Virus record (IMG/VR): IMGVR_UViG_3300042289_000700
Length of the DNA: 64,000 nt
Strand: one strand, 5' to 3'
Source of the DNA: an uncultured virus (IMG/VR IMGVR_UViG_3300042289_000700)
Lineage: Duplodnaviria; Heunggongvirae; Uroviricota; Caudoviricetes
Under the pieces are notes generated by a model that did no database searches, was not told the DNA's origin, and saw only the letters and a list, made by a program, of their open reading frames with translations. Below, one piece after another: positions 1-64,000 of this stretch (position 1 is its first letter; the number at the start of each line of letters is the position of its first letter). The position numbers and the translations under genes were made by a program.

Positions 1-499
1 CACAGGGCTCCCAGAAGATAGAGCGTTCATCGGGCCACATGGCGACCCCGACCCCGTCACCCACAAACTCCCTAGAGAGGAGTTGCATGTTATAGGCGTG
101 GTCGCTCCACTCTTTGAGCATCCAGTCGAATTCTTCAGAGATGATCTCAGAGTCCTCGTTGGAGTCTCCTTCGTAGGAGTCCATGATGACGTTGGCAATG
201 CGCGGCACCCCGTTCTGGAGTTCGATATAGGGGGCCAAGGCGGCTTCCATGATGGCGTTAGCCTCCCCGAAGTTGGCGTTAACCACATGGGTTAGACCCT
301 TGCTCTTTAGCTCTTCGGCATCGTAGGGGGCTTCGCCGTTGACCAAGGCTTGCGCTCGCGCCCGAAGGTACGCCGCATCCTCATCTTGTTCGATATACTT
401 GTTAGCGATGGCCACAAGGCTATCCGATGACTTTATGCGTTTTTTCGGGGGACCACCACTCTCTGGTAGGTTTTCCAGTTCTGCGTTGCCTGTTGCCAT
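1..499 (-). CDS. Probable portal protein, N-terminal part (runs off the window)
   Basis: Open frame read manually from ATG 499: MATGNAELENLPESGGPPKKRIKSS...VVNANFGEANAIMEAALAPYIEL...EEFDWMLKEW. Not in the ORF track because it is truncated. Portal call is from the helical N-terminus and position downstream of TerL. Confidence 0.6.
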   Translation of the reverse strand, partial: MATGNAELENLPESGGPPKKRIKSSDSLVAIANKYIEQDEDAAYLRARAQALVNGEAPYDAEELKSKGLTHVVNANFGEANAIMEAALAPYIELQNGVPRIANVIMDSYEGDSNEDSEIISEEFDWMLKEWSDHAYNMQLLSREFVGDGVGVAMWPDERSIFWEPC

Positions 500-509
500 T
501 AAAGTAGAA

Positions 510-538
510 AGTGTAGGTTAGTTAAGGGTTGAAATCAA
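510..538 (-). promoter_or_regulatory. Sigma70-like promoter TTGATT-17-TACACT, ~10 nt before ATG 499
   Basis: Hexamers and 17-nt spacer read directly on the minus strand. Confidence 0.55.
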
Positions 539-543
539 ACAGA

Positions 544-2928
544 TTAAGAAACATTTTCAAAATTGGAATCATTAAAATATGTTGCTGTGTATCCAGTAGA
601 AATGCCTTGTGCGGTGTCAATATTCGCTATCAATGTGTTAATCGGAATGTTTGAACCACCAGCAATAATGTCTCCGCCCCAAATAGCTTGCAGTTCGCCG
701 CCTTCATCATTAGCTGGATTTGGCGCGGAGAACGCCAGTCCAACAAGAACTGGTTCATTATTTATTAGCAAAAATAACGGAGATCCAGAATCTCCAACTA
801 CTACATTTTTATAAAAAGCTCTTTGATTTCCATCAAGCCCCGAAACATAAATTGGTCCGTAGTTGGGGTCTGAAGATGAAAATGGAATCTGAGTAGACGC
901 AGAATTATTAGAAAATGCGCTTATGGTAGTAATAAGTGCTTCTTTATCTTTATTAATCCAAAAAGAACCAGAAGAAAACACAGCGCTTGTAAATTTTTTT
1001 GACGCACTTGCTGGGAGAATTTTAACAATATTAATACTTTCTGGCAAATCACTGTTAAGTAATGCTATGCCAACATCAAAATTAACTTGAGAATTTATTG
1101 TTCTTGAAATTGTTCTTTCGACAACTGTATTTGAATTTGTGATGAAGCGAATTGTTGCACCAGTTAACGATGTTGTAATGTGCTTGGCAAACCAAATGTG
1201 CCTTGGCGTTATGGCGATGCATCCAAAGTCATCTCCATAAGCACTGTTCCAAGGGCTATAACCAGTAAGCAATTCCGCTGATTCCCCCAACCAATTTGAT
1301 GCGTTTCTTGTGTATGATGGCGTAACGTCATCTCTTGTGGAAAACAATGGAAGAGAATCGTTAACATTACTTATCTCGGATATTTTGTTTAGTATTCCAC
1401 TATTTGAAACTTTAAATATTAATTTTTCATCATCAATGTGTGGAACAATTGTTTTTGCATTGTCTCTGTTTGTAAATTCACATACTGGAAGATTGTCTAT
1501 GTTATAATGAAAAACACTATCAGAATTTAATGGCACAAAACCAAACACTTTATTTCTGTCTGTTGCAAGCGGGTTTATGTTAAATCCAATATTGCTGTAA
1601 TTGCCAGAGTGAGATATTACACAATTGACACAACCATCATATTTAGCACTCAAATTAATCAACGTTGTTGTGATTTTTGAACAGTTATTGAAAAAACAAT
1701 TTGTTAATTGCGTGTAAAAAGAAGAATTTGACACTCTTTGCGTTTCATTACTTCCAGTGTACGAACAAGAAAGCCTTGATCCTGCTATTGTTTTTGAAAT
1801 AAATAAATTAAAATTACTGCTATGTTTAATGGAAATGTTTGAACTTCCTGCACCAAGTAATCTTATTGCTAAATTAACAGATGCACAGTTTTCAACAAAA
1901 ACATTTGCCACTGTGGCTGCCGAAGAAAGTCCTCCAGCTTGAAGCAAAATAGCGGTGGATTCTTTAAAAGAAAGCCTTAACAATGAAGAGCTTGCCGCGC
2001 CGCGCATTAAAACGTGCGGCCTGATGACGTCACTATATCTTGTTACAGAGTTAACCGTTGGTCGAGAACACTCAATTTTAATATCTCTAATGTTTGAACT
2101 TGTATCTAAGGACGGATTTGAAAAATCCCTACAGAATGTTGAAACATATTTAGCCTCATTACGACCACCTAAACCGCCAGACGGAACACTACCAACTGAG
2201 GGTCCAGTAAATGCTAAATCAGTACCAAATGTATAGGTGTGATCAAGATGGCAAAATGGAAGCCAATCTGACGTTCCATTACTAATAAGGTCACTGATAT
2301 CAATTGGCTCGGTAGTTGTCGTTTCAATACATTGAAAAACTTGACCTGTTGCATTTCTTAAGTATTGTCCAACAGTGTAGGTTGTCCCGTTTTGCCAAAG
2401 AGGGATGGGGTTGGCTCCAGCGGTTGGATCAATGTTCCAAATTTTAAACCTTACGTTTCTCCAATCATAGGTTGCAGAAATGTCACGAAGATTGTCTTTC
2501 CTATAAGTGATAAACCCCTTTGCCTCCCTCGTTCCATCAAGATAAGTCAGCGATGGATCGTAGTGGATGATGTCTTGTGGAAAAAGATTGGAATATGCAT
2601 TCTTGGAAACATTGCTGGAGCTATAAGCATACACAACAAGAGGTTCGGGCGTGGCCGCAATGGAAGCTACCGTGAATGCCGTGCCATTGTTGTTGCTAAC
2701 GTTTGCCGTGTTTGACGGGGAGATCCACTCGCTGTCGTTGGACATGTATTCCGTGACAAAGTCTGTGATGCGATAGTGAAATCCCGCCTTGAGACTCTGG
2801 CTGCCCATAAGAGACATTAACCCAGCATGGGTTACGTCGATAATCCTAGACGCATTCCCTTCCGCATAGGTGCCTGCGGTGGTGCCAGCTACTACTGGTA
2901 ATGGGTAATATGCAGAGAGGGAGGCCAT
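544..2928 (-). CDS. Fibre/spike-like protein with C-terminal trypsin-like serine protease domain
   Basis: N-terminal GTTAGTYAEGN fibre motif; WQNGTTYTVGQY resembles CBM5/12; catalytic triad motifs ITPRHIWFAKH, FDVGIALL, GDSGSP. Confidence 0.7.
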   Translation of the reverse strand: MASLSAYYPLPVVAGTTAGTYAEGNASRIIDVTHAGLMSLMGSQSLKAGFHYRITDFVTEYMSNDSEWISPSNTANVSNNNGTAFTVASIAATPEPLVVYAYSSSNVSKNAYSNLFPQDIIHYDPSLTYLDGTREAKGFITYRKDNLRDISATYDWRNVRFKIWNIDPTAGANPIPLWQNGTTYTVGQYLRNATGQVFQCIETTTTEPIDISDLISNGTSDWLPFCHLDHTYTFGTDLAFTGPSVGSVPSGGLGGRNEAKYVSTFCRDFSNPSLDTSSNIRDIKIECSRPTVNSVTRYSDVIRPHVLMRGAASSSLLRLSFKESTAILLQAGGLSSAATVANVFVENCASVNLAIRLLGAGSSNISIKHSSNFNLFISKTIAGSRLSCSYTGSNETQRVSNSSFYTQLTNCFFNNCSKITTTLINLSAKYDGCVNCVISHSGNYSNIGFNINPLATDRNKVFGFVPLNSDSVFHYNIDNLPVCEFTNRDNAKTIVPHIDDEKLIFKVSNSGILNKISEISNVNDSLPLFSTRDDVTPSYTRNASNWLGESAELLTGYSPWNSAYGDDFGCIAITPRHIWFAKHITTSLTGATIRFITNSNTVVERTISRTINSQVNFDVGIALLNSDLPESINIVKILPASASKKFTSAVFSSGSFWINKDKEALITTISAFSNNSASTQIPFSSSDPNYGPIYVSGLDGNQRAFYKNVVVGDSGSPLFLLINNEPVLVGLAFSAPNPANDEGGELQAIWGGDIIAGGSNIPINTLIANIDTAQGISTGYTATYFNDSNFENVS

Positions 2929-2941
2929 GAAATATGTATTG

Positions 2942-2985
2942 TATTATGTTTCGGGATTTGGGGCTACTATTATGTTTCAGGATTT
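2942..2985. repeat. 18-bp direct repeat TATTATGTTTC(G/A)GGATTT, two copies
   Basis: 2942-2959 and 2968-2985, one mismatch. Confidence 0.85.
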
Positions 2986-3081
2986 TGACCTGATTGCAAA
3001 CCCGCCACAGCCTCCCCACTCGCCTCCGCAAAGGTCGCCTGCGGCTGGCCGAAAGCCTCCGCTGGTGCGGGTGTGACGGTA

Positions 3082-3483
3082 TTACTCACTGGCATCCTCC
3101 TCCACAATCGGTTCGGGCAAAGGCGTAATCGTAACAGTCTCGCCGCTCCACACCCATTCGCGGGTGCGCTCGACGGGTGCGCGGACGCCGCTGCCGCCAG
3201 CGGCGAGGATCTGGTTGATGCCTTCCGCACTCGCCGTGTAAAGGGCGAGCAGTTCTTCGGACTGTTGCTGGCCCAGCTTCCCCAGCACGGCTTTGAGTGT
3301 CACATCATCAAGGCCGAAGATTTTGGCGTGCAGGGTGGAGAGGCTTTGCGCGTAGAGTTCGCCGTAGTAGCGGCTGGTGGCGGCGGCGCGGTCGATGTCG
3401 GCGATGGCGCGTTCGGCGGGGGTGACAGGCAGGAGTTGCGCGTGGGCGCTGGCGGCGAGGATGAGGATAAGGAAATGTTTCAT
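3082..3483 (-). CDS. Hypothetical fibre-associated protein with Sec-type signal peptide
   Basis: Likely start 3483, MKHFLILILAASAHA/QLL, 4 nt after the upstream stop. Confidence 0.7.
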   Translation of the reverse strand: MKHFLILILAASAHAQLLPVTPAERAIADIDRAAATSRYYGELYAQSLSTLHAKIFGLDDVTLKAVLGKLGQQQSEELLALYTASAEGINQILAAGGSGVRAPVERTREWVWSGETVTITPLPEPIVEEDASE

Positions 3484-3487
3484 AAGT

Positions 3488-6415
3488 TTAGGGAGCCATT
3501 TTGGTGACGGAGAGCATTGACGATTGGATAAGCGTTGTGGCATCTGCGGAGTTGTTGATGGGATACCAGCGGTAGTTCATGGTGTTTGCGTTGCTGCTGG
3601 TCAGCACATAGACAAAGCCTGCCACGGCGAATCGGCTTCCAGAGGATGCGGCGGAAACATTTGCCAGCCCGATTGCTGTCGCATTTGTGCCAGAAGTAAT
3701 CGCCGTCACCGTAGCGTTCGCGGCTTGGCCCACGCCACTGCGATGGTTGAATTCTGAAAGATTGGTTGTGAAACCCAACCCGTGGGCGAATCCAGAGTTG
3801 GTCGTGGCGACCCATGCAACGGCGTATTCGATGCGATAAAAACTGTTAGCATCGAGCGCCCACGATCCCATCTGTGGGTCGTTGTTGGTTGATTGCGTAA
3901 CAGCGTTGAATCCCCAATTGGTTTTGGTTTGGTCGTTGGTGGTGAATTTGGTGACCGTGCGGCTGGCTACAAACGAGGAGCTTCCTGCGCCGTCTGCGGC
4001 GAGCAGCGCACCATTGGCGGCGGCTCCGCTAGGCGGGTTGCCTGCGGACAGGGCGCCATTGGTGCCGATCAAGGCGGTGCGCGAGTTGGCGTTGGTCAAA
4101 GGCGCGAAGCGAAGGTTGTTCGTAAAGGTCAGTTCGTTGGTGCGCCCTGTAACGATGTTGCCATTGGTATCCGTTACCATGTCGCGGACTTGGGCCATAC
4201 CGCTTGCGGCAAAAGCAAGCAGTGTCATTATAGCCAAGGCAACTCGGGAAAGTGTGCCATCGTCATTAATGGTGATCCGCCAGCGGGTGTTGTTTGGTGA
4301 TTTCAAAACAAGTCCTTTGGTTGAGTCTGTGACTTCGGTGTCGTTGTTCGCGGTGAGCGTGGTGAAGGTTCCTGCGGCGGGCGTGGTGTTACCGATGGCG
4401 GGCGGGGCGGCGAAGTCTGGGATGTCTGTAACGACTGCGAGAGTTCCCGACTGGTCGGGGATCGTGAGGGTTACGTTATCGGTAAGTTCCTCGTCAGCAG
4501 GCGTAATAGTCGCAAAAAACGCCCCCGACTGAAGTTTGGCGCTTGCCATAAGGATGTTGGCAAGATTGCCACCATTTTGCTCAATGCGGACATTGGGGTT
4601 GCTGCCTTGCAAAAACATTTCGCCGTCGCGAAGACCAAGCAGCGCCTCATTGTTGCTTTCGTCCGTAACGGAAATGTAGGGAGTGCCATTGCCGCCAGTA
4701 TGTTGAAATGTTAGCTCTTGTGATTCAAATTCAATGATGTCGCTTGATGCGCCGTTTAGCGAAACTAATGAAACACCATTGCCATCATTAACAGCGAGTT
4801 GAGAAAAAGACGGAATTGGGTCTGATCCGCCCGCAACCCCGCCCGAAAGCGTGATGGACTCTCCGTCATCGGGAATTTGCGACCCATCGCCCCAAATCAA
4901 AGTAGCTTGATTGGAGGGATTGGCCGAGTTCCACGCAGAGAGACGTGCGTTTATGGTGTCTCCGCTTCCGCCAGCAAGCGTGATGGACTCTCCGTCATCG
5001 GGAATTTGCCCTCCGTTTCCGCTTACAAGTTCGGTCTGACCATTATCATTGATGGCATCTTGAATGGAATTTGATCCGTCAAAGGATAAGCTGGTGCCAT
5101 TATAGCCAGACCCGCCATAGAGCGCACGGATGGTGACATTGTTGGTCATGCCCGCCACTTGCCCCGTAAAATTGGCACGGACGCCGTTGAAGGAAAGCGT
5201 GATGCTGTTGCCTGCGGTTCCAGCGGCGTTTGCGCGAACAAGAACGGGCGTGGACACCCCTGCGACTAGGACTCTGGAACTGGCCTTGACGCCCGCCGCA
5301 TGGCTGGCCGCATGAGCCAGTGTTGAACTCGGTGTCCTCGCATCGCTCAACCGCGCATCGTTCCCCTCGCAAAAGCTCCCTGCCGCCGTGCCGAAAGAAC
5401 CCGCCTCGACTACGCCGTTGGTGCCTGTTTTGAGCGGGAGGTTGGCGGTGGTGCCGACTGCTCCCGAATTTGTAATGTTGCCGTGGGTGTGGGAAGTCGG
5501 CGTTCGGGCGTCACTGACTTGGTCTGTATTTAGGAGCGTCCTTACACTACTGGCACTTAGGTCTTCTGGATCGCCCGTGGAGGCGGTGGCCCGCCCTTTG
5601 ATTGTAGCAGTCGCCATGTTTGCCAGCTTGGCGTTGGTGACGGCATCATTGGCTATCGTGGTCGCGCCGTCTCCGCTACTAGTTACATCGCCGCTGTGGT
5701 TGGGGTGGGTGTAGTTGTTGGCGTTGGCTGCGATCCCGTCCAGCTTCGTTTTATCCGCACTGCTCATGCTACCAGCCGCCGAAGTAGTGGCCGCGCTGAT
5801 GCTGATTGCGGGGGTTGCCCCACCAGAAGAAGCGATAGGGGCGGTTCCCGTGACGCTGGTTACGCCAGTCGCGGGCGCTGCCCCCCATTCTGGTGCGGTG
5901 GAAGTGCTGTTTACTTTGAGGATCTGTCCCGCTGTGCCGATAGGCAGGCGTTCGTTGACTAGCGCCCCGCGATAGAGGGTATCACCTTGATTCGTTAGGA
6001 TAGATTCTCCTCCACCTCCAGAGGTGCCATAGCGAGGAAGGATTTGCCATCCACGGGTAGATCCTGTGTAGATCATCGTGAAGTAGGCTCCCTCGACATT
6101 GCAGATGAGATTTTCTTCCAGACTTTCGATTCTTTGTCCGTTTCGGGCGATGGTCAGAGGATTGGTGTCGAAGGTCTCCGAGTAGTCGAAGATATCAATG
6201 GAGTCGCCTGCATTCGGGTTTGCTGGCAAGGTAAGCGTAAAGCTACCGCCCGAAGTATCGGCTGCTATATTTTGGGAATTAGAGAGCGTCTGAGGACTAG
6301 AGACTACTGTATAATTAATGTTGGCTTGCGGGCCGACTGGGCCTGCTGGCCCCTTCTCCACCACCTCAATGATCTCAATCTCCCTCTCTGTGATCTCAAT
6401 GACCTCTTGGCTCAT
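3488..6415 (-). CDS. Tail fibre-like protein (975 aa, mosaic)
   Basis: G/S/T/N-rich; motifs GSMSSADKTKLDGI, DARTPTSHTH, GTAAGSFCEGNDARL, IGNTTPAAGTFTTL typical of fibres. Confidence 0.75.
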   Translation of the reverse strand: MSQEVIEITEREIEIIEVVEKGPAGPVGPQANINYTVVSSPQTLSNSQNIAADTSGGSFTLTLPANPNAGDSIDIFDYSETFDTNPLTIARNGQRIESLEENLICNVEGAYFTMIYTGSTRGWQILPRYGTSGGGGESILTNQGDTLYRGALVNERLPIGTAGQILKVNSTSTAPEWGAAPATGVTSVTGTAPIASSGGATPAISISAATTSAAGSMSSADKTKLDGIAANANNYTHPNHSGDVTSSGDGATTIANDAVTNAKLANMATATIKGRATASTGDPEDLSASSVRTLLNTDQVSDARTPTSHTHGNITNSGAVGTTANLPLKTGTNGVVEAGSFGTAAGSFCEGNDARLSDARTPSSTLAHAASHAAGVKASSRVLVAGVSTPVLVRANAAGTAGNSITLSFNGVRANFTGQVAGMTNNVTIRALYGGSGYNGTSLSFDGSNSIQDAINDNGQTELVSGNGGQIPDDGESITLAGGSGDTINARLSAWNSANPSNQATLIWGDGSQIPDDGESITLSGGVAGGSDPIPSFSQLAVNDGNGVSLVSLNGASSDIIEFESQELTFQHTGGNGTPYISVTDESNNEALLGLRDGEMFLQGSNPNVRIEQNGGNLANILMASAKLQSGAFFATITPADEELTDNVTLTIPDQSGTLAVVTDIPDFAAPPAIGNTTPAAGTFTTLTANNDTEVTDSTKGLVLKSPNNTRWRITINDDGTLSRVALAIMTLLAFAASGMAQVRDMVTDTNGNIVTGRTNELTFTNNLRFAPLTNANSRTALIGTNGALSAGNPPSGAAANGALLAADGAGSSSFVASRTVTKFTTNDQTKTNWGFNAVTQSTNNDPQMGSWALDANSFYRIEYAVAWVATTNSGFAHGLGFTTNLSEFNHRSGVGQAANATVTAITSGTNATAIGLANVSAASSGSRFAVAGFVYVLTSSNANTMNYRWYPINNSADATTLIQSSMLSVTKMAP
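4847..5009. repeat. 34-bp exact direct repeat inside the fibre gene
   Basis: AAGCGTGATGGACTCTCCGTCATCGGGAATTTGC at 4847-4880 and 4976-5009, encoding QIPDDGESITL twice. Confidence 0.9.
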
Positions 6416-6780
6416 CGGGCAATCTCCTGATAGACTTTGGCCTTACCCGTGGCAAATGCAATATAGGTGTAGCCTTGGTAGAGTTCGATTTCGTAGACGT
6501 TGTCGCCTGCTGTTAGGTTTGCGGCCTGTGTGGCGGTGATTTCGATTTCGATGGTGCCCGCACTCCCGCCCAATGTAATCCCGCCTCCAGAGGTCAGTGT
6601 GAGCAAAGTAGCACTATCCTTGGCACACTCCCTAATAACCATGTTGGCCCCGTAGCCAGAAAGATTGACTGGGACATTAGACTTCCCCTTACAAGACTTG
6701 GTCAGATAACGGAACTTCGCCGTCCAAGTTTTTCCTTGGACGATTTCAATATCTCTTTCAAGTCTCCAGTAGTTGGTCAT
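6412..6780 (-). CDS. Small beta-rich fibre adaptor-like protein; paralog of 9327-9701
   Basis: IEIVQGKTW...PVNLSGYGANMVIR...ITATQAANL...VYEIELY aligns by eye to 9327-9701. Confidence 0.7.
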   Translation of the reverse strand: MTNYWRLERDIEIVQGKTWTAKFRYLTKSCKGKSNVPVNLSGYGANMVIRECAKDSATLLTLTSGGGITLGGSAGTIEIEITATQAANLTAGDNVYEIELYQGYTYIAFATGKAKVYQEIAR

Positions 6781-9005
6781 TTATAAACTGGTAGCCAGAA
6801 TTGATTGGTTCCAACACGAATCTCAATGAAGTCATTGATCTGGTTGTTGGTTGCGGGGTTTGAGTTGGTGTGGTTGGTGGAGAAGTCTACAAACCCATTA
6901 ACCACAAGATTGGTGGTTGCCGTCACAGTGCCAGTAGCTGTCAGAGTTCCAGATGCCGTGACATTGGAGAAGGAGACGTTGTTAGTGGCTCCGAGTTCTA
7001 TGGCATTGCGAAAATTGGCATTGTTGGTGTTGGTGAGGGCTGGGAGCGGGAGGCCAAGATTCGTGCGTGTTTGCGCCATGTTTGTCGCATTGTTAAATTC
7101 TATAGGAGACGTAAAAATTATTGCCCCAGCACCAATAAAAAGATCGCCATCTCCATTAATTTCCCCTCCGTCTATAAACCACAGATTAGCATTAGTTGTA
7201 GTATCAGTAAGTTCTAACCTTGCAAAATTTACAAGATTTGTAGCCCCCAAACCCAAATTCGTTCTGCTTGCCGCCGCATTGGCTGCGGTGTTGGTTCCAG
7301 AGAAGTAGATGGGTTCAACAAATGCGACATTGTGGTCGAATTGCCACACATCATTGTAGTAAACAAACTGCACCGCCTCGTCAAAACGGGTCAATGTGAT
7401 CAGGTTATTGGTCGATCCCGACCGCTGAACCCTTGTCATGGAATTGGTTGGCCCCTTGTGCACAACAATGGCCACATCTCCTTCAAATGTTAACGTGTTA
7501 GTCGGGAGGACAATAGTGTTTGTTACATTTGCAATGTTGGTGGCCAGACTGTGGACATGGAGGAATCGGGCTGGGGTGATGTTGGTTGTGAAGTTAGTAT
7601 TCGGCTGGGACTCAATAAATGTCGTTGTAATCGGGGCCGCTTGCCAGAAGTTGGTCGGGCTTACCACCTCTCCATTGGTGTTTACCAAAACTGGATTGGT
7701 GTTAGAACCAAAGAGTGCCGCTTGAAATGTTGTGGCGTTGCTGTTGGTTAGCCCAGTCCAAGGGAGTCCAAGGTTGGTGCGAGTTTGAGCCTGATACAAT
7801 GGGCGACTTGTTGCGCCCCCAATCTGAATTGCGCCAGAATCAAATGTCCATTCTCCAAAAAATATTCTTGCTTCTGGCTCGATTATGTCATTAGTTCCCC
7901 ATCTTATTACGGACTCGCTTAAATAAAGACCCCCCAAATTTACCGTTTCAAATGTCACGCTATTAGTGGCTCCAAGCCCGATGGCATTACGGAAGTTTGT
8001 GGCATTTGTATTCGTAAGCGCAGACCAGCCTAATCCCAGATTGGTTCTGCTTACTGCCGCATTGGATGAGGCATTGGTGCCTAAAAAAAGTATAGGCTTT
8101 CTAAAAATAATTGTGCCGCCTGCCGCGCCATCAAGCGAAAAAAATTCAACACCATTTTGGTTAAAAAATAACGAGTCAGCCCCATAAGTTATGGAGTTTG
8201 TTGTTTCTCCGTCTTGGTATAATTGAATACTTTCAAATCTAACAACATTTGTTACCCCAAGCCCGATGGCAGTTCTGGCGACCGATGTGTTTGTGGCGAT
8301 AAATACCGCATCACCCACTGTAGTAGATCCGAGATTTTGTCGAGCATTTGCTGCATTGGTGGCTCCTGTTCCGCCCGAAGCAATACTAAGTGTGCCAGAC
8401 AAATTGGAAAAATTAACCGTGGCAATATTGGATGAAGGAATGATTCCTACAAGATTTGTAGCCTGAAGATTAGTTAGGCTTGCCCCATTGCTGGAGGCAA
8501 GATTGCTAAGAACCGTTGAAGAAGGTTGAAATGCAGATGCGGGATTTGTCGCCGCTGTTCCCAATCCTAAAGCAGTCCTAAAAGAAGACGCATCAGCATT
8601 TGTTAATCCAGACCAAGAAAGGCCAAGATTGGTTCTAGTCGTTGTAGGATCTGCAAACGACACATTGCCAAGAAAATATGAATTACTAGTATCAATAGTT
8701 ATGGCTGCAACTCCTCTATTGACCAACCATAAAAAACCATTAAAAGCAGCTAAACCATTAGTATTGGTTCCAACTTGAACGGCAGGATTGGCGAGGCTTC
8801 CAGTTGTAGTAGCAAGAACTCTATTAAAAGTAACATTATTTGTTGCTCCAACACCCAAGCCTACGCGGGCATTGGAGGCATCGGCGCTCCAAAAATTGGT
8901 CGGTTGAACCACCGCACCGTTGGTTCCCACCAACACATTGCGTGTTTGCGCGTAGCCCGAAACAATTAAGGCCCCAGAGATAATTATGGAAATTAAGTTT
9001 TTCAT
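6777..9005 (-). CDS. Tail fibre-like repeat protein with N-terminal signal peptide
   Basis: Likely start 9005, MKNLISIIISGALIVSGYA/QTRN; many RTNLGL and GATNxVxF repeats. Confidence 0.75.
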   Translation of the reverse strand: MKNLISIIISGALIVSGYAQTRNVLVGTNGAVVQPTNFWSADASNARVGLGVGATNNVTFNRVLATTTGSLANPAVQVGTNTNGLAAFNGFLWLVNRGVAAITIDTSNSYFLGNVSFADPTTTRTNLGLSWSGLTNADASSFRTALGLGTAATNPASAFQPSSTVLSNLASSNGASLTNLQATNLVGIIPSSNIATVNFSNLSGTLSIASGGTGATNAANARQNLGSTTVGDAVFIATNTSVARTAIGLGVTNVVRFESIQLYQDGETTNSITYGADSLFFNQNGVEFFSLDGAAGGTIIFRKPILFLGTNASSNAAVSRTNLGLGWSALTNTNATNFRNAIGLGATNSVTFETVNLGGLYLSESVIRWGTNDIIEPEARIFFGEWTFDSGAIQIGGATSRPLYQAQTRTNLGLPWTGLTNSNATTFQAALFGSNTNPVLVNTNGEVVSPTNFWQAAPITTTFIESQPNTNFTTNITPARFLHVHSLATNIANVTNTIVLPTNTLTFEGDVAIVVHKGPTNSMTRVQRSGSTNNLITLTRFDEAVQFVYYNDVWQFDHNVAFVEPIYFSGTNTAANAAASRTNLGLGATNLVNFARLELTDTTTNANLWFIDGGEINGDGDLFIGAGAIIFTSPIEFNNATNMAQTRTNLGLPLPALTNTNNANFRNAIELGATNNVSFSNVTASGTLTATGTVTATTNLVVNGFVDFSTNHTNSNPATNNQINDFIEIRVGTNQFWLPVYK

Positions 9006-9009
9006 TAGG

Positions 9010-9330
9010 TTACATTCGTTGAATCCAAACCTTGGCATTGGTCATTTCATCAAAATCATTGGGGCGTATTACTGATGGAGAGCTTTCGGCGTTGCTACCA
9101 CTGACCAATTGATAAATTGCTGGAATTCCATTAATAACCAAAAAGATGCAAATTCCGACAGCATAGCTCCCAGAAGCAGTGACAACCCCATCCAAGTTGG
9201 AAGAACCGCCGCCAATCAGCCCCGTAATGGCTGGCTCTACCCGAAGTATGTTGACGCTGGGGGTTTGAATAGGGGTTGAGCTAACTCCAATAACACTAGA
9301 ACTTGGAATGGGAATACAGATCTTGCTCAT
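9010..9330 (-). CDS. Hypothetical fibre-module protein
   Basis: 106-aa ORF overlapping or abutting its neighbours; TGLIGGGSSNLDG motif. Confidence 0.65.
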   Translation of the reverse strand: MSKICIPIPSSSVIGVSSTPIQTPSVNILRVEPAITGLIGGGSSNLDGVVTASGSYAVGICIFLVINGIPAIYQLVSGSNAESSPSVIRPNDFDEMTNAKVWIQRM

Positions 9331-9701
9331 CGGGTTACCTCTGGTGAAATGATAACATTGCCTTGCAGGATTCGGGTTGTGACGGACCCGTCGTATAGCT
9401 CAAGGTCATATACGGCCTTGTCACAGACCGAGAGTTGCGCCGTGTCAGCAGCCGAAATAAATAGTCGAATAGCCCCATTTTGAGATCCATAGTTAAGAGT
9501 GATCCTACCATTGCCAACTGCCGTGGACAACTCAAGAATTAGTGCTTTGGATTCGGGCTTTGAGCGGATGTGCATCTTGGCCGTAAATCCCGCAAGATTA
9601 ACAGGTGTTGACGGCTCTCCCGTTTCATAAAACAGAGTCTGGTCAAAGGTTGCCCCCTGAAAGATACAAATATCGGCAATAGCAATCGGTAGTTCGGCCA
9701 T
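9327..9701 (-). CDS. Small beta-rich fibre adaptor-like protein
   Basis: ICIFQGATF...PVNLAGFTAKMHIR...VYDLELY; paralog of 6412-6780. Confidence 0.7.
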   Translation of the reverse strand: MAELPIAIADICIFQGATFDQTLFYETGEPSTPVNLAGFTAKMHIRSKPESKALILELSTAVGNGRITLNYGSQNGAIRLFISAADTAQLSVCDKAVYDLELYDGSVTTRILQGNVIISPEVTR

Positions 9702-9722
9702 AGAAAAAATCCAGCGTAGAGT

Positions 9723-11564
9723 CTACCATTGCCTTCGCAAAGTCAAGGCTTGTTTGAGTTTCTTGAAGGTCTCTTTGTTGACTCGTTTCTTTTCTTCTAT
9801 TGCCTCCGATCCCGCCATGGCCCCGAATACTTTGCGGGCGACGAACAGTCCCACGGCGAACGAGTCGAATAAGTCGGGGGACTTTCCGATCCGCCTTTTC
9901 ATGTCGGTCTTGGATTCGATGATAATCTTCCGCGTCCTACGGGCATACTTCCTTTGGGTCATCTCCCACGCCAGATCGGGGGCGATTCCCTTGAGTTGCT
10001 CGCATTCCAAGAAGTAGCGGGCGGCGAAACATAGTTCACTAGCCATGTTGTGGAAGAGTTCCTTGCCGACTTGGGGTTTTCCAGTCACTTCGTTTCTCAT
10101 GGCATATTGAGCCGATACAGGAAGATCTGAGGCCGCTCCAGCAAAACTCACCGCATGCCAGCCCTTGAGAAGCTCCCTCTCTCCGATAGACCAAAAGATA
10201 CCACCAGCCGAGGCGTCTACCCCTATCCATTGGTTCGGGATTCCCAACTTGATAGATAGGTCGCTAATCTGTTGGATCATTTCGTATTGGAAATCTTCTT
10301 GAGACCCCGCCCTTCGGTTGAGGACATATTGTTTCTCTACGGCTATCGCCCATTTTCCTGAGATTAGCCTACCATATTTAAGATGGGTAAAGACAAAGCG
10401 GTCACCGCCTTCTGTGTAGCTAGGATCAACTCCTGCTATATCTTTCGGGGTTCCGTCCCAGATGGGTTTATCCAGAGCCCCATGGCGAGCCAGAAGTATA
10501 TCCGAGACAATCGTGGAATCATCGGCGTCTGCGGGTGGCCAGAAGCCCCTGAACTTGCGCCAGAACTGGGGATTGAGTTCTCCCAGTTCCTTTTTAGCCA
10601 AAGCTACATCATTTGGTTTTGGTAGAAACGGGTAGCGAAGTCCCTTCCCCTGTTCAAAAGCCTGTTGGTTGGGGTTGTCCTTTTCGGAGTCAAAACGGAT
10701 GCATATCCCCTCAATACCAGCCACCCGTATTTTCCAATTCGGGGTATCCTCATCCACACTCATCCATCCCTTGATAGGTTCGCAGAATTTTCCGTGGGGG
10801 TCGAATATGGATGCGGGGTTGCCTGCTCCCACCACATAGAGTTCTTGTGCGCCCTTAAATCCCCAGATTGCTTCGTTAATCACAGAAGCCGAACAGTCCT
10901 GTAACTCGTCTATAATCAACACAATACGACGATTCTTCTTACCCTGAAGTCGTTTTTGGGCGTCATCTTTGTATTCGTCACCAGCCGCCAAAAGCATGAT
11001 GGAGGAGGCATCGCTCACCCCTGTTAGGGGATCGATAATGGCTCCCTCTTCTTCGGATAGCTTGATGATATCCATGGATTCGATGAGTCGGCCTGATGCG
11101 ATTCCGAGGTTTCGGGCTTCGCGATACATCTTGACCAGTGCCGCCCAGATACGCTGCTTGGCGTCGATCTTGCTTGTAGAGACCACAATGCACATCGTAT
11201 TGATCGGGTCGCAGAACCAGTTGACCAATGCAAACGCCGCCATGCCGTAGGACTTTCCTGAGTCGGTGCCCCCAGCCAGCCCCGTGACGCTACGCATAAA
11301 CTTGTTGCCAGAGGCCTCGTCTTCTTCGTGGACTGAAGCGCAGAAGGCTTGGGCGGCTAACTCCGCCCATTTATGCCACTGGAAGGTGGGCCAGATGGCT
11401 GAGACGATATTTCGGTAGTGGCGGGCTTTGCCGAGCCCCCCCTCTTCAGGTGTTAACCCCATAAGAAAAGCATCCATTTCGATACGCAGAGGTGTAATCG
11501 CCTGCCCATCCTTGGATAGCCATAACCGCCCGTATTTTTCTATCCCCTGATCTTCTGTTGCCAT
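9723..11564 (-). CDS. terL: Terminase large subunit
   Basis: Walker A GGTDSGKS, Walker B LIIDE, GNP motif, nuclease motifs GVDP and SPDLFDS; likely start 11564. Confidence 0.85.
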   Translation of the reverse strand: MATEDQGIEKYGRLWLSKDGQAITPLRIEMDAFLMGLTPEEGGLGKARHYRNIVSAIWPTFQWHKWAELAAQAFCASVHEEDEASGNKFMRSVTGLAGGTDSGKSYGMAAFALVNWFCDPINTMCIVVSTSKIDAKQRIWAALVKMYREARNLGIASGRLIESMDIIKLSEEEGAIIDPLTGVSDASSIMLLAAGDEYKDDAQKRLQGKKNRRIVLIIDELQDCSASVINEAIWGFKGAQELYVVGAGNPASIFDPHGKFCEPIKGWMSVDEDTPNWKIRVAGIEGICIRFDSEKDNPNQQAFEQGKGLRYPFLPKPNDVALAKKELGELNPQFWRKFRGFWPPADADDSTIVSDILLARHGALDKPIWDGTPKDIAGVDPSYTEGGDRFVFTHLKYGRLISGKWAIAVEKQYVLNRRAGSQEDFQYEMIQQISDLSIKLGIPNQWIGVDASAGGIFWSIGERELLKGWHAVSFAGAASDLPVSAQYAMRNEVTGKPQVGKELFHNMASELCFAARYFLECEQLKGIAPDLAWEMTQRKYARRTRKIIIESKTDMKRRIGKSPDLFDSFAVGLFVARKVFGAMAGSEAIEEKKRVNKETFKKLKQALTLRRQW

Positions 11565-11592
11565 CTGAGAAATTTCTACTAAACTAATCGGG

Positions 11593-12360
11593 ATGGCTGG
11601 ACAGCGCAAGAACAAGATCGACTGGGACTTACCAGAAAACCGAATCAAAAAACAAAATGCCTTCCGACTTTATGTCGCGGGCCGAGGGACCAAGGCAATT
11701 ATGACCGAGCTTGGTTTTACCTCCCCTCCCCAGCTATCGAAGTTTGTCCATAGCGAGAAGTGGGAAAAGCATGCCGAAATCTGGCGGTCTAGCCCCGAAC
11801 AAGAAAACCTCTATCCTTGGGAGGTGGAGCGCCCCAATCAACTGGTTCCCGCTCCGCCAAAGATGGAGGAGATGGAAAAAGAAAAGCGGATGCAATGCAT
11901 CAAGGCATTTTCGCTATTCTGCTCTGGGCGCAACGTTCCTGATATTGCTTCGGAAATCGGGGTTAGCGTGTCCACAATCAATCTTTGGAAGGAAACTCAA
12001 CGCTGGGTGGCATGCCGAGAAAGGCTGGCCAACGACCAAAACCCCGCACCTTGGGAGGATTCTGATGTTCCCACCCTGCTCTCCGATATCACGGCCTCCA
12101 TTGAGACCATGAAGAAATCTATTAAGTTTTTGACTGGTAAAGTGTTGGTTAAGGCTGCCGATGCCGCGCAAGACCTAGATGGCATGGAGGCTCTGGGCAT
12201 GATGCGAAATATCAAGCAACTGGCCGAAGCCGCATCTATCAACTTTAGCGAAGGCAACAACCAGCAAAACGCGGTTCAGATCAATATCGCCACCAAACTG
12301 GAATCGTTGAAGATCCCAGACAACAACACCTACGAGGCCGAATTGGTAGTCAATGAGTAG
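11593..12360 (+). CDS. Tandem-HTH DNA-binding protein, possible terminase small subunit
   Basis: Two similar HTH units (AFRLYVAG...ELG; AFSLFCSG...IASEIGVSVSTINLW); VQINI tail; adjacent to terL; TTGCCA-16-TAAACT at 11558-11585. Confidence 0.55.
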   Translation: MAGQRKNKIDWDLPENRIKKQNAFRLYVAGRGTKAIMTELGFTSPPQLSKFVHSEKWEKHAEIWRSSPEQENLYPWEVERPNQLVPAPPKMEEMEKEKRMQCIKAFSLFCSGRNVPDIASEIGVSVSTINLWKETQRWVACRERLANDQNPAPWEDSDVPTLLSDITASIETMKKSIKFLTGKVLVKAADAAQDLDGMEALGMMRNIKQLAEAASINFSEGNNQQNAVQINIATKLESLKIPDNNTYEAELVVNE

Positions 12361-12946
12361 TCTTAGATTCTGTTATCCCCGCAAAACTGACGTTCCTCCA
12401 CAGGGCTGGTGGATTAAGTGCCCCGTGACGGGAGAGGCTATCCATGGTGGGGACTTTGGGGACATGGTTAAGAACTGCGAGAAGAAGATTTTGGAGCGGG
12501 GTTTGGTGCCTCCCACCGATCTCATTTCCCAAATAGAGAATGCCCTTTGTGAGCGTTTGGCGGGGTCTAGCAACTGTGTTCCTTGTTCTAGCGTTAAGCA
12601 GACCTTGGGCTTCGGAGAAATTGTCCGCTGGGTCAGGGCAATGTATAACTTTGCCACCCAATCTAAATTTCAATTGGTAGATCAAGAGGAGGCAGAGCGT
12701 AGAGCCAAAATCTGTGCGGCATGTCCGCATCAAATTTCCACCTCTGGATGTTGGGGGTGCAAGGGAATTGCAGGAATGCTTCCAGCCATCGCGGGAGCCC
12801 GAAAGACCAGCTATGACAACCAGCTAAAGGCTTGTGGGGTCTGTGGGTGCTTCAATGCCGTGAGTGTTCATCTGCCTCTGGATGTTCAGCAAGACGCCCA
12901 TCTCAGCTTTCCCGACCATTGCTGGAAGAAATCTCAAAGCGAGTAA
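12353..12946 (+). CDS. Cys-rich hypothetical protein
   Basis: Several CxxC motifs (CVPC, CAAC, CWGC, CGVCGC). Confidence 0.65.
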   Translation: MSSLRFCYPRKTDVPPQGWWIKCPVTGEAIHGGDFGDMVKNCEKKILERGLVPPTDLISQIENALCERLAGSSNCVPCSSVKQTLGFGEIVRWVRAMYNFATQSKFQLVDQEEAERRAKICAACPHQISTSGCWGCKGIAGMLPAIAGARKTSYDNQLKACGVCGCFNAVSVHLPLDVQQDAHLSFPDHCWKKSQSE

Positions 12947-14237
12947 TCGCCTTGTTAAAGCTCATCGGAGCAATGCCAGTAGCTCCCTCGCGGTTCTTGG
13001 CCACAATGAATTCGACTGTCGGCATTTGAGAATGGTTCTTGGCGTCCTCCTCATCACAATGGAGGATTACCACCATATCACTATCCTGTTCGATAGCACC
13101 AGACCCCTTGAGGTCTGAGAGACTTGGTCTGCCTCCGCGTTTTTCGGGATCGCGATTCAACTGGGCTAGTACCAAAACTGGTACGCGCAACGTCTTGGCC
13201 AGTTCCTTAATGCCACCACTGATCTCTTCGACTTCGTTAACGCGGTTGTCCTTGCTTCGCTTGCTGTCCCCGCGCAACAACTGGAGGTAGTCGATAATGA
13301 TCAAATCCAACGGTTCCTTCTGGTGGGCGCGGCGAGCCACGGCCTTGATGTAACCGATAGACTTACCAGAAGTGTCGTCGCAAAGAATGTGGCTATCGCG
13401 CACTTCGGCGTAGGCGTTTGATAAGCTCTCGCGCTGAAACTTCGTAATGGACTGAGCGAGAATGTCGGCTGCTCGCACGCGAGCCCGACTCCGAATCATT
13501 CTCTCCATCAGACTGACACTGGTCATCTCAAGTGAGAAAATAAGGACTCGCTTCTGGGCATCCAAGGCAACATGCTCGGCAATCTGCATAGCAGCACTGG
13601 TCTTGCCGACTGCGGGTCTGGCCGCGAGAACAATCATGTCTCCTCCTCGCATGCCGAACATTAGGAGATCGTCCACTGGTACCAAGCCTGTGCGTATGCC
13701 AATCTTGGGCTCACCGCGCATTGTGGATTCGATGTTGTCTAGGGCGCGGTCTACTACGCTCTTAATCGACAGTTTCTCGGTGTTGTCGATCAGGTAGTCA
13801 GCCCGCATAATGCTGGTCTCCGACCAGTTCTTGAGTTCTTCCAGCTTTAGCTCGCGGTCACGGGCCTTGTGGACAATATCACCGCCCAACATCTCAAGGG
13901 AACGGCGATAGCGAGCTTCCTCAAGCTGGGGGAAATAGCGCCTCCAATTGTGGGAGGACTGGCAATAGGAGGCTATGTCTGCAAGAGTCTTGTCTCCCCC
14001 AGCATCTTCTAAGGTTGCGTTGCCATCCAGATCACTCTTGATGGAGATGTAGTCGGCATGGATGGATTTACCAACCACACGAAGGAACGACTGGAATATC
14101 AGCTTATGCTCGTAGAGATGGAAGTGATCCTCTCTGAGGGTGGATAGCATCTCTCTTTGCTCATCAAGTTGTGCGTGGAGGAAACAGGAAAGAACGGCGC
14201 TTTCCGACGATTGGTCGAAGATGGATTCGTTGTTCAC
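12903..14237 (-). CDS. dnaB: Replicative DNA helicase, DnaB family
   Basis: AARPAVGKT, FSLEM, IIIDYLQL, LAQLNR, SDLKGSGAIEQDSD, AKNREG. Confidence 0.95.
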   Translation of the reverse strand: MNNESIFDQSSESAVLSCFLHAQLDEQREMLSTLREDHFHLYEHKLIFQSFLRVVGKSIHADYISIKSDLDGNATLEDAGGDKTLADIASYCQSSHNWRRYFPQLEEARYRRSLEMLGGDIVHKARDRELKLEELKNWSETSIMRADYLIDNTEKLSIKSVVDRALDNIESTMRGEPKIGIRTGLVPVDDLLMFGMRGGDMIVLAARPAVGKTSAAMQIAEHVALDAQKRVLIFSLEMTSVSLMERMIRSRARVRAADILAQSITKFQRESLSNAYAEVRDSHILCDDTSGKSIGYIKAVARRAHQKEPLDLIIIDYLQLLRGDSKRSKDNRVNEVEEISGGIKELAKTLRVPVLVLAQLNRDPEKRGGRPSLSDLKGSGAIEQDSDMVVILHCDEEDAKNHSQMPTVEFIVAKNREGATGIAPMSFNKAITRFEISSSNGRES

Positions 14238-14243
14238 GAAGGG

Positions 14244-15461
14244 TTAGACAACACCTTGGGCTTTTCGTTCAGCCTTTCTTGCGAGAATCGCCTTCATGGC
14301 CTCGCTGCGGCGTTGGCGTTCCTCTGAAGAAAGCATGCGTTTTTTCTTCTTTTTAGGCGGATCTTGTTTGATTGCCCGCATTTTTTTTTCCCTTGTGGTT
14401 ATACCTACAGCCTCGCACAAGACTTGGATGGGATATGGGGCGTAATTCGCCTCTTCTGATGTTTTGTTGCAAACCGTAGTACCTTGCAAACAAGTGTCTA
14501 CATTTTGTGTCACTTCCTGCAATGATATGTCGGGTTCCCGAACGGGTATATGAACAATCTCAATTTCGTCTCCTACAGAGACATTGGAAAAAGCCTGTTC
14601 CTGATCGGGTATACTTTCTAATCCCATGGAATTCGATGGGATATCTAATCCCGTGGAATCTGACGGCATTACAGGTTTATCTTCGGGCATTGGAAATCCC
14701 GCAATAGCCATCTTGTGGAGAGATCCGTCTTTGCATCCGTGGATAACCACAGCTTTACTGGAGATAACTCTATCGGGACAGGTGACTCCTTGAATGGCTT
14801 GGGATTCGGGGTCTTCGGCAAAGAAGACAATCTTCCCATCCTTCCATTGGTAGTTCACACTCCTCCAGTAGGTTCGCATGAGAGGGCAGTCCCGACCAAT
14901 GGCCATGAAGTTCCAGCGACAACGAACGTCCCAAGGCTCTGGAATAGATCCAGCAGAGCGGTAGGCCAAATTGTAGTTGTCGAGGCTTCGGGCCGATGGG
15001 CAGAAGTCCAAGAAATTGGGTGGATAGATGGCACTACCCACAATCATTTTGTAGATATTCTTCCCATTGGTGGCCATGCCCCCTTCGTATTGGTGGCCAA
15101 GGATGGCGGGTTCTTTGCGGAATTCGGCCTCAAGGTCATCAGCCCAGCCTTGTTTCATGGGGACACAATCGGGCTCCCAGAACATCCAAGGCTCGTTGAC
15201 GGAGTAGCATTGTGCCGCCGCATCACTGAACATCTGGTTGGGGCCAAGAGGCCAACCATTGAACCCGTCTTGGGCGATGATTCTGCCGACTTCGGGAAAG
15301 CTTTTCTTCAACTCTTCGATAATATCGAATAGTAGGGCGCTATCGTTCGTGGCACATACGGTGGCTTTATGTCGCATGTTTATGCCAAAAGAGGTGATAG
15401 CTTTAGCAGATAGCAAAGCCAACTCCGCATCTCCGTTGTGGTAGGCAAAGACAATGTTCAT
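14244..15461 (-). CDS. Glycosyltransferase-like protein with low-complexity, basic C-terminus; paralog of 39260-40045
   Basis: WPLGPN...WMFWEPDCVP...GSAIYP...IHGCKDG aligns by eye to 39260-40045. Confidence 0.5.
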   Translation of the reverse strand: MNIVFAYHNGDAELALLSAKAITSFGINMRHKATVCATNDSALLFDIIEELKKSFPEVGRIIAQDGFNGWPLGPNQMFSDAAAQCYSVNEPWMFWEPDCVPMKQGWADDLEAEFRKEPAILGHQYEGGMATNGKNIYKMIVGSAIYPPNFLDFCPSARSLDNYNLAYRSAGSIPEPWDVRCRWNFMAIGRDCPLMRTYWRSVNYQWKDGKIVFFAEDPESQAIQGVTCPDRVISSKAVVIHGCKDGSLHKMAIAGFPMPEDKPVMPSDSTGLDIPSNSMGLESIPDQEQAFSNVSVGDEIEIVHIPVREPDISLQEVTQNVDTCLQGTTVCNKTSEEANYAPYPIQVLCEAVGITTREKKMRAIKQDPPKKKKKRMLSSEERQRRSEAMKAILARKAERKAQGVV

Positions 15462-15646
15462 GTCTTCTCCTCGTCATCGAAATGGAGTGGCCAAGTCGGA
15501 TGGGTGGGGTCTTCCATGCGGACGCGGACGTTCTTGTAGCCCTTGACTATAAGGGCATTGGCCACATGCTTGGCTTCGTCTTTGGACAGGTTGTGGTTGT
15601 GGAGTTCCACCACTTTCTCTCCATAGCACACTAAAAACTTATTCAT
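15458..15646 (-). CDS. Hypothetical protein
   Basis: ORF coupled to neighbours by ATGA overlaps. Confidence 0.6.
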   Translation of the reverse strand: MNKFLVCYGEKVVELHNHNLSKDEAKHVANALIVKGYKNVRVRMEDPTHPTWPLHFDDEEKT

Positions 15647-15882
15647 TTGTTTTTCCTTTTCTTTGCTTCTGCTTGGTTGATGTATTTGGTAAACTGTTCA
15701 GCGCATGTAGTGGCCATGTCGATTTCGGTGGCGGGGTCGAACCAGTAGCCATTACGTTCAGCGAACAACGCTTCCATTGGCATGGGGGTTCCTCGACGGA
15801 ATCGTGGGCCAACCACGAATGGGGAGACGGAGTCTTCATTGATGACGGTTAATACTACTTTGAATCGGGCCATGGACTCCAA
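15643..15882 (-). CDS. Hypothetical protein
   Basis: Coupled ORF in the same operon. Confidence 0.6.
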   Translation of the reverse strand: MESMARFKVVLTVINEDSVSPFVVGPRFRRGTPMPMEALFAERNGYWFDPATEIDMATTCAEQFTKYINQAEAKKRKNK

Positions 15883-16043
15883 TACTTAATCACACGCTCA
15901 AGTATATGTCCAATACCACTCCATCCATGGTGAGGATGGTAGTGACAGGCCCACCTCAATGGAGGGTTTGACTCGTCGTTTTTAATAAGGTAGATTCCCT
16001 CAGTATCGGGCTTTGTATTGTTGTAATCGTTCCAAGTGATCAT
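15855..16043 (-). CDS. Hypothetical protein
   Basis: Likely start MITWNDY; ends VIKYWSPWP, typical of small phage proteins. Confidence 0.55.
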   Translation of the reverse strand: MITWNDYNNTKPDTEGIYLIKNDESNPPLRWACHYHPHHGWSGIGHILERVIKYWSPWPDSK

Positions 16044-16050
16044 AGTAGGT

Positions 16051-16425
16051 ATGACAAGAAAAACTCCACTTCGTTCAAAAACTCCACTCAAAAGGTCGAA
16101 TGGCCTCAAACGCAGCGGAAGGTTGCGGTACGCATCCCCCAAGCGCCAGCGTGAATACAAGGAGTATGCAAAAGTGAAGAAAGCCTACTTGGCACTTCAT
16201 CCCGTCTGCGAGAAATGCAAGAAGACGAAGAGTCAGGACATCCATCATAAGGCTGGCAGGGTTGGTCGCTATCTTTGCGACTACAGTCTTTTTGCCGCGC
16301 TTTGTCGAGCTTGCCACGATTTTATTCATGCCAATGGCCGAGAATCCCGCAAGCAAGGCTGGATCATTGATACAATTCATGTTCCTCAAGATCCCGACCA
16401 AAGTCAGGCTCATACTCCCGAATAA
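16051..16425 (+). CDS. HNH endonuclease
   Basis: CEKC...DIHH...LCRACHDFIH. Confidence 0.8.
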   Translation: MTRKTPLRSKTPLKRSNGLKRSGRLRYASPKRQREYKEYAKVKKAYLALHPVCEKCKKTKSQDIHHKAGRVGRYLCDYSLFAALCRACHDFIHANGRESRKQGWIIDTIHVPQDPDQSQAHTPE

Positions 16426-16748
16426 GCGGATTCCAGACCCTTCCCTTCGGGGCTGTCCAGTTGCGGAAAGCGTCCACGGCATTAACCCAGCTTGTCTCCA
16501 GCGGAGCGTTCCACTCTTCCTCTGGGGGGAAGTTCCACGGGTAAGGCCGTGGATAAGAAACACAACCGATATTGATAAGTAGTGCGATTACTATCCCTGT
16601 TCTTTGAAGTCGTAAAACCATAGTTCCTCCTCGCTTTCACTAACCCATCTGCTGCCTGTATGCTCGCAGCTAAATTCTTGGCTAAATACCTTCCAGTCAG
16701 GTTTCTGAGGGAATTGCTTGGCAATAAACGATCCTCCGTCCACCCACA
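16302..16748. repeat. Diverged direct repeat, copy A
   Basis: Homologous to 17810-18286: HNH 3' end, lipoprotein gene and 3' end of the 18129-18779 gene. Confidence 0.9.
16364..16621 (-). CDS. Small putative lipoprotein, copy A
   Basis: Hydrophobic stretch plus INIG/C; SYPRPYPWNFPPEEEWNAPLETSW. Confidence 0.6.
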   Translation of the reverse strand: MVLRLQRTGIVIALLINIGCVSYPRPYPWNFPPEEEWNAPLETSWVNAVDAFRNWTAPKGRVWNPLIREYEPDFGRDLEEHELYQ

Positions 16749-16787
16749 CGCTTGCGCGATGGCGATGTTGATTTCTGCGCTGGTCAT
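16591..16787 (-). pseudogene. Chimeric remnant: MTSAEINIAIAQACGW start joined out of frame to a copy of the 18129-18779 3' end
   Basis: GSFIAKQFPQKPDWKVFSQEFSCEHTGSRWVSESEEELWFYDFKEQG lacks its own start. Confidence 0.7.
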
Positions 16788-17386
16788 TTCGCCTCCTTTT
16801 GGATGTCTGCCAGAGCCTTGCGAGCTATCTGCAGTCCCGTCCAATTTATGCTGTCTCTGTCCTCGGTGACTCTACGGCTGATGGATTCAGCCCAAAAAAC
16901 ACACATCTGCAACGCCTCCTTGTAAGCATCCCTCTCCCTCCGCAACACACACATGGGGCGACTGCAGGAGTCCCCGCAACTGTGGATCGTGGAGGCTTGG
17001 AGGTCGTCGATAAGCCTGTTTCGCTCCCGCTTTAGTTCACAAACTTGTTTGTGTTTAATTCTGGCGTTTTCACACGCATCTTTCCATTTGCTATGCCAAT
17101 AATCCTGTGCAGCTTGGATCTCGCAAAGTCGTGTTTCGGTCTCTTTGCGAGAACGCTCCCGCTGATCGATGGCTTCGTTGGCGAAATCCAACTCGATCTG
17201 CAGTTCCTCGACCTTGCGCTGCAGGGTGTTAATTTCCTCTCTGACGAGGCATTTGTCTGACCTGTAGACGAGTTGTTCTGGTTCGTCTGCGTAGCCGTAG
17301 CTCCCGCAGGTAAACCAAATACGCGCTGTGGTTCCGTCCAGTTCTGGTGATTCTTGCGGCGAACCGCATTTCGGGCAGGTGTTCAT
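16784..17386 (-). CDS. Hypothetical protein with Zn-ribbon and coiled coil
   Basis: CPKCG start; heptad-rich middle. Confidence 0.7.
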   Translation of the reverse strand: MNTCPKCGSPQESPELDGTTARIWFTCGSYGYADEPEQLVYRSDKCLVREEINTLQRKVEELQIELDFANEAIDQRERSRKETETRLCEIQAAQDYWHSKWKDACENARIKHKQVCELKRERNRLIDDLQASTIHSCGDSCSRPMCVLRRERDAYKEALQMCVFWAESISRRVTEDRDSINWTGLQIARKALADIQKEAK

Positions 17387-17583
17387 CAGTATCTCCTTTG
17401 CAGGGTCTTGGTTGTTTGCGTGGTGATGTTGTAGAGCACCACGGTTCTGGAGTGTCTGGGGAGCAGCGCGTTAAACGCTTCGTTGGCTTCAGCTTCGATG
17501 TCGAATAGCTGCTCATGGGGCTTTCCACCTTTGGTGTATGTGATCAGCCATTCTTCTGTTGTTGTTACGGTTTGGGTTTTCAT
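17386..17583 (-). CDS. Hypothetical protein
   Basis: MKTQ start, coupled to the next gene. Confidence 0.65.
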   Translation of the reverse strand: MKTQTVTTTEEWLITYTKGGKPHEQLFDIEAEANEAFNALLPRHSRTVVLYNITTQTTKTLQRRY

Positions 17584-17664
17584 TGATGTATTTTATTTGA
17601 TTTTCTTTAGAACCTTTCTGTAGTTGTTCACGCCTTCGGGGATGGTGGTGCTTGCTTTTCGGCG

Positions 17665-17818
17665 TCAGAAGTCATAGCGGTAATTCTGCTTCTCGTCCGT
17701 TTGGTAAACGACTTCATGCAGCAAGAGCTTCGGCAACTGCTGAGTATTGATCACGAACGACGAGTCAACAAACGTCAGGTGGTTGTTTGGCTGGATGGTC
17801 ATGCGCCCGTTGTCGAGC
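17665..17818 (-). pseudogene. Orphan 3' fragment of a distant homolog of 18129-18779
   Basis: LDNGRMTIQPNNHLTFVDSSF vs EDGQFFIQPNNRVLWMDGGSF. Confidence 0.55.
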
Positions 17819-18286
17819 CTGCCATGACTTTATCCACCAGAATGGCAGAGAAGCCCGCAAGCAGGGCTGGATTATTGATACAGTTCATGTTCCTCAGTAT
17901 CTGGCGGAAGAGCCTTCAGAAGTTCAATCTCCGAGCCAAAGTCAGGCTCATACTCACGAATAAGCGGATTCCACACTTTATTGCGCGGGGCTGTCAGATT
18001 TCGCCAGTTATCAACAAGATTAAGCCAGCTAGTCTCTAGCGGGGCGTTCCATTCCTCCTCTGGGGGGAAATTCCAAGGATAGGGTCGCGGATAAGAAGCG
18101 CAACCACTTGCAATAAGTAGTGCTAATCCTATCCCTGCTCTTTGAAATCGTAAAACCATAGTTCCTCCTCGCTTTCACTGACCCAGCGGCTTCCTGTGGA
18201 CTCACAGCTAAACTCCTGACTAAACACTTTCCAGTCGGGCTTTTTGTCAAACTTCTTGGCAATAAACGATCCCCCATCCATCCACA
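17810..18286. repeat. Diverged direct repeat, copy B (30 bp longer)
   Basis: Homologous to 16302-16748; includes HNH C-terminal remnant CRACHDFIHQNGREARKQGWIID. Confidence 0.9.
17872..18159 (-). CDS. Small putative lipoprotein, copy B
   Basis: Lipobox LIASG/C; paralog of 16364-16621. Confidence 0.65.
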   Translation of the reverse strand: MVLRFQRAGIGLALLIASGCASYPRPYPWNFPPEEEWNAPLETSWLNLVDNWRNLTAPRNKVWNPLIREYEPDFGSEIELLKALPPDTEEHELYQ

Positions 18287-18779
18287 ATACTCGGTTGTTG
18301 GGCTGAATAAAAAACTGACCATCCTCTCCTGCAAACACATGACCACACTTGTGGCCTGCTGCCGCCTCCCCATAGCCACTTTGATACTGGGGGCCTAAAC
18401 ACCAATCTAGGGTAAACATATACTGGGCTTTATGGAGGGTGCGGTCTTTGAGCATGATATTAGCCGCCCGATTCTTGCAGTAGTCAATGATACCAGCAGA
18501 ACAGTAGTAGCTCATGCTATCCCAGAGTTGTATCCAGTCCAAGGGATAGTTGGTTCCCCCAACCTCTTCGGTATGGAGGTAGTGAATCGGAACCCTTGCA
18601 TGCTGGCTTCCGTACTCGGTCATCACGCTGAATAGTCCGCAACGCTGGGGAATAGAAGTGAAGTTGAACACCTCTACAACAATGCGTTCGTTGTCCACGT
18701 TGGGTTTGATGTCGTAGAGAAACCCCGTGTCCAAAAAGGCAAAGAAAACGGGGATATTGACGTTGAGATAGTTACTCAT
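18129..18779 (-). CDS. Phage hypothetical protein
   Basis: Likely start MSNYLNVNIP; QLWD, HKCGH and QPNNR motifs. Confidence 0.75.
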   Translation of the reverse strand: MSNYLNVNIPVFFAFLDTGFLYDIKPNVDNERIVVEVFNFTSIPQRCGLFSVMTEYGSQHARVPIHYLHTEEVGGTNYPLDWIQLWDSMSYYCSAGIIDYCKNRAANIMLKDRTLHKAQYMFTLDWCLGPQYQSGYGEAAAGHKCGHVFAGEDGQFFIQPNNRVLWMDGGSFIAKKFDKKPDWKVFSQEFSCESTGSRWVSESEEELWFYDFKEQG

Positions 18780-19053
18780 TGGCAATCTTCCGTAGAAGTT
18801 CCGTTTGCTCGCGCAACTCACGCAACTGCGCCCGCGCCTCCGACTCCGCCCTCATACGATCAATCGAAGCTTGTGTGTCGGCAATGATGCGGCGATAGGC
18901 GTCAATCTGGGGTTGGTAGGGCTGGTAAGGTTGCTCCACCTCACCGCGAATGACTTGGATGCGGCCCGAATCCAAATCAAAGACAGTTCCGTTGAATTGC
19001 TGGCCATAGCTCACGCTGGCCCCGACTGCTAGTAGCATTAGGTATTTTTTCAT
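18772..19053 (-). CDS. Small secreted-type protein
   Basis: MKKYLMLLAVGASVSYG/QQ signal peptide; coiled-coil tail. Confidence 0.65.
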   Translation of the reverse strand: MKKYLMLLAVGASVSYGQQFNGTVFDLDSGRIQVIRGEVEQPYQPYQPQIDAYRRIIADTQASIDRMRAESEARAQLRELREQTELLRKIANE

Positions 19054-19064
19054 AAGAAAGATTC

Positions 19065-19408
19065 GGGAGCGAGGTGGCGCATCCATCTATGGAAGCCCCT
19101 TAATTCCTCCATAGACTACCCTGATTATTCAGACCCGCCCCGCTCCCAAAAGATAAGTTAAGCTGGGTACGGAGACGCGCCTCCTTTTCGATGGCGGGTT
19201 TTCGGAGTGATACGGCCCGTAACGTGGCCCCCGATCCGCCAAACAGGTAATCCCCGTCTGGAATGTTAGTCCACCGCCCAGCATTGTTTTCCTCATCGGT
19301 TGTGCCCGCGCCATGAAAGACACGCATCGAACCGTTCGGAAAAGAGGTGGCGGGACTCAGGTCGCTGAACCCCGAATTCTCAGTGTTCCCCTCAATGATC
19401 CCGCCATT
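19065..19408 (-). ncRNA. Cluster of three structured RNA modules (candidate ncRNA)
   Basis: Closing stems at 19065-19148, 19161-19283 and 19346-19408; internal hairpins use G-U pairs on the minus strand. Confidence 0.4.
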
Positions 19409-19574
19409 AGTCATAGATCAATAGACACTAGGTTTCGCGGTTTGTTCAATATTTTTTTCCTTTAATAGGAATTGGGCTTATTTAAGGAAAGCGGGTTTTT
19501 CTTTAATAAGATCTTTTGAACATTTTTACGCTTGTGATGTCTGACCATTTGTGAGAAGTTACGCAAGTCTGATG

Positions 19575-19713
19575 TGAGAACCCAGACGATTCAATATGAA
19601 ACAAGCCTTAGCAAAAAATATTAATCTGCCGTTCAAGTGGCGGGGTGAGGGAGTAACTTGCTTGTTTCATTGTCGGGTTCTCAATCATCCCACGCCCCGT
19701 CATTTGAGCGGCA
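19575..19713 (+). promoter_or_regulatory. Antisense-type leader switch (A-B-A'-B') upstream of the replication gene
   Basis: 19-bp stem 19627-19645/19695-19713; its loop is complementary to 19575-19583 and 19596-19606. Confidence 0.65.
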
Positions 19714-19728
19714 ATTTTATTTATTGCT

Positions 19729-20232
19729 ATGAGAAAGAATCAAACAGTCTATAAACGGGTAGCTAGGGGCGGGTTTGTCCAGCTATCAAACGATCTCGTA
19801 AGAGATAAACGCCTATCATTCGGGGCTCGGGGCCTGCTGGCCATGGTGCTTTCCAACGCCGATGAGTGGGTGGCTAATAGGGCCTACTTTGTAAACAACA
19901 CCACAGACGGGGCCAACAGGGTAAAAACCTACTTTCGGGAATTGGAAAGTCTTGGCTATGTGAAGTATGAACTGTCTGGCGGGGGCAAGGGAGGATTCTG
20001 CAATACTTGGACGTTTTATGATACGCCAATCTCAGAAGACCAACGCAGCAATCGCACGAATTGGAATTCCTCTCTTTCCGTGCTCAAGGTTTCTAGTGCA
20101 CGGGAAATCCCGTCCACGGGAAACCTTGACCACATTAGAAGACCAATTATCCAGAATACCAATAATACACAGAATACAAATTTGGAAGATGATGAGATGT
20201 TGGGTAAGTTATTTGGGGGTATATTACGGTGA
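19729..20232 (+). CDS. Phage replication initiator-like HTH protein
   Basis: FVQLSNDLVRDKRLSFGARGLL...ELESLGYV, typical replisome-organiser N-terminus. Confidence 0.7.
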   Translation: MRKNQTVYKRVARGGFVQLSNDLVRDKRLSFGARGLLAMVLSNADEWVANRAYFVNNTTDGANRVKTYFRELESLGYVKYELSGGGKGGFCNTWTFYDTPISEDQRSNRTNWNSSLSVLKVSSAREIPSTGNLDHIRRPIIQNTNNTQNTNLEDDEMLGKLFGGILR

Positions 20233-20311
20233 AATCCCGAAATGATTCATTTAACCAACCCTGTCTTTTTTCTGACGGGCGAAGCCCGAACCAGCCAGTT
20301 CCGCGCTGATA

Positions 20312-20848
20312 ATGAATTTTCAATCTAACTATCAAGACTATCTCCAGACCCCCTACTGGAAAGAAGTAAGTCGGGCGGTCAAGAAACGTTATGGATTCCG
20401 CTGTGGGGTTTGCAATAGCCCCCTAGATCTCTGTGCCCACCACCGCACCTACGAGCATCGGGGGAAAGAGCTAGACCACCTAGATGATTTGATTTGTCTG
20501 TGCAAAAAATGCCACCGAACTTTCCACGCCGTTGAGCGCGAGGAGTCGCAGAAATTTAGGCGCAAACTGGCCCGACCCAAGCCCGAACCCATAGAAGCAG
20601 AACCAGTGGCCCCGTCCAATCGGGACAAGATGACAGGAACCAGAGTTTTGAATCCCGATCTCATCAAAAGTCTCAAGGTGCATGGCGGGATGACCGCTGC
20701 CACGCTCAAAGCTTTGGGGCTAAATTGGAATTTCACCAAGCAACCCAATTGGCTGTTCCGCCTTCGGGGTCGAGTGGTAACCGAGCAAGCCTACCAAGAG
20801 GCGTTGGCTGGAAAGAAAATCCGAGCCAGCAAGAAAAAGCGGCGTTGA
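20312..20848 (+). CDS. HNH endonuclease
   Basis: YLQTPYW...CGVC...HHRTY...LCKKCH. Confidence 0.8.
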   Translation: MNFQSNYQDYLQTPYWKEVSRAVKKRYGFRCGVCNSPLDLCAHHRTYEHRGKELDHLDDLICLCKKCHRTFHAVEREESQKFRRKLARPKPEPIEAEPVAPSNRDKMTGTRVLNPDLIKSLKVHGGMTAATLKALGLNWNFTKQPNWLFRLRGRVVTEQAYQEALAGKKIRASKKKRR

Positions 20849-20897
20849 CGCACATTGAACGCCCGCTAACTTTAACAGTCTAACCAACCACAACTTT

Positions 20898-21377
20898 ATG
20901 GAAACACTATCTATCCCGATTCAAGAACTACTGGACAAAGCCCCGTCCCACACCATTAGCGAATTAGCCACCATGTACCAGACCGACTATGGAACGGTCT
21001 ACCGTATCCTAGCGAGATATAAAGTAGAGGCATTGAAAGCCCACGAACCCATCACTAAAGAAGTGTTGGAGGCGGTGTTTGAAGAGCCCACAACGGTAGT
21101 CGAAGCTGCCGAGCAACTCCATGTCACTCCCGCCACCGTTACTCATGCCATTAAGAAGTTCGGTCTTTTTGGAGGGACTCGCAAGGCCACAGTTAAGTCC
21201 ACCTTCAATGGGACGCGGGCTTTCAAGGTGCTGGGGTATATCTTCAACCACCCCGAAGAAAACCTAGCTTCTATCGGACGCCGCTTCAACTGCACCCGCG
21301 AATATGTGAGGCAGATCAAAGAAGCGGCTATTGCCGAAGGAATCATCAAGCGGGAGATTGAGCCATATGAGCAATGA
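20898..21377 (+). CDS. Multi-HTH DNA-binding protein
   Basis: Three HTH-like segments, e.g. LASIGRRFNCTREYVRQI. Confidence 0.65.
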   Translation: METLSIPIQELLDKAPSHTISELATMYQTDYGTVYRILARYKVEALKAHEPITKEVLEAVFEEPTTVVEAAEQLHVTPATVTHAIKKFGLFGGTRKATVKSTFNGTRAFKVLGYIFNHPEENLASIGRRFNCTREYVRQIKEAAIAEGIIKREIEPYEQ

Positions 21378-21666
21378 TGATTATGTGGTAGGGCGGGCTT
21401 ATGGGGAGATGGCTCCGAATCAAAGCTCCATCTATGAAGCCTTGTTAGAGAGGGCCCAGCGAGAGAACGAAGAACAAGCCCGCCTGCTGGGTAGGGGCAG
21501 CGAGCGCGAGGCCCGACTCATAACCGAACGCGACCACTACAAGCAAGCCTTGGAGGAGATCTCCACAACCATCCAAGAATACAAAGACTCCATGATCCAA
21601 GAGCCAGCCGAAGACTTTATCTGGGCCATCAAGGCTTGGGCGGATAAGAAGTTGAAAGAAATTTAA
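21367..21666 (+). CDS. Hypothetical coiled-coil protein
   Basis: EQARLLGRGSEREARL; likely start 21367. Confidence 0.6.
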   Translation: MSNDDYVVGRAYGEMAPNQSSIYEALLERAQRENEEQARLLGRGSEREARLITERDHYKQALEEISTTIQEYKDSMIQEPAEDFIWAIKAWADKKLKEI

Positions 21667-21684
21667 CCCACTTTTTCTTTCAAA

Positions 21685-22140
21685 ATGACCAGTCCACGCC
21701 GCATCAAAGAAACCCCGCCTCCAAGGATTGAACAGGTGGTTCCACAAAATACCACAGCAGAACAAGCAGCACTGGCCTGTCTGTTGGATCAAGCCGATCT
21801 GTCCATCCCACTAACAGAGGCCCACTTCTTCACCCCAGCTAACAAGATCGTCTTTGGCATCATTAAGGATCTCCATGAGAAGAACCAGCCAGTCAGCATA
21901 ATGACTGTCCGCGTCATGCTGGAAGCCAAGGGACTACTGGAACAGGCAGGAGGCGACCCATCCCGCTACTTCGACTTCGGGGGGGGTGGCAACGCCGTCC
22001 TTGACTACTACTACCACCATCTGGAAGATACCCGTCAAAACCGCGATGCCCTCCTATTTATCAACTCTCACATGGAAGACCTGTCCAAATGCCGAATCAA
22101 TGCCAAGGACTTTGTCGCCCAATTGCAGGAGATTGTATGA
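21685..22140 (+). CDS. Stand-alone DnaB N-terminal-domain protein
   Basis: VPQNTTAEQAALACLL...HFFTPANKIVF...LLEQAGG. Confidence 0.7.
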   Translation: MTSPRRIKETPPPRIEQVVPQNTTAEQAALACLLDQADLSIPLTEAHFFTPANKIVFGIIKDLHEKNQPVSIMTVRVMLEAKGLLEQAGGDPSRYFDFGGGGNAVLDYYYHHLEDTRQNRDALLFINSHMEDLSKCRINAKDFVAQLQEIV

Positions 22141-22280
22141 ACGTAATCTTCTGTCTTATCTGGAACATTTTTGTTTTCGGCGGCACCGCCTATCTGGTGG
22201 GCTGGCAAGACTGGAGCCCATGGTGGTTTGCGCTTGCTGCCATCCTGCTCTTTAGCCCGTCCTCAAATCCCGAACCATGA
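22137..22280 (+). CDS. Small membrane protein
   Basis: Two hydrophobic segments. Confidence 0.5.
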   Translation: MNVIFCLIWNIFVFGGTAYLVGWQDWSPWWFALAAILLFSPSSNPEP

Positions 22281-22319
22281 GTTATAAATCTGACGCAGAA
22301 TTTATAACACAATGACCAT

Positions 22320-22730
22320 ATGGGAACAACCATTCCAGCGGGCTATGTGGAGGTAAGAAAGGGGGTCTATGAAAGAATTGACGTTAGAAAAAAGACCATT
22401 CTTAACAATAAGGGTTCCATCCGTAACCCCAAGCCTGAACGCCCTGTTCGCAATGAACCACTGGCAAAGGGCGAGTGCAAAAAAGAAAATACAGGCCGCA
22501 TTCATATCCGCCTTACGGCAAGAAGAAAACGACTTATTGACCCCGACAATCTCATTTTCAAATACCACATTGACTGCCTCCGCTATGCTGGAGCGATTCC
22601 AGATGACCGTGAAGGCGATGTCACAATTGAAACTCGGCAGGAAAAAACTCGCGGGCAAGAGGAGACGTTGATAGAGTTGTTCCGCCATGAACCAATTCAG
22701 CTTCGACAAAGATCTGACCATTCGCTTTGA
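22320..22730 (+). CDS. RusA-like Holliday junction resolvase
   Basis: DPDNL..K...DCL...GAIPDD acidic motif pattern. Confidence 0.6.
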   Translation: MGTTIPAGYVEVRKGVYERIDVRKKTILNNKGSIRNPKPERPVRNEPLAKGECKKENTGRIHIRLTARRKRLIDPDNLIFKYHIDCLRYAGAIPDDREGDVTIETRQEKTRGQEETLIELFRHEPIQLRQRSDHSL

Positions 22731-22837
22731 CGATACAGGAGCCCTGATGCCATTCCCAGAGCAGGAAGAAGGATTTGAGGATAACCCGATTAGACAATTG
22801 TTTGAACAAGTGGAGGACTTGGAGGTCAAAGAAGAAG

Positions 22838-23416
22838 ATGAAGAATGACCCCAACGTCATCGCCTTTCTGGGCAAGTCGATACTGAAGTATCGCAACTAC
22901 AAGTTTACCTTTGCTCCCCAGAAACACCTAATCACGGGTAAGGCTACTTCCGTGGGGTGGGCAGATGACAAAGAAGTCCGCGTCGCCACCAAGCGACCCC
23001 TCTCAACGTGGATCGATGTGTTTGTCCATGAGACCTGCCACATTGACCAACAGATCCAAAAGCCCAAGTGGTATGGTCCTAGAGAAGACGCTGTCGGCAA
23101 GCTGGACGAATGGCTGGCGGGGAAGAATGTCCACAATATCAAAAAGTCGCTACTTCTTGTGACGGAACTAGAGTGGGACTGCGAACGCCGCTCCATTACC
23201 AAGATCAAGCGCAACAAACTTCCCATAGACCTTAAAGAATACGCCCAAAGAGCCAATGCCTACATCTTGGGCTACCACTGGACACTCAACAACCGCAAGT
23301 GGTGCAAGAAAAGCTACGAGACCCAGAAAATCTGGAGCGGGATGCCAGACAGGCTGATTACTCTATCCGCTGCTTTAAATCCTCCCAGCCAACTTACCGA
23401 TCTCTACTATGATTAA
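22838..23416 (+). CDS. HExxH metallopeptidase-like protein
   Basis: VFVHETCH with downstream ELEWDCE; likely start 22838. Confidence 0.55.
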   Translation: MKNDPNVIAFLGKSILKYRNYKFTFAPQKHLITGKATSVGWADDKEVRVATKRPLSTWIDVFVHETCHIDQQIQKPKWYGPREDAVGKLDEWLAGKNVHNIKKSLLLVTELEWDCERRSITKIKRNKLPIDLKEYAQRANAYILGYHWTLNNRKWCKKSYETQKIWSGMPDRLITLSAALNPPSQLTDLYYD

Positions 23417-23681
23417 CCTCATGGACGAACTCAATGGAAAGGGAGACTACATCCCATGTCCCTCTTGCGCCGAACTGGCCTCAATCAAAGAGGTCATTGA
23501 GGGCTACGCCACCTTCGACAACGAGTCCCCTTCAATTACCATCGATCTTCTTGTCTCCGAAGTAAAGATGTGGAGATCAAAAGAAATTTACGAACGGAAG
23601 TTAAAATCCACCCTGATTGCCTCAACGATCAAGAAAATGCAGGCAGAAGGACTTCAAATTGATGGAAACCCCAATAATTAG
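23409..23681 (+). CDS. Hypothetical protein
   Basis: Coupled ORF with CPSC. Confidence 0.55.
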   Translation: MINLMDELNGKGDYIPCPSCAELASIKEVIEGYATFDNESPSITIDLLVSEVKMWRSKEIYERKLKSTLIASTIKKMQAEGLQIDGNPNN

Positions 23682-24111
23682 TGGTAAATGGCAAGCTAGG
23701 TTTGTCCACCTAGCCAAAGAAATTGCAAGCTGGAGCAAGGACGTTACCACCCAAGTTGGCTCTGTTATTGTCCGTCCAGACCGCACCATCTGTAGTGTGG
23801 GGTTCAATGGGTTCCCCAGAGGGGTGGAGGACTCGCGAGAAGCTATCGCAAATCGCGATACCAAGCTGCTTCGTACCATCCACGCCGAACTCAACGCCAT
23901 CCTTTCGGCCAAGGAGTCGCTAGTCGGCTATTCCCTTTTTGTTTGGCCATTTCAGCCCTGTTCTGCCTGTGCTTCCGCCATCATCCAGTCTGGCATCAAG
24001 GATGTGTATTGCCCATTCAACGACCACCTAGCCCACGAACGTTGGAGCGAGTCCTTCAAGGCCGCGTTGCAAATGTTTGATGAGGCGGGAGTTAGAGTAA
24101 TTTATTCTTGA
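23662..24111 (+). CDS. dCMP deaminase
   Basis: SKD..TQVG, GFNGFPRG, HAELNA, PCSACA. Confidence 0.9.
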   Translation: METPIISGKWQARFVHLAKEIASWSKDVTTQVGSVIVRPDRTICSVGFNGFPRGVEDSREAIANRDTKLLRTIHAELNAILSAKESLVGYSLFVWPFQPCSACASAIIQSGIKDVYCPFNDHLAHERWSESFKAALQMFDEAGVRVIYS

Positions 24112-24149
24112 CAATGAACATTCCTGCCTATTATGTGTCTGATAGTAAT

Positions 24150-24362
24150 ATGAGCAATGGACTTACCAGAGTCTTTGAGTGGGTTAGTGGCTGGCGCGAA
24201 TGGTCAGACTTTGAACGCGACCACGAAGGCTATATCACCACCGAACGTTGTGGGAGGGGGACAGCTATGTTTCTGTGGAGGGTTGACAAAGACCCCGTCC
24301 ACCTCGACCATATGTACCTTGATGGGAAAACGCTGGTGAGATTTACCGACAACGCCCACTAA
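24150..24362 (+). CDS. Hypothetical protein
   Basis: ORF in the co-directional run. Confidence 0.5.
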   Translation: MSNGLTRVFEWVSGWREWSDFERDHEGYITTERCGRGTAMFLWRVDKDPVHLDHMYLDGKTLVRFTDNAH

Positions 24363-24370
24363 CTAATTTT

Positions 24371-24619
24371 ATGAGCGAACAAACGAACGAAACAACCACC
24401 CAAATGGTCAACAATGAACTGACCGAGCGGGTTAACAACGCATATCTTGCCAACAACTATACCCTCCTCAATGGCGGCACCGACAATGTGGTGATGATCA
24501 AGGGAGACAAGGATGATAAGTCCATTGATGTCCTCCTTACCTTGGAAGGCATGGAAGAAGTGAGCAAAACCCTGCGTGAGGAAGTGGACAACAAAAAGCC
24601 CGAAGCAAGCAATGAGTAG
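24371..24619 (+). CDS. Hypothetical acidic protein
   Basis: ORF in the co-directional run. Confidence 0.6.
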   Translation: MSEQTNETTTQMVNNELTERVNNAYLANNYTLLNGGTDNVVMIKGDKDDKSIDVLLTLEGMEEVSKTLREEVDNKKPEASNE

Positions 24620-24899
24620 CGAAACCTATCCCATCTACCAAGCACAAGTGGGAGCCTTGGGTCAGGTAGCGTTTTTCAAGGACCCCGAATCCCGCACCTA
24701 CTGCTTTACTTACTTTAACGGAGCCGATTGTACCCCGCTTTTTCTCTCCGAAGACGCGGCCTACTTTACATGGCTCTTTATTGGGTGCGAACATCCTGAA
24801 GCCACTATCTCGACTTTTACTCCTCCCAAGAAGGCTGGGGGAAGTAAACCTAAAAAGCAGCCTTCAAAACCAACTAAAAAGAAAGCGAAAAGTAAATGA
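24612..24899 (+). CDS. Hypothetical protein with Lys-rich tail
   Basis: Likely start 24612, overlapping the upstream stop. Confidence 0.55.
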   Translation: MSSETYPIYQAQVGALGQVAFFKDPESRTYCFTYFNGADCTPLFLSEDAAYFTWLFIGCEHPEATISTFTPPKKAGGSKPKKQPSKPTKKKAKSK

Positions 24900-25123
24900 G
24901 CAAAGAGAAAAAAGACAACAGCGGAGCGGCGTTTATGCGTAACTCCGACAATCCCAAAGCACCTTGGTGCAGCGGCCCCGTAACTGTTGACGGAAAAGAC
25001 TACGAAGTGGCCATCTGGAAACAGAAGAGCCAAAAGGGCGACCAATACTTGAGCCTCAAGTTTGGCCCTCCCTACGTTCCGAAGAACAAAAAAACCGACA
25101 CTAACGACGATCCTGACTGGTAA
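24896..25123 (+). CDS. Small ssDNA-binding-like protein (DUF736-like)
   Basis: GAAF..N..NPKAP...G...W...YLSLKF with acidic DDPDW tail. Confidence 0.5.
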   Translation: MSKEKKDNSGAAFMRNSDNPKAPWCSGPVTVDGKDYEVAIWKQKSQKGDQYLSLKFGPPYVPKNKKTDTNDDPDW

Positions 25124-25792
25124 GTCGCAATGGGCTTCATTGGCATAGCCATCTGCACGGTTTGCTACGTTGCAACCTCAGTTGATTTCTACATCAAGGG
25201 GAATCTCCCCATGGCTATTGCCTTTGGAGGCTACGCGCTCGCGAATGTGGGCTTTCTAATGATCGCAAGACAATGAAATCCGCAATACTTACACTGGCCA
25301 TGTTTGCCAGCTTCACATTTTGGCTTTTGGCCTTCTATGGCGCATGGAGAGTTATCAATGGTTGACTACGCCATTAGCTACGTCTTTTACATCGCCATCC
25401 TTATTGTTGTACTAAAGCTGTTCAAGGACATCATCAACCCGAAATGAAAAACAAACTTGAGAACTGGATCGCCAATCGCGGAGCCAATGAAGTCAGGGTG
25501 ATGAATCTATTGCAAGAATACGGGGTTATCAGCGACAACACCGTCTGGGCCAAGGACTGTGGTAACGATCTAAGGGCCATCCGCTGGCTGGCGGTCAACG
25601 CCGAACAACTGCTTAAATGACTATTGTCGAAACATTTCTAAACCTAGTGGGCTACGGGGTCTTGGCCAATATGGCTTTTGCCCTAACCTTCTGTTGCCTT
25701 CGGTTACGAAAAATTAACAAAACTCTCAATCGATCTTTGGAATAAACTTTGCTAGTCTCCCCCCCCGATCTTTGAAAGGAGGTGAGATTACA

Positions 25793-25930
25793 ATGGAGTA
25801 TACCAACCACCTTGGTATTGTCTATGGACCGTATGGATCAATTGGCTTTGCACAACGGCAGGATTTGCGGAAGCTGTCTTTCAGCTTTCGCGGATTGTTC
25901 CGCTGGGTCAAAAATCTTGCGGTTCTTTAA
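25793..25930 (+). CDS. 45-aa peptide with perfect Shine-Dalgarno
   Basis: AAAGGAGGTGA at 25775-25785, 7 nt before ATG; MEYTNHLGIVYGPYGSIGFAQRQDLRKLSFSFRGLFRWVKNLAVL. Confidence 0.6.
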   Translation: MEYTNHLGIVYGPYGSIGFAQRQDLRKLSFSFRGLFRWVKNLAVL

Positions 25931-25937
25931 GAAGCTA

Positions 25938-25969
25938 GGGCGGGGGAGCAATCCCCCGTCCTTTTTTTT
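25938..25969 (+). terminator. Rho-independent terminator
   Basis: GGGCGGGGGA-GCAA-TCCCCCGTCC followed by T8. Confidence 0.85.
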
Positions 25970-25996
25970 GAACGTTCCACGATAAGCGGGGTCTAA

Positions 25997-26467
25997 ATGG
26001 GTATGTGGGACGAATATGTAGAGCAGGGTAAGAGCGTAGAGGCCAAGTTTGCCTCCATCCTTAGTGGGGCTGTCTTTGCCACCAGAGAACAAGACATGCA
26101 TGAGCATTGGGATGTGATGGACGTTATGGCCCTCAAATACGATGTTAAGGGCATGAAGAAGTATCGGCGTAGTGACGATAAGCCTACTGATCGACTCCAT
26201 TGGATAGAACTCCGCAACGTCAATGGAAAGAACGGATGGCTCTACGGAGAAGCTGATGTCATCGCCTTTGAGACCCGTCAGTGGTGGCTACTGGTAGATC
26301 GCGAGGATCTTGTCCAGTTTGTCGAAGGCATACTTATCGGAAGTGATCCATGCGAGAAGCCCGAACCCTACAGACTCTACCAACGTGAAGGCCGACAAGA
26401 TCTCCTTACCATCTTACCAACAGTGGACTTGCTGTCCATCGCCAGTCAAGTATTGGTAAAGAAATAA
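25997..26467 (+). CDS. PD-(D/E)XK-like nuclease-family protein
   Basis: D..EHWD...YDVK...WIELRNVNGKNGWLYG. Confidence 0.55.
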   Translation: MGMWDEYVEQGKSVEAKFASILSGAVFATREQDMHEHWDVMDVMALKYDVKGMKKYRRSDDKPTDRLHWIELRNVNGKNGWLYGEADVIAFETRQWWLLVDREDLVQFVEGILIGSDPCEKPEPYRLYQREGRQDLLTILPTVDLLSIASQVLVKK

Positions 26468-26476
26468 GACAAGTTT

Positions 26477-26650
26477 ATGGCAGGTAAAGACAGCAGACCC
26501 AACGGCAAGGGGGACCAACCCCGAAAAGTGAATGGCCCGAAGTATCGGGACAACTTTGATAGTATCAAATGGAACAACCATGAGAGCAAAACAAATAGGA
26601 ATCAAGCAAGACCGCAACGCGGCCAAGACAACCCCCAAGCCCCGCAATAA
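26477..26650 (+). CDS. Small hypothetical protein
   Basis: NGKGDQPRKV...YRDNFDSIKW; read manually. Confidence 0.5.
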   Translation: MAGKDSRPNGKGDQPRKVNGPKYRDNFDSIKWNNHESKTNRNQARPQRGQDNPQAPQ

Positions 26651-26651
26651 C

Positions 26652-26837
26652 ATGCCCAAGCTACAAAAACTGCTAAGTAAGGGCCACCTCGTCCCCATCT
26701 ACGAGGCCCGTGGGGACACGATCTTCCTGATCGGCTACCGCCGCAAGGCAAGCTCAAGAAAAGCCCACCAGAGGCCCTTTATGCTCAAAGCAGGGGTACC
26801 TATAGCCAAGATCCCCTCAAATCCCGAAACCACATGA
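26652..26837 (+). CDS. Small basic hypothetical protein
   Basis: MPKLQKLL, coupled to the next gene. Confidence 0.45.
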   Translation: MPKLQKLLSKGHLVPIYEARGDTIFLIGYRRKASSRKAHQRPFMLKAGVPIAKIPSNPETT

Positions 26838-27109
26838 AACCCACAGGCAACGAATTAATAGACCATTGTATCAAATCCCACATGGGAGAAGATGAAACAA
26901 TCCTCCTAGCAGACGGATTAGAAAGTGCCTTTATGGGGATAGGCAGGCAATTCACCCACCCCATAGCCATCTACTCCTACAAGAAGGTGATCAAGATCCT
27001 CATGCGGGATCACAGGATGGACAGAGAAGAAGCCATCGAATACTTCGACTACAACATCGCGGGAGCCTTCGTCGGAGACCAAACCCCCGTATTCTTACAG
27101 GATGAGTAG
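26834..27109 (+). CDS. Phage hypothetical protein
   Basis: LLADGLESAFMG...EAIEYFDYNIAGAFVGDQTPVF. Confidence 0.7.
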   Translation: MKPTGNELIDHCIKSHMGEDETILLADGLESAFMGIGRQFTHPIAIYSYKKVIKILMRDHRMDREEAIEYFDYNIAGAFVGDQTPVFLQDE

Positions 27110-27499
27110 ATATGTCGATAAAACCCCGAAATCTATACATGTCCCCCCAGATATGGTTACGGCGTAGACATATCATCGGAGTAGAGTGGGGACAATAGTC
27201 CAAGCCAAATTTGACCTATATGGTACTTTCTATGCCATTTGGCAGTCAAGGGGCACAAAGGCAGCAAAAGCGTTCCACGGGGGATTGTGGGGCAATTACG
27301 CCCCCTCCAAGCCCGAAACATAGAGAGCTAAAAATATTCAAGAGGGGGTAACGTCCCTTGAACTAGGGGGTAGGGGGTAGTCAGAAAGAGAAGAGACGGG
27401 GGTGGTAGCCTTATGTAAACCCCGCTATACATAAACCCCCATTGGTGTATACCGAAGAGGACATCTCTAGCACACAAAGCTGATAGCGCGCTCTCTGGT

Positions 27500-27997
27500 T
27501 TACTTTTTGGAGGACATTGTGGTTTTTATCTGATCCACAATCTCTAAAAGCTCACTTACTGAAAGCTCGTTCTTAACAAGATTAACAATCCCTCGACACA
27601 GGACAATGTTGTCCTTCTCATATCCTCTATTAGAGTCAACTCTGTCTATTGACACGCATTGCCACCTTCTTGGACTTGGGCCAAGAATCATTGGTTGATC
27701 TGTGTAATAACACTTTCCGCCTTGTTTTTCCCACACCTCCTGAACGTCATCTACTGTAATGTTAAACGGAATACCACACTCCTTTGCTCTGGCCCTTGAG
27801 CCTGTTACTCTGTAATGAAGGTAGTTATTCTTGACCCATTCGTTTTGTTTTGCCTTTTTAAGCCTTTTCTCTTCTGGGCTTAATGAGTGATACTTTTTGA
27901 TTTGTTTCTGAACGTGGCACCTTTTGCATATGTAATTGTGATACGAGTAAAACTCCTCTGGATTTGTGGCCCCGCATTTACATTGTTTGTTTTTCAT
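27500..27997 (-). CDS. His-Me finger / HNH-type endonuclease, homing-like
   Basis: QGGKCYYT...SIDRVDSNRGYEKDNIVLC...N; own promoter TTGATT-16-TAAGCT; opposite strand to neighbours. Confidence 0.7.
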   Translation of the reverse strand: MKNKQCKCGATNPEEFYSYHNYICKRCHVQKQIKKYHSLSPEEKRLKKAKQNEWVKNNYLHYRVTGSRARAKECGIPFNITVDDVQEVWEKQGGKCYYTDQPMILGPSPRRWQCVSIDRVDSNRGYEKDNIVLCRGIVNLVKNELSVSELLEIVDQIKTTMSSKK

Positions 27998-28152
27998 AAA
28001 CAGAGCTTAACATGGCCAAGAAAAAAATCAAGGCCATTTGTTTTTCTAAAAACATTTTGTCATATATTTTTCGACAGGGGGTATTTTTATGGGTTGCTGG
28101 CCCGCGCCAAGCGAAGGGTGGGGTCAACACCCGTGTGGTGGGGTCTGTGCGC

Positions 28153-28279
28153 TGATAGCTGATTCGCTGGTTGCGGCGGGGTTGCGCTGTCTGGCTGTCC
28201 CCGTCCCGCTGGCCTCGCGCCCCGCCCCGCCCCTACTCCGTCCCCTCTGTCCATGCCCATGACATGATAGCTGATTCGC
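28153..28279. repeat. 15-bp direct repeat TGATAGCTGATTCGC
   Basis: 28153-28167 and 28265-28279. Confidence 0.85.
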
Positions 28280-28663
28280 GGCTTATACGCCCCGTGGTGG
28301 CGTTTTGATTAGGCGTCCGCTGTCTTGGTATTGCCAACCCCACAGAGAAGCGGGGCAATGGCAAGCAATGCAATCCGCCCCCATCCAAGGGGGACAACGG
28401 GGAATGCTAGGGGGGAATCCCGAAACCTAATCTATTCCCCATTCGCCAACCTCTACAGGGGGAGCAAACAAGCTTTCCCCGTTCGCCTTGCCATGGGTGG
28501 CGAGCGTAGCTTGTCCCCTTGTCCCCGCCCCGTGAGCAATACCTGACAATTTTGTCATGCTTTGTAATTCATGCATTGGCTTTCCCCCATTCTCGCAGCG
28601 TATGCAATCCCCCCCGATTAAAACGAGCGTTCGACTTAAATTAAAAACAATTGAAAATATTCC

Positions 28664-28692
28664 TTGCCAAGCCTCCGCCCCCGCTTTAGCTT
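28664..28692 (+). promoter_or_regulatory. Early promoter TTGCCA-17-TAGCTT with A/T-rich upstream tract
   Basis: Read directly; ATG at 28702. Confidence 0.6.
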
Positions 28693-28701
28693 GTCCCCCG
28701 T

Positions 28702-28977
28702 ATGGAAAACCACAATGCAACAACAACGGGCACGGGGAATTCCGCCGTGCGTGAAACGATCAAGCGCGGAATGTGGGCGGGTTCGCCCCGCTACAATGGC
28801 GGGGATTCCGCCTTGGGAGAACGCAAAGTCTATTTCGCTCACGTTTGCGGATTCGCCGCTATCCGTGACGCTATCACCGACGAGATTCTCTATCACTTGA
28901 GCGAGCGTAGGACGCCAGAAGCGCACCTTGCATCAGCGGAAAAGATCGCTCGCAAGTTCGGCTGGGAGCTTGTTTGA
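28702..28977 (+). CDS. Early hypothetical protein
   Basis: First ORF after the promoter. Confidence 0.6.
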   Translation: MENHNATTTGTGNSAVRETIKRGMWAGSPRYNGGDSALGERKVYFAHVCGFAAIRDAITDEILYHLSERRTPEAHLASAEKIARKFGWELV

Positions 28978-29353
28978 TTGCTTCCCCGTCTCCCCGTGGC
29001 GATTGTCGCGGGGAGCAGGGGAGACAATCCCGCAACACCTAAAACACCATATGCAAATCACCGACACATTCCTTCACGGGATGACTCTTTTCGGGTCGTT
29101 CCTCATCCTCTGGACGTTTGTTCACTCATACTTTGACCTATGAGCAAGCAACCCTCCTTTGCACGTTGCAAGCTTCACTTGTCTTGCATTATTCGCAATC
29201 CGTCCCGCTGTTCTTTCTATGTTCGCGGGATCATTCGGGAATTTAAAGAGGCTTCTCCCTTTGCGCTTGTTTGCGTAGCGGGAATGTCTCCTTTTTTCGG
29301 GCTTTGTCTCGTCAAGTTCTTTTCTCAACACTAACACCTAACACTAACACCTA

Positions 29354-29617
29354 ATGAAAACGAAAAACATCAAACCTTGGAACCTCCGCGAGGGGGATCA
29401 AATCGTAATTGAAACCCTTCCCCGTGATATGGCGCGGGACGGCGCACCCCGTGCTTATGAGGTCACGGGCATATTGAAAACCCGTGGAGTCTTCACGGGC
29501 GGAAACCTCTGGAAGGTCAAATATGCTGACGGACAATCCCCGATTGGCTTTTCTGTCATTCAATACCACGGGAAAAAGGGAAACCTTCCCGCCGAATCCG
29601 CTTCAATCCTCGCCTAG
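29354..29617 (+). CDS. Early hypothetical protein
   Basis: MKT start after a tandem (AACACTAACACCT)x2 leader. Confidence 0.65.
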   Translation: MKTKNIKPWNLREGDQIVIETLPRDMARDGAPRAYEVTGILKTRGVFTGGNLWKVKYADGQSPIGFSVIQYHGKKGNLPAESASILA

Positions 29618-29624
29618 TATCACC

Positions 29625-30335
29625 ATGAAAACACTCCTATCTATCGACACTAACGCAAAGACAGTCAAAGGTCAGGCAAAAGGCTTTTTGACTGGCATTC
29701 TTTACCTTGCCCCCGTGAAGGAATCGGGCGCAATCAACGTTTGCCCCCATGCGTCCCAAGGGTGCGCGGCGGCTTGCCTATTCACGGCGGGGCGGGGAGC
29801 CTTTGACAATGTCAGAAGCGCGAGAGTCGCAAAGACTCTTGAATTCGTCCGTGATCGTGCCGCATTCATGGAAACACTCGCGGCGGAAGTTTCCCGCCTT
29901 ATCAAAAAAGCGGAAAAGCTTGGCATGACTCCGTGCGTCCGTTTAAACGGAACCTCTGATCTTCCTTGGGAAAAGATCCCGTGCGGGTCGTTTGCTTCCA
30001 TCATGGAAAGGTTCCCCGCGATTCAGTTCTATGATTACACTAAAAACCCAAACAGGATTGCGGCTTATCTGGAGGGGAAAATGCCCGCCAATTATCAATT
30101 GACCTTTTCGCGGTCAGAGGATAACGGGCCAATCGCCCTTTCCATCCTTGGGAGCGGGGGAAATGTCGCAATCGTTTTCTCCTCTGCCAAGCTTCCCGAA
30201 TCATTTCAGGGCAAGCCCGTGGTCGATGGGGACGAATCTGACCTTCGTTTCCTAGACCCTCGCGGGTGCGTTGTCGGTCTAAAGGCCAAGGGCAAAGCGC
30301 GAAAGGATGATTCGGGATTTGTGGTGCAAGTCTAG
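29625..30335 (+). CDS. GP88-family protein
   Basis: CP.AS.GC...CL, VRLNGTSD, FYDYTK, DGDESDLRFLD. Confidence 0.75.
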   Translation: MKTLLSIDTNAKTVKGQAKGFLTGILYLAPVKESGAINVCPHASQGCAAACLFTAGRGAFDNVRSARVAKTLEFVRDRAAFMETLAAEVSRLIKKAEKLGMTPCVRLNGTSDLPWEKIPCGSFASIMERFPAIQFYDYTKNPNRIAAYLEGKMPANYQLTFSRSEDNGPIALSILGSGGNVAIVFSSAKLPESFQGKPVVDGDESDLRFLDPRGCVVGLKAKGKARKDDSGFVVQV

Positions 30336-30399
30336 GCTTTCCCGCCTCGCCTCGCGGCATAGGGTCGCGGGGCGCACGGGGAAACCCAAACAAAATACC

Positions 30400-30645
30400 A
30401 TGATAACAAACGAAATCAAAAAGGGCATGCGCTTTCGCCTCCGTAGCGGGTGGCTGGCGACCATGCAGGACAATCGCAAAGGAAATATCCGCCTCGCGGA
30501 AGTAGAAGGGGACTACACGGAAACGGGGAGCGTTTACGCGCACGATATTGTTTCCGTTCTAATCGGGGACAATTGGCAAGCCGTAGAGCATACGGGACAA
30601 CAGCAAAAGGTGCGCGACCTAAACGTTGCGCTTTTCGGCGGCTAG
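30400..30645 (+). CDS. Early hypothetical protein
   Basis: MITNEIKKG...DNRKGNIR...GSVYAHDI. Confidence 0.7.
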   Translation: MITNEIKKGMRFRLRSGWLATMQDNRKGNIRLAEVEGDYTETGSVYAHDIVSVLIGDNWQAVEHTGQQQKVRDLNVALFGG

Positions 30646-30818
30646 AGTGACAAAGGGCGCGGCGGGTCCAATCCCCGCTTCCCTCCCCGATTTTCGCGCT
30701 TTAAATGCCCCTCTGAGACGTTTTTATTCCCTCCCCGCTATCGTGACACTCCCGAAAATATAGAAAGGCAAGCTATGATTCACGATCAATCTTCATCCTA
30801 TACCAAACGCAAACGATA

Positions 30819-31199
30819 ATGAACTCGCGCAACAATGTGACAAGGGGCGTGAACATAAACGACAAAGCCCAACCTTTCACCGATCAAATCCTGACGGGAC
30901 AAAAGACAATTGAAACGAGGCGGACAAATTCCCTCCGCCCCTATATCGGGCAGAAGGTTGGAATCATTCGGACGGGGAAAGGTCAGGCCATGCTTGTCGG
31001 ATTTGCTGTTATCGGGGAACCTGTATTTTACAGAACAAAAGCAGAATTTTCCGCCGATTTTGCGCGGCATCAGGTAGGTGACAAAAGCAAATTCGGATTT
31101 CGGCGGGGCGGCAAATTCGGATATCCTCTCACGATGGTGACAAGGTGCAAACCGCAACCCGTATTTTCGCGGGGAATCATTGCCCGAAAACTTTCTTGA
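30819..31199 (+). CDS. ASCH-domain protein
   Basis: QPFTDQILTGQKTIETR matches the ASCH GxKxxExR motif. Confidence 0.7.
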   Translation: MNSRNNVTRGVNINDKAQPFTDQILTGQKTIETRRTNSLRPYIGQKVGIIRTGKGQAMLVGFAVIGEPVFYRTKAEFSADFARHQVGDKSKFGFRRGGKFGYPLTMVTRCKPQPVFSRGIIARKLS

Positions 31200-31218
31200 A
31201 CTATTTTAAAAAAACCAG

Positions 31219-31246
31219 TTGACAAACTTTCTTCCCAAGCTATTTT
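31219..31246 (+). promoter_or_regulatory. Promoter TTGACA-16-TATTTT
   Basis: Read directly; A-tract upstream. Confidence 0.55.
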
Positions 31247-31335
31247 TACTTTCATCGAACCAAACCTTGCCCCGATAGGGTGACAAAATGCGGAACGATA
31301 AAAACCACAAAAACACAAATAGAAAACAAAACATC

Positions 31336-32379
31336 ATGGATATGATCGATGCAACAGTTGACAAGGTCTACAGCAAGGTTTCCCGCGAATGGCACGGGAA
31401 AGCTATCGTGACCTCTGTCATAAACGAGGAAACCATCAACACTATCATGCCCCCCATTGTGGAGGGTGAAATCGCGGTGAACATCGGCGGCGAGCAAGTC
31501 TCGCTGGAAAACAAAAAGGCAATCGTGGCGGACTATCGTTTCCGCGATGACATTCCCCAAGGGGAGCAATTGGTTCCGCTCTCCATCATGGGGAAAGACT
31601 ATCGGGTGATCGAAAATCGCGAGGTTTTCAATGCGGTGAAAAACGCAATTGATAATTTCGGACTCGACGCCGAAATCGTGACCGCTGGAACAGTTCGCAA
31701 GGGCCGTTCGTTCTTCATTTCCCTACAACAGGCGCAAAGCTACGAAGTGGAATTGCGCGAGGGTGACCGCTGGACGTTCTATCTGAACCTTGCAACTTCC
31801 CACGATGGCACTGATGCTCTGGTTTCCACGATTTGCGGATTCCGACAAGTCTGCTGGAACACTGTCCGCGCATCAATCGATTCATCGGACGTTAAGGTAA
31901 AGATATTCCATACCAAAAACGCCGATATGCAACTCGACGCCTTGCCCGAAATCCTTGTTGCCATGCGGAATAAGCAAACCGATATGGTCGAGGCACTCGC
32001 GCATCTGGCGGGGATCAAATGCGATATCGTGAAGGCGAGGCGCATCATCAACGGATACTTCTCCCGTTTGCAGGGCGGAAATACCGAATTCGCTACGCGA
32101 ACCGCGAACACTGTTGACGGCATCGTCTCGACGTTTCGCACAGGCAAGGGCAATCGTGGGGAGACTCTCTACGATCTGGTCAATGGAGTCACCGAATTCT
32201 ATACCCACGGGGATGGAGTCGGAAAGACTGGAACAGGATTGGTCAAAACCTATCGTTCGGAATTCGGTTCAGCGGCGGAGCATAAAGAACGCTTCCTGAA
32301 CCTAGTCCGCGATTCCAATCGCCGCGAGGCAATGGAAGAATTGGGTGCGCGAGTCACGCTCGCCACTGCCCTGAACTAG
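31336..32379 (+). CDS. DUF932-family protein
   Basis: Y.VIEN.E.F, TAG, TSHDGT, RQVCWNT, HT, LYDLVNGVTE. Confidence 0.8.
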   Translation: MDMIDATVDKVYSKVSREWHGKAIVTSVINEETINTIMPPIVEGEIAVNIGGEQVSLENKKAIVADYRFRDDIPQGEQLVPLSIMGKDYRVIENREVFNAVKNAIDNFGLDAEIVTAGTVRKGRSFFISLQQAQSYEVELREGDRWTFYLNLATSHDGTDALVSTICGFRQVCWNTVRASIDSSDVKVKIFHTKNADMQLDALPEILVAMRNKQTDMVEALAHLAGIKCDIVKARRIINGYFSRLQGGNTEFATRTANTVDGIVSTFRTGKGNRGETLYDLVNGVTEFYTHGDGVGKTGTGLVKTYRSEFGSAAEHKERFLNLVRDSNRREAMEELGARVTLATALN

Positions 32380-32441
32380 GGTTTTCCATCTGCTCTCCCA
32401 TGCGGAGGGCAGAATGGGGAACCTTCCCCGATAACACCACA

Positions 32442-32648
32442 ATGAAAACCACTGACAAAATCAAAGCAGCAAAGCATTTCGGATTAGACCAATCCATGAT
32501 GAGATGCCGCGCACTAAAGTTGGCACTCTATGAGTATGCCTCAATCCATCCGCGCATGGACAAGATCACGCGCATTCTAGAGCGTTACCGCTTGGGGGAT
32601 GCGTTCGCCTTCTATGCCGCGAAACCCGAAGCATTCGGAATCCGCTAA
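32442..32648 (+). CDS. Early hypothetical protein
   Basis: MKT start after A/C-rich leader. Confidence 0.6.
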   Translation: MKTTDKIKAAKHFGLDQSMMRCRALKLALYEYASIHPRMDKITRILERYRLGDAFAFYAAKPEAFGIR

Positions 32649-32650
32649 CC

Positions 32651-32812
32651 ATGAAAACACCTGAAGAAATCACAAAGCAATTGAATGACGCCGTTTCAGT
32701 GATCATCCTCTCACCAGAGATCCGAAAGTTCCTCACTGCATACGATCCCAAAGCGCTTGAACAATGCTTCGACGCATTCAACGCCTATCGCAATAGCACA
32801 AAAACCAAATAG
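32651..32812 (+). CDS. Early hypothetical protein (53 aa)
   Basis: MKTPEEITKQ...; read manually. Confidence 0.55.
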   Translation: MKTPEEITKQLNDAVSVIILSPEIRKFLTAYDPKALEQCFDAFNAYRNSTKTK

Positions 32813-32822
32813 AAAAACACCA

Positions 32823-33068
32823 ATGAAAACAAAATGGAACTTCAACGGCCAGATGACACGCCTCCGCGAGGGGGATCTGGTCACATTCGATGGACGCGAG
32901 TCCAAGGTTGTTCGGGTCACTCCGACAGCCGCATACATCTCATTGCCCCGTCAGGTGCATGAGTTTGAGACAAGGTTCGGGGAACAGGTCAAGTTCGTTG
33001 CCCCCGCGAAGACAGTGGCGATCAGTGCCAACTCCGAAATTCCAATCCTGAACAGGAGGGCGGCATGA
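32823..33068 (+). CDS. Early hypothetical protein
   Basis: MKTKW start. Confidence 0.6.
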   Translation: MKTKWNFNGQMTRLREGDLVTFDGRESKVVRVTPTAAYISLPRQVHEFETRFGEQVKFVAPAKTVAISANSEIPILNRRAA

Positions 33069-33397
33069 GCTATCTAATCACACTCGACAAAGAAATATCA
33101 GTTGGTGACAAGGTGTATTATGCCTTGGTTCAGGCTGATGTAGAGTTCCACGATTCGGAAGATCCCGAACCCTGTGGAGTGGAAATAAACAACGCCGAAA
33201 TATCCCCTCTGGATGGGGATCTCCTTCCCTTGGCCTATGAGGGGCGGAGGATCGAAAAAGTCATCGTCACGGGGCTTCCAGAGCTAACAGAGGCTATCGA
33301 TTCCGCTCTATGGGATGAGATCCAGACCTATACGGAGGACAATTACCAAGATCTGATGCGGGATCTTCGGGATGCCTGCGACGAACGCGATCTGTGA
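33065..33397 (+). CDS. Acidic hypothetical protein
   Basis: D/E-rich coupled ORF. Confidence 0.65.
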   Translation: MSYLITLDKEISVGDKVYYALVQADVEFHDSEDPEPCGVEINNAEISPLDGDLLPLAYEGRRIEKVIVTGLPELTEAIDSALWDEIQTYTEDNYQDLMRDLRDACDERDL

Positions 33398-33681
33398 GAA
33401 GGCGCATCACCATCACGATTTGGGATGATCTCCCCATCCCTGCGAAAGTTCGACCCTTTCCCGTGATGAAGCATCCTCTCCATGAGATGTTAAAACAATT
33501 GGAAATTGGTCAGGCTTTGGATTGGCCCCGTGACTTAAACGAGCAAGATCCCAACAAGCTCCGCGCCATCATGCAGCGCCATCAAAAAACAACTGGAAAG
33601 AAGTTCACCATGCGGACCATTTGGCCCAAGCCTTGGTCAGGTGACAAAAGGCCGATCCGCCGCATCTGGAGGACCGCTTAA
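33394..33681 (+). CDS. Small DNA-binding-like protein
   Basis: LEIGQ...KKFTMR...IRRIWRTA pattern. Confidence 0.55.
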   Translation: MRRRITITIWDDLPIPAKVRPFPVMKHPLHEMLKQLEIGQALDWPRDLNEQDPNKLRAIMQRHQKTTGKKFTMRTIWPKPWSGDKRPIRRIWRTA

Positions 33682-33924
33682 TGACCATAGGTTGCCCACT
33701 TCTTTTCCCCCGCCCGCTTTCTGGCTCCACGCCCCTTGCGGTCAGGCCGATTACGGATTTCCTGAAAGGTCAACCTTCGGGGTTTATCCCTCGGAGGGGA
33801 CTTGTATCTTTCCTCGGTGACATAGGGCGATTCGCCATCCTCGGCGGGAAAATCATTGATCGACCACGAAGATTTCATTGAACGTCAAGTAGGCTTTCAA
33901 TGTCTATACCACAACAAACCACAC

Positions 33925-34146
33925 ATGAAAACAGCAATCGGAACCTACAAACCCGCCACTTCCCTGCGTATTGGGATGGCGGACATCGTTAACCTTGAGA
34001 TGGTGCTGATGCGTCATATCACAAGGGAATTCAAGGACCGCAATTCGCGGCCCTTCATCAAGCCTCTTCAGCGTCTCGACATTCGGGATGCGGTCAAGGC
34101 CCTGCGCTCAATCAAAAACTCAAAGCTTCAATACCATGTGGACTGA
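33925..34146 (+). CDS. Early hypothetical protein
   Basis: Likely start MKTAIG. Confidence 0.6.
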   Translation: MKTAIGTYKPATSLRIGMADIVNLEMVLMRHITREFKDRNSRPFIKPLQRLDIRDAVKALRSIKNSKLQYHVD

Positions 34147-34354
34147 TGCCTGTGGCAATGACCACTACGAATTCTGGGAGGGGATCAAGATCAATGGCAA
34201 GACCCACCAATCCCGCCCTCTGTATGCCCTATGCGAGGAGTTCGGGGATGCACAGGTATTGGATGCCTGCATGCACCTTGGGTGCTTGCCCTACGTTCAG
34301 GATCTGTCCGCGATTCGGGCCGAATGCCAACGTCAGGAGGATTCCTATGTCTAA
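34136..34354 (+). CDS. Early hypothetical protein
   Basis: Likely start MWTD. Confidence 0.5.
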   Translation: MWTDACGNDHYEFWEGIKINGKTHQSRPLYALCEEFGDAQVLDACMHLGCLPYVQDLSAIRAECQRQEDSYV

Positions 34355-34550
34355 AGAACAAGTAAGATTTGTTTGCGACATGGCGCATGACCTCATGCTT
34401 TGGTTGCGGGGAACCCCGAAACAACAACCTTCGCTGCTGGCCCGCTCCATCCACTTCTCCACCAAGGCAGATTGGATGCAGCGACTGGTAGCCTACGGCC
34501 AGTTAGACAACTGGCTATCCAACAAACACAAAACCACAAATGAAAGCTAA
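34347..34550 (+). CDS. Early hypothetical protein
   Basis: Likely start MSKEQ. Confidence 0.5.
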   Translation: MSKEQVRFVCDMAHDLMLWLRGTPKQQPSLLARSIHFSTKADWMQRLVAYGQLDNWLSNKHKTTNES

Positions 34551-34691
34551 AATCGGAAAGTATAAACCATCAATCGAAACCATGCTGGCCCGCGCCAATG
34601 CGCGGAGCTACGGATTCAAACGCCCGCAACGCAAGTTCAACACCTACACCAAGGACGAGGTAACCCTGCTTGCCCGCAACCTGAAATCACA

Positions 34692-34985
34692 ATGAAAACC
34701 ATGAACCCACAAGAAAGAGAACAGAAAGCAATTGAATCCATGAACAGGTGTAGCAAGTTGAGAAACGAGCTTATCACCGAAACCGAAAACCTAGCAACCA
34801 TAGTGCAAGGCAGCAAACAGGTAATTCTGTGCGCGGCATTCACCCGAAAATGGAACTCCAACCATATCCAAAACTGGTGGAAGAATCGCGGCCCCAGCTT
34901 CATAGACAAATGGCGTCACGATGAGGCTTATGCTTCCGCCGCGTCCAAACTAACCGCTGAAGAACGCAAAGTTCTCGGAATCTAA
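34692..34985 (+). CDS. Early hypothetical protein
   Basis: Ends KLTAEERKVLGI. Confidence 0.65.
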   Translation: MKTMNPQEREQKAIESMNRCSKLRNELITETENLATIVQGSKQVILCAAFTRKWNSNHIQNWWKNRGPSFIDKWRHDEAYASAASKLTAEERKVLGI

Positions 34986-34989
34986 TCCA

Positions 34990-35238
34990 ATGAAAACCCA
35001 TCGCCACTACACAGTAGCCGCCGATAACCGCTTGCGTAGAGCGAGAGGGGGTTGCGCGGCAGTCTGGAACGACAGCAATACCATCGAACTGACGATGACT
35101 GTTCAGGAGATTCGGGCTTTGGAGAAACGCTTCTTCATCGATATTGAAGATGTTATTTCCGACGAACTAATGGGCAAACTCCTCCACCACTTCAGGGACG
35201 AGGGCAGGTTGTTGGACGAGGAGGGAGTCAGAATATGA
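34990..35238 (+). CDS. Early hypothetical protein
   Basis: MKT start. Confidence 0.55.
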   Translation: MKTHRHYTVAADNRLRRARGGCAAVWNDSNTIELTMTVQEIRALEKRFFIDIEDVISDELMGKLLHHFRDEGRLLDEEGVRI

Positions 35239-35338
35239 TTAACCTCATCATTGATGGGTTCTTTATCCTTCTGTTTATAGTAGTGTTCGGAACCATCATC
35301 TTCTACAACGTCGATCAAATAACCAAATACAGAAAAAA

Positions 35339-35557
35339 ATGAAATCATACGCACTGGACACACACAATTCCTCGCTTGGAATTGGAATCAACATAACCCC
35401 AATTGATGATGCTCCATTCATTGTGATTGAGGGTAAAATGACGGACGGAAGCGACCACTATACGGCGATTCCGATTGAACCATTTGTAGATGAACTGATG
35501 CGGATTTGCTTGTGCCACAAAGAGGCTGTCAAAATGTCCGCATACAGATATAACTAA
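35339..35557 (+). CDS. Early hypothetical protein
   Basis: ORF in the co-directional run. Confidence 0.55.
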   Translation: MKSYALDTHNSSLGIGINITPIDDAPFIVIEGKMTDGSDHYTAIPIEPFVDELMRICLCHKEAVKMSAYRYN

Positions 35558-35741
35558 AAATGAACTGGAATAAATACATAGCAATGATGGTTGTGCTTAC
35601 GGCTTTTGTTGCCATCATCACGGCAGTCGAGGCTCCGCGCAAACCAAAGAAGGAGGGTGAGACAATCTATGTCCTACCCCTCGTAGAGGATATGCCCGCT
35701 GTGGCGAATCCCCTGCAATTCTAATCAAGGCAAGATCAACC

Positions 35742-35778
35742 AAGGGGAGGGGGCAGATTGCCTCCTCCCTTTTTATTT
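35742..35778 (+). terminator. Terminator ending the early region
   Basis: AAGGGGAGGGGGCA-GAT-TGCCTCCTCCCTT followed by a T-rich tract. Confidence 0.8.
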
Positions 35779-35780
35779 GG

Positions 35781-35809
35781 TTGATTACCCACTATCCCTG
35801 TACTAGCTT
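35781..35809 (+). promoter_or_regulatory. Promoter TTGATT-17-TAGCTT for the glycan-modification operon
   Basis: Read directly. Confidence 0.55.
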
Positions 35810-35854
35810 GGGGCGAACCTAGTCAGGGGGACTAGAATAATTTTAAAAAATAAC

Positions 35855-36622
35855 GTGATGATAACGACAAACCACTTGAGATCCGCTTACGAGAATAATT
35901 CTTTTTCGTTTGGGAATTCGGGAGCTTCATCCGTAATTTGCTTGGTTGGAAGTTGTCGCATTGTTCCAATCCTCAACTATTTACGCGCATACAACGAACT
36001 GAGCGGACATCCGTTTGAGTTGTTATGCTTCAATCCAGTTGAGATGTGGCGCGGGGTGGGAACGGATGTCGGAGACTGTGCCACCGAACTCCTCAAGAAT
36101 TACCGCTTCGGGAAAGTGGACTTCCTTGTCAGTGAGCATACAGTGCGCTGCGGGGCACTTAACACCGTGGCTGGAACGACTCCCAACATTTTTGACACTC
36201 TTGGCTGCAATCCCAGCTTGCATGTGCGCTTGCCTAATTGGAACAACATGCACATATTCGATGCGGAGACCGCTATGTGGGATGCGAGCTATGCGAATAT
36301 GGCCGTGGAGGAGAGGGTTTGCAAACTCAAGCAACAGTCGGATCTGCATAAAAGTCGATTTATCACCTACTGTCAGCAGTGCAGCTTTCCAGAAATAACC
36401 GATTGGGTGGAGTCTGAGTGGCTGACCACCCGCATGGGCTGGAGCAGCAACCACCCAAGCCTTCCGCTAATCTGGAGGATCTTCAACGGTGTGGCTGGGA
36501 AGCTGGGCATTACGATCACTCCAGAATTGGCGGCACATCCGATGTGCGTGACCGATGTCTATGCATCAACTGGAATACCACTCAACAAAATCGACTACGA
36601 GGCCAATAACTGGAAATTCTAA
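35855..36622 (+). CDS. WcbI-like polysaccharide biosynthesis protein
   Basis: N-terminal LVGSCR and C-terminal NHPS motifs. Confidence 0.45.
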   Translation: MMITTNHLRSAYENNSFSFGNSGASSVICLVGSCRIVPILNYLRAYNELSGHPFELLCFNPVEMWRGVGTDVGDCATELLKNYRFGKVDFLVSEHTVRCGALNTVAGTTPNIFDTLGCNPSLHVRLPNWNNMHIFDAETAMWDASYANMAVEERVCKLKQQSDLHKSRFITYCQQCSFPEITDWVESEWLTTRMGWSSNHPSLPLIWRIFNGVAGKLGITITPELAAHPMCVTDVYASTGIPLNKIDYEANNWKF

Positions 36623-36627
36623 CAACT

Positions 36628-37413
36628 ATGAAAATCGACAGAGTAATGCTGGTGTGGGACGGGAACCCGTTCTACGAAGGGTTTTATGAAATGCATGAGA
36701 AACTGTGGGCGAGGCTCGGAATCAATACTGGTCTTGTGTTCATATCGAATGGTACCAACGCCCATGCGATTCCAAAGACGGGCGATGTCCGTGTTCTTGA
36801 AGACCGAAGCACAGTTCCGTTCTCACCGCCCCCAAAACGAAGCTGGAAGGCCACCATGGGGATTATCCACGGGCCGCGCCTGTTCCCCAACGAAGTCGTT
36901 ATGGTCACTGGGATGGATCAGTTTCCCGCCAGCAAAAGATTTATAAACGCGATTGAATCCATTCCAGAGGACGAGCTTGTGACCGCATTGGGAAGCAGGG
37001 ATCACATCACAACCAACCATATTGTCGCCCATTGTGATGTATGGTCAAAAATCATGGAACCCGCTCCGATGGATTTCACCGAATTTCTTGAATGGACTTG
37101 GGCGCTCAACCTGAACGTCGATGGCCACAGGGACGCCAACCAGCAGACTATCGCCGTAGGATGGGGGAATGACGAAGTGCTGTTTGCGAAACTTGTCCGC
37201 GAGTCTGGAGTGAAGGTCCGCACCGTCTTTGATGACCCTTGGCCGCAATGGCTAGACAGGGTTCTTGGCATAACACAAACAACTCCAGATCCAGAAAAGC
37301 TGCGATCAGGTTGGTATTCAGAGTTACACATCAGGCTTCCAATGTCAGACTTGGACAGAAACACATTTGATACACTATGCAACATGAACCAATTCCCAAT
37401 AGGAGATAAATAA
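36628..37413 (+). CDS. Glycosyltransferase-like protein
   Basis: MKIDRV...NPFY start; TGMD, WGNDE. Confidence 0.45.
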   Translation: MKIDRVMLVWDGNPFYEGFYEMHEKLWARLGINTGLVFISNGTNAHAIPKTGDVRVLEDRSTVPFSPPPKRSWKATMGIIHGPRLFPNEVVMVTGMDQFPASKRFINAIESIPEDELVTALGSRDHITTNHIVAHCDVWSKIMEPAPMDFTEFLEWTWALNLNVDGHRDANQQTIAVGWGNDEVLFAKLVRESGVKVRTVFDDPWPQWLDRVLGITQTTPDPEKLRSGWYSELHIRLPMSDLDRNTFDTLCNMNQFPIGDK

Positions 37414-37415
37414 TT

Positions 37416-37931
37416 ATGGATACAAATACATTAACAGAAAAACCCTCAATGGATTGGGGGAGCCACCTCCCAGCTTTGGTAGCATGTGTCGCAGCCTGCG
37501 ATGGACCCGTGTTGGAGATTGGGGCAGGCCACCATTCAACCCCCGTTTTGCATTCTCTGTGCGCGGTGCTTGGCAAAAAGCTTGTCACGGTTGAGGCAGA
37601 AGATGTGTGGCGCGAAGTTTTCGCGGATTACGCGACTGATAACCATAAGGTTCTCAAGCAGACAGACGAATTGCTGGTTGCGCTGGCCTCCGAAAAATGG
37701 GGTGTTGTATTTGTGGATGATCTGAAGGGTCCGCGAGACGAAAGGGCGCGTCTGTTTTGCCGCTCCTCACAGTTTATGGTGTTCCACGATTACTCCATGC
37801 CATTCTTTGGTGGGCCGCTGGATGAATGGCTTGGGTCGGAGAAGTTCAACTCCTTTGTCTATCGCCGTTACGATCCTCATACGCTAGTAGTATCGGCTAA
37901 CTCCGATATACCCGTCTTCTCGCCACAATGA
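37416..37931 (+). CDS. Class I SAM-dependent methyltransferase
   Basis: VLEIGAGHHST, VFVDD, VFHD. Confidence 0.75.
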   Translation: MDTNTLTEKPSMDWGSHLPALVACVAACDGPVLEIGAGHHSTPVLHSLCAVLGKKLVTVEAEDVWREVFADYATDNHKVLKQTDELLVALASEKWGVVFVDDLKGPRDERARLFCRSSQFMVFHDYSMPFFGGPLDEWLGSEKFNSFVYRRYDPHTLVVSANSDIPVFSPQ

Positions 37932-38581
37932 AAATGCTTCCGAACGGAATCTGGGTGTTGGAGAATGACACCCACATTTCCAAGTGGGTCGAGGAACACA
38001 ATAGCCTGAAGTGCGATCCATACCTCTTTGAGTGGCTTAAACCCCGCATACAAGACTGCAAGGTAGTATGGGATGTCGGAGCCAATATCGGTGATCACAC
38101 AAGATTCTATCTGGATTTAGGTATGGAGGTGGTGGCATTTGAACCACATCCCGAAGCCTTTCAATGTTTGCGCCACAATTGCGGTGAGGCTATTTGCTAC
38201 AACCTTGCCGCCTCGGATGAGAAACAGGAACTCACAATGGCTCTTGATGACAATGTCGGTGCTTCCCATGTAGTCGAAGGCGGGACTGTGGTGATCTCGG
38301 CATCCACGCTGGATTCAATTGCCACCCACCACAATACTCCAGATTACATTAAAATTGACGTTGAGGGATTTGAGCCACGGGCCCTACGAGGAATGGAGTA
38401 TCTGATGCGAGATCATAAGCCCAAGCTATTCGTGGAACTTAACGATGGAGCATTGAAGCGCAATGGATCAAGCTCCGCTGATCTTAAAAAACAAATAGAA
38501 TCTTACGGATATACTCAGTTTGAAATCTATCCACCGAATTGCAGTTTAACCGATCCGCAGTATGACCTCTTCTTCTTTTAA
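37928..38581 (+). CDS. FkbM-family methyltransferase
   Basis: DVGANIG, VVAFEP, IKIDVEGFE. Confidence 0.9.
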   Translation: MKMLPNGIWVLENDTHISKWVEEHNSLKCDPYLFEWLKPRIQDCKVVWDVGANIGDHTRFYLDLGMEVVAFEPHPEAFQCLRHNCGEAICYNLAASDEKQELTMALDDNVGASHVVEGGTVVISASTLDSIATHHNTPDYIKIDVEGFEPRALRGMEYLMRDHKPKLFVELNDGALKRNGSSSADLKKQIESYGYTQFEIYPPNCSLTDPQYDLFFF

Positions 38582-39263
38582 TCCCCACTACCTAATTCGC
38601 ACCTACGAAAAGGATCGGGATTGGCTGATGTATTGCTTGGCCTCCATTCGCAAGTGGGAACCCGACATCTCAATCACTGCCGTGGCTCCAGTTGGTCACG
38701 ATGTTGGATGTCCCGTGACTCATGTCGAACCAATGAATCCAGATGGGTATGTTGACCAACAATATACCAAGCTCAACGCCGATCTCTATGTGCCGTCTTC
38801 TGCCACCCATGTGATTCATATGGACTCGGATTGCCTAATGATTGGCAGGCTTTCGGGTATGATTGTGGATGGTAAGCCCGTGATGCTTAAAACCCCGTAT
38901 AGTCAGTTGGACGATCAGGCTGTGGTTTGGCAGGGTGTTACCGCCCACTACATTGGGTTTAATCCTGACTACGAATACATGAGGCGGATGCCACTTGTAT
39001 ATCCCATCGGGATATACGCCAAGGTTCGGGACCATCTTGCGGAACGCCATGGCCCTTGGGAGGAGTGGTTCCCTAAGATTGAAGGACGAAAACTAAGTGA
39101 GTTTAATATCCTCGGAGCCTATGCCGAACGTTTCATGGCGGAAGAATTCCATTGGATCGATACAAGTAAGGAAGAATTGCCCCCACTGGTGGCCCGTCAG
39201 GGGTGGAGTTGGGGCGGATTGGATGCGGTTCGGGCGGAGTGGAAGGCCCTCATGGCACAATGA
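38562..39263 (+). CDS. Glycosyltransferase-like protein (DUF6492-like)
   Basis: GYVDQQYTKL, HMDSD (DxD), SEFNILG. Confidence 0.6.
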   Translation: MTSSSFNPHYLIRTYEKDRDWLMYCLASIRKWEPDISITAVAPVGHDVGCPVTHVEPMNPDGYVDQQYTKLNADLYVPSSATHVIHMDSDCLMIGRLSGMIVDGKPVMLKTPYSQLDDQAVVWQGVTAHYIGFNPDYEYMRRMPLVYPIGIYAKVRDHLAERHGPWEEWFPKIEGRKLSEFNILGAYAERFMAEEFHWIDTSKEELPPLVARQGWSWGGLDAVRAEWKALMAQ

Positions 39264-40045
39264 ATCCTGATCTGTCGAGAAGTTCCCCCGTATGCAGGAC
39301 CGAACCCCCAGAGGGTTACAAGTGGGAACTCCCACCATTCAATGTGGCGTTTCAGTTCTGTGCCAAGGACTACACCCAAGCTTTGCGGGTCATCAAGTGG
39401 AGTCGGGATTTGGCCCACCAACCCAACGAACTCCATCTGGTCACAGACGAGGGGTTCATGTGTGATAGCTTGATTGAAATGGCCCGCTCCTCTTGGGGCT
39501 CGGTTGTTGTCCATCGAATCAAACCCTGTAGCTCGGCATGGCCCGCCTGTAACAACCATGCGTTTGCCGAAACCTGCAAACTAATGAAGGGACTGGGCAA
39601 GCCTTGGCTCCTCTGGGAGACCGATATGATCCCCGCTAGGCCAGACTGGCTACAGGTTCTGGAAAACGAGTATATCGAGGCTTCTCGGCCCTTTATGGGG
39701 GTATGGGTGGAGGCTTACGATATCCTCAATGGGGGAGCAGTCTACCCCTCGGACGTTATGGCTTGGTGTCCCCAGTTCTTTGCGGGATCGGCTATAATTC
39801 AGCCCGCCTTTGATTGTGCCATAGCCCCTGATGTAATTTGGTTTACCCATCCCTGCAACCACCTGATGGCTAATGTCTTCTTTACCAGACCCAACGGAAG
39901 ACCCTCTATTGCCATCCCGAATATTCCCAGTTGGAATAAAAGATTGTTCGACTGGACTGTTACCCACCATACCTGCTTGATCCATCGGGACAAGAAGGGT
40001 GAGACAATCGGTTTCCTGCGGGAGAAATTCGGTATTCGCGAATAG
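39260..40045 (+). CDS. Glycosyltransferase-like protein; paralog of 14244-15461
   Basis: WPACNN...WLLWETDMIP...GGAVYP...IHRDKKG. Confidence 0.5.
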   Translation: MNPDLSRSSPVCRTEPPEGYKWELPPFNVAFQFCAKDYTQALRVIKWSRDLAHQPNELHLVTDEGFMCDSLIEMARSSWGSVVVHRIKPCSSAWPACNNHAFAETCKLMKGLGKPWLLWETDMIPARPDWLQVLENEYIEASRPFMGVWVEAYDILNGGAVYPSDVMAWCPQFFAGSAIIQPAFDCAIAPDVIWFTHPCNHLMANVFFTRPNGRPSIAIPNIPSWNKRLFDWTVTHHTCLIHRDKKGETIGFLREKFGIRE

Positions 40046-40048
40046 CAA

Positions 40049-43000
40049 TTAGCGTCCGCTGCGGATAGCCTTGATTTCTTTCTCTTCTTCTTTGCGGGCT
40101 TTGATCATGTCGCGGCGACCCTTGTCCCACATTCTGGCAAAGTCGGCATCGTTGAATCCACCAAGATACAACCAATCACTAATTAGTGCGACATAGAGGA
40201 ACCTCTGTTCTTCGGGTGTGAACCTCTCCATCTCTTCTGGGTTCAGAACCATTTTGGTATTAAGGATGGACTTCTTGGCCTGATCCATGCCGATATCCAA
40301 AATGCCAAGGCTGAAAGCATTGTCGAATGAGCGATAGCGATAGAACGGTGCGCGTTCTTTTGCGTATTCATTAAACGACATGATATCACCGTCATCATCC
40401 AAGACAGATTCGCTTTCGTTTGCTGTGTCTATCATGTATTTGATATAGTTCATTCCGTCAATTGTGTAGCTTTCAACCATCTGCCCGAATCCGCCGACAG
40501 CCATAGTTGAAATTATGTCGCCCTGTAGTTGACGCCACTTCTGTTCAAATTCTTCTTTTTTCTTTTCCTCGTCTGGCTCTTCAACGTCAACCCCGAAAAT
40601 AGAGTAAAGAATCTTAACTCCGCCATAAGTAATTGCAGGAAGGACAAACCTCTTGGCCAATCCAAACATTACGGTTCCGCCGATTGTCGCGCTCAAATCC
40701 TTTACAGCAATAGCCTTTCCTTTCCAGTCGCCAGACTTGGTAAATATTTCCGTAAGATCTGAAGATACCCTAGCCCTAAATTGAACTCCGAAAGAGTTGA
40801 ACGGAACCAGAATGGCCTTTAATAAGTTCTCAGATCCAGTTTTTCCCTTTTGTGCGAACACCGCCATCTTGGTTGGATCGGAAGACCCCTGATAAATGTC
40901 GGTCATGTTCTCGGCATAAGCTGCCGCCCTCTTGTGGCCAGTATCATCGGACTTGATTAGGTTGGCGGCGTCCTCCCAATTTGTAAATCTGATTCCGTTC
41001 TTGGCCAGATATGCTCTATAAAACGTCATCCAAGTAGCGGCGGCAACCGTGAAATCGGAAACTTTTAGCGGAGTCATAAATTTGTCGGCAAATCGTGTGG
41101 CTGCTTCTTTGGCTTTAACCCAATTGCCTTCTGTGTAGTAACGCTCAAGGCGAGACTGCGCTCCCTCCATTTGGTTGATATATTTGTAGCCAGATGAAGC
41201 ATCTCCACGGCGACCAATTGAAAAAAGATCAAGGACGGGGCGGGCATTTTTAATGCTGCGAGGAGCCAAATGTTCGGCCATCAAATCCGCCCTACCAGTA
41301 GCCCCAACAGCAACCGTGACCTGATCTGCTGGCTGTCTGATCAATTGATAGGAGCCAGCCAAGGCGATTCTTGTGCCAATGTCTCGACCAAGGTTGGCTA
41401 TAACATCCACAGCCTTGCCGAAGAATCCTTCGTTAAATGAGCCTCTGCGCTCGCGTGAGCCCATAAGTCTTTCAATACGATCAGCAAAGAAGTCCAAATT
41501 AGCCTTACCTCCAAGTGCCTCTTCCGCCTGTGGAGTTTTAAGGAATGAGTAAATGCGCTGGCGGGCGGGGTTTGTGTAGGCCCTTGTAATCTGATCAGAC
41601 AAAGAATTGTAAGCATTCTTTCTGAGGTTGAGACCGATTTCTTTTGGTGTCCTTCCATCACTACCCATTGGTAGCTGTGTGTAATCAGAACGCTTGATTG
41701 TGTAAGAAGACTGTTTGGGAGATGAGGAAAGATTGTCGTAATACTTCTTTTTTCCTTGTAGCAAATCCAGCGCAGGAGTTGCGTTTGAATAAATAATCGG
41801 AAGATAGTTTGGCGTATTGTAATTGTTTGCTTGGTCGTTGAAATTCTCGTCAGAGACTTTCAGGAAATCTTTGTATTGCGGAAACAGGTCATCTTTGAGC
41901 CACATCAGCGATTCATAGTTAGCTGGGTATTCGCGCTTCAGATTTGAAAGCATTTGATCGACGGTGTCGCCATCAAGTTTCTGAATGAGTTGCTGAATGC
42001 GATCTGCCATTTGTATTTTGTCTTCATCACCAGACTTGCGAAGTTCAACAATATTTTGCTGCATAAGTCCTCTGCGTTGTGCCAAGGAGTCAGCCTCTCC
42101 TTTTGCTGGCACACTCTGGATAAGGTAGGCAACTATGCCCTCGGAAAGAATGCCATCTTGTGCGCGGGCTGCTCCTTTGTATTTCTTGTCCAGTTTATCG
42201 TAGAACTTTGCCATCTTCTCTTGAATCTCTTCAAGGGTTCGGGCTGCTTGTGTAAACCCAAGGTCAAGATCAACCATGCCCATAGCCTCGTAAAATACGG
42301 TCATAGCTTCTTTGCCAAAAGCATTACGGAAAGTGTCGGCAATCGACTGAAGTTCGGAGGCCCAAGACTTCAGTAGCTTCTTGGCCTTACGCGATCCAAG
42401 GGATGGTAGGATATTTGCCCATGCCCTGTTCTTGGTCATTGCTCCCGTGTTCTTGGCAAGGTCGCGGGCGGCTTGCTGTCCTTTGGCTGTGGCTACAAAG
42501 AATTCCGCGCCATTGGTCTGATTGTTATTAAAGATGATGTTATTCCCGATTCGGATATACGCCTGTTTTTCAGCGGAATCCAGAGACTTAACGTCAATGA
42601 CCTTCATGGAATCAATGAGCTTGCGCTGATCGGCTCTGAGTATTGTTGTGTCAACGCCCCTCAAAGCTTCTTTTACACCAGACGATTTTTCATTTAAGAT
42701 CCCTTCGATGGCCTCGCGTTTGGCATAGCTTTCCAATGCATCCATGATGTCTTCGGCGTCCAAGAACCTCTGCAAATCGTTGACGCTAACTCCGTATTTT
42801 TCAGCCAGCTTTTCATTGTCTTCGACATCAAACTCGGCCTTCGCGGAAACAACCTCGTCTTCTGCCGCCGAAAGGTAGCTCTCCATTTCGGCATCGGGCA
42901 CAACCACATAAGCCTCGGATACCACGGGCTTGAAGCTGCGGAGATAGTGGTTTACCACATCGGAAAACTCACGGGGATCGTTTAGAAGGTTGATTCCAAC

Positions 43001-46000
43001 ATTGCCAATAGCCTCCAAAACAAACCGCTGGGGTGCGGCAATAGAATCCCGCTTGGAAAGTTCTTTGGCCCTCTTCTGTGCGGCTTTGGCTTCACGCAAA
43101 TCCGCATCGTAATTTGTGTTAGCCATAACCCTCTCGGCATAGGCCATAAAGTTCTCCATGGACTTCTCGCTAGTCCAGATGACTTTGGCTGCACGTTTGG
43201 CTAGGGCTTGGGCCTGCTTCGCCCGCATAGGCCCGCGCAACTCCAGAGCTTTGATGGCCTCTACTACGGCATCTGCGGTCTCCTGCTGGGCTTTCTTGGC
43301 CTCGCGGGTCTCCCGTGCTTTGAGTCGGATCTGCTCTTTGAGGGCGGTCTTCTCTGGGACTTGGAGGATGACGGGCTTAACTCGGACTCCCGTAGTGGCA
43401 TCAATCACCCTTTGAAGGACAGTTCTTTTATTTTTGGGATCAACATCTTTCGGGATTTCCATGCCCTCTTGAAGTCCCTCCAAGGTTACCCCCGTCTCAG
43501 TTTCAAGGACGGCTTCGGCTATTTGCTGTTGCTTGTCGTATTGCTTGGCAATAGCATCAGCCACCTTCTTGGCATTGGCTGGCGTGAGGTTGGTATACTC
43601 CACCACCATGTCTTGGAGTTGGCGGGTATCTCCGCCCTGATCCATCCAGACAGAGGCTATCTCGCTGATCTTGTAGGTGGGTTTGTTTTCGGGGTTTGGC
43701 TTGCCCTCGGACGCCGTATCCACCTTGGCCATAGACTCCTTCATATTAGAAAGAGTAGATGCTTCGGGGCTTCCCTCGGAGAAGGTGGGGATGGCGTCTT
43801 CTCTGCGGGATTCACGGATAGAGTAGCGGATGTCGGGCGTTGTCTGCTGGAATCTTTCGGAGAGCGGGATGACATTGCCTTGATCGTCGTAGGTTACGGG
43901 GTTGGCGGATTTGATTTGATTTATATTTTTTACAACAGCCCATTGCGAACCATGCGGAAACGTCAGAATTGAAACATCATTTGTGTTTTCTTTTGGCCAC
44001 TGAACCTGAGATCCCTCTAATGTCTTTGTAAGCTCTCTTGCTATACCTTCATCAGCCACTCCGCTTTGTGAAAAAACGTAATATCGTTTTGGTTCATCGT
44101 CTTTTGAATACCTTCTTGAAAGACTTTTCTTTTGCGCCAACCATAGTGGTCTTTTTATTCTTTCTGGTTCTGCTGATTCAGCGCGATACCAAGCGACACC
44201 TTTTAAAGGAGGATAAACTACGCTTCCATAGTCGGTATTATCGGCATTTGTTCCACGAACATCAATTCCATCAAATCCAAGTTCCTGCATTAAATATGTT
44301 GATGGAGTTCTAAATCCATCATTTTGATTCTGATTAAACATGCGTTCAATCCGAATCATAGCTTCGCGAATTTTCTGTTCGCTGTTTCCAGAAATTTGAC
44401 GCCCTATCGCAATGTCTATTAAAGACAAAATTCTACGCCCATCGAATCTTGGTTCTTTAAATTTTAATTTTTGTTTTTTCCTTATTTCTTCATTAAAAAT
44501 CCTTAATCTGTCGTGAAATTCCATTGCCAGTGATTCTGGCTTGGCCATATTTAATCCAGATAAATCTATATTTACAACTGGCCTTCCCTCTCTACCAAAT
44601 CCAACTTCTTTTTTTCCAAGAAAATATGTTCCAGTTCCAAAATGACCAGTTCCCCTTCCGTCCATTCTCTTTAAAATTGTATCTCTAGCTGTTCCAGCAT
44701 CTCCGTAATGGTAAGCCCCAGTGTCTTCAGATGTTATTACAGCCCTAATATTTGAGGGATCATTGGGTTCTATTGCGCCTGCTTGTTTAGCCACCGCATC
44801 CACCATCTTCTGTAATTCTTCCCTGTTGGATTCGGGGTTCTTCGCCAACTCCAAGAACCGCGCATTCTCTTCGGGTGTGACGAAAGCCCGACCCTCTCTA
44901 GCCTCTCCCTGCACATTGATAAATTTGTTGTATGCCTGTTTGAATTCGGCGTTGATCTCGGAGACATTGCGGGCCGCAATGTATTCGGCGGCTCGGCGTG
45001 TCAACTTATAGCCCAGCTTGTTGGCCCATGCCTCAACACGCGCCACAGCCCGTTCAAACCAGCGTCTGCCCCTCCATCCTTCGGCTAGTAGCTCGACGGC
45101 TCTAGCGGCTTCCTCGGCGGTTCTGGCCTTCTCTGCGTAGCCCAACCTAGTGATGGCATCATTGATTTCTTTTCTTTCTTTCGGGGTCAACCCCGCAACC
45201 AAACGATTAAGTGCTCCATCGGCATTGGCACTTTCTGCAATCTCATGGTTTAGGACTCGCTCTATAGCAGCATCGTCTTTTAAGGCTGCGGCGTTTAGCT
45301 CAATGGATACTACCTTCCCGTCTCGGATGATGGTGCGGCCCTCAAAGGAAGCATCGGGCTGATTAACCACCGATACGATCCCACCCCGCCCAAATCCCAA
45401 AGACTCCAGCTTGGTCGCTACTGCTTCTGGCTCCATGCCAGCAGGGCGCGGCATCTCAATCCTCTTATACCTTATATCTTCTTCTGTGGGCTGGAAGCGT
45501 TGGCTGGGAGGGATGATGTTGCCGCGATTGTCGCGAGTAATAGCATCTGCCGATTTAACTTGAGACGGCTTAAATACAACCGTGGCGTAGTCGCCAATAA
45601 TAATTGCTGTCGCCTTATTTCTTTCTCGGAAAATTCTAATCCAATCTTTTGGCTTACCAGAATTTTGCCACTCTTTAACCTGTTCTGGGGTTAATGTTAT
45701 TGGATTGCTTCCTAGATCAGCATACGCATTAATGACTGTGGTTGGATATTCTCCAGAGCTAGGAGTTGCCATCTTCTTGTCAAAGGCCAACCAGATTCCA
45801 GTGAGTTTTTTCCTAAACCTATTGATTACCGAAGCTTCTGTTCCGTGAAAAAGCGGAAGAACTTGGTAGCCACCCCGCCTAGCCGCTTCATCCACAATGC
45901 GCTGTTGAGTTTCGGTGTCGCCGCGATCCACCGCATCCAGATACTCTCTGTCTTGTTGGGTAATTGGAGCGGGTTCCCTGCGGGATTCTCTTACTTCGGG

Positions 46001-49000
46001 GGCGGGGGACGGGGTTCGGCCTCCAGCCAGAAGAAGGTCTCCTTCTGTAGCCAACTCAAATGCTGATCTGGAAACAACGTCCAGCACAGATCCAGCTTTC
46101 ACTTCAATGCCTAGGATTCGGGCGATGGCGTCAATGATCGTTTGCCAGACAGTCTTGCCTCCCTCCATCTCAATCTCGTTGAGGGCTTTTTGGAATTCGG
46201 GGTTGCTCAGTGCTTCGGAAAGGAACTCATCAATATTCCCAAGACCGTATTCAAATCCGTATTCGACAACCGCATCGGGATCGTTGGCAACGGGAGGCTT
46301 TTTATCCATTATCTGCCAAGATAGGCTTCCGTTGGACTGGTCAAATCCTTTACCGCGCAACTTGCGTTTTGATGGGTGGAGTCCAACCTCTTCTTTCGGA
46401 ATTGTTATCTTTTCCAAATCTGACTGCGCGACAACCACATCATATCGATTGCCGTCTTGTCGCTTTACATCAACTTCGGTTATGCCGCTTTCTTTGAGGT
46501 ATTTGAGGACTCTTTTGACGTTCGTCATTCCCTCGACCTCAAACATCCTGCCGCCTTCGCGCTGGGCCTTGGTTGGATTTTGAACTCTGCCAATAACCCC
46601 CTTATAGACAGAACTTCTCCAAATTGTTCCGCCTCTACTTCCACGAAACGGGCCTTCACCCCACAAGGTTTCAGCAGCACCCATCTTTTCCGCTGCCAAG
46701 ACGTATCCGCGAATGATGTCGCGAAGCGGCTTCGGAAGCGTTTTATCAGCGATGGCTTTGTCTAGTGCTTTCTTGTATCGCTTGCCACGCAAGTTGTCGG
46801 ACGATATTTCTTTGGGAAGTTTGTAAACCAGTATTGCATGGATGATCTCATGCAGTGTTATGCGGACATCAGCAGCTTGGTTCGGATGCATCCGTATTGT
46901 TCTGTCCGCTGTTTCGTAGAACGATCTCCCCTTCAACCTTCCCTTATCTCTAGCGGGCGTTGTTCTGGTAAACCTTGTGATGTCTATAGCAAAGTTTATT
47001 TCTGGATTTGTTTTCGCCGCATCCAGAATGGTTTGAGCCAATTGTGCGTATGGGGTGTTGCCTTTCGCTATAACCTCCAATACTTGAATTGCCCTTGAAG
47101 AAGGGCGCCCCTTCTCTGTCAGGGAAAGATTGGCAACGGCTTCGTCCGTATATTTAGTTTTTGTTGTGGGGGGAGTTATGGGTTCTTCTGGCTCAACAGC
47201 AGCTTCCGTTGGCTTCACTTGAGGCACAAGATTCTCCTGTGCTTTCGCCGCATCCTCGTTGATGACCAAGATGTGTTTGACGGGGCCAGCATCGGTATCG
47301 TGCATCATTGCCACCGCATCGTATCCATTCTTGCGTAGCCATTGGGCAAACAGAGAGCCACGCACATCTTCTTTTGTCCTCTCGGAAAGTCCGCGCTGGA
47401 TCAAAGCCGCTCTCGTCCTGTCCATATCGTTGCGGAAGTATTGCCATGTGGGCTGTTTGTCATCGGGGTCTCCGACAATATCCAGTCCGTAGCGATTCAC
47501 TTCATTAGTTACCTCCCTCGGCACATCTTTCCATTTCCAGTTTTCTGGCAGGGTGTAGCCCATCTCTTTGGCGACCAACTCATACATTTTGGCGAAGTCG
47601 GCAGTAGTGCCCATTTCAGTGATGTCGAAAACCTTGCGGGGGCGAATCTTCTTGGAGACTACTTGACCTTCAGTGCGGGGGTCGAAGCCGTGTAGACTCT
47701 GAAACATTTTCATTCCCTCTTCTTCACCGAATCGGTCTTGATAGTCTTTTAGAATTCGGGCATCCCGCTCCAGATATGCCCTAGCATCCTGCTCACTTGT
47801 GCTGTAGTAGGTGAACGGGGCAAGAGCCACATCATCTGGCAGTCCAACCAGTTCGCCAAAATCCCGAATCCCAGCAAGCTGTCTTCCCCCTTCAAGAGCG
47901 GGTAGTTCACCACGATACACTGTTACCTCTTCGCCAACCTCCTGTGGTGCGGGTTTCGGGCGATACACCATAGGAATTCCCATTGTTTTTGTCGGGCCTT
48001 CGGGGTCGCGCTCCCATCCAAGAGTCTTATAGAAGTTAAAGAGTTCCCTTGGCGTCATGTATCCCTGTTCGCGTATCTCTTGAGGAGTGCGATATTGTCT
48101 GTCTGCTGGCGCGGTTAAGGCTTCTCCCTTGAGTGTGACATTGTTTTCATCAGCCCAGCGGAGCATGTTAGTCATTGCTTCGCGCCCGATACCCTGACGG
48201 CGTTCTTCTCGCGGAACCCTGAATGATTCCAAATATAAAGTATTCTCGTCAGACTTGGTGGTATCGATATCAAACCTGACGGGAACACCCCGAACATCCA
48301 TCTCAAATGATTTAAACTCTGGTAGCTCCGCAAGATCTTCGCGTTCTTTTGGTTGAACAATTTGAGATAGTTTCGCCTCTGCTGTAGTTGGCTCTCCAGC
48401 GGCGACCTCTTGCGGAGCGGGCGGCACATAGATATCTCCATCCAGTGTCCAGCCTGCTGGCATACGCACACCTGTTCCTACCTGATCTACCCCGATACGA
48501 AGACCCTTCGCGATGGCTTCGGCTACTACTTCGTTTGCTCCTGTGTCGATCTGGATCTTTCGGGCTTCGGGGTTCAACCTTGGGCGCTCGGCCTCTGGCA
48601 ACGCCTCTAGACCCGCTTGCGTGATCACTGGTTGGCCATTGTATAGCTCGACTAGTCCTTGACCGACCAACCCCGAAACATCCTCTTCTGTTTGTTCTGC
48701 TCTTGCTACTCGGCGTAGAGGTTCAAGATTCGGGGTTTCGGGGGTCGGGGTCACTTCGGGAGCCACCTCGACGGGAGGAGTCACTGCGGGGGCGGCTTCA
48801 AGAGTCGGAGCGGCTTTGGTGTAGTTGATGATGGATGTAGGCTCGTTGGTTACGGGCGCATTGTCTTGTGGGCGAAGTAAGTATTCTCCTGTTTCGGCGT
48901 CCTTGTGAATAAAGTCGGATCGACCAACAATTCTGTCTGCTGGGATTGGCTTGAACGAACGAACATATGAATCGCCCTGAATAAAGTTGAGATCCAGTCC

Positions 49001-50980
49001 AGTAGGATCGATAGCAAGAACAACACCCGTTTCTCCTCGCGGAAGATAGTAGGTTGCCGTGGATGTTTTCGGCGTTAGGTTTATTCCTTCGTCTGCCGTG
49101 ATGGCCAAACGCATATCAGAGTCGATTTGTCCATTGGCGAGAATGCGCTCATAGTCTTCTCTGGTAACGACACGGTATAGGGTGTTGGGCTGGCCTTCTG
49201 GCGGGATTGCCTTGGTGATTGTGCCGACATTCTCATTATATCCAACCTCTTCGCCCTTGCGCCATTTTTTGCCTTCGGTTAGAGGCTCTTCGGTTGGGCG
49301 CAATGGAGCCAATGCTTGAAGCGGTGCAAGAAACTGTTCCTCCTCTCGGCTGATGTTTTTTGAATTGGGATGGCGGGCGGCAACCTCTGCGCGAACGAGA
49401 TTTTGCCTTGATGCTGTTCTTTCGGTATACGCCGCGACCACTTCTGGGCTGTCTTCGGGCAAATCCCGAACCCCAGCGACAGCCTCTTTGGCTATCCTGT
49501 CCCGCTCTTGTGCGGCTCTTAAATCTTGCTCCTCCTTCGTTCCCGTGGCGACTTCTACGGCTGGCTGCGGCTCTGCTACTACTGGCTCTACTACTGGCTC
49601 TACAGGGGCTACAGCGGCCTCTGGCGTAGGCGTTACGGGAGGAATGGGCTCAACAGGGGGCAACCCCGAAACAGGAGGCTCTTCTTCTAGTTCTATTCCT
49701 GCTGCTGCGGTAGCTTCTTCTTGGAGTCGGGCCACCTTCTCATCTGGGGTTTCTTCAAGCGTTTGATTGATCTGTTCTTCGACAGCAGCGGCAGAGGCGG
49801 GAGCGTTACTTTGTTTAGCTTCTTCTGCGGCCTTTTGGGCGTCTCGCAATGCCACTACTTCGCGGGCATCACGTTGAGCCACTCTTGCGCTAATGCCACC
49901 AGCCCCGCCACCAAGAATAGAACCAAGGGCTCCTTCAAGGGTGGCTTGACCGACTACCCCGCGCATAGGATCAACATCAAATCCTTCGCGACCAACGGCT
50001 ATATTGGCAGCAAGTCTCTCCTGACCACCTTGAAGTGCCTCAGTGACGAACTCCATTGTCCCATCCTTCAACGCACCTCGCACAAATCCTGTGCGAAGCA
50101 CCTCTTGAATGGCTTGCTCTGAAACTTGTTCCGCCGTTTCCTTGCCAACCTTACGGGCGATCAAGCTACGGATGGCCGAATCAGCACCAGTGGTGGATGC
50201 CGCCACTCCAAGCCCGACCCCCAAAAGGATCTGATCAAGGTTCTTCCCGTTGTAGGACTGGGCTTCCATTGCTGCTTTTTCGGCTTTCTCCTCGTCCACC
50301 CCGCTATTAATTAGCTGATCTTTGACCGCACTATAAATTTCTCCTTTGACAATACCACCTCCAACCGCCCCACCCTGCACACCTTGAAGGATGGCAATAC
50401 CACCCTTACTTAGTCCAACAGCTTTACCCACACCCGCTGTGGCGATGAAGGGAATCAACGAACCGATACCTTGGGAAACCAGATCAATGGGGGCAACGGT
50501 CAACGCCTTGAGACCAGCCCCGATTTCAGCCAACACTCCTTGACCTTCAGCCTCTTGCATGATGCGGCCAATCTCTTCTTGGTCCTGCTTGGCACCCGCC
50601 GAAAGCAGACTCCTATACCACTCTGAATTCTTGGCAAGGTTTTGTGATACCGCATTGTCAGCGCCGAAGGCATCAGTAAATCCTTTGACTACATCATTGA
50701 TACTAGCACCGATATTAAGCAATGGATCAGCAACAGGACGAAGGAAGCTTTCTTCTGGTTCTGGCTCCTCCTTGGGCATCTCAAACCCAAAAAGTTCCTT
50801 GTCGCCAACTGGCTCAAGGCCAAGGGCCTCGTAATCTATTTCTGGCGTCTCGGCTTTCGGGGTCTCTTCTGTTTGAAGCCCGAATCCAAACAACTCTTCG
50901 TCACTAACAGGCTCTAGGCCCAACGCCTCATAGTCAATGGACGGCTGTTCAGTCGTTGTCTCATCTTGCGGGAGAGCCAT
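40049..50980 (-). CDS. Giant polyvalent virion/ejection protein (3643 aa) with ART-like, GNAT and zincin domains
   Basis: RRQGIG (GNAT); HEIIH...EFLSEA (zincin); LYRVV, VYRGE..YYST, LFHGT, YHYG..GTYF (ART-like). Confidence 0.75.
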   Translation of the reverse strand: MALPQDETTTEQPSIDYEALGLEPVSDEELFGFGLQTEETPKAETPEIDYEALGLEPVGDKELFGFEMPKEEPEPEESFLRPVADPLLNIGASINDVVKGFTDAFGADNAVSQNLAKNSEWYRSLLSAGAKQDQEEIGRIMQEAEGQGVLAEIGAGLKALTVAPIDLVSQGIGSLIPFIATAGVGKAVGLSKGGIAILQGVQGGAVGGGIVKGEIYSAVKDQLINSGVDEEKAEKAAMEAQSYNGKNLDQILLGVGLGVAASTTGADSAIRSLIARKVGKETAEQVSEQAIQEVLRTGFVRGALKDGTMEFVTEALQGGQERLAANIAVGREGFDVDPMRGVVGQATLEGALGSILGGGAGGISARVAQRDAREVVALRDAQKAAEEAKQSNAPASAAAVEEQINQTLEETPDEKVARLQEEATAAAGIELEEEPPVSGLPPVEPIPPVTPTPEAAVAPVEPVVEPVVAEPQPAVEVATGTKEEQDLRAAQERDRIAKEAVAGVRDLPEDSPEVVAAYTERTASRQNLVRAEVAARHPNSKNISREEEQFLAPLQALAPLRPTEEPLTEGKKWRKGEEVGYNENVGTITKAIPPEGQPNTLYRVVTREDYERILANGQIDSDMRLAITADEGINLTPKTSTATYYLPRGETGVVLAIDPTGLDLNFIQGDSYVRSFKPIPADRIVGRSDFIHKDAETGEYLLRPQDNAPVTNEPTSIINYTKAAPTLEAAPAVTPPVEVAPEVTPTPETPNLEPLRRVARAEQTEEDVSGLVGQGLVELYNGQPVITQAGLEALPEAERPRLNPEARKIQIDTGANEVVAEAIAKGLRIGVDQVGTGVRMPAGWTLDGDIYVPPAPQEVAAGEPTTAEAKLSQIVQPKEREDLAELPEFKSFEMDVRGVPVRFDIDTTKSDENTLYLESFRVPREERRQGIGREAMTNMLRWADENNVTLKGEALTAPADRQYRTPQEIREQGYMTPRELFNFYKTLGWERDPEGPTKTMGIPMVYRPKPAPQEVGEEVTVYRGELPALEGGRQLAGIRDFGELVGLPDDVALAPFTYYSTSEQDARAYLERDARILKDYQDRFGEEEGMKMFQSLHGFDPRTEGQVVSKKIRPRKVFDITEMGTTADFAKMYELVAKEMGYTLPENWKWKDVPREVTNEVNRYGLDIVGDPDDKQPTWQYFRNDMDRTRAALIQRGLSERTKEDVRGSLFAQWLRKNGYDAVAMMHDTDAGPVKHILVINEDAAKAQENLVPQVKPTEAAVEPEEPITPPTTKTKYTDEAVANLSLTEKGRPSSRAIQVLEVIAKGNTPYAQLAQTILDAAKTNPEINFAIDITRFTRTTPARDKGRLKGRSFYETADRTIRMHPNQAADVRITLHEIIHAILVYKLPKEISSDNLRGKRYKKALDKAIADKTLPKPLRDIIRGYVLAAEKMGAAETLWGEGPFRGSRGGTIWRSSVYKGVIGRVQNPTKAQREGGRMFEVEGMTNVKRVLKYLKESGITEVDVKRQDGNRYDVVVAQSDLEKITIPKEEVGLHPSKRKLRGKGFDQSNGSLSWQIMDKKPPVANDPDAVVEYGFEYGLGNIDEFLSEALSNPEFQKALNEIEMEGGKTVWQTIIDAIARILGIEVKAGSVLDVVSRSAFELATEGDLLLAGGRTPSPAPEVRESRREPAPITQQDREYLDAVDRGDTETQQRIVDEAARRGGYQVLPLFHGTEASVINRFRKKLTGIWLAFDKKMATPSSGEYPTTVINAYADLGSNPITLTPEQVKEWQNSGKPKDWIRIFRERNKATAIIIGDYATVVFKPSQVKSADAITRDNRGNIIPPSQRFQPTEEDIRYKRIEMPRPAGMEPEAVATKLESLGFGRGGIVSVVNQPDASFEGRTIIRDGKVVSIELNAAALKDDAAIERVLNHEIAESANADGALNRLVAGLTPKERKEINDAITRLGYAEKARTAEEAARAVELLAEGWRGRRWFERAVARVEAWANKLGYKLTRRAAEYIAARNVSEINAEFKQAYNKFINVQGEAREGRAFVTPEENARFLELAKNPESNREELQKMVDAVAKQAGAIEPNDPSNIRAVITSEDTGAYHYGDAGTARDTILKRMDGRGTGHFGTGTYFLGKKEVGFGREGRPVVNIDLSGLNMAKPESLAMEFHDRLRIFNEEIRKKQKLKFKEPRFDGRRILSLIDIAIGRQISGNSEQKIREAMIRIERMFNQNQNDGFRTPSTYLMQELGFDGIDVRGTNADNTDYGSVVYPPLKGVAWYRAESAEPERIKRPLWLAQKKSLSRRYSKDDEPKRYYVFSQSGVADEGIARELTKTLEGSQVQWPKENTNDVSILTFPHGSQWAVVKNINQIKSANPVTYDDQGNVIPLSERFQQTTPDIRYSIRESRREDAIPTFSEGSPEASTLSNMKESMAKVDTASEGKPNPENKPTYKISEIASVWMDQGGDTRQLQDMVVEYTNLTPANAKKVADAIAKQYDKQQQIAEAVLETETGVTLEGLQEGMEIPKDVDPKNKRTVLQRVIDATTGVRVKPVILQVPEKTALKEQIRLKARETREAKKAQQETADAVVEAIKALELRGPMRAKQAQALAKRAAKVIWTSEKSMENFMAYAERVMANTNYDADLREAKAAQKRAKELSKRDSIAAPQRFVLEAIGNVGINLLNDPREFSDVVNHYLRSFKPVVSEAYVVVPDAEMESYLSAAEDEVVSAKAEFDVEDNEKLAEKYGVSVNDLQRFLDAEDIMDALESYAKREAIEGILNEKSSGVKEALRGVDTTILRADQRKLIDSMKVIDVKSLDSAEKQAYIRIGNNIIFNNNQTNGAEFFVATAKGQQAARDLAKNTGAMTKNRAWANILPSLGSRKAKKLLKSWASELQSIADTFRNAFGKEAMTVFYEAMGMVDLDLGFTQAARTLEEIQEKMAKFYDKLDKKYKGAARAQDGILSEGIVAYLIQSVPAKGEADSLAQRRGLMQQNIVELRKSGDEDKIQMADRIQQLIQKLDGDTVDQMLSNLKREYPANYESLMWLKDDLFPQYKDFLKVSDENFNDQANNYNTPNYLPIIYSNATPALDLLQGKKKYYDNLSSSPKQSSYTIKRSDYTQLPMGSDGRTPKEIGLNLRKNAYNSLSDQITRAYTNPARQRIYSFLKTPQAEEALGGKANLDFFADRIERLMGSRERRGSFNEGFFGKAVDVIANLGRDIGTRIALAGSYQLIRQPADQVTVAVGATGRADLMAEHLAPRSIKNARPVLDLFSIGRRGDASSGYKYINQMEGAQSRLERYYTEGNWVKAKEAATRFADKFMTPLKVSDFTVAAATWMTFYRAYLAKNGIRFTNWEDAANLIKSDDTGHKRAAAYAENMTDIYQGSSDPTKMAVFAQKGKTGSENLLKAILVPFNSFGVQFRARVSSDLTEIFTKSGDWKGKAIAVKDLSATIGGTVMFGLAKRFVLPAITYGGVKILYSIFGVDVEEPDEEKKKEEFEQKWRQLQGDIISTMAVGGFGQMVESYTIDGMNYIKYMIDTANESESVLDDDGDIMSFNEYAKERAPFYRYRSFDNAFSLGILDIGMDQAKKSILNTKMVLNPEEMERFTPEEQRFLYVALISDWLYLGGFNDADFARMWDKGRRDMIKARKEEEKEIKAIRSGR

Positions 50981-52053
50981 TACTTAACTTTAACAGGGGT
51001 TCTTCCAATGTAAATAGTTGTTCCAGTCGGAAACTTGCGCCCCTCCGACAATGCCATACCATAAGCATCGGCGCTTTCAAAAACCAAATCATCCAACGCC
51101 GCCTTTTCAATCTCAAGATCAATTAAGGCGTCTCTCGCGGAAGTCAGACTTGCGCGTTGTGTATCAGAAAGAGATTCGCGGCCAGCCAACGAATCGTTAA
51201 CCTTGCGAAGATCTTCGGTGGCCTTGCGAATGTTTCTTTGAATTTCGCGCTGCTGAGATTCTTTGGTTTTTTTCTCGGAAACTCCAGCCGCCGCTTCAGC
51301 CCTACGTTTCTCGGTTCGGATAACTCTCTCCTCTTGTTTAGCTTCTTCACCAGCTTTAACTTCCTGTTCTGCCGCAATCACGCCTTCCATTTTCGGCTGG
51401 AACATTCCCTGCTCGTCGTAGGTTCCGAACTCTTCAAATGGCTTGCCAGTGCGAATAGAAAGACTTGAGGCAAGGCGCTCGTTTTCTTCGCTATCCTTCA
51501 TGCGTTCTTCGCGGAATTTTAGAGCATCATTGTAAAGTTGGGTAAACATGCCAGCGGCTGCTTTATTTTCGACTCCGTATTTAAATTCTTTAGCCAATCC
51601 ATTTAGCCTTTCAATGGCATTGGGATCTTCGGGACGAATGGGGTTGGCGATGACGTTGCCATCGTTATCCACGGCTCCGCGCATGGCGTCGATCATCAGC
51701 CCAGCTTCGTCTTGAACCCTGCCTTCGCGCTCTGCTCTTGTTTTTGCTTCTTCAAATTGGAAAATCTGATCCCTCTGTTGTCGTATTTCCGCTTCTCTGG
51801 CAAGCTCCATGGCCTGCAAGGCGCTTTGCATCTTAATTTGATTTGCCTGATACTGCTGAAACTCGGCCTCCATTCGCATCTTCCTGCGACTTTTGGGATA
51901 GGCTGTTCCTAATTCACCTTGAGGAACATTGTAACGCCAAGATTGGAAGTCTTGCCCAAACCCATCTCCGCCACCACCAATACGCTCTTGGACAGACCCT
52001 CTTATTTCAGAAGGCGTCATCATGGATGGTTCTGCTGTAAGTCCGTTAGCCAT
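50980..52053 (-). CDS. Probable internal virion protein (coiled coil)
   Basis: Helical E/Q/R-rich; directly upstream of the giant gene. Confidence 0.6.
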   Translation of the reverse strand: MANGLTAEPSMMTPSEIRGSVQERIGGGGDGFGQDFQSWRYNVPQGELGTAYPKSRRKMRMEAEFQQYQANQIKMQSALQAMELAREAEIRQQRDQIFQFEEAKTRAEREGRVQDEAGLMIDAMRGAVDNDGNVIANPIRPEDPNAIERLNGLAKEFKYGVENKAAAGMFTQLYNDALKFREERMKDSEENERLASSLSIRTGKPFEEFGTYDEQGMFQPKMEGVIAAEQEVKAGEEAKQEERVIRTEKRRAEAAAGVSEKKTKESQQREIQRNIRKATEDLRKVNDSLAGRESLSDTQRASLTSARDALIDLEIEKAALDDLVFESADAYGMALSEGRKFPTGTTIYIGRTPVKVK

Positions 52054-52056
52054 ATA

Positions 52057-53187
52057 TTACATCAATCCCCTGCGACGAAAGTAATCTTCCTGTTCATCTT
52101 GAATTTGGCGACTATATGCTGGTTGTAGTCCTTGTGATCTTGCGATATCTCGCGTCCTGCGCCTTTGTTCAGACCTTACATTTGAATAAGGATTGGATGA
52201 ACCTCTAGCCATACGTTGTTGTTCAGCCAAAGCATAGCCGCTCGGGCCAAGGGGCCCAGATGGAAGCGGGCGACTTCCCTCAGAAGGAAGTCCGCGATTA
52301 AATCCCGAAACAACATTAGCTACCAATGTGCTGGTTGGGGCCATTGGGCCAATCTGTGGCTGATAATTTTGAAAATCACTGCGAATCCCAGCCATTGTAG
52401 AAGGCCCGCCTCCTCGCGCCCTCATGATATCCATAGAACTAATACCGCCAGCCCTTGCCTCGCTTTCCGCAAGTCTTAATGCGTCACGCTCTGCACGTTT
52501 TTGAGTAAAGAATTGTTCCTGTCTTTGGATGCCCTGTTGGCCCAATGCCGCACCACGTTCACGCATTTGTGCGATAGCTGCATTGCGTTGGGCTTGTTCT
52601 CCAATATTTGCCAGCCGCGCAGATTGCTCTGGGAGATATCCCATTTCCATGACTCTTTGATTACTGGCTTGAGAAGGTCCGCCCTCTTTAGGAGCCTCGG
52701 TTGGGGCAAAAACCATACCATAAGGAGTCTGAATTTGATTATACGATGGTCTATCTGGAATAACGCGATTTTGTGTCAGCGTTGCGGTAAGGACAGGATT
52801 GCGAATCGGCTGCTGCGTAACAAGATTTTGACCAACAGAAGCACCGCTAGGCATTGGCGGCATTGGTATCGGAGTTGTAGACGCCGTTCTCGTCTGTCTT
52901 GCATCCCATTGCAGAGCGGGATCACGATATTCGGGGCGCTCACTGGGAGGAAGTCCATAGTCGGTTCTAACAAGAGGACCAAGTCGCGAAGGAAAGGCTG
53001 GAACATTAGTAGCTGTTAAGGGATTAACACCAGCAGACCCCGCCATCATTGCTGGAGTTTGGGCAGAAGTAATTGCCCGTCTTACATTTGAAAGTGTTTC
53101 ACCTACAGGACGAAAGGCCGCGCCACCAAATAACCCAGATGCAACAGCATCAGCTTCCATCATTTTTTTAAGTTCTTCTTCGTCCAT
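52057..53187 (-). CDS. Probable internal virion protein (low complexity)
   Basis: P/Q/G-rich; same operon. Confidence 0.55.
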   Translation of the reverse strand: MDEEELKKMMEADAVASGLFGGAAFRPVGETLSNVRRAITSAQTPAMMAGSAGVNPLTATNVPAFPSRLGPLVRTDYGLPPSERPEYRDPALQWDARQTRTASTTPIPMPPMPSGASVGQNLVTQQPIRNPVLTATLTQNRVIPDRPSYNQIQTPYGMVFAPTEAPKEGGPSQASNQRVMEMGYLPEQSARLANIGEQAQRNAAIAQMRERGAALGQQGIQRQEQFFTQKRAERDALRLAESEARAGGISSMDIMRARGGGPSTMAGIRSDFQNYQPQIGPMAPTSTLVANVVSGFNRGLPSEGSRPLPSGPLGPSGYALAEQQRMARGSSNPYSNVRSEQRRRTRDIARSQGLQPAYSRQIQDEQEDYFRRRGLM

Positions 53188-53188
53188 A

Positions 53189-54169
53189 TCAGGTCATGTT
53201 TACAAGTCTGCGGGAAAGCCAAGGGGCAATTTGCATAACCCCTTCTTGGCCTGAGTTATACTCTTTTAGTTCGGCGTTGAGAAGGAGAATCGCACGGTCC
53301 ATGTAATACTGACCCCTTTCGACATCGGCCTTCTCTTCGGCGTTAATGGCCATAAGGCCAAGCTTGATAGCCTCCAGAGAGTCGGGGTAGAGGGGGTCGT
53401 TGTCGGAGATGGCCCAGCAGTGGCGGCGTTTGAAGATGCCTTGGACGGCGTCCCAATTGCGATCCACGATGTAACGACGATAGCTTATCGCCCGCTCCCC
53501 AGCCTCGTATTTGGCCAGAGTAACCGAACCCGTGGTTGCCGATAGAGTGATGGTGCCCGTGGTAGGGGTTTTCTCGACGCTATAGATCTCCTTGAGCGTC
53601 TGTGAGGTGGTTTGGGTTCCGTCTCCAAGGTCAAGACGAATGCCCTCCACTCGGTCTCCATCCACTGTAGAAAAGATCTTATCTCCATTGTTGTCCTTTC
53701 CGCGAATCCAGATGTAGCTTCCAGCACACTCTGTTTCGCTGCTACTCAGGGTCAGGGTTGAGGCGGTCTCAATGTCCCTGAATGTGACAAACCCCTCTCC
53801 AATGTCCTGCAATGGCCCACTGTAGGCTTGGTCTGCTTTGCGGATGCCGCGTCCTTGGGGCAAATACTGATACCACTCACTCTGGACTGCGGTGGTCTTG
53901 TATCCTGCCTTCCCACCCCGCAAACAGGTCTCCAGATGGCGGGGGAGGGTGATGAATTTATTGTCGTTAATGTCCTCGTAGGCCGTAATGGTAGCCTGCT
54001 GGATAGTTCCCGTGAATTTCCCCTCACAGATGAACCTCTCTAAAACACGATTGATATTGTTTCGGAGTTCGGCTTGCGCGTCAAATCCCGCCAGATCGGG
54101 GGGATCGGGGACGGGAACAACCGAGTTCGGTAATCGCTCTACGCAGAGGCCAAGGGTCAATGAGGACAT
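53189..54169 (-). CDS. Structural protein, possible head-tail adaptor or tail tubular protein
   Basis: Likely start 54169 after promoter TTGACC-17-TAGTTT (54208-54180); heads the virion operon. Confidence 0.5.
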   Translation of the reverse strand: MSSLTLGLCVERLPNSVVPVPDPPDLAGFDAQAELRNNINRVLERFICEGKFTGTIQQATITAYEDINDNKFITLPRHLETCLRGGKAGYKTTAVQSEWYQYLPQGRGIRKADQAYSGPLQDIGEGFVTFRDIETASTLTLSSSETECAGSYIWIRGKDNNGDKIFSTVDGDRVEGIRLDLGDGTQTTSQTLKEIYSVEKTPTTGTITLSATTGSVTLAKYEAGERAISYRRYIVDRNWDAVQGIFKRRHCWAISDNDPLYPDSLEAIKLGLMAINAEEKADVERGQYYMDRAILLLNAELKEYNSGQEGVMQIAPWLSRRLVNMT

Positions 54170-54217
54170 TTTGCCCGAAAAACTACCACCTTCCTCATAG
54201 AAGGTCAATAGTAGAGA

Positions 54218-54439
54218 TTACAAACCTTCCCAGAGTTCGCCGCGCTTCATGCGGTCCAGATACTCTCCGAAGGTCAGGGGATCTCTCTCGTTGAAAATGT
54301 AGTCAAAGAGATAGTCTTCGGTCTCCTTGGGGAGATCCAGCTTGCGGCACAACTTCTTGAAATACCGATCTTGCACCTTGGACAACTCATTAATGAAGTC
54401 CTTGGTTGCGAGGATTCGGTCATCGGGATGCTTGCTCAT
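54218..54439 (-). CDS. Hypothetical protein
   Basis: Coupled ORF. Confidence 0.6.
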   Translation of the reverse strand: MSKHPDDRILATKDFINELSKVQDRYFKKLCRKLDLPKETEDYLFDYIFNERDPLTFGEYLDRMKRGELWEGL

Positions 54440-54573
54440 TTTTCTTTGAACCCACCTTTTTTGCTCTTCATCTTCTTGTAGACCTTGGGGTCAATGGTGG
54501 ATTTGGATTTCGGGCGGCTAGTGCCAGCCTTCTTCCGTGCGTTGATATTATCGTATAGTCCTTTTTTCTTCAT
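54436..54573 (-). CDS. Small Lys-rich protein
   Basis: MKKKGLYDNINARKKAGTSRPKSKSTI. Confidence 0.65.
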   Translation of the reverse strand: MKKKGLYDNINARKKAGTSRPKSKSTIDPKVYKKMKSKKGGFKEK

Positions 54574-54575
54574 GG

Positions 54576-54812
54576 CTATTTTCCTTTCTTTACTGATTTG
54601 CTTCCACTGCATCCCCACTTCTTGCGGGAAAGTTTGTTCGGTGAATTTGGGTCACTCCGCCAATCGCCTTTGATTTTGTTGCTGCGGGCACAGTAGGCAT
54701 CGGCTCGCGGGCTTCCAATCGGCCCGATCTTACTTCCCTTCTCCCCATACTTCACGGTTTTCTTGCGCCCCGTGTCGGGGTTGGTTACTGTTTTGCTGAA
54801 TTTCTTTTTCAT
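54576..54812 (-). CDS. Small basic protein
   Basis: KTVKYG...ADAYCARS...SRKKWGC. Confidence 0.7.
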   Translation of the reverse strand: MKKKFSKTVTNPDTGRKKTVKYGEKGSKIGPIGSPRADAYCARSNKIKGDWRSDPNSPNKLSRKKWGCSGSKSVKKGK

Positions 54813-54816
54813 AGTA

Positions 54817-55689
54817 TTATTTAGTTGTTAGGTTTCTTCCATAGCTGCACCACTGACGCACCTGACAGAAGTGGAGGCAACGCGTATCCTCCCCGTCCCT
54901 TCTCTCGACGGCACCACCGATTCTTTTGGCGTGTGCAAGAGCCTCAGATTCAAGCTGATAGACCCCTCCATTGACGGCACGTTTCGCTCCTTTTTCTTTG
55001 AGGACAGCCCACGTTGTGGGTTTAGACCAACGTTCTTCCTCGGTGCAGACGGGGATGTCATCCTCCTTTTCTACCAGCTTTGCCGCGTTGTGCAAGGCGA
55101 TACGAGAGCGGATGTATGCCATTGTCTCGGCCTCATGCCAAATCTGGAGTGGGATTTCTTGGATGGCGCATTTAGGATAGTCGGCCTTGAATTCGGCGTC
55201 TTTTCGTCTCCAGTCCTTCATAACAAGAAGAATAGCAATCTTCTTAGGGTGGATTCCGTTGTGTTCGCACAGGAGCTTGTTGACGTTGGCTTGCTTTGTC
55301 CACTCAAGCTTATCATCGCTCATGGCCTTGTAGACGCTGGAGACCTTGTAGTCCCAAAGAGTTTCGGTCTCCCCGTCATAGAGGTCGATCTGTCCCCCTA
55401 GCTTAACCCCGTCGATATCAATGTAGAAACGTTGCTCACAGACGTAGCGTTCGGGATTGCGTTTCGCCACTTGCTCCAAAACGTGGTGGTTGGCTGTCCC
55501 CAACATCGTCCATACTTTCTCGGAACAGTCCATGGTGATCTCGTTGCTGTGGCGTTTCCAGAGTTCGGAGATCTTTGGAGGTTGAGCTAATCCTGTAGTA
55601 GTGATGTCTGACTCGCCCTTGCTGTAGGTTTCCTCGCTAACGAGGTCTACGAAAGGCTGGGGTAAAGAAAATCGGTTGGTTATGATCAT
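54817..55689 (-). CDS. PD-(D/E)XK (Cas4-like) exonuclease
   Basis: GTANH, EQRF, GQIDL, WDYK, C-terminal C..FC....C. Confidence 0.8.
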   Translation of the reverse strand: MIITNRFSLPQPFVDLVSEETYSKGESDITTTGLAQPPKISELWKRHSNEITMDCSEKVWTMLGTANHHVLEQVAKRNPERYVCEQRFYIDIDGVKLGGQIDLYDGETETLWDYKVSSVYKAMSDDKLEWTKQANVNKLLCEHNGIHPKKIAILLVMKDWRRKDAEFKADYPKCAIQEIPLQIWHEAETMAYIRSRIALHNAAKLVEKEDDIPVCTEEERWSKPTTWAVLKEKGAKRAVNGGVYQLESEALAHAKRIGGAVERRDGEDTRCLHFCQVRQWCSYGRNLTTK

Positions 55690-55821
55690 GGTGTTGTTAT
55701 GAATCTGACGCTGTTTTTATAACAACGTTTAAGGAAAGTAGCGGGGCTGGGCGATCCCATATTTGGCTGAACCTGACGGTTAGATGTAAGATCTGCCGTT
55801 TTCGGCCACCCCGCCAAAGGA

Positions 55822-55977
55822 TTACTTGCCCTTTTTCTTTTTGCTCATGCCAGCTTCGCTAAGAGCGATTGCGATGGCCTGTTTGGGGTTCTTGACCTTC
55901 TGGCCAGAGCTACTTTTAAGTTTGCCCTTGCCGTATTCTTTCATCACTTTTGAGACTTTCTTTTTACCGTTTTTCAT
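55822..55977 (-). CDS. Small basic protein, DUF6496-like
   Basis: KVSKVMKEYGKGKLKSSSGQKVKNPKQAIAIALSEAG; read manually. Confidence 0.75.
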   Translation of the reverse strand: MKNGKKKVSKVMKEYGKGKLKSSSGQKVKNPKQAIAIALSEAGMSKKKKGK

Positions 55978-56213
55978 TATGCTGCTTTTTCTAGTTGGTT
56001 GTTGTTTGACTTCGGCGTTTTGACGCCCAAGAGTTTACAGATGTATCGGATGTGGAAGCACTCCTTGCGGAATTGATAGCTTGGACAAGTGCAGGTAATT
56101 GGGGTTTCTCCAACGTCAACGAGGTAGAAGTCTTCTCGGTTGGTGCGTGACTGGACAAGAAATGTGAGCGGATCATGTGGCAGAACTTCGATGCCGCGTC
56201 CATAGCTAGTCAT
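55977..56213 (-). CDS. SWIM zinc-finger protein
   Basis: CTCPSY....CFH. Confidence 0.7.
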   Translation of the reverse strand: MTSYGRGIEVLPHDPLTFLVQSRTNREDFYLVDVGETPITCTCPSYQFRKECFHIRYICKLLGVKTPKSNNNQLEKAA

Positions 56214-56853
56214 TAGCCTCCTCTGGTTGCGGGGTTTTGAGAGACTCGGCCTTGCTTGCCCCATAGCCCAAATCTTCGGGAGTGTAGGGCTGGATGGGCA
56301 TCTTGAAGGTGTGGCCAGAGCGGTCTGCTTGGATGAAGAGCGAGGTGGCTATGCCCTGACGATGCTCATTCGGAAGGTCTAGCTCAATAGCAATATCGTT
56401 GGCCTTCTTGACGCACAGCCTCATCAGGTTTGCCGCCTGACAGAGGAACACCTTTACTTCGCGGTCTTTGGGTTCGGGATTCTTGACGGCCTCTCCCGTG
56501 GGCTTCTGGGGCTCGCGAGGGGTGTCATTCACCAACGTGGAGCCCTTGACCATCGCGGCTTGGATCTCCATCGTAGCAGTTCCCTGCTTGTCGTTGCCCG
56601 AAGCAATCAAGACTACGGTCTTACCGACATACTCTTTAAAAGAGTCTTCGATATCTTTGTTTGGGATAAAATAAGTGTGGTCTACTCCGCCGACTTCGAC
56701 GGTCACCAGATGGAACTTCTTTTGATCGGCCTTGCGGACAATGACCTTGGGAACTGATTTGATTGTGACCAGCTTCGGCCCGTTCTTGACTAGGTCAGAG
56801 TGGTTAAGGCTGGGCGTCTTTTCGCGGTTTTGATTGGGTTTTTGGAATGACAT
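56206..56853 (-). CDS. Hypothetical protein, possible ssDNA-binding/annealing
   Basis: Beta-rich N-half; upstream of the exonuclease; likely start 56853. Confidence 0.5.
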   Translation of the reverse strand: MSFQKPNQNREKTPSLNHSDLVKNGPKLVTIKSVPKVIVRKADQKKFHLVTVEVGGVDHTYFIPNKDIEDSFKEYVGKTVVLIASGNDKQGTATMEIQAAMVKGSTLVNDTPREPQKPTGEAVKNPEPKDREVKVFLCQAANLMRLCVKKANDIAIELDLPNEHRQGIATSLFIQADRSGHTFKMPIQPYTPEDLGYGASKAESLKTPQPEEAND

Positions 56854-56913
56854 ATAGGTTTTGTTGTTCTCTATCTCCGACACTCGGCTTTGTCAAACGT
56901 TCAAAGTATTTTT

Positions 56914-56956
56914 AAAAAAGGCGGGGGGCAGGAAAAACCACTAACCTACCCCCCGC
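56914..56956 (-). terminator. Rho-independent terminator
   Basis: GCGGGGGGUAGG/CCUGCCCCCCGC 12-bp stem followed by CUUUUUU on the minus strand. Confidence 0.75.
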
Positions 56957-56998
56957 GAACTATCACACATGAAAACGAGGGACAACATATACCCTCAG
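56914..56998 (-). ncRNA. Candidate small RNA
   Basis: Promoter TTGCAA-16-TAGGTT (57032-57005); 5' hairpin; unpaired GUUUUCAUGUGUGAUAG; terminator 56956-56914. Confidence 0.55.
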
Positions 56999-57045
56999 AC
57001 CCCGAACCTACCACAATCGTTCAATCTTGCAAGGGGAAAATGACC

Positions 57046-57074
57046 TTGCTAGGATAGGTCTTTTAGAGTAGGTT
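57046..57074 (+). promoter_or_regulatory. Promoter TTGCTA-17-TAGGTT, leaderless to ATG 57082
   Basis: Read directly. Confidence 0.6.
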
Positions 57075-57081
57075 CTCCGAA

Positions 57082-60000
57082 ATGGCAGAGCAACCACCCC
57101 TCTCTAGAATTCATGTCGTTGGCTATTCGGCCAATGACCGCGATTTTCCGATCCTTAATCTGGTTTTAGATCCGCGTGTTGCGGGCTATCAGGTTCCCAA
57201 GGATCTTTCGGCCTGTCCCGATAAACGCTATCCCAACCATGTATTTACGGGAGCCCAGCCGATCTCTGGGGATCAACGTGTCCGCCATGTCTGGGAGATT
57301 CTCCCCTCTCCTTATGTCCCCTTTACCCGCTATGATGATGACCTCGGTCCTGTTCAGGGGCGGAGGCGGTCTGTTAAAAATGAGGGGCAAGTCGCAAGTC
57401 TAGCTGCTGATAAAAGAGTAACCTACGAAGCCCGAGAAGGATCGGCTATTGTCTATACCGAACTGGAGGAGTCTTGGTCGGTTGCCACTGACGAGGATGG
57501 TAATTCCCTTTTTCCTTTTAAGGATCGGGATTTTTATGATGCCTCACGCGGCCCCGTCCAAGAACGCCGCCAACTTTTTGTCCCCACAGGAGAGGAGGTT
57601 GGCTCTTTGGAGAACATCAACGGAGTCATCACCCAGACCAGCTACGAGCCCTACAACGAATTTCTTTCGGTCAAGATTGTCCAGACCTACAAGGTGGACG
57701 GCCCACAACTGATTGGTAAGGCCACGGACAATGACGGCCAGCTAGTCACGGTTACCACCCAGCGCAAGGGGGCCAATGGATATATCCCTCCGAATCCAAC
57801 CGCAACCAGAACGGTTGAGGTTAACCGCGAGGACGCCGAAGCCCTAATCGAACGGACTGTCGATACCCCCGAAGTTTTTAAAGCCAACACGTTTTCTGTT
57901 GAACGCCCCGACCCCATTCCCCAGAAGTTCCGCGTAGCAGTCCCAATCCAGTCCTCACAAGAGATTGTTGAAGGAATCGCCGTTACGCCAACCCTTGAAG
58001 AGGGGGAGATCTCTAAGAGCGAAGAACAGCGTAATAAGTTTATCAAGCGGGTGTCTTCTACTTCGCGGGATCAAGCCGTTCTACCTCAAACACTTACTGG
58101 CAAAGCGACCAACAACGAAAGACAGGAGGTTACAGTTACTGAGACCTTGCAGTTCGGCAACACCGACGAAGGCCCAACCGCAACAAAGACAATAGAGTCT
58201 GAGGCATTGGGTGATGGAAACTATGTCATTACAAAGACAGAGGTTCCCGAAGTTTTTGGAGCCGAAACCTATCGCAAGATCCGCGAAGACATTACTCCGC
58301 AAAAATTCAAAGCCGCCCAAGAGGACCTTACCACCGAACAGAATGTTGCTGGTATTGCCGATTCAAACATTAGCCTAGCAACTGGAGAGTTCGCCAAGAG
58401 CGAACAACAGGTAAACAAATTTGTAAAACGGGTATCGACAACATCGCGAGCCATTAGTGAGGCTGTTGTTTTGGTTGAACGAGTCTTGACCAACGAGGGG
58501 CAGATAGGCACCAGAACCCTGCGACTGCAAGTGGGAGACCAGACCTTTACCCCATCGGCAACCTTGGTGGATGCCAATGTTGAGGCTTTGGGAGACGGGC
58601 GCACAGTCAAGACGGAAGTTGTAGTGCCAAATGTGTTCACTGGGAAATCTGTAGTCAAAACCAAGGTTGACCTTACCCCTGAAAAATTCCGAGCCGCGCA
58701 GCAAGACACCACCACGGAAGAGAGCATAGAGGGGGCCGTCAATCCCGCCATCAACTTGGGAACTGGAGAATTCCGAAAATCCGAGCAGCAAGTTACAGAA
58801 TTTGTTAAAAGAATTTCATCCACCACTAGGGACATCAGTGCTTCGACGGACCTAACTGAAACAGTTATCACCAATCAAGGACAGGTGGCTACCCGCACGC
58901 TCCGTCTTTCGGCCACACCGCAAGTCATTATTCCTGACGCACTTTTGGTGGACGGATCTATCGAAGCTTTGGGTGATGGCAGGACGATCAAAACTGAAGT
59001 AAGGGTTCCAGAGATTTTTGATGAAAAATCAAATACTATTGAAGCTGTCATTACTGTCCCCGAAAGGTTTTTGGTTAACAGCCCGATTAGCAGTCAGGCA
59101 ATAGTTGAAGCTGGAGACAATACTTCAGTCGAGCTTTCTGGCGGATTTATATCCCAACAGAAACAAAGGATTTCAGACTTTAAGATACGGACAATTAATA
59201 GGTCGCAAAATATTGATCCTTCGGAAATTTTAAGAGGCGCTGATTACGACGACACCCTTGATGCTCAAATTCCTTTTGAAGAATATATATCTGGTACAGT
59301 TCCTAGTGGTAAATGCGAAGTTGATCCAATCGGTGGAGGTCGTCATCTTGTTAAAGAGTATGACACTATTGGACTTGAACAAAAATTAGATGCAATCAAA
59401 TACGTTTTCCCGTCTCGCTCAACAATCACGGGCGTCCCCCCAGTGTTGCGTAATTTCAAGGTTGAATGGGAAAAGACGGAAATAGACTCTGATTCTTCGT
59501 CTAGTTCATCTGGAGTTGGTGATGGACAAACTGGATCTGTTTCTGGATCTTCCAATTCAAGCTCTACGGCAACGGGATCTGTTACTCCGATATTTGTTAT
59601 TGATTTGGAAGAGGTAAATACTTCAAATATTCCGACAACATCTTATTTCTTTTTCTTAAAATATCCAGTCACAACAGCTAATATTATAAGTAAAATTGGA
59701 GGATCTGTTCAACTTTGGCCCATTTTTAAACCCAAATCGCACATCATAACCGCAACTGGACAAAAACTTAAGGTTGATCTTGGTAGAAATATTTCATTCA
59801 ATTCAAACTGGGGTGAAAACTCTTCTTCAAATTCAATATCTCTTGGTCAAACAAGGGGGATTGAAACAACAGATCAGATTTTTACAGTAAGAATTCCTCC
59901 GTGTCTTCATGGTTCATTTTCGGATATTAACAAAGAAGAAAAACAAGAAGTTAAAGCTTCTGTTAGCGCGACAGTAAATATTAGGGGAAACGTAACCGAG

Positions 60001-60183
60001 GTTCCAACTATTTCATTTGATGAAGATGCCGTTGGAAAAGTGAATTACAATCTTGGAACAACTACGCCGACAAACATTCCAAGAACTGGAATATATCTTA
60101 TTGATTATCGTGTGGAGCCCTATAAATTCGGCTATGCAAAAGTATTTGCAGAAACAGTAGATGCATCAATATTTCAATCTTAA
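57082..60183 (+). CDS. Large structural-type protein with 127-aa tandem repeats
   Basis: EALGDG codons at 58201, 58582 and 58963 (381-bp period). Confidence 0.7.
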   Translation: MAEQPPLSRIHVVGYSANDRDFPILNLVLDPRVAGYQVPKDLSACPDKRYPNHVFTGAQPISGDQRVRHVWEILPSPYVPFTRYDDDLGPVQGRRRSVKNEGQVASLAADKRVTYEAREGSAIVYTELEESWSVATDEDGNSLFPFKDRDFYDASRGPVQERRQLFVPTGEEVGSLENINGVITQTSYEPYNEFLSVKIVQTYKVDGPQLIGKATDNDGQLVTVTTQRKGANGYIPPNPTATRTVEVNREDAEALIERTVDTPEVFKANTFSVERPDPIPQKFRVAVPIQSSQEIVEGIAVTPTLEEGEISKSEEQRNKFIKRVSSTSRDQAVLPQTLTGKATNNERQEVTVTETLQFGNTDEGPTATKTIESEALGDGNYVITKTEVPEVFGAETYRKIREDITPQKFKAAQEDLTTEQNVAGIADSNISLATGEFAKSEQQVNKFVKRVSTTSRAISEAVVLVERVLTNEGQIGTRTLRLQVGDQTFTPSATLVDANVEALGDGRTVKTEVVVPNVFTGKSVVKTKVDLTPEKFRAAQQDTTTEESIEGAVNPAINLGTGEFRKSEQQVTEFVKRISSTTRDISASTDLTETVITNQGQVATRTLRLSATPQVIIPDALLVDGSIEALGDGRTIKTEVRVPEIFDEKSNTIEAVITVPERFLVNSPISSQAIVEAGDNTSVELSGGFISQQKQRISDFKIRTINRSQNIDPSEILRGADYDDTLDAQIPFEEYISGTVPSGKCEVDPIGGGRHLVKEYDTIGLEQKLDAIKYVFPSRSTITGVPPVLRNFKVEWEKTEIDSDSSSSSSGVGDGQTGSVSGSSNSSSTATGSVTPIFVIDLEEVNTSNIPTTSYFFFLKYPVTTANIISKIGGSVQLWPIFKPKSHIITATGQKLKVDLGRNISFNSNWGENSSSNSISLGQTRGIETTDQIFTVRIPPCLHGSFSDINKEEKQEVKASVSATVNIRGNVTEVPTISFDEDAVGKVNYNLGTTTPTNIPRTGIYLIDYRVEPYKFGYAKVFAETVDASIFQS

Positions 60184-60185
60184 TT

Positions 60186-60611
60186 ATGGCGTCACAATTA
60201 AATGATCCAAATTTTGGCTCACAAAGAAGCCCTGATCCGTATGGACAAACTAAAGAAACTATTGGTTCGGGAGCGGCGCGAAGGTTGGAGTCTCAAATAA
60301 AAAGAGACCAAAAAAGAGGAAGGCTTTCGGAAAGAACAAAATCGGCCATTGCCGCTCAAGCCCTTGAAGAATTTGCTCAATCTATCGCCCAACAAAAAAT
60401 AAGCCAAGTTCAACAATCACTGGAAAATGATTCAAAAGCAAAATCTAATCAGCCAGAAATTTCAGTAGAAACAACTGTCAGCCAAGAAGCAACCCCAAGC
60501 TCGTCAAAAATTGCGCCGTCAGTCCCGCAAGACCTTCCCTCATTTATGATCGATGTATGCAATAACGGGGTGGTGGCAAGATACAGGGTTTACGGCGGAA
60601 GAGATTTGTAA
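60186..60611 (+). CDS. Hypothetical protein
   Basis: Coupled ORF. Confidence 0.65.
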   Translation: MASQLNDPNFGSQRSPDPYGQTKETIGSGAARRLESQIKRDQKRGRLSERTKSAIAAQALEEFAQSIAQQKISQVQQSLENDSKAKSNQPEISVETTVSQEATPSSSKIAPSVPQDLPSFMIDVCNNGVVARYRVYGGRDL

Positions 60612-60613
60612 CA

Positions 60614-61453
60614 ATGGCCGAAGCAAGAAATCTTGGACTTTTCCCATTTTGTGTTCCGCTTGGCCCGCCAATGGTTGATTTTGGGGATGGGCCAGTTGTT
60701 CTTCCTGTTGGTCAGGGAACATTTTATCCAATACTCATGCCAATTGAGGATGCGATAAAAATGTGGTGGAGGGTAAAAGATTGGCAGTTTTCATTTGATT
60801 ATTATTATTATGAAGAAATTGATGATGGCGGAAGCGGAAGCTATGCGGAAGTTTTACAAACATCACTATCAACAAGAATTTCACAAATTGCTGGAACATC
60901 AACTCCAGCAACAAGGATGGCCATTCAAGGGGAAAACTATCTCGTCTGTGAGACTGACCCGCTTTATGCTGGAATAACAACATCAGATTGGCAGCCCCAA
61001 GTAACACAAAATTTTGTTATAACAGACGATCCAGAAACCCCATTTGACGAAACAAATTCTGGATCATTTTCAAGAATCGCCACAACAATGGGATGGAATC
61101 AGGGGCCATTTCAAACTGGGGAGGCCCCCCCGCTGTTTGTTTATTCTGATGACACATTTAAAAATGTGTGGATGAGCAACGACATTCGTGTTGGTGCGGC
61201 CTCAAGCTCTAAAACAAATGGAGAATTTGTTACAAATGTTCAATTAATATTACAAGACAGTATATATACTATACCAATTTATCAATTTATATTTGATCCA
61301 GAAATACCACAATCTCCTTGGCTTGGAGAAGTGACCAATATAACCATACAACCAGCAGAATGGTGGCCATATGATCCTCTGGATGGCGGCGGACCAATTT
61401 ATGATAGTGCAACTGGCGCTGTGCTTCGCCCAGACTATGTTGGACTATCCTAA
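60614..61453 (+). CDS. Hypothetical structural-type protein
   Basis: GLFPFC...WWRVKDW start; WWPYDP.DGGGPIYDSATG end. Confidence 0.65.
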   Translation: MAEARNLGLFPFCVPLGPPMVDFGDGPVVLPVGQGTFYPILMPIEDAIKMWWRVKDWQFSFDYYYYEEIDDGGSGSYAEVLQTSLSTRISQIAGTSTPATRMAIQGENYLVCETDPLYAGITTSDWQPQVTQNFVITDDPETPFDETNSGSFSRIATTMGWNQGPFQTGEAPPLFVYSDDTFKNVWMSNDIRVGAASSSKTNGEFVTNVQLILQDSIYTIPIYQFIFDPEIPQSPWLGEVTNITIQPAEWWPYDPLDGGGPIYDSATGAVLRPDYVGLS

Positions 61454-61749
61454 CAGCACTTCGGCCTGACAAAGTTGATTGTTCTAACACATCCACTACT
61501 GCACTTAACTTTGGCTTTTTGTAGTTCCATTTTTATTCCGCGATTGCCAAGGGCATTGATGTAGTTTTCGGCGTATCCGCTTTCTTCAGCGGCCTGCTTA
61601 ACCGTTTTCCATCCTTTAGCGTTCATGGCCTCAATTGTGGTTGTTCCGTTGCTTTCACGAAACGACCGCCAAACGCTATCCCACTCTGGGACTACAATTT
61701 GAGCATTGGGGCTTTTTGTTCTGCTAGTTTTGCTATGATGGGTTGCCAT
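61450..61749 (-). CDS. Small HTH-like protein
   Basis: WKTVKQAAEESG; likely start 61749. Confidence 0.5.
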   Translation of the reverse strand: MATHHSKTSRTKSPNAQIVVPEWDSVWRSFRESNGTTTIEAMNAKGWKTVKQAAEESGYAENYINALGNRGIKMELQKAKVKCSSGCVRTINFVRPKCC

Positions 61750-62477
61750 GTGTAGGTTCCTTTGTTGACGGTAAAGATGACGAATCCAAAGTCCACTAAT
61801 CCCGTGCATCGGCGGGCTCCGTAGCGGCTCCCGAATCCCTGAAGGGCTGGGGTGGTCATGGCCAGCCAGTCGGGGCCTCCCGCATAGTTGTGGTAGTGGA
61901 CATGGCTTCGGATGAAGATGTCGGCCTTGGGCTGTAGCTCCCTTTCGGCCCACATGATGTTCCACATGCGATCTCTGGCCACCGCTGTATGCCGCCCATG
62001 GGGGAGGTTGCTTGATCCTGCTGGGTGGTGTTTGAGGTCGAAAATAACGTCTTCAACGTTGACCCATTCATGCTCTCCAATTCGGGCATCCACCCGCTGG
62101 GCCACGTTGTTTTCCCAATCCTCCTCATTTCCCGTATGGTAGGGAGTGCCTCTTGTGATAACAATCTTGCAATTCTTTGCTTTCGGGATTTCGCGGATAA
62201 GCTTAACGGCCATATCACACTGCTCCTCCATGTCGGTGGTTATAAGCTCCGTGCCGCCGCTTTTGGCACCTCGCCCGTCCACCAGATCTCCGTTGAGGAA
62301 AATGATGTCGTAGGGGCCATTACGCGCAATCTGGAGGGCATACCAGTTGTAGTAGGCTCTGTTAGCCGTCACCCATTCAGCCCGCTCTTTGACGGGTTGT
62401 TCTGGGAGGTAGCCCTTGGGGGTTAGGCCAACTTTGTGGCCGCAGTGGAAGTCCGAAAGGACCGCTATTTTTTTCAT
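61692..62477 (-). CDS. Calcineurin-like metallophosphoesterase
   Basis: SDFHCG, NGDLVDG, GTPYH, RSHVH. Confidence 0.8.
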   Translation of the reverse strand: MKKIAVLSDFHCGHKVGLTPKGYLPEQPVKERAEWVTANRAYYNWYALQIARNGPYDIIFLNGDLVDGRGAKSGGTELITTDMEEQCDMAVKLIREIPKAKNCKIVITRGTPYHTGNEEDWENNVAQRVDARIGEHEWVNVEDVIFDLKHHPAGSSNLPHGRHTAVARDRMWNIMWAERELQPKADIFIRSHVHYHNYAGGPDWLAMTTPALQGFGSRYGARRCTGLVDFGFVIFTVNKGTYTWQPIIAKLAEQKAPMLKL

Positions 62478-62481
62478 AAGA

Positions 62482-62703
62482 TTAGCTAAAATTTACATTT
62501 CGCTCGTTGACCATCTCCCACAGAAGCTGTCGAATTTCTTCAACAGTAGTGCTGTCCCAATTGGGATGAGAATCATAGCGGAGATGATTGCGAAGCTCAT
62601 CGCTAAGATCGGTAATGATGCTATGAAGATCGACTGCCTTACAAGCCATCTCAAACTCGACTTGTTCTTCTGGCAGGTTGAAGGATAGTGTGCCATTGGC
62701 CAT
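62482..62703 (-). CDS. Phage hypothetical protein
   Basis: LSFNLPEE..EF..A. Confidence 0.65.
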   Translation of the reverse strand: MANGTLSFNLPEEQVEFEMACKAVDLHSIITDLSDELRNHLRYDSHPNWDSTTVEEIRQLLWEMVNERNVNFS

Positions 62704-62742
62704 TGGGTGTGGTTTTGGTTGTGTTTATGGTTTCGGGATTGC

Positions 62743-63006
62743 TTACAGGTCTTTGAGAACTTTCTTCAAGTCTCCGTCATCTAAGTCGTCGTCATCGTCT
62801 TCGTCCTCGTCTTGCCCATAGAGGATGTCATGGATGTTCGATACAATACCTTCAATAGCATAATCATTGCCAAATTTGAGAAAGGCGTTCTTGGTTTCGG
62901 TGCCATCTTGAAATGTAGCCACCACAAAGCCAGAGTCAAAATATTCAACAAGTTCTGAGCAAAGCTTGTCCAGCACCTCTTGTAGCCGTTTGTCATGGAC
63001 GGCCAT
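62743..63006 (-). CDS. Acidic hypothetical protein
   Basis: LVEYFDS...GNDYA; poly-Asp tail. Confidence 0.7.
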   Translation of the reverse strand: MAVHDKRLQEVLDKLCSELVEYFDSGFVVATFQDGTETKNAFLKFGNDYAIEGIVSNIHDILYGQDEDEDDDDDLDDGDLKKVLKDL

Positions 63007-63007
63007 T

Positions 63008-63154
63008 TTAGTCTTGGGTTTCTCCGCAGGTTTTGCATCTGAGGATATGGACTACCCCATGATCAATCCGTTCAATCTTTTCCGATCCACAGTAGAAACA
63101 GGTCTTGGATTGCGGCTTGCGGTAAACCTTTTTCTTCTTTTTTTCTTCGCTCAT
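63008..63154 (-). CDS. Small Zn-ribbon protein
   Basis: CFYCG...CKTCG. Confidence 0.5.
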   Translation of the reverse strand: MSEEKKKKKVYRKPQSKTCFYCGSEKIERIDHGVVHILRCKTCGETQD

Positions 63155-63831
63155 TTTTTGACTGTTGATGGGTTGATTCGCACAAAGTTGCGTACTAGCG
63201 AGGCAGACCGTGTTTTGAGCCACACCCCGTCCCCAGACTTGCTGTCCCGCGTCCCCCTGCCGTTTGTGTTGCCCTCGACACATTGGAACCTTCCGTTGGG
63301 AAGGACCTTGGTCACAATCCCGATATGGGAGAAGTCAAAAATAACAAAGTCCCCAACATGGGGCTTGGCCTTGTTAGAAAGAACCTTGGCCGTAGCTGGT
63401 CTTTCTTTAGCCCAAGAGATATAGCCAAACGCCGCCGCTGTCCTCGGTCTCCACTTCTCAGGGATCATTACCTTGAGCCCCAACCACTCAACATTTTCGG
63501 GGTCTTTGAGCCACTCGCGAACTACCCATGAAGTCAGGGCGGCACACCATGGCCAAGAAGCGGGCTTGAGGTTGGTGGCGGCTTGATACTTCCGCACCTG
63601 TGGACCGTTGTTGTTGCCCCCCACTTCTTTGACTCCCACTTGGGACAGGGCAATCTTGGCTAGGTTCTCAAGAGCCTTGGGAGTCTTCTGTTTCGGGGTT
63701 TCCCTCTTCTTTTCGACGGGCAACTCTGGCTTTGAGTTCTCCTTGGATTCGGATGGCAAGCTCGGCAAGGACGGCGCTTGGCCACCTTCTGATTCTATCC
63801 CAAGTAGTTTCTGGATTAACTGCCAAATCAT
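63151..63831 (-). CDS. Endolysin, CHAP-domain amidase/peptidase
   Basis: GVKE..NNG, PWCAA, SHIGIV, EGNT. Confidence 0.85.
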   Translation of the reverse strand: MIWQLIQKLLGIESEGGQAPSLPSLPSESKENSKPELPVEKKRETPKQKTPKALENLAKIALSQVGVKEVGGNNNGPQVRKYQAATNLKPASWPWCAALTSWVVREWLKDPENVEWLGLKVMIPEKWRPRTAAAFGYISWAKERPATAKVLSNKAKPHVGDFVIFDFSHIGIVTKVLPNGRFQCVEGNTNGRGTRDSKSGDGVWLKTRSASLVRNFVRINPSTVKK

Positions 63832-64000
63832 CTGGGTTACTGCTCACCCATCAATTATAACAACGGCAAACTCGTTTGCCAATATCCCAATTCCTAGAAA
63901 TCCGCTCCACCTCGGACTCCAACGGAGACGCCTGTTTTTCCATCATGGCCCCGCTTGGTGATTTTTGCGGTGAAGCGGAGGGAACCGAATAAACGGACAA

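Follow-up and report, generated by a model that had tools for sequence, protein, structure and literature searches.

Short antisense RNAs of phages that cover a ribosome-binding site and possess their own promoter and terminator are exemplified by Sar of P22, C4 of P1 and P7 and OOP of lambda, which are either cis-encoded or processed beside the gene they act on, a single defined one in each case. GcvB is a longer RNA, of about 200 nt. C/A-rich elements at ribosome-binding sites are reportedly, to go by its title, the subject of work by Sharma et al. in 2007. To our knowledge, only a few cultured systems have so far yielded regulatory RNAs of lytic phages. According to PMC9299463, R1 of GcvB pairs with most of the mRNAs that this RNA targets, and the sRNA of lambda presented in bioRxiv 10.1101/2024.10.31.621285 is phage-borne, with a proposed post-transcriptional action on other messages.

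Here we describe an RNA gene in the DNA of an uncultured tailed phage (IMG/VR record IMGVR_UViG_3300042289_000700; the whole stretch of 64,000 nt that was analysed is referred to as the window). Like Sar, C4 and OOP, its product would be a short phage RNA with its own promoter and terminator and with a proposed pairing near gene starts; it differs from them in that no conserved gene lies opposite, so any target would have to be reached in trans. What recalls GcvB (RF00022) is a G/U-rich seed, single-stranded and exposed, that lies between structured domains, together with an intrinsic terminator at the end; the likeness may extend to the C/A-rich targets of GcvB, in that CA-repeat tags, with which the seed would pair, are enriched before AUGs in the phages studied here. 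The differences are that the phage RNA is only ~85 nt long and phage-encoded, whereas GcvB is host-chromosomal, that its targets are candidates, that its seed includes the anti-start-codon CAU, and that it gives no match to the covariance model of GcvB even at E values of up to 10. Membership of the GcvB family (RF00022) is excluded by this Rfam model search. The trans-acting sRNAs of the lambda type occur in phages that infect cultured enterobacteria, and their targets have an experimental basis, while the RNA predicted here belongs to a family of lake phages and has no sequence likeness to them. The gene matches no described RNA family, and in our best reading it would represent a new family of phage sRNAs. 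It is of interest that no known member of this uncultured group of ~70-kb lake phages lacks the RNA gene, which is complete from promoter to terminator.

An RNA gene between two divergent genes

Few genes of the window are recognisable: those of a DnaB-like helicase, a small-terminase-like HTH protein, GP88, DUF932, an FkbM methyltransferase, a PD-(D/E)XK-type exonuclease and a CHAP endolysin, together with a 3643-aa ORF. The DNA runs containing this stretch are labelled as lake water. No RNA run on record covers 56300..57700, and of four runs examined three metatranscriptomes yielded nothing usable and the fourth is probably DNA of relatives, which weighs neither for nor against a transcript. 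Related records are ~70 kb long with direct terminal repeats; the nearest of them (G001) does not include the region of the RNA gene. Among isolated phages no relative was found, either by DNA or by the 613-aa protein, and the DnaB-like helicase had less than 36% identity to anything there. A bacterial genome collection, scanned twice, gave no relative of the 215-aa protein encoded next to the RNA gene.

The RNA gene lies within the 228 nt (56854..57081) that separate two divergent genes (Table 1). An earlier note on this DNA had proposed a minus-strand promoter, TTGCAA-16-TAGGTT with an upstream TG, and a terminator whose G-U pair works on that strand only, the two of them bracketing ~85 nt with no substantial ORF, and had placed a seed between two hairpins. 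This description proved accurate in all its parts. The promoter is present as described, the single U-G pair of the terminator stem becomes a C-A mismatch on the plus strand, the ORF list of the window holds no ORF of substance in the transcribed part, and the seed is flanked by hairpin 1 and the terminator. Judging from the geometry of promoter and terminator, the RNA would start 6–8 nt past the -10 and end within the U-run.

Table 1. Features of the RNA gene, its neighbours and its best candidate target in the window.
Feature	Position	Strand	Remark
Best candidate target, CACACAUGAAAAC	33920..33932	+	Start of the 73-aa gene 33925..34146; 13/13 complement
215-aa OB-fold protein gene	ATG at 56853	-	Neighbour downstream of the RNA gene
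Promoter of another class, TTGAAC-N16-TGTCGG	56877..56904	-	Serves the 215-aa OB-fold gene; not part of the RNA
C, then U6	U6 at 56919..56914	-	Directly after the terminator stem
Terminator stem, 12 bp, GCGGGGGGUAGG/CCUGCCCCCCGC	56956..56945 with 56932..56921	-	Fold
Open segment, UUUUCAUGUGUGAUAGUUC	56975..56957	-	Between hairpin 1 and terminator
Seed named by the earlier note, GUUUUCAUGUGUGAUAG	56976..56960	-	Sequence
Hairpin 1, UGAGGG/CCCUCG, 10-nt loop	56997..56992 with 56981..56976	-	Centroid fold
Predicted transcript, ~83–86 nt	56914..56999	-	From promoter/terminator geometry
Extended -10, TGg + TAGGTT	57013..57005 (T57013, G57012; hexamer 57010..57005)	-	16-nt spacer after -35, ending in TGg
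-35 hexamer, TTGCAA	57032..57027	-	Palindromic with the plus strand
Promoter-like TTGCTA-17-TAGGTT	57046..57084	+	7 nt to ATG 57082 of the 1033-aa gene
1033-aa protein gene	ATG at 57082	+	Divergent neighbour

Folded as an RNA, the minus strand reaches -36.9 kcal/mol (z = -3.27), a value that none of 200 shuffles equalled, against only -29.7 kcal/mol for the plus strand of 56916..57004. Within the window's own RNA the UGUGUG core of the open segment has an unpaired probability of only 0.46. ARAGORN found no tRNA or tmRNA, and Rfam gave no match at the gathering score; at E values of up to 10 it returned six weak matches, nothing meaningful among them and none of them GcvB. The covariance model (R1) matches the window at 56916..57003 on the minus strand with 19.5 bits. 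A generic consensus scan of the locus called neither its promoter nor its terminator, the -10 agreeing with TATAAT at three of six positions and the terminator loop being longer than 8 nt, so the case for an RNA gene rests on conservation and not on consensus scores. Taken with the comparative evidence given below, the locus constitutes a gene in its own right, which specifies a non-coding RNA of ~85 nt and is under selection, strand included. Its transcription, its action in trans, the mode of pairing and the identity of its targets are what we infer from the sequence.

Conservation in related phages

Relatives were collected with the 215-aa protein, which gave 64 IMG/VR loci (46–100% identity). 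The unit was present in all 64 and stood directly upstream of the protein gene in 62, with 50 unique sequences. In the two remaining loci, L051 and L013, the unit and the protein gene are parted by an inserted gene for an HNH endonuclease, and a covariance model derived from main-clade sequences recovered the unit in both, with 94.2 bits in L051 and with 16.5 bits in L013 (E 0.55, complete by eye). On the other side of the unit, an HNH-like gene ends right at the -35 in L023 and L041, a call made on its 3' end, which resembles those of the L013 and L051 genes. Since HNH insertions on either side spare the unit, the module from -35 to terminator is kept intact whatever is inserted around it.

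All 50 unique anchored relatives keep TTGCA[AT], and 45 of them show the full TTGCA[AT]-16-TAnnnT, with TG at -15/-14 in 42 of these and TAnnTT in 43; the other five have TAGATA, TAAATA or CAAGAAT as the -10. Among the 30 unique sequences of the main clade, mean pairwise identity amounts to 0.94 in the -35, 0.83 in the -10, 0.96 in the hairpin arms and 0.90 in the open segment, compared to 0.50 in the spacer (18 variants) and 0.52 in the first 7 nt after the -10, both of which drift freely; promoter and RNA body thus bear a clear mark of selection.

Hairpin 1 is built in other clades from different sequences, namely GGAAGGC/GUCUUCC, GAGG/CCUC, GGAAG/CUUCC or GGAGAC/GUCUCU. In an alignment fitted to the structure, and so biased towards it, 97.6% of the cells in both helices are paired as opposed to 83.2% in shuffles, and double changes occur in 17 of 18 pairs, a number as high as this being absent from 500 shuffles. 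Changes on both sides affect six of the seven model pairs of hairpin 1 and all 11 of the terminator, in which 98.9% of the cells are paired; in slid controls only 50–61% of the cells were paired. An alignment of 44 sequences from all clades made with MAFFT, in which the clades were misaligned, yielded 0 pairs with RNAalifold. The earlier note had suggested looking in related phages for conservation of the seed and covariation of the hairpins; the open segment is indeed kept and the helices covary.

Within the open segment, UGUGUG is the only stretch that is invariant across all clades, and it forms the core of a plain (UG)n repeat whose length varies. A CAU lies 0–4 nt before it in 46 of the 50 unique sequences and is missing in four. 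The GUUUUC half of the seed is kept in the clade of the window, in the main clade, in L060 and in the second lineage described below, and is absent from L011/L014, L021, L054 and L055/L057. The core is predicted to be on average more open than the remainder of the RNA (mean unpaired probability 0.67 versus 0.36), the difference having this direction in 40 of 42 sequences.

The same unit in a second phage lineage

A pattern scan of IMG/VR returned 54 matches, of which 36 belonged to the family, 12 corresponded to the start of a coding gene in an unrelated 35-kb phage and two to another unrelated site. The four others are contigs of a second lineage (L104, L119, L148 and L150), which carry a unit of the same build, with a promoter TTGACA-16-TGTAGTTT, a hairpin GGAGAC/GUCUCU, a different terminator and the same UGUUUUCAUGUGUGU as the family. 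There the unit is found beside portal, scaffold-like and capsid-like genes, and the 18.8-kb contig of this lineage has only three ORFs in common with the family. With so little else shared between the two lineages, the RNA is either mobile or independently selected. Being kept in every known member of the group and reappearing in a second lineage, the RNA gene is under strong selection. When the 18.8-kb contig was scanned for targets, nothing was found at a start; an 80-aa protein that the family shares with the second lineage was considered as a target and rejected, its start being non-complementary. A wider scan with TGTTTTCATGTGTGT found at least 119 stretches, and among the 80 that were fetched there was no further lineage.

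Candidate targets and proposed mode of action

To compare pairing at gene starts, nine related records were analysed along with the window, the seed of each record being paired with every one of its own start regions. Genes were called by a longest-ATG-ORF rule, by which some starts are wrong; in G002, for example, the start of the 33925 orthologue had to be reset manually.

The start of gene 33925 is the best candidate in the window. The 13/13 match noted there previously was confirmed (CACACATGAAAAC at 33920..33932), and its pairing with the seed is predicted at -20.1 kcal/mol, within the top 1% of window starts. The orthologues in G002, G003 and G007 keep CCACnnAUGAAAAC, with pairing energies of -19.1, -15.3 and, at the weakest, -11.6 kcal/mol. 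No compensatory change was seen in this gene family, in which the U-to-A change carried by the seeds of G006, L042 and L049 is unmatched. The best complement in the window, unnoticed in the earlier note, is a run of 14 contiguous nt at 39468..39455 on the minus strand (-23.5 kcal/mol). We rejected it as a target, as it falls on the non-coding strand of gene 39260..40045, where the peptide DEGFMCDSLIE is conserved in G006 with synonymous changes. That chance has placed a perfect 14-nt complement within a coding gene shows how little weight a single long match can bear. Two further candidates were also set aside: the site GCGCAUGGUGACAG, conserved in G002, G005 and G006, is internal to a coding region, and the DUF932-like gene pairs well in G002 and not in the window.

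A more general feature of these phages is that their starts lack a Shine-Dalgarno signal (G is at or below 16% at several upstream positions) and that their leaders are A/C-rich. In counts pooled over genomes that are related and hence not independent samples, CACAC or ACACA occurs within 12 nt before the AUG at 25 of 789 non-redundant starts (one of the 25 being an artefact of the ORF rule, the antisense of the RNA gene in G010) versus 70 of 8257 internal AUGs (odds ratio 3.8, p = 3e-7). The starts of the window with such a CA-repeat tag are those of gene 33925 (aaaccacacAUGAAAAC) and of gene 62703 on the minus strand. In a screen of the 49 orthogroups present in at least five genomes, the best was a 200-aa protein with CA-rich leaders, absent from the clade of the window, that reached a geometric-mean percentile of 0.049 in six genomes. 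Neither this screen nor the 33925 and 34990 families provided an orthologous target with complementarity kept across clades. There remains, as a candidate relationship, that the (UG)n-CAU seed mirrors the CA-repeat-plus-AUG tags of a few genes, with 33925 as the best example in the window.

The reading that we favour, with somewhat less than even confidence, is that of a trans-acting RNA whose open segment would pair with a small number of C/A-rich starts devoid of Shine-Dalgarno sites, much as R1 of GcvB does. A host-type promoter (TTGCAA-16-TGnTAGGTT) would drive an ~85-nt RNA that most likely acts in trans and that consists of a hairpin at its 5' end, a G/U-rich stretch left open and an intrinsic terminator. 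The open segment, with its invariant (UG)n core, usually after CAU and in most clades also with GUUUU, would pair with the C/A-repeat leaders and the adjoining AUG of a few Shine-Dalgarno-less messages. Translation initiation would thereby be blocked, as it is by the GcvB R1 seed on C/A-rich sites. The best phage target in the window would be gene 33925, perhaps along with its paralogue 34540. Host messages would be equally likely targets, since the seed is kept in two nearly unrelated lineages and no phage target is conserved. If the G/U-rich seed does act on CA-repeat starts, it would amount to RNA control of translation in hosts without Shine-Dalgarno sites, and would provide a compact and testable handle on such control.

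A broader version, which we regard as rather unlikely, is that the (UG)n-CAU seed serves as a general 'anti-enhancer' mirroring the CA-repeat tags that would replace Shine-Dalgarno sites in a host shared by the two lineages, by which the phage could switch off its own and host CA-tagged messages at a set time. If true, phages would carry a counterpart of the GcvB logic of their own, in organisms where Shine-Dalgarno pairing is not used.

It is also conceivable, if fairly improbable, that only messages of the host, or some other host RNA, are targeted and that the matches in phage genes are incidental. Such a role is consistent with an open segment that is the best-conserved part across two lineages with almost no common genes, and with the lack of conservation of the phage targets, and the RNA would then mark a host function that two different phages need to shut down. 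The spacing between CAU and (UG)n, however, varies among clades, which fits a loose class of sites better than one fixed host site, and relatives were found neither in the bacterial genome collection nor among the isolated phages.

Distinctly unlikely, in our view, is a third possibility, that the exposed UG repeat is a docking or sponge site for an RNA-binding protein of host or phage and not a pairing seed. It would account for an invariant element that is a (UG)n of variable length and not a fixed heptamer, for the placement of the UG repeat in a hairpin loop in L055 and L057, and for the missing conserved RNA target. This reading comes without a candidate protein, however, and both the CAU kept in 46 of 50 sequences and the enrichment of CA tags at starts fit pairing instead.

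Tests of a start-codon regulon

The central proposal of the earlier note was that one trans-acting RNA covers the AUGAAAAC start of many early genes and so silences a whole MKT-starting class. Several observations in the window favour it. ATGAAAAC is found 12 times versus 3.41 expected, with no such count in 100 shuffles and with the locus itself as one of the 12. The sites include 29354, 29625, 32442, 32651, 32823, 33925, 34692 and 34990 on the plus strand and 17583 on the minus strand, and most are at the starts of small plus-strand genes at 29–35 kb. All the sites that had been listed exist, the one-bulge matches at 29625 and 34692 included. Five of the ten best-pairing starts of the window are located at 32.6–35 kb. 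When the seed was compared with 100 dinucleotide-shuffled versions of itself, the result for the window was borderline (5/100 match its mean and 2/100 its top 5). For four relatives the comparison is not significant (mean/top 5: 84/13, 16/26, 82/34 and 24/31 of 100). Any U/G-rich RNA pairs fairly well with A/C-rich leaders, as the shuffled seeds performing about equally in these four relatives indicate.

The comparison with internal sense AUGs is less favourable to a class of targets. In the window, the top 5% of pairing energies contain 5 of 91 starts versus 51 of 990 internal AUGs (5.2%), and a Mann-Whitney test of starts against internal AUGs gives p values from 0.24 to 1 in nine of the ten genomes, that of the window being 0.26; only G003 is significant (p = 0.00027). 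That early starts might score no better than random ones had been named in the earlier note as an outcome that would count against it, and for gene starts taken as a whole, relative to internal AUGs, this is what nine of the ten genomes show. Pooled over the same related genomes, 59 of 789 starts and 425 of 8257 internal AUGs are in the top 5% (odds ratio 1.49, p = 0.0048), an enrichment that comes mainly from G003 (16/113) and G008 (9/88).

Neither is the class of starts itself shared. Of the starts called in the window, 6 of 91 are AUGAAAAC starts, as are 6 of 114 in G003, and such starts are rare in the other relatives (1/103, 2/108, 2/85, 2/95 and 0/88), though GUUUUCAUG or a close variant is kept there. 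They are also lost in orthologues, as with gene 34990, which starts with MKT in the window and with MIH, MTH or MAR elsewhere. Sequences identical to CACACATGAAAAC, or with one mismatch, occur in G002–G006 only at the RNA gene, apart from one CACCCATGAAAAC each in G002 and G006, and the GUUUUC part of the seed is missing from several clades. Silencing of the entire class by one RNA is, on these grounds, very unlikely, and the proposal did not survive in its original extent; the reading with few C/A-rich targets is the one we retain.

Cis-acting and coding alternatives

The position of the unit raises the possibility that it is a cis-acting by-product, serving the 215-aa OB-fold gene as leader or attenuator, or else only insulating the divergent operons by its promoter and terminator. 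The U-run of its terminator abuts the -35 of the OB-fold gene promoter, and it is interrupted in several relatives of the window clade, so read-through would be possible. We consider this highly improbable: the unit is intact in L051 and L013, where an HNH gene has come to lie between it and the OB-fold gene, it lies beside capsid-module genes in the second lineage, the OB-fold gene has its own promoter, conserved in the relatives, and it is the sequence of the open segment that is conserved and not just its structure. Given that the unit survives separation from its neighbours, cis-acting roles are unlikely. Mimicry of a CRISPR repeat and a role as replication primer were also considered and discarded, as the hairpin sequence is not conserved and the neighbours differ between the lineages.

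The promoter of the OB-fold gene belongs to a class of its own. TTGAAC-N17-GTC occurs eight times in the window against 0.56 expected, a count not attained in 100 shuffles, while TTGAACG alone is not enriched there (16 versus 9.65 expected, a count reached by 4 of 100 shuffles). The 215-aa protein has, in its predicted structure (mean pLDDT 71.7), an N-terminal OB fold with a weak likeness to SSB and PrgE, the best Foldseek E value being 0.01 and none at or below 0.001.

The earlier note had itself offered a coding alternative, in which the plus strand encodes a 24-aa micro-protein (MKTRDNIYPQ..., 56969..57043) and the likeness to other starts reflects ordinary start context, and the start context is indeed typical of this phage, but this is scarcely credible given that the length of the peptide varies among relatives between 3 and more than 24 aa, with only MKT or MKTGRR common within clades, that four of the 50 unique sequences have no ATG, that the changes in the hairpins are compensatory at the RNA level, that there is no conserved plus-strand promoter for it, and that the sense (minus) strand is the more stable one in 45 of 45 sequences (-35.5 versus -23.4 kcal/mol). 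The better folding of the sense strand is due to the frequency of G-U pairs.

On the plus strand, a promoter-like site stands back to back with the promoter of the small RNA, and its counterpart TTGCCG-17-TAAGTT is kept in the main clade. This site may give the 1033-aa gene a leaderless start.

A second promoter-like class

The window carries a second promoter-like class, TTGAAC-N16/17-(T/G/A)GTC(T)(A), similar to ECF-sigma promoters. The spaced pattern occurs eight times against 0.56 expected, a count that none of 100 shuffles reached. Among the genes lying behind such sites are the OB-fold gene next to the RNA unit and genes 20898, 25997 and 33925, and the TTGAAC-class site is kept in relatives. 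A factor that could read this class is the 159-aa protein encoded at 20898..21374 (+), which has three helix-turn-helix units, one of them a Sigma70_r4 domain (E 4e-11); its own gene lies downstream of a TTGAAC-N16-AGTCTA site.

Promoter-like sites in the window and HNH genes beside the RNA unit in related loci
Feature	Location	Strand	Remark
TTGAAC-class site	56877..56904	-	spaced pattern
TTGAAC-class site	20855..20880	+	spaced pattern
TTGAAC-class site	25968..25993	+	spaced pattern
TTGAAC-class site	19424..19449	-	spaced pattern
TTGAAC-class site	19516..19541	+	spaced pattern
TTGAAC-class site	16053..16078	-	spaced pattern
TTGAAC-class site	22802..22827	+	spaced pattern
TTGAAC-class site	63050..63075	-	spaced pattern
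Further TTGAAC-class site	33878	+	spacer one base longer
TTGCTA-17-TAGGTT	57046..57084	+	promoter-like, for 1033-aa gene
TTGATT..TGTTAAGCT	27997..28031	-	promoter-like, for gene 27500..27997
HNH insertion	L051 2348..3000
HNH insertion	L013 2073..3000
HNH-like gene	L023 and L041		upstream of -35

Divergent promoter-like sites and start context

Two of the promoter-like sites, those of gene 27500..27997 and the 1033-aa gene, end just 6-7 nt upstream of the ATG, which suggests that the messages of both genes are leaderless. The back-to-back -35 boxes of the divergent pair are separated by 13 bp (57033..57045; GGGGAAAATGACC on the plus strand), kept across clades as GGAAAAT(G/C)A(C/T)C, which may be a shared activator site or an UP-like site. 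Over positions -20..+14 of 794 non-redundant starts from all ten genomes (the window and nine relatives) there was no Shine-Dalgarno signal, and G fell as low as 11-16% at several of the positions that precede the AUG; C made up 38% at -2, and the first base after AUG was A in 53%. GGAG-like sites precede a few genes (e.g. 16787, 17386, 33065). The small plus-strand genes 33925..34146 and 34540..34695 are N-terminal paralogues (MKTAIGTYKP and MKAKIGKYKP) with the leader aaaccaca-AUGAAA in common.

Seed-like matches and neighbouring genes

Within the mRNA of gene 39260..40045, UUCAUGUGUGAUAG (39455..39468) is identical over 14 nt to the open segment of the small RNA. Judged from its coding context, this identity is a coincidence, since the stretch codes for a conserved FMCDS and shows synonymous differences in the related record G006. 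A gene of an unrelated 35.5-kb phage (record G016, 21890 -; found in L100 and 11 near-identical loci) begins ..TGTCACACATGAAAACGAG, encoding MKTRIEIYEIA..., and over 17 nt this start is identical to the window's seed region read in antisense, about what chance would give for the pattern used.

In 4 of the 64 loci an HNH endonuclease gene has been inserted next to the RNA unit, on one flank or the other; the insertion in L013 comes after a second copy of the beginning of the 215-aa gene. The second lineage also carries a related HNH gene. Elsewhere in the window, a 3643-aa ORF (40049..50980, -) has a weak GNAT acetyltransferase hit (E 9.3e-5) as its sole Pfam match.
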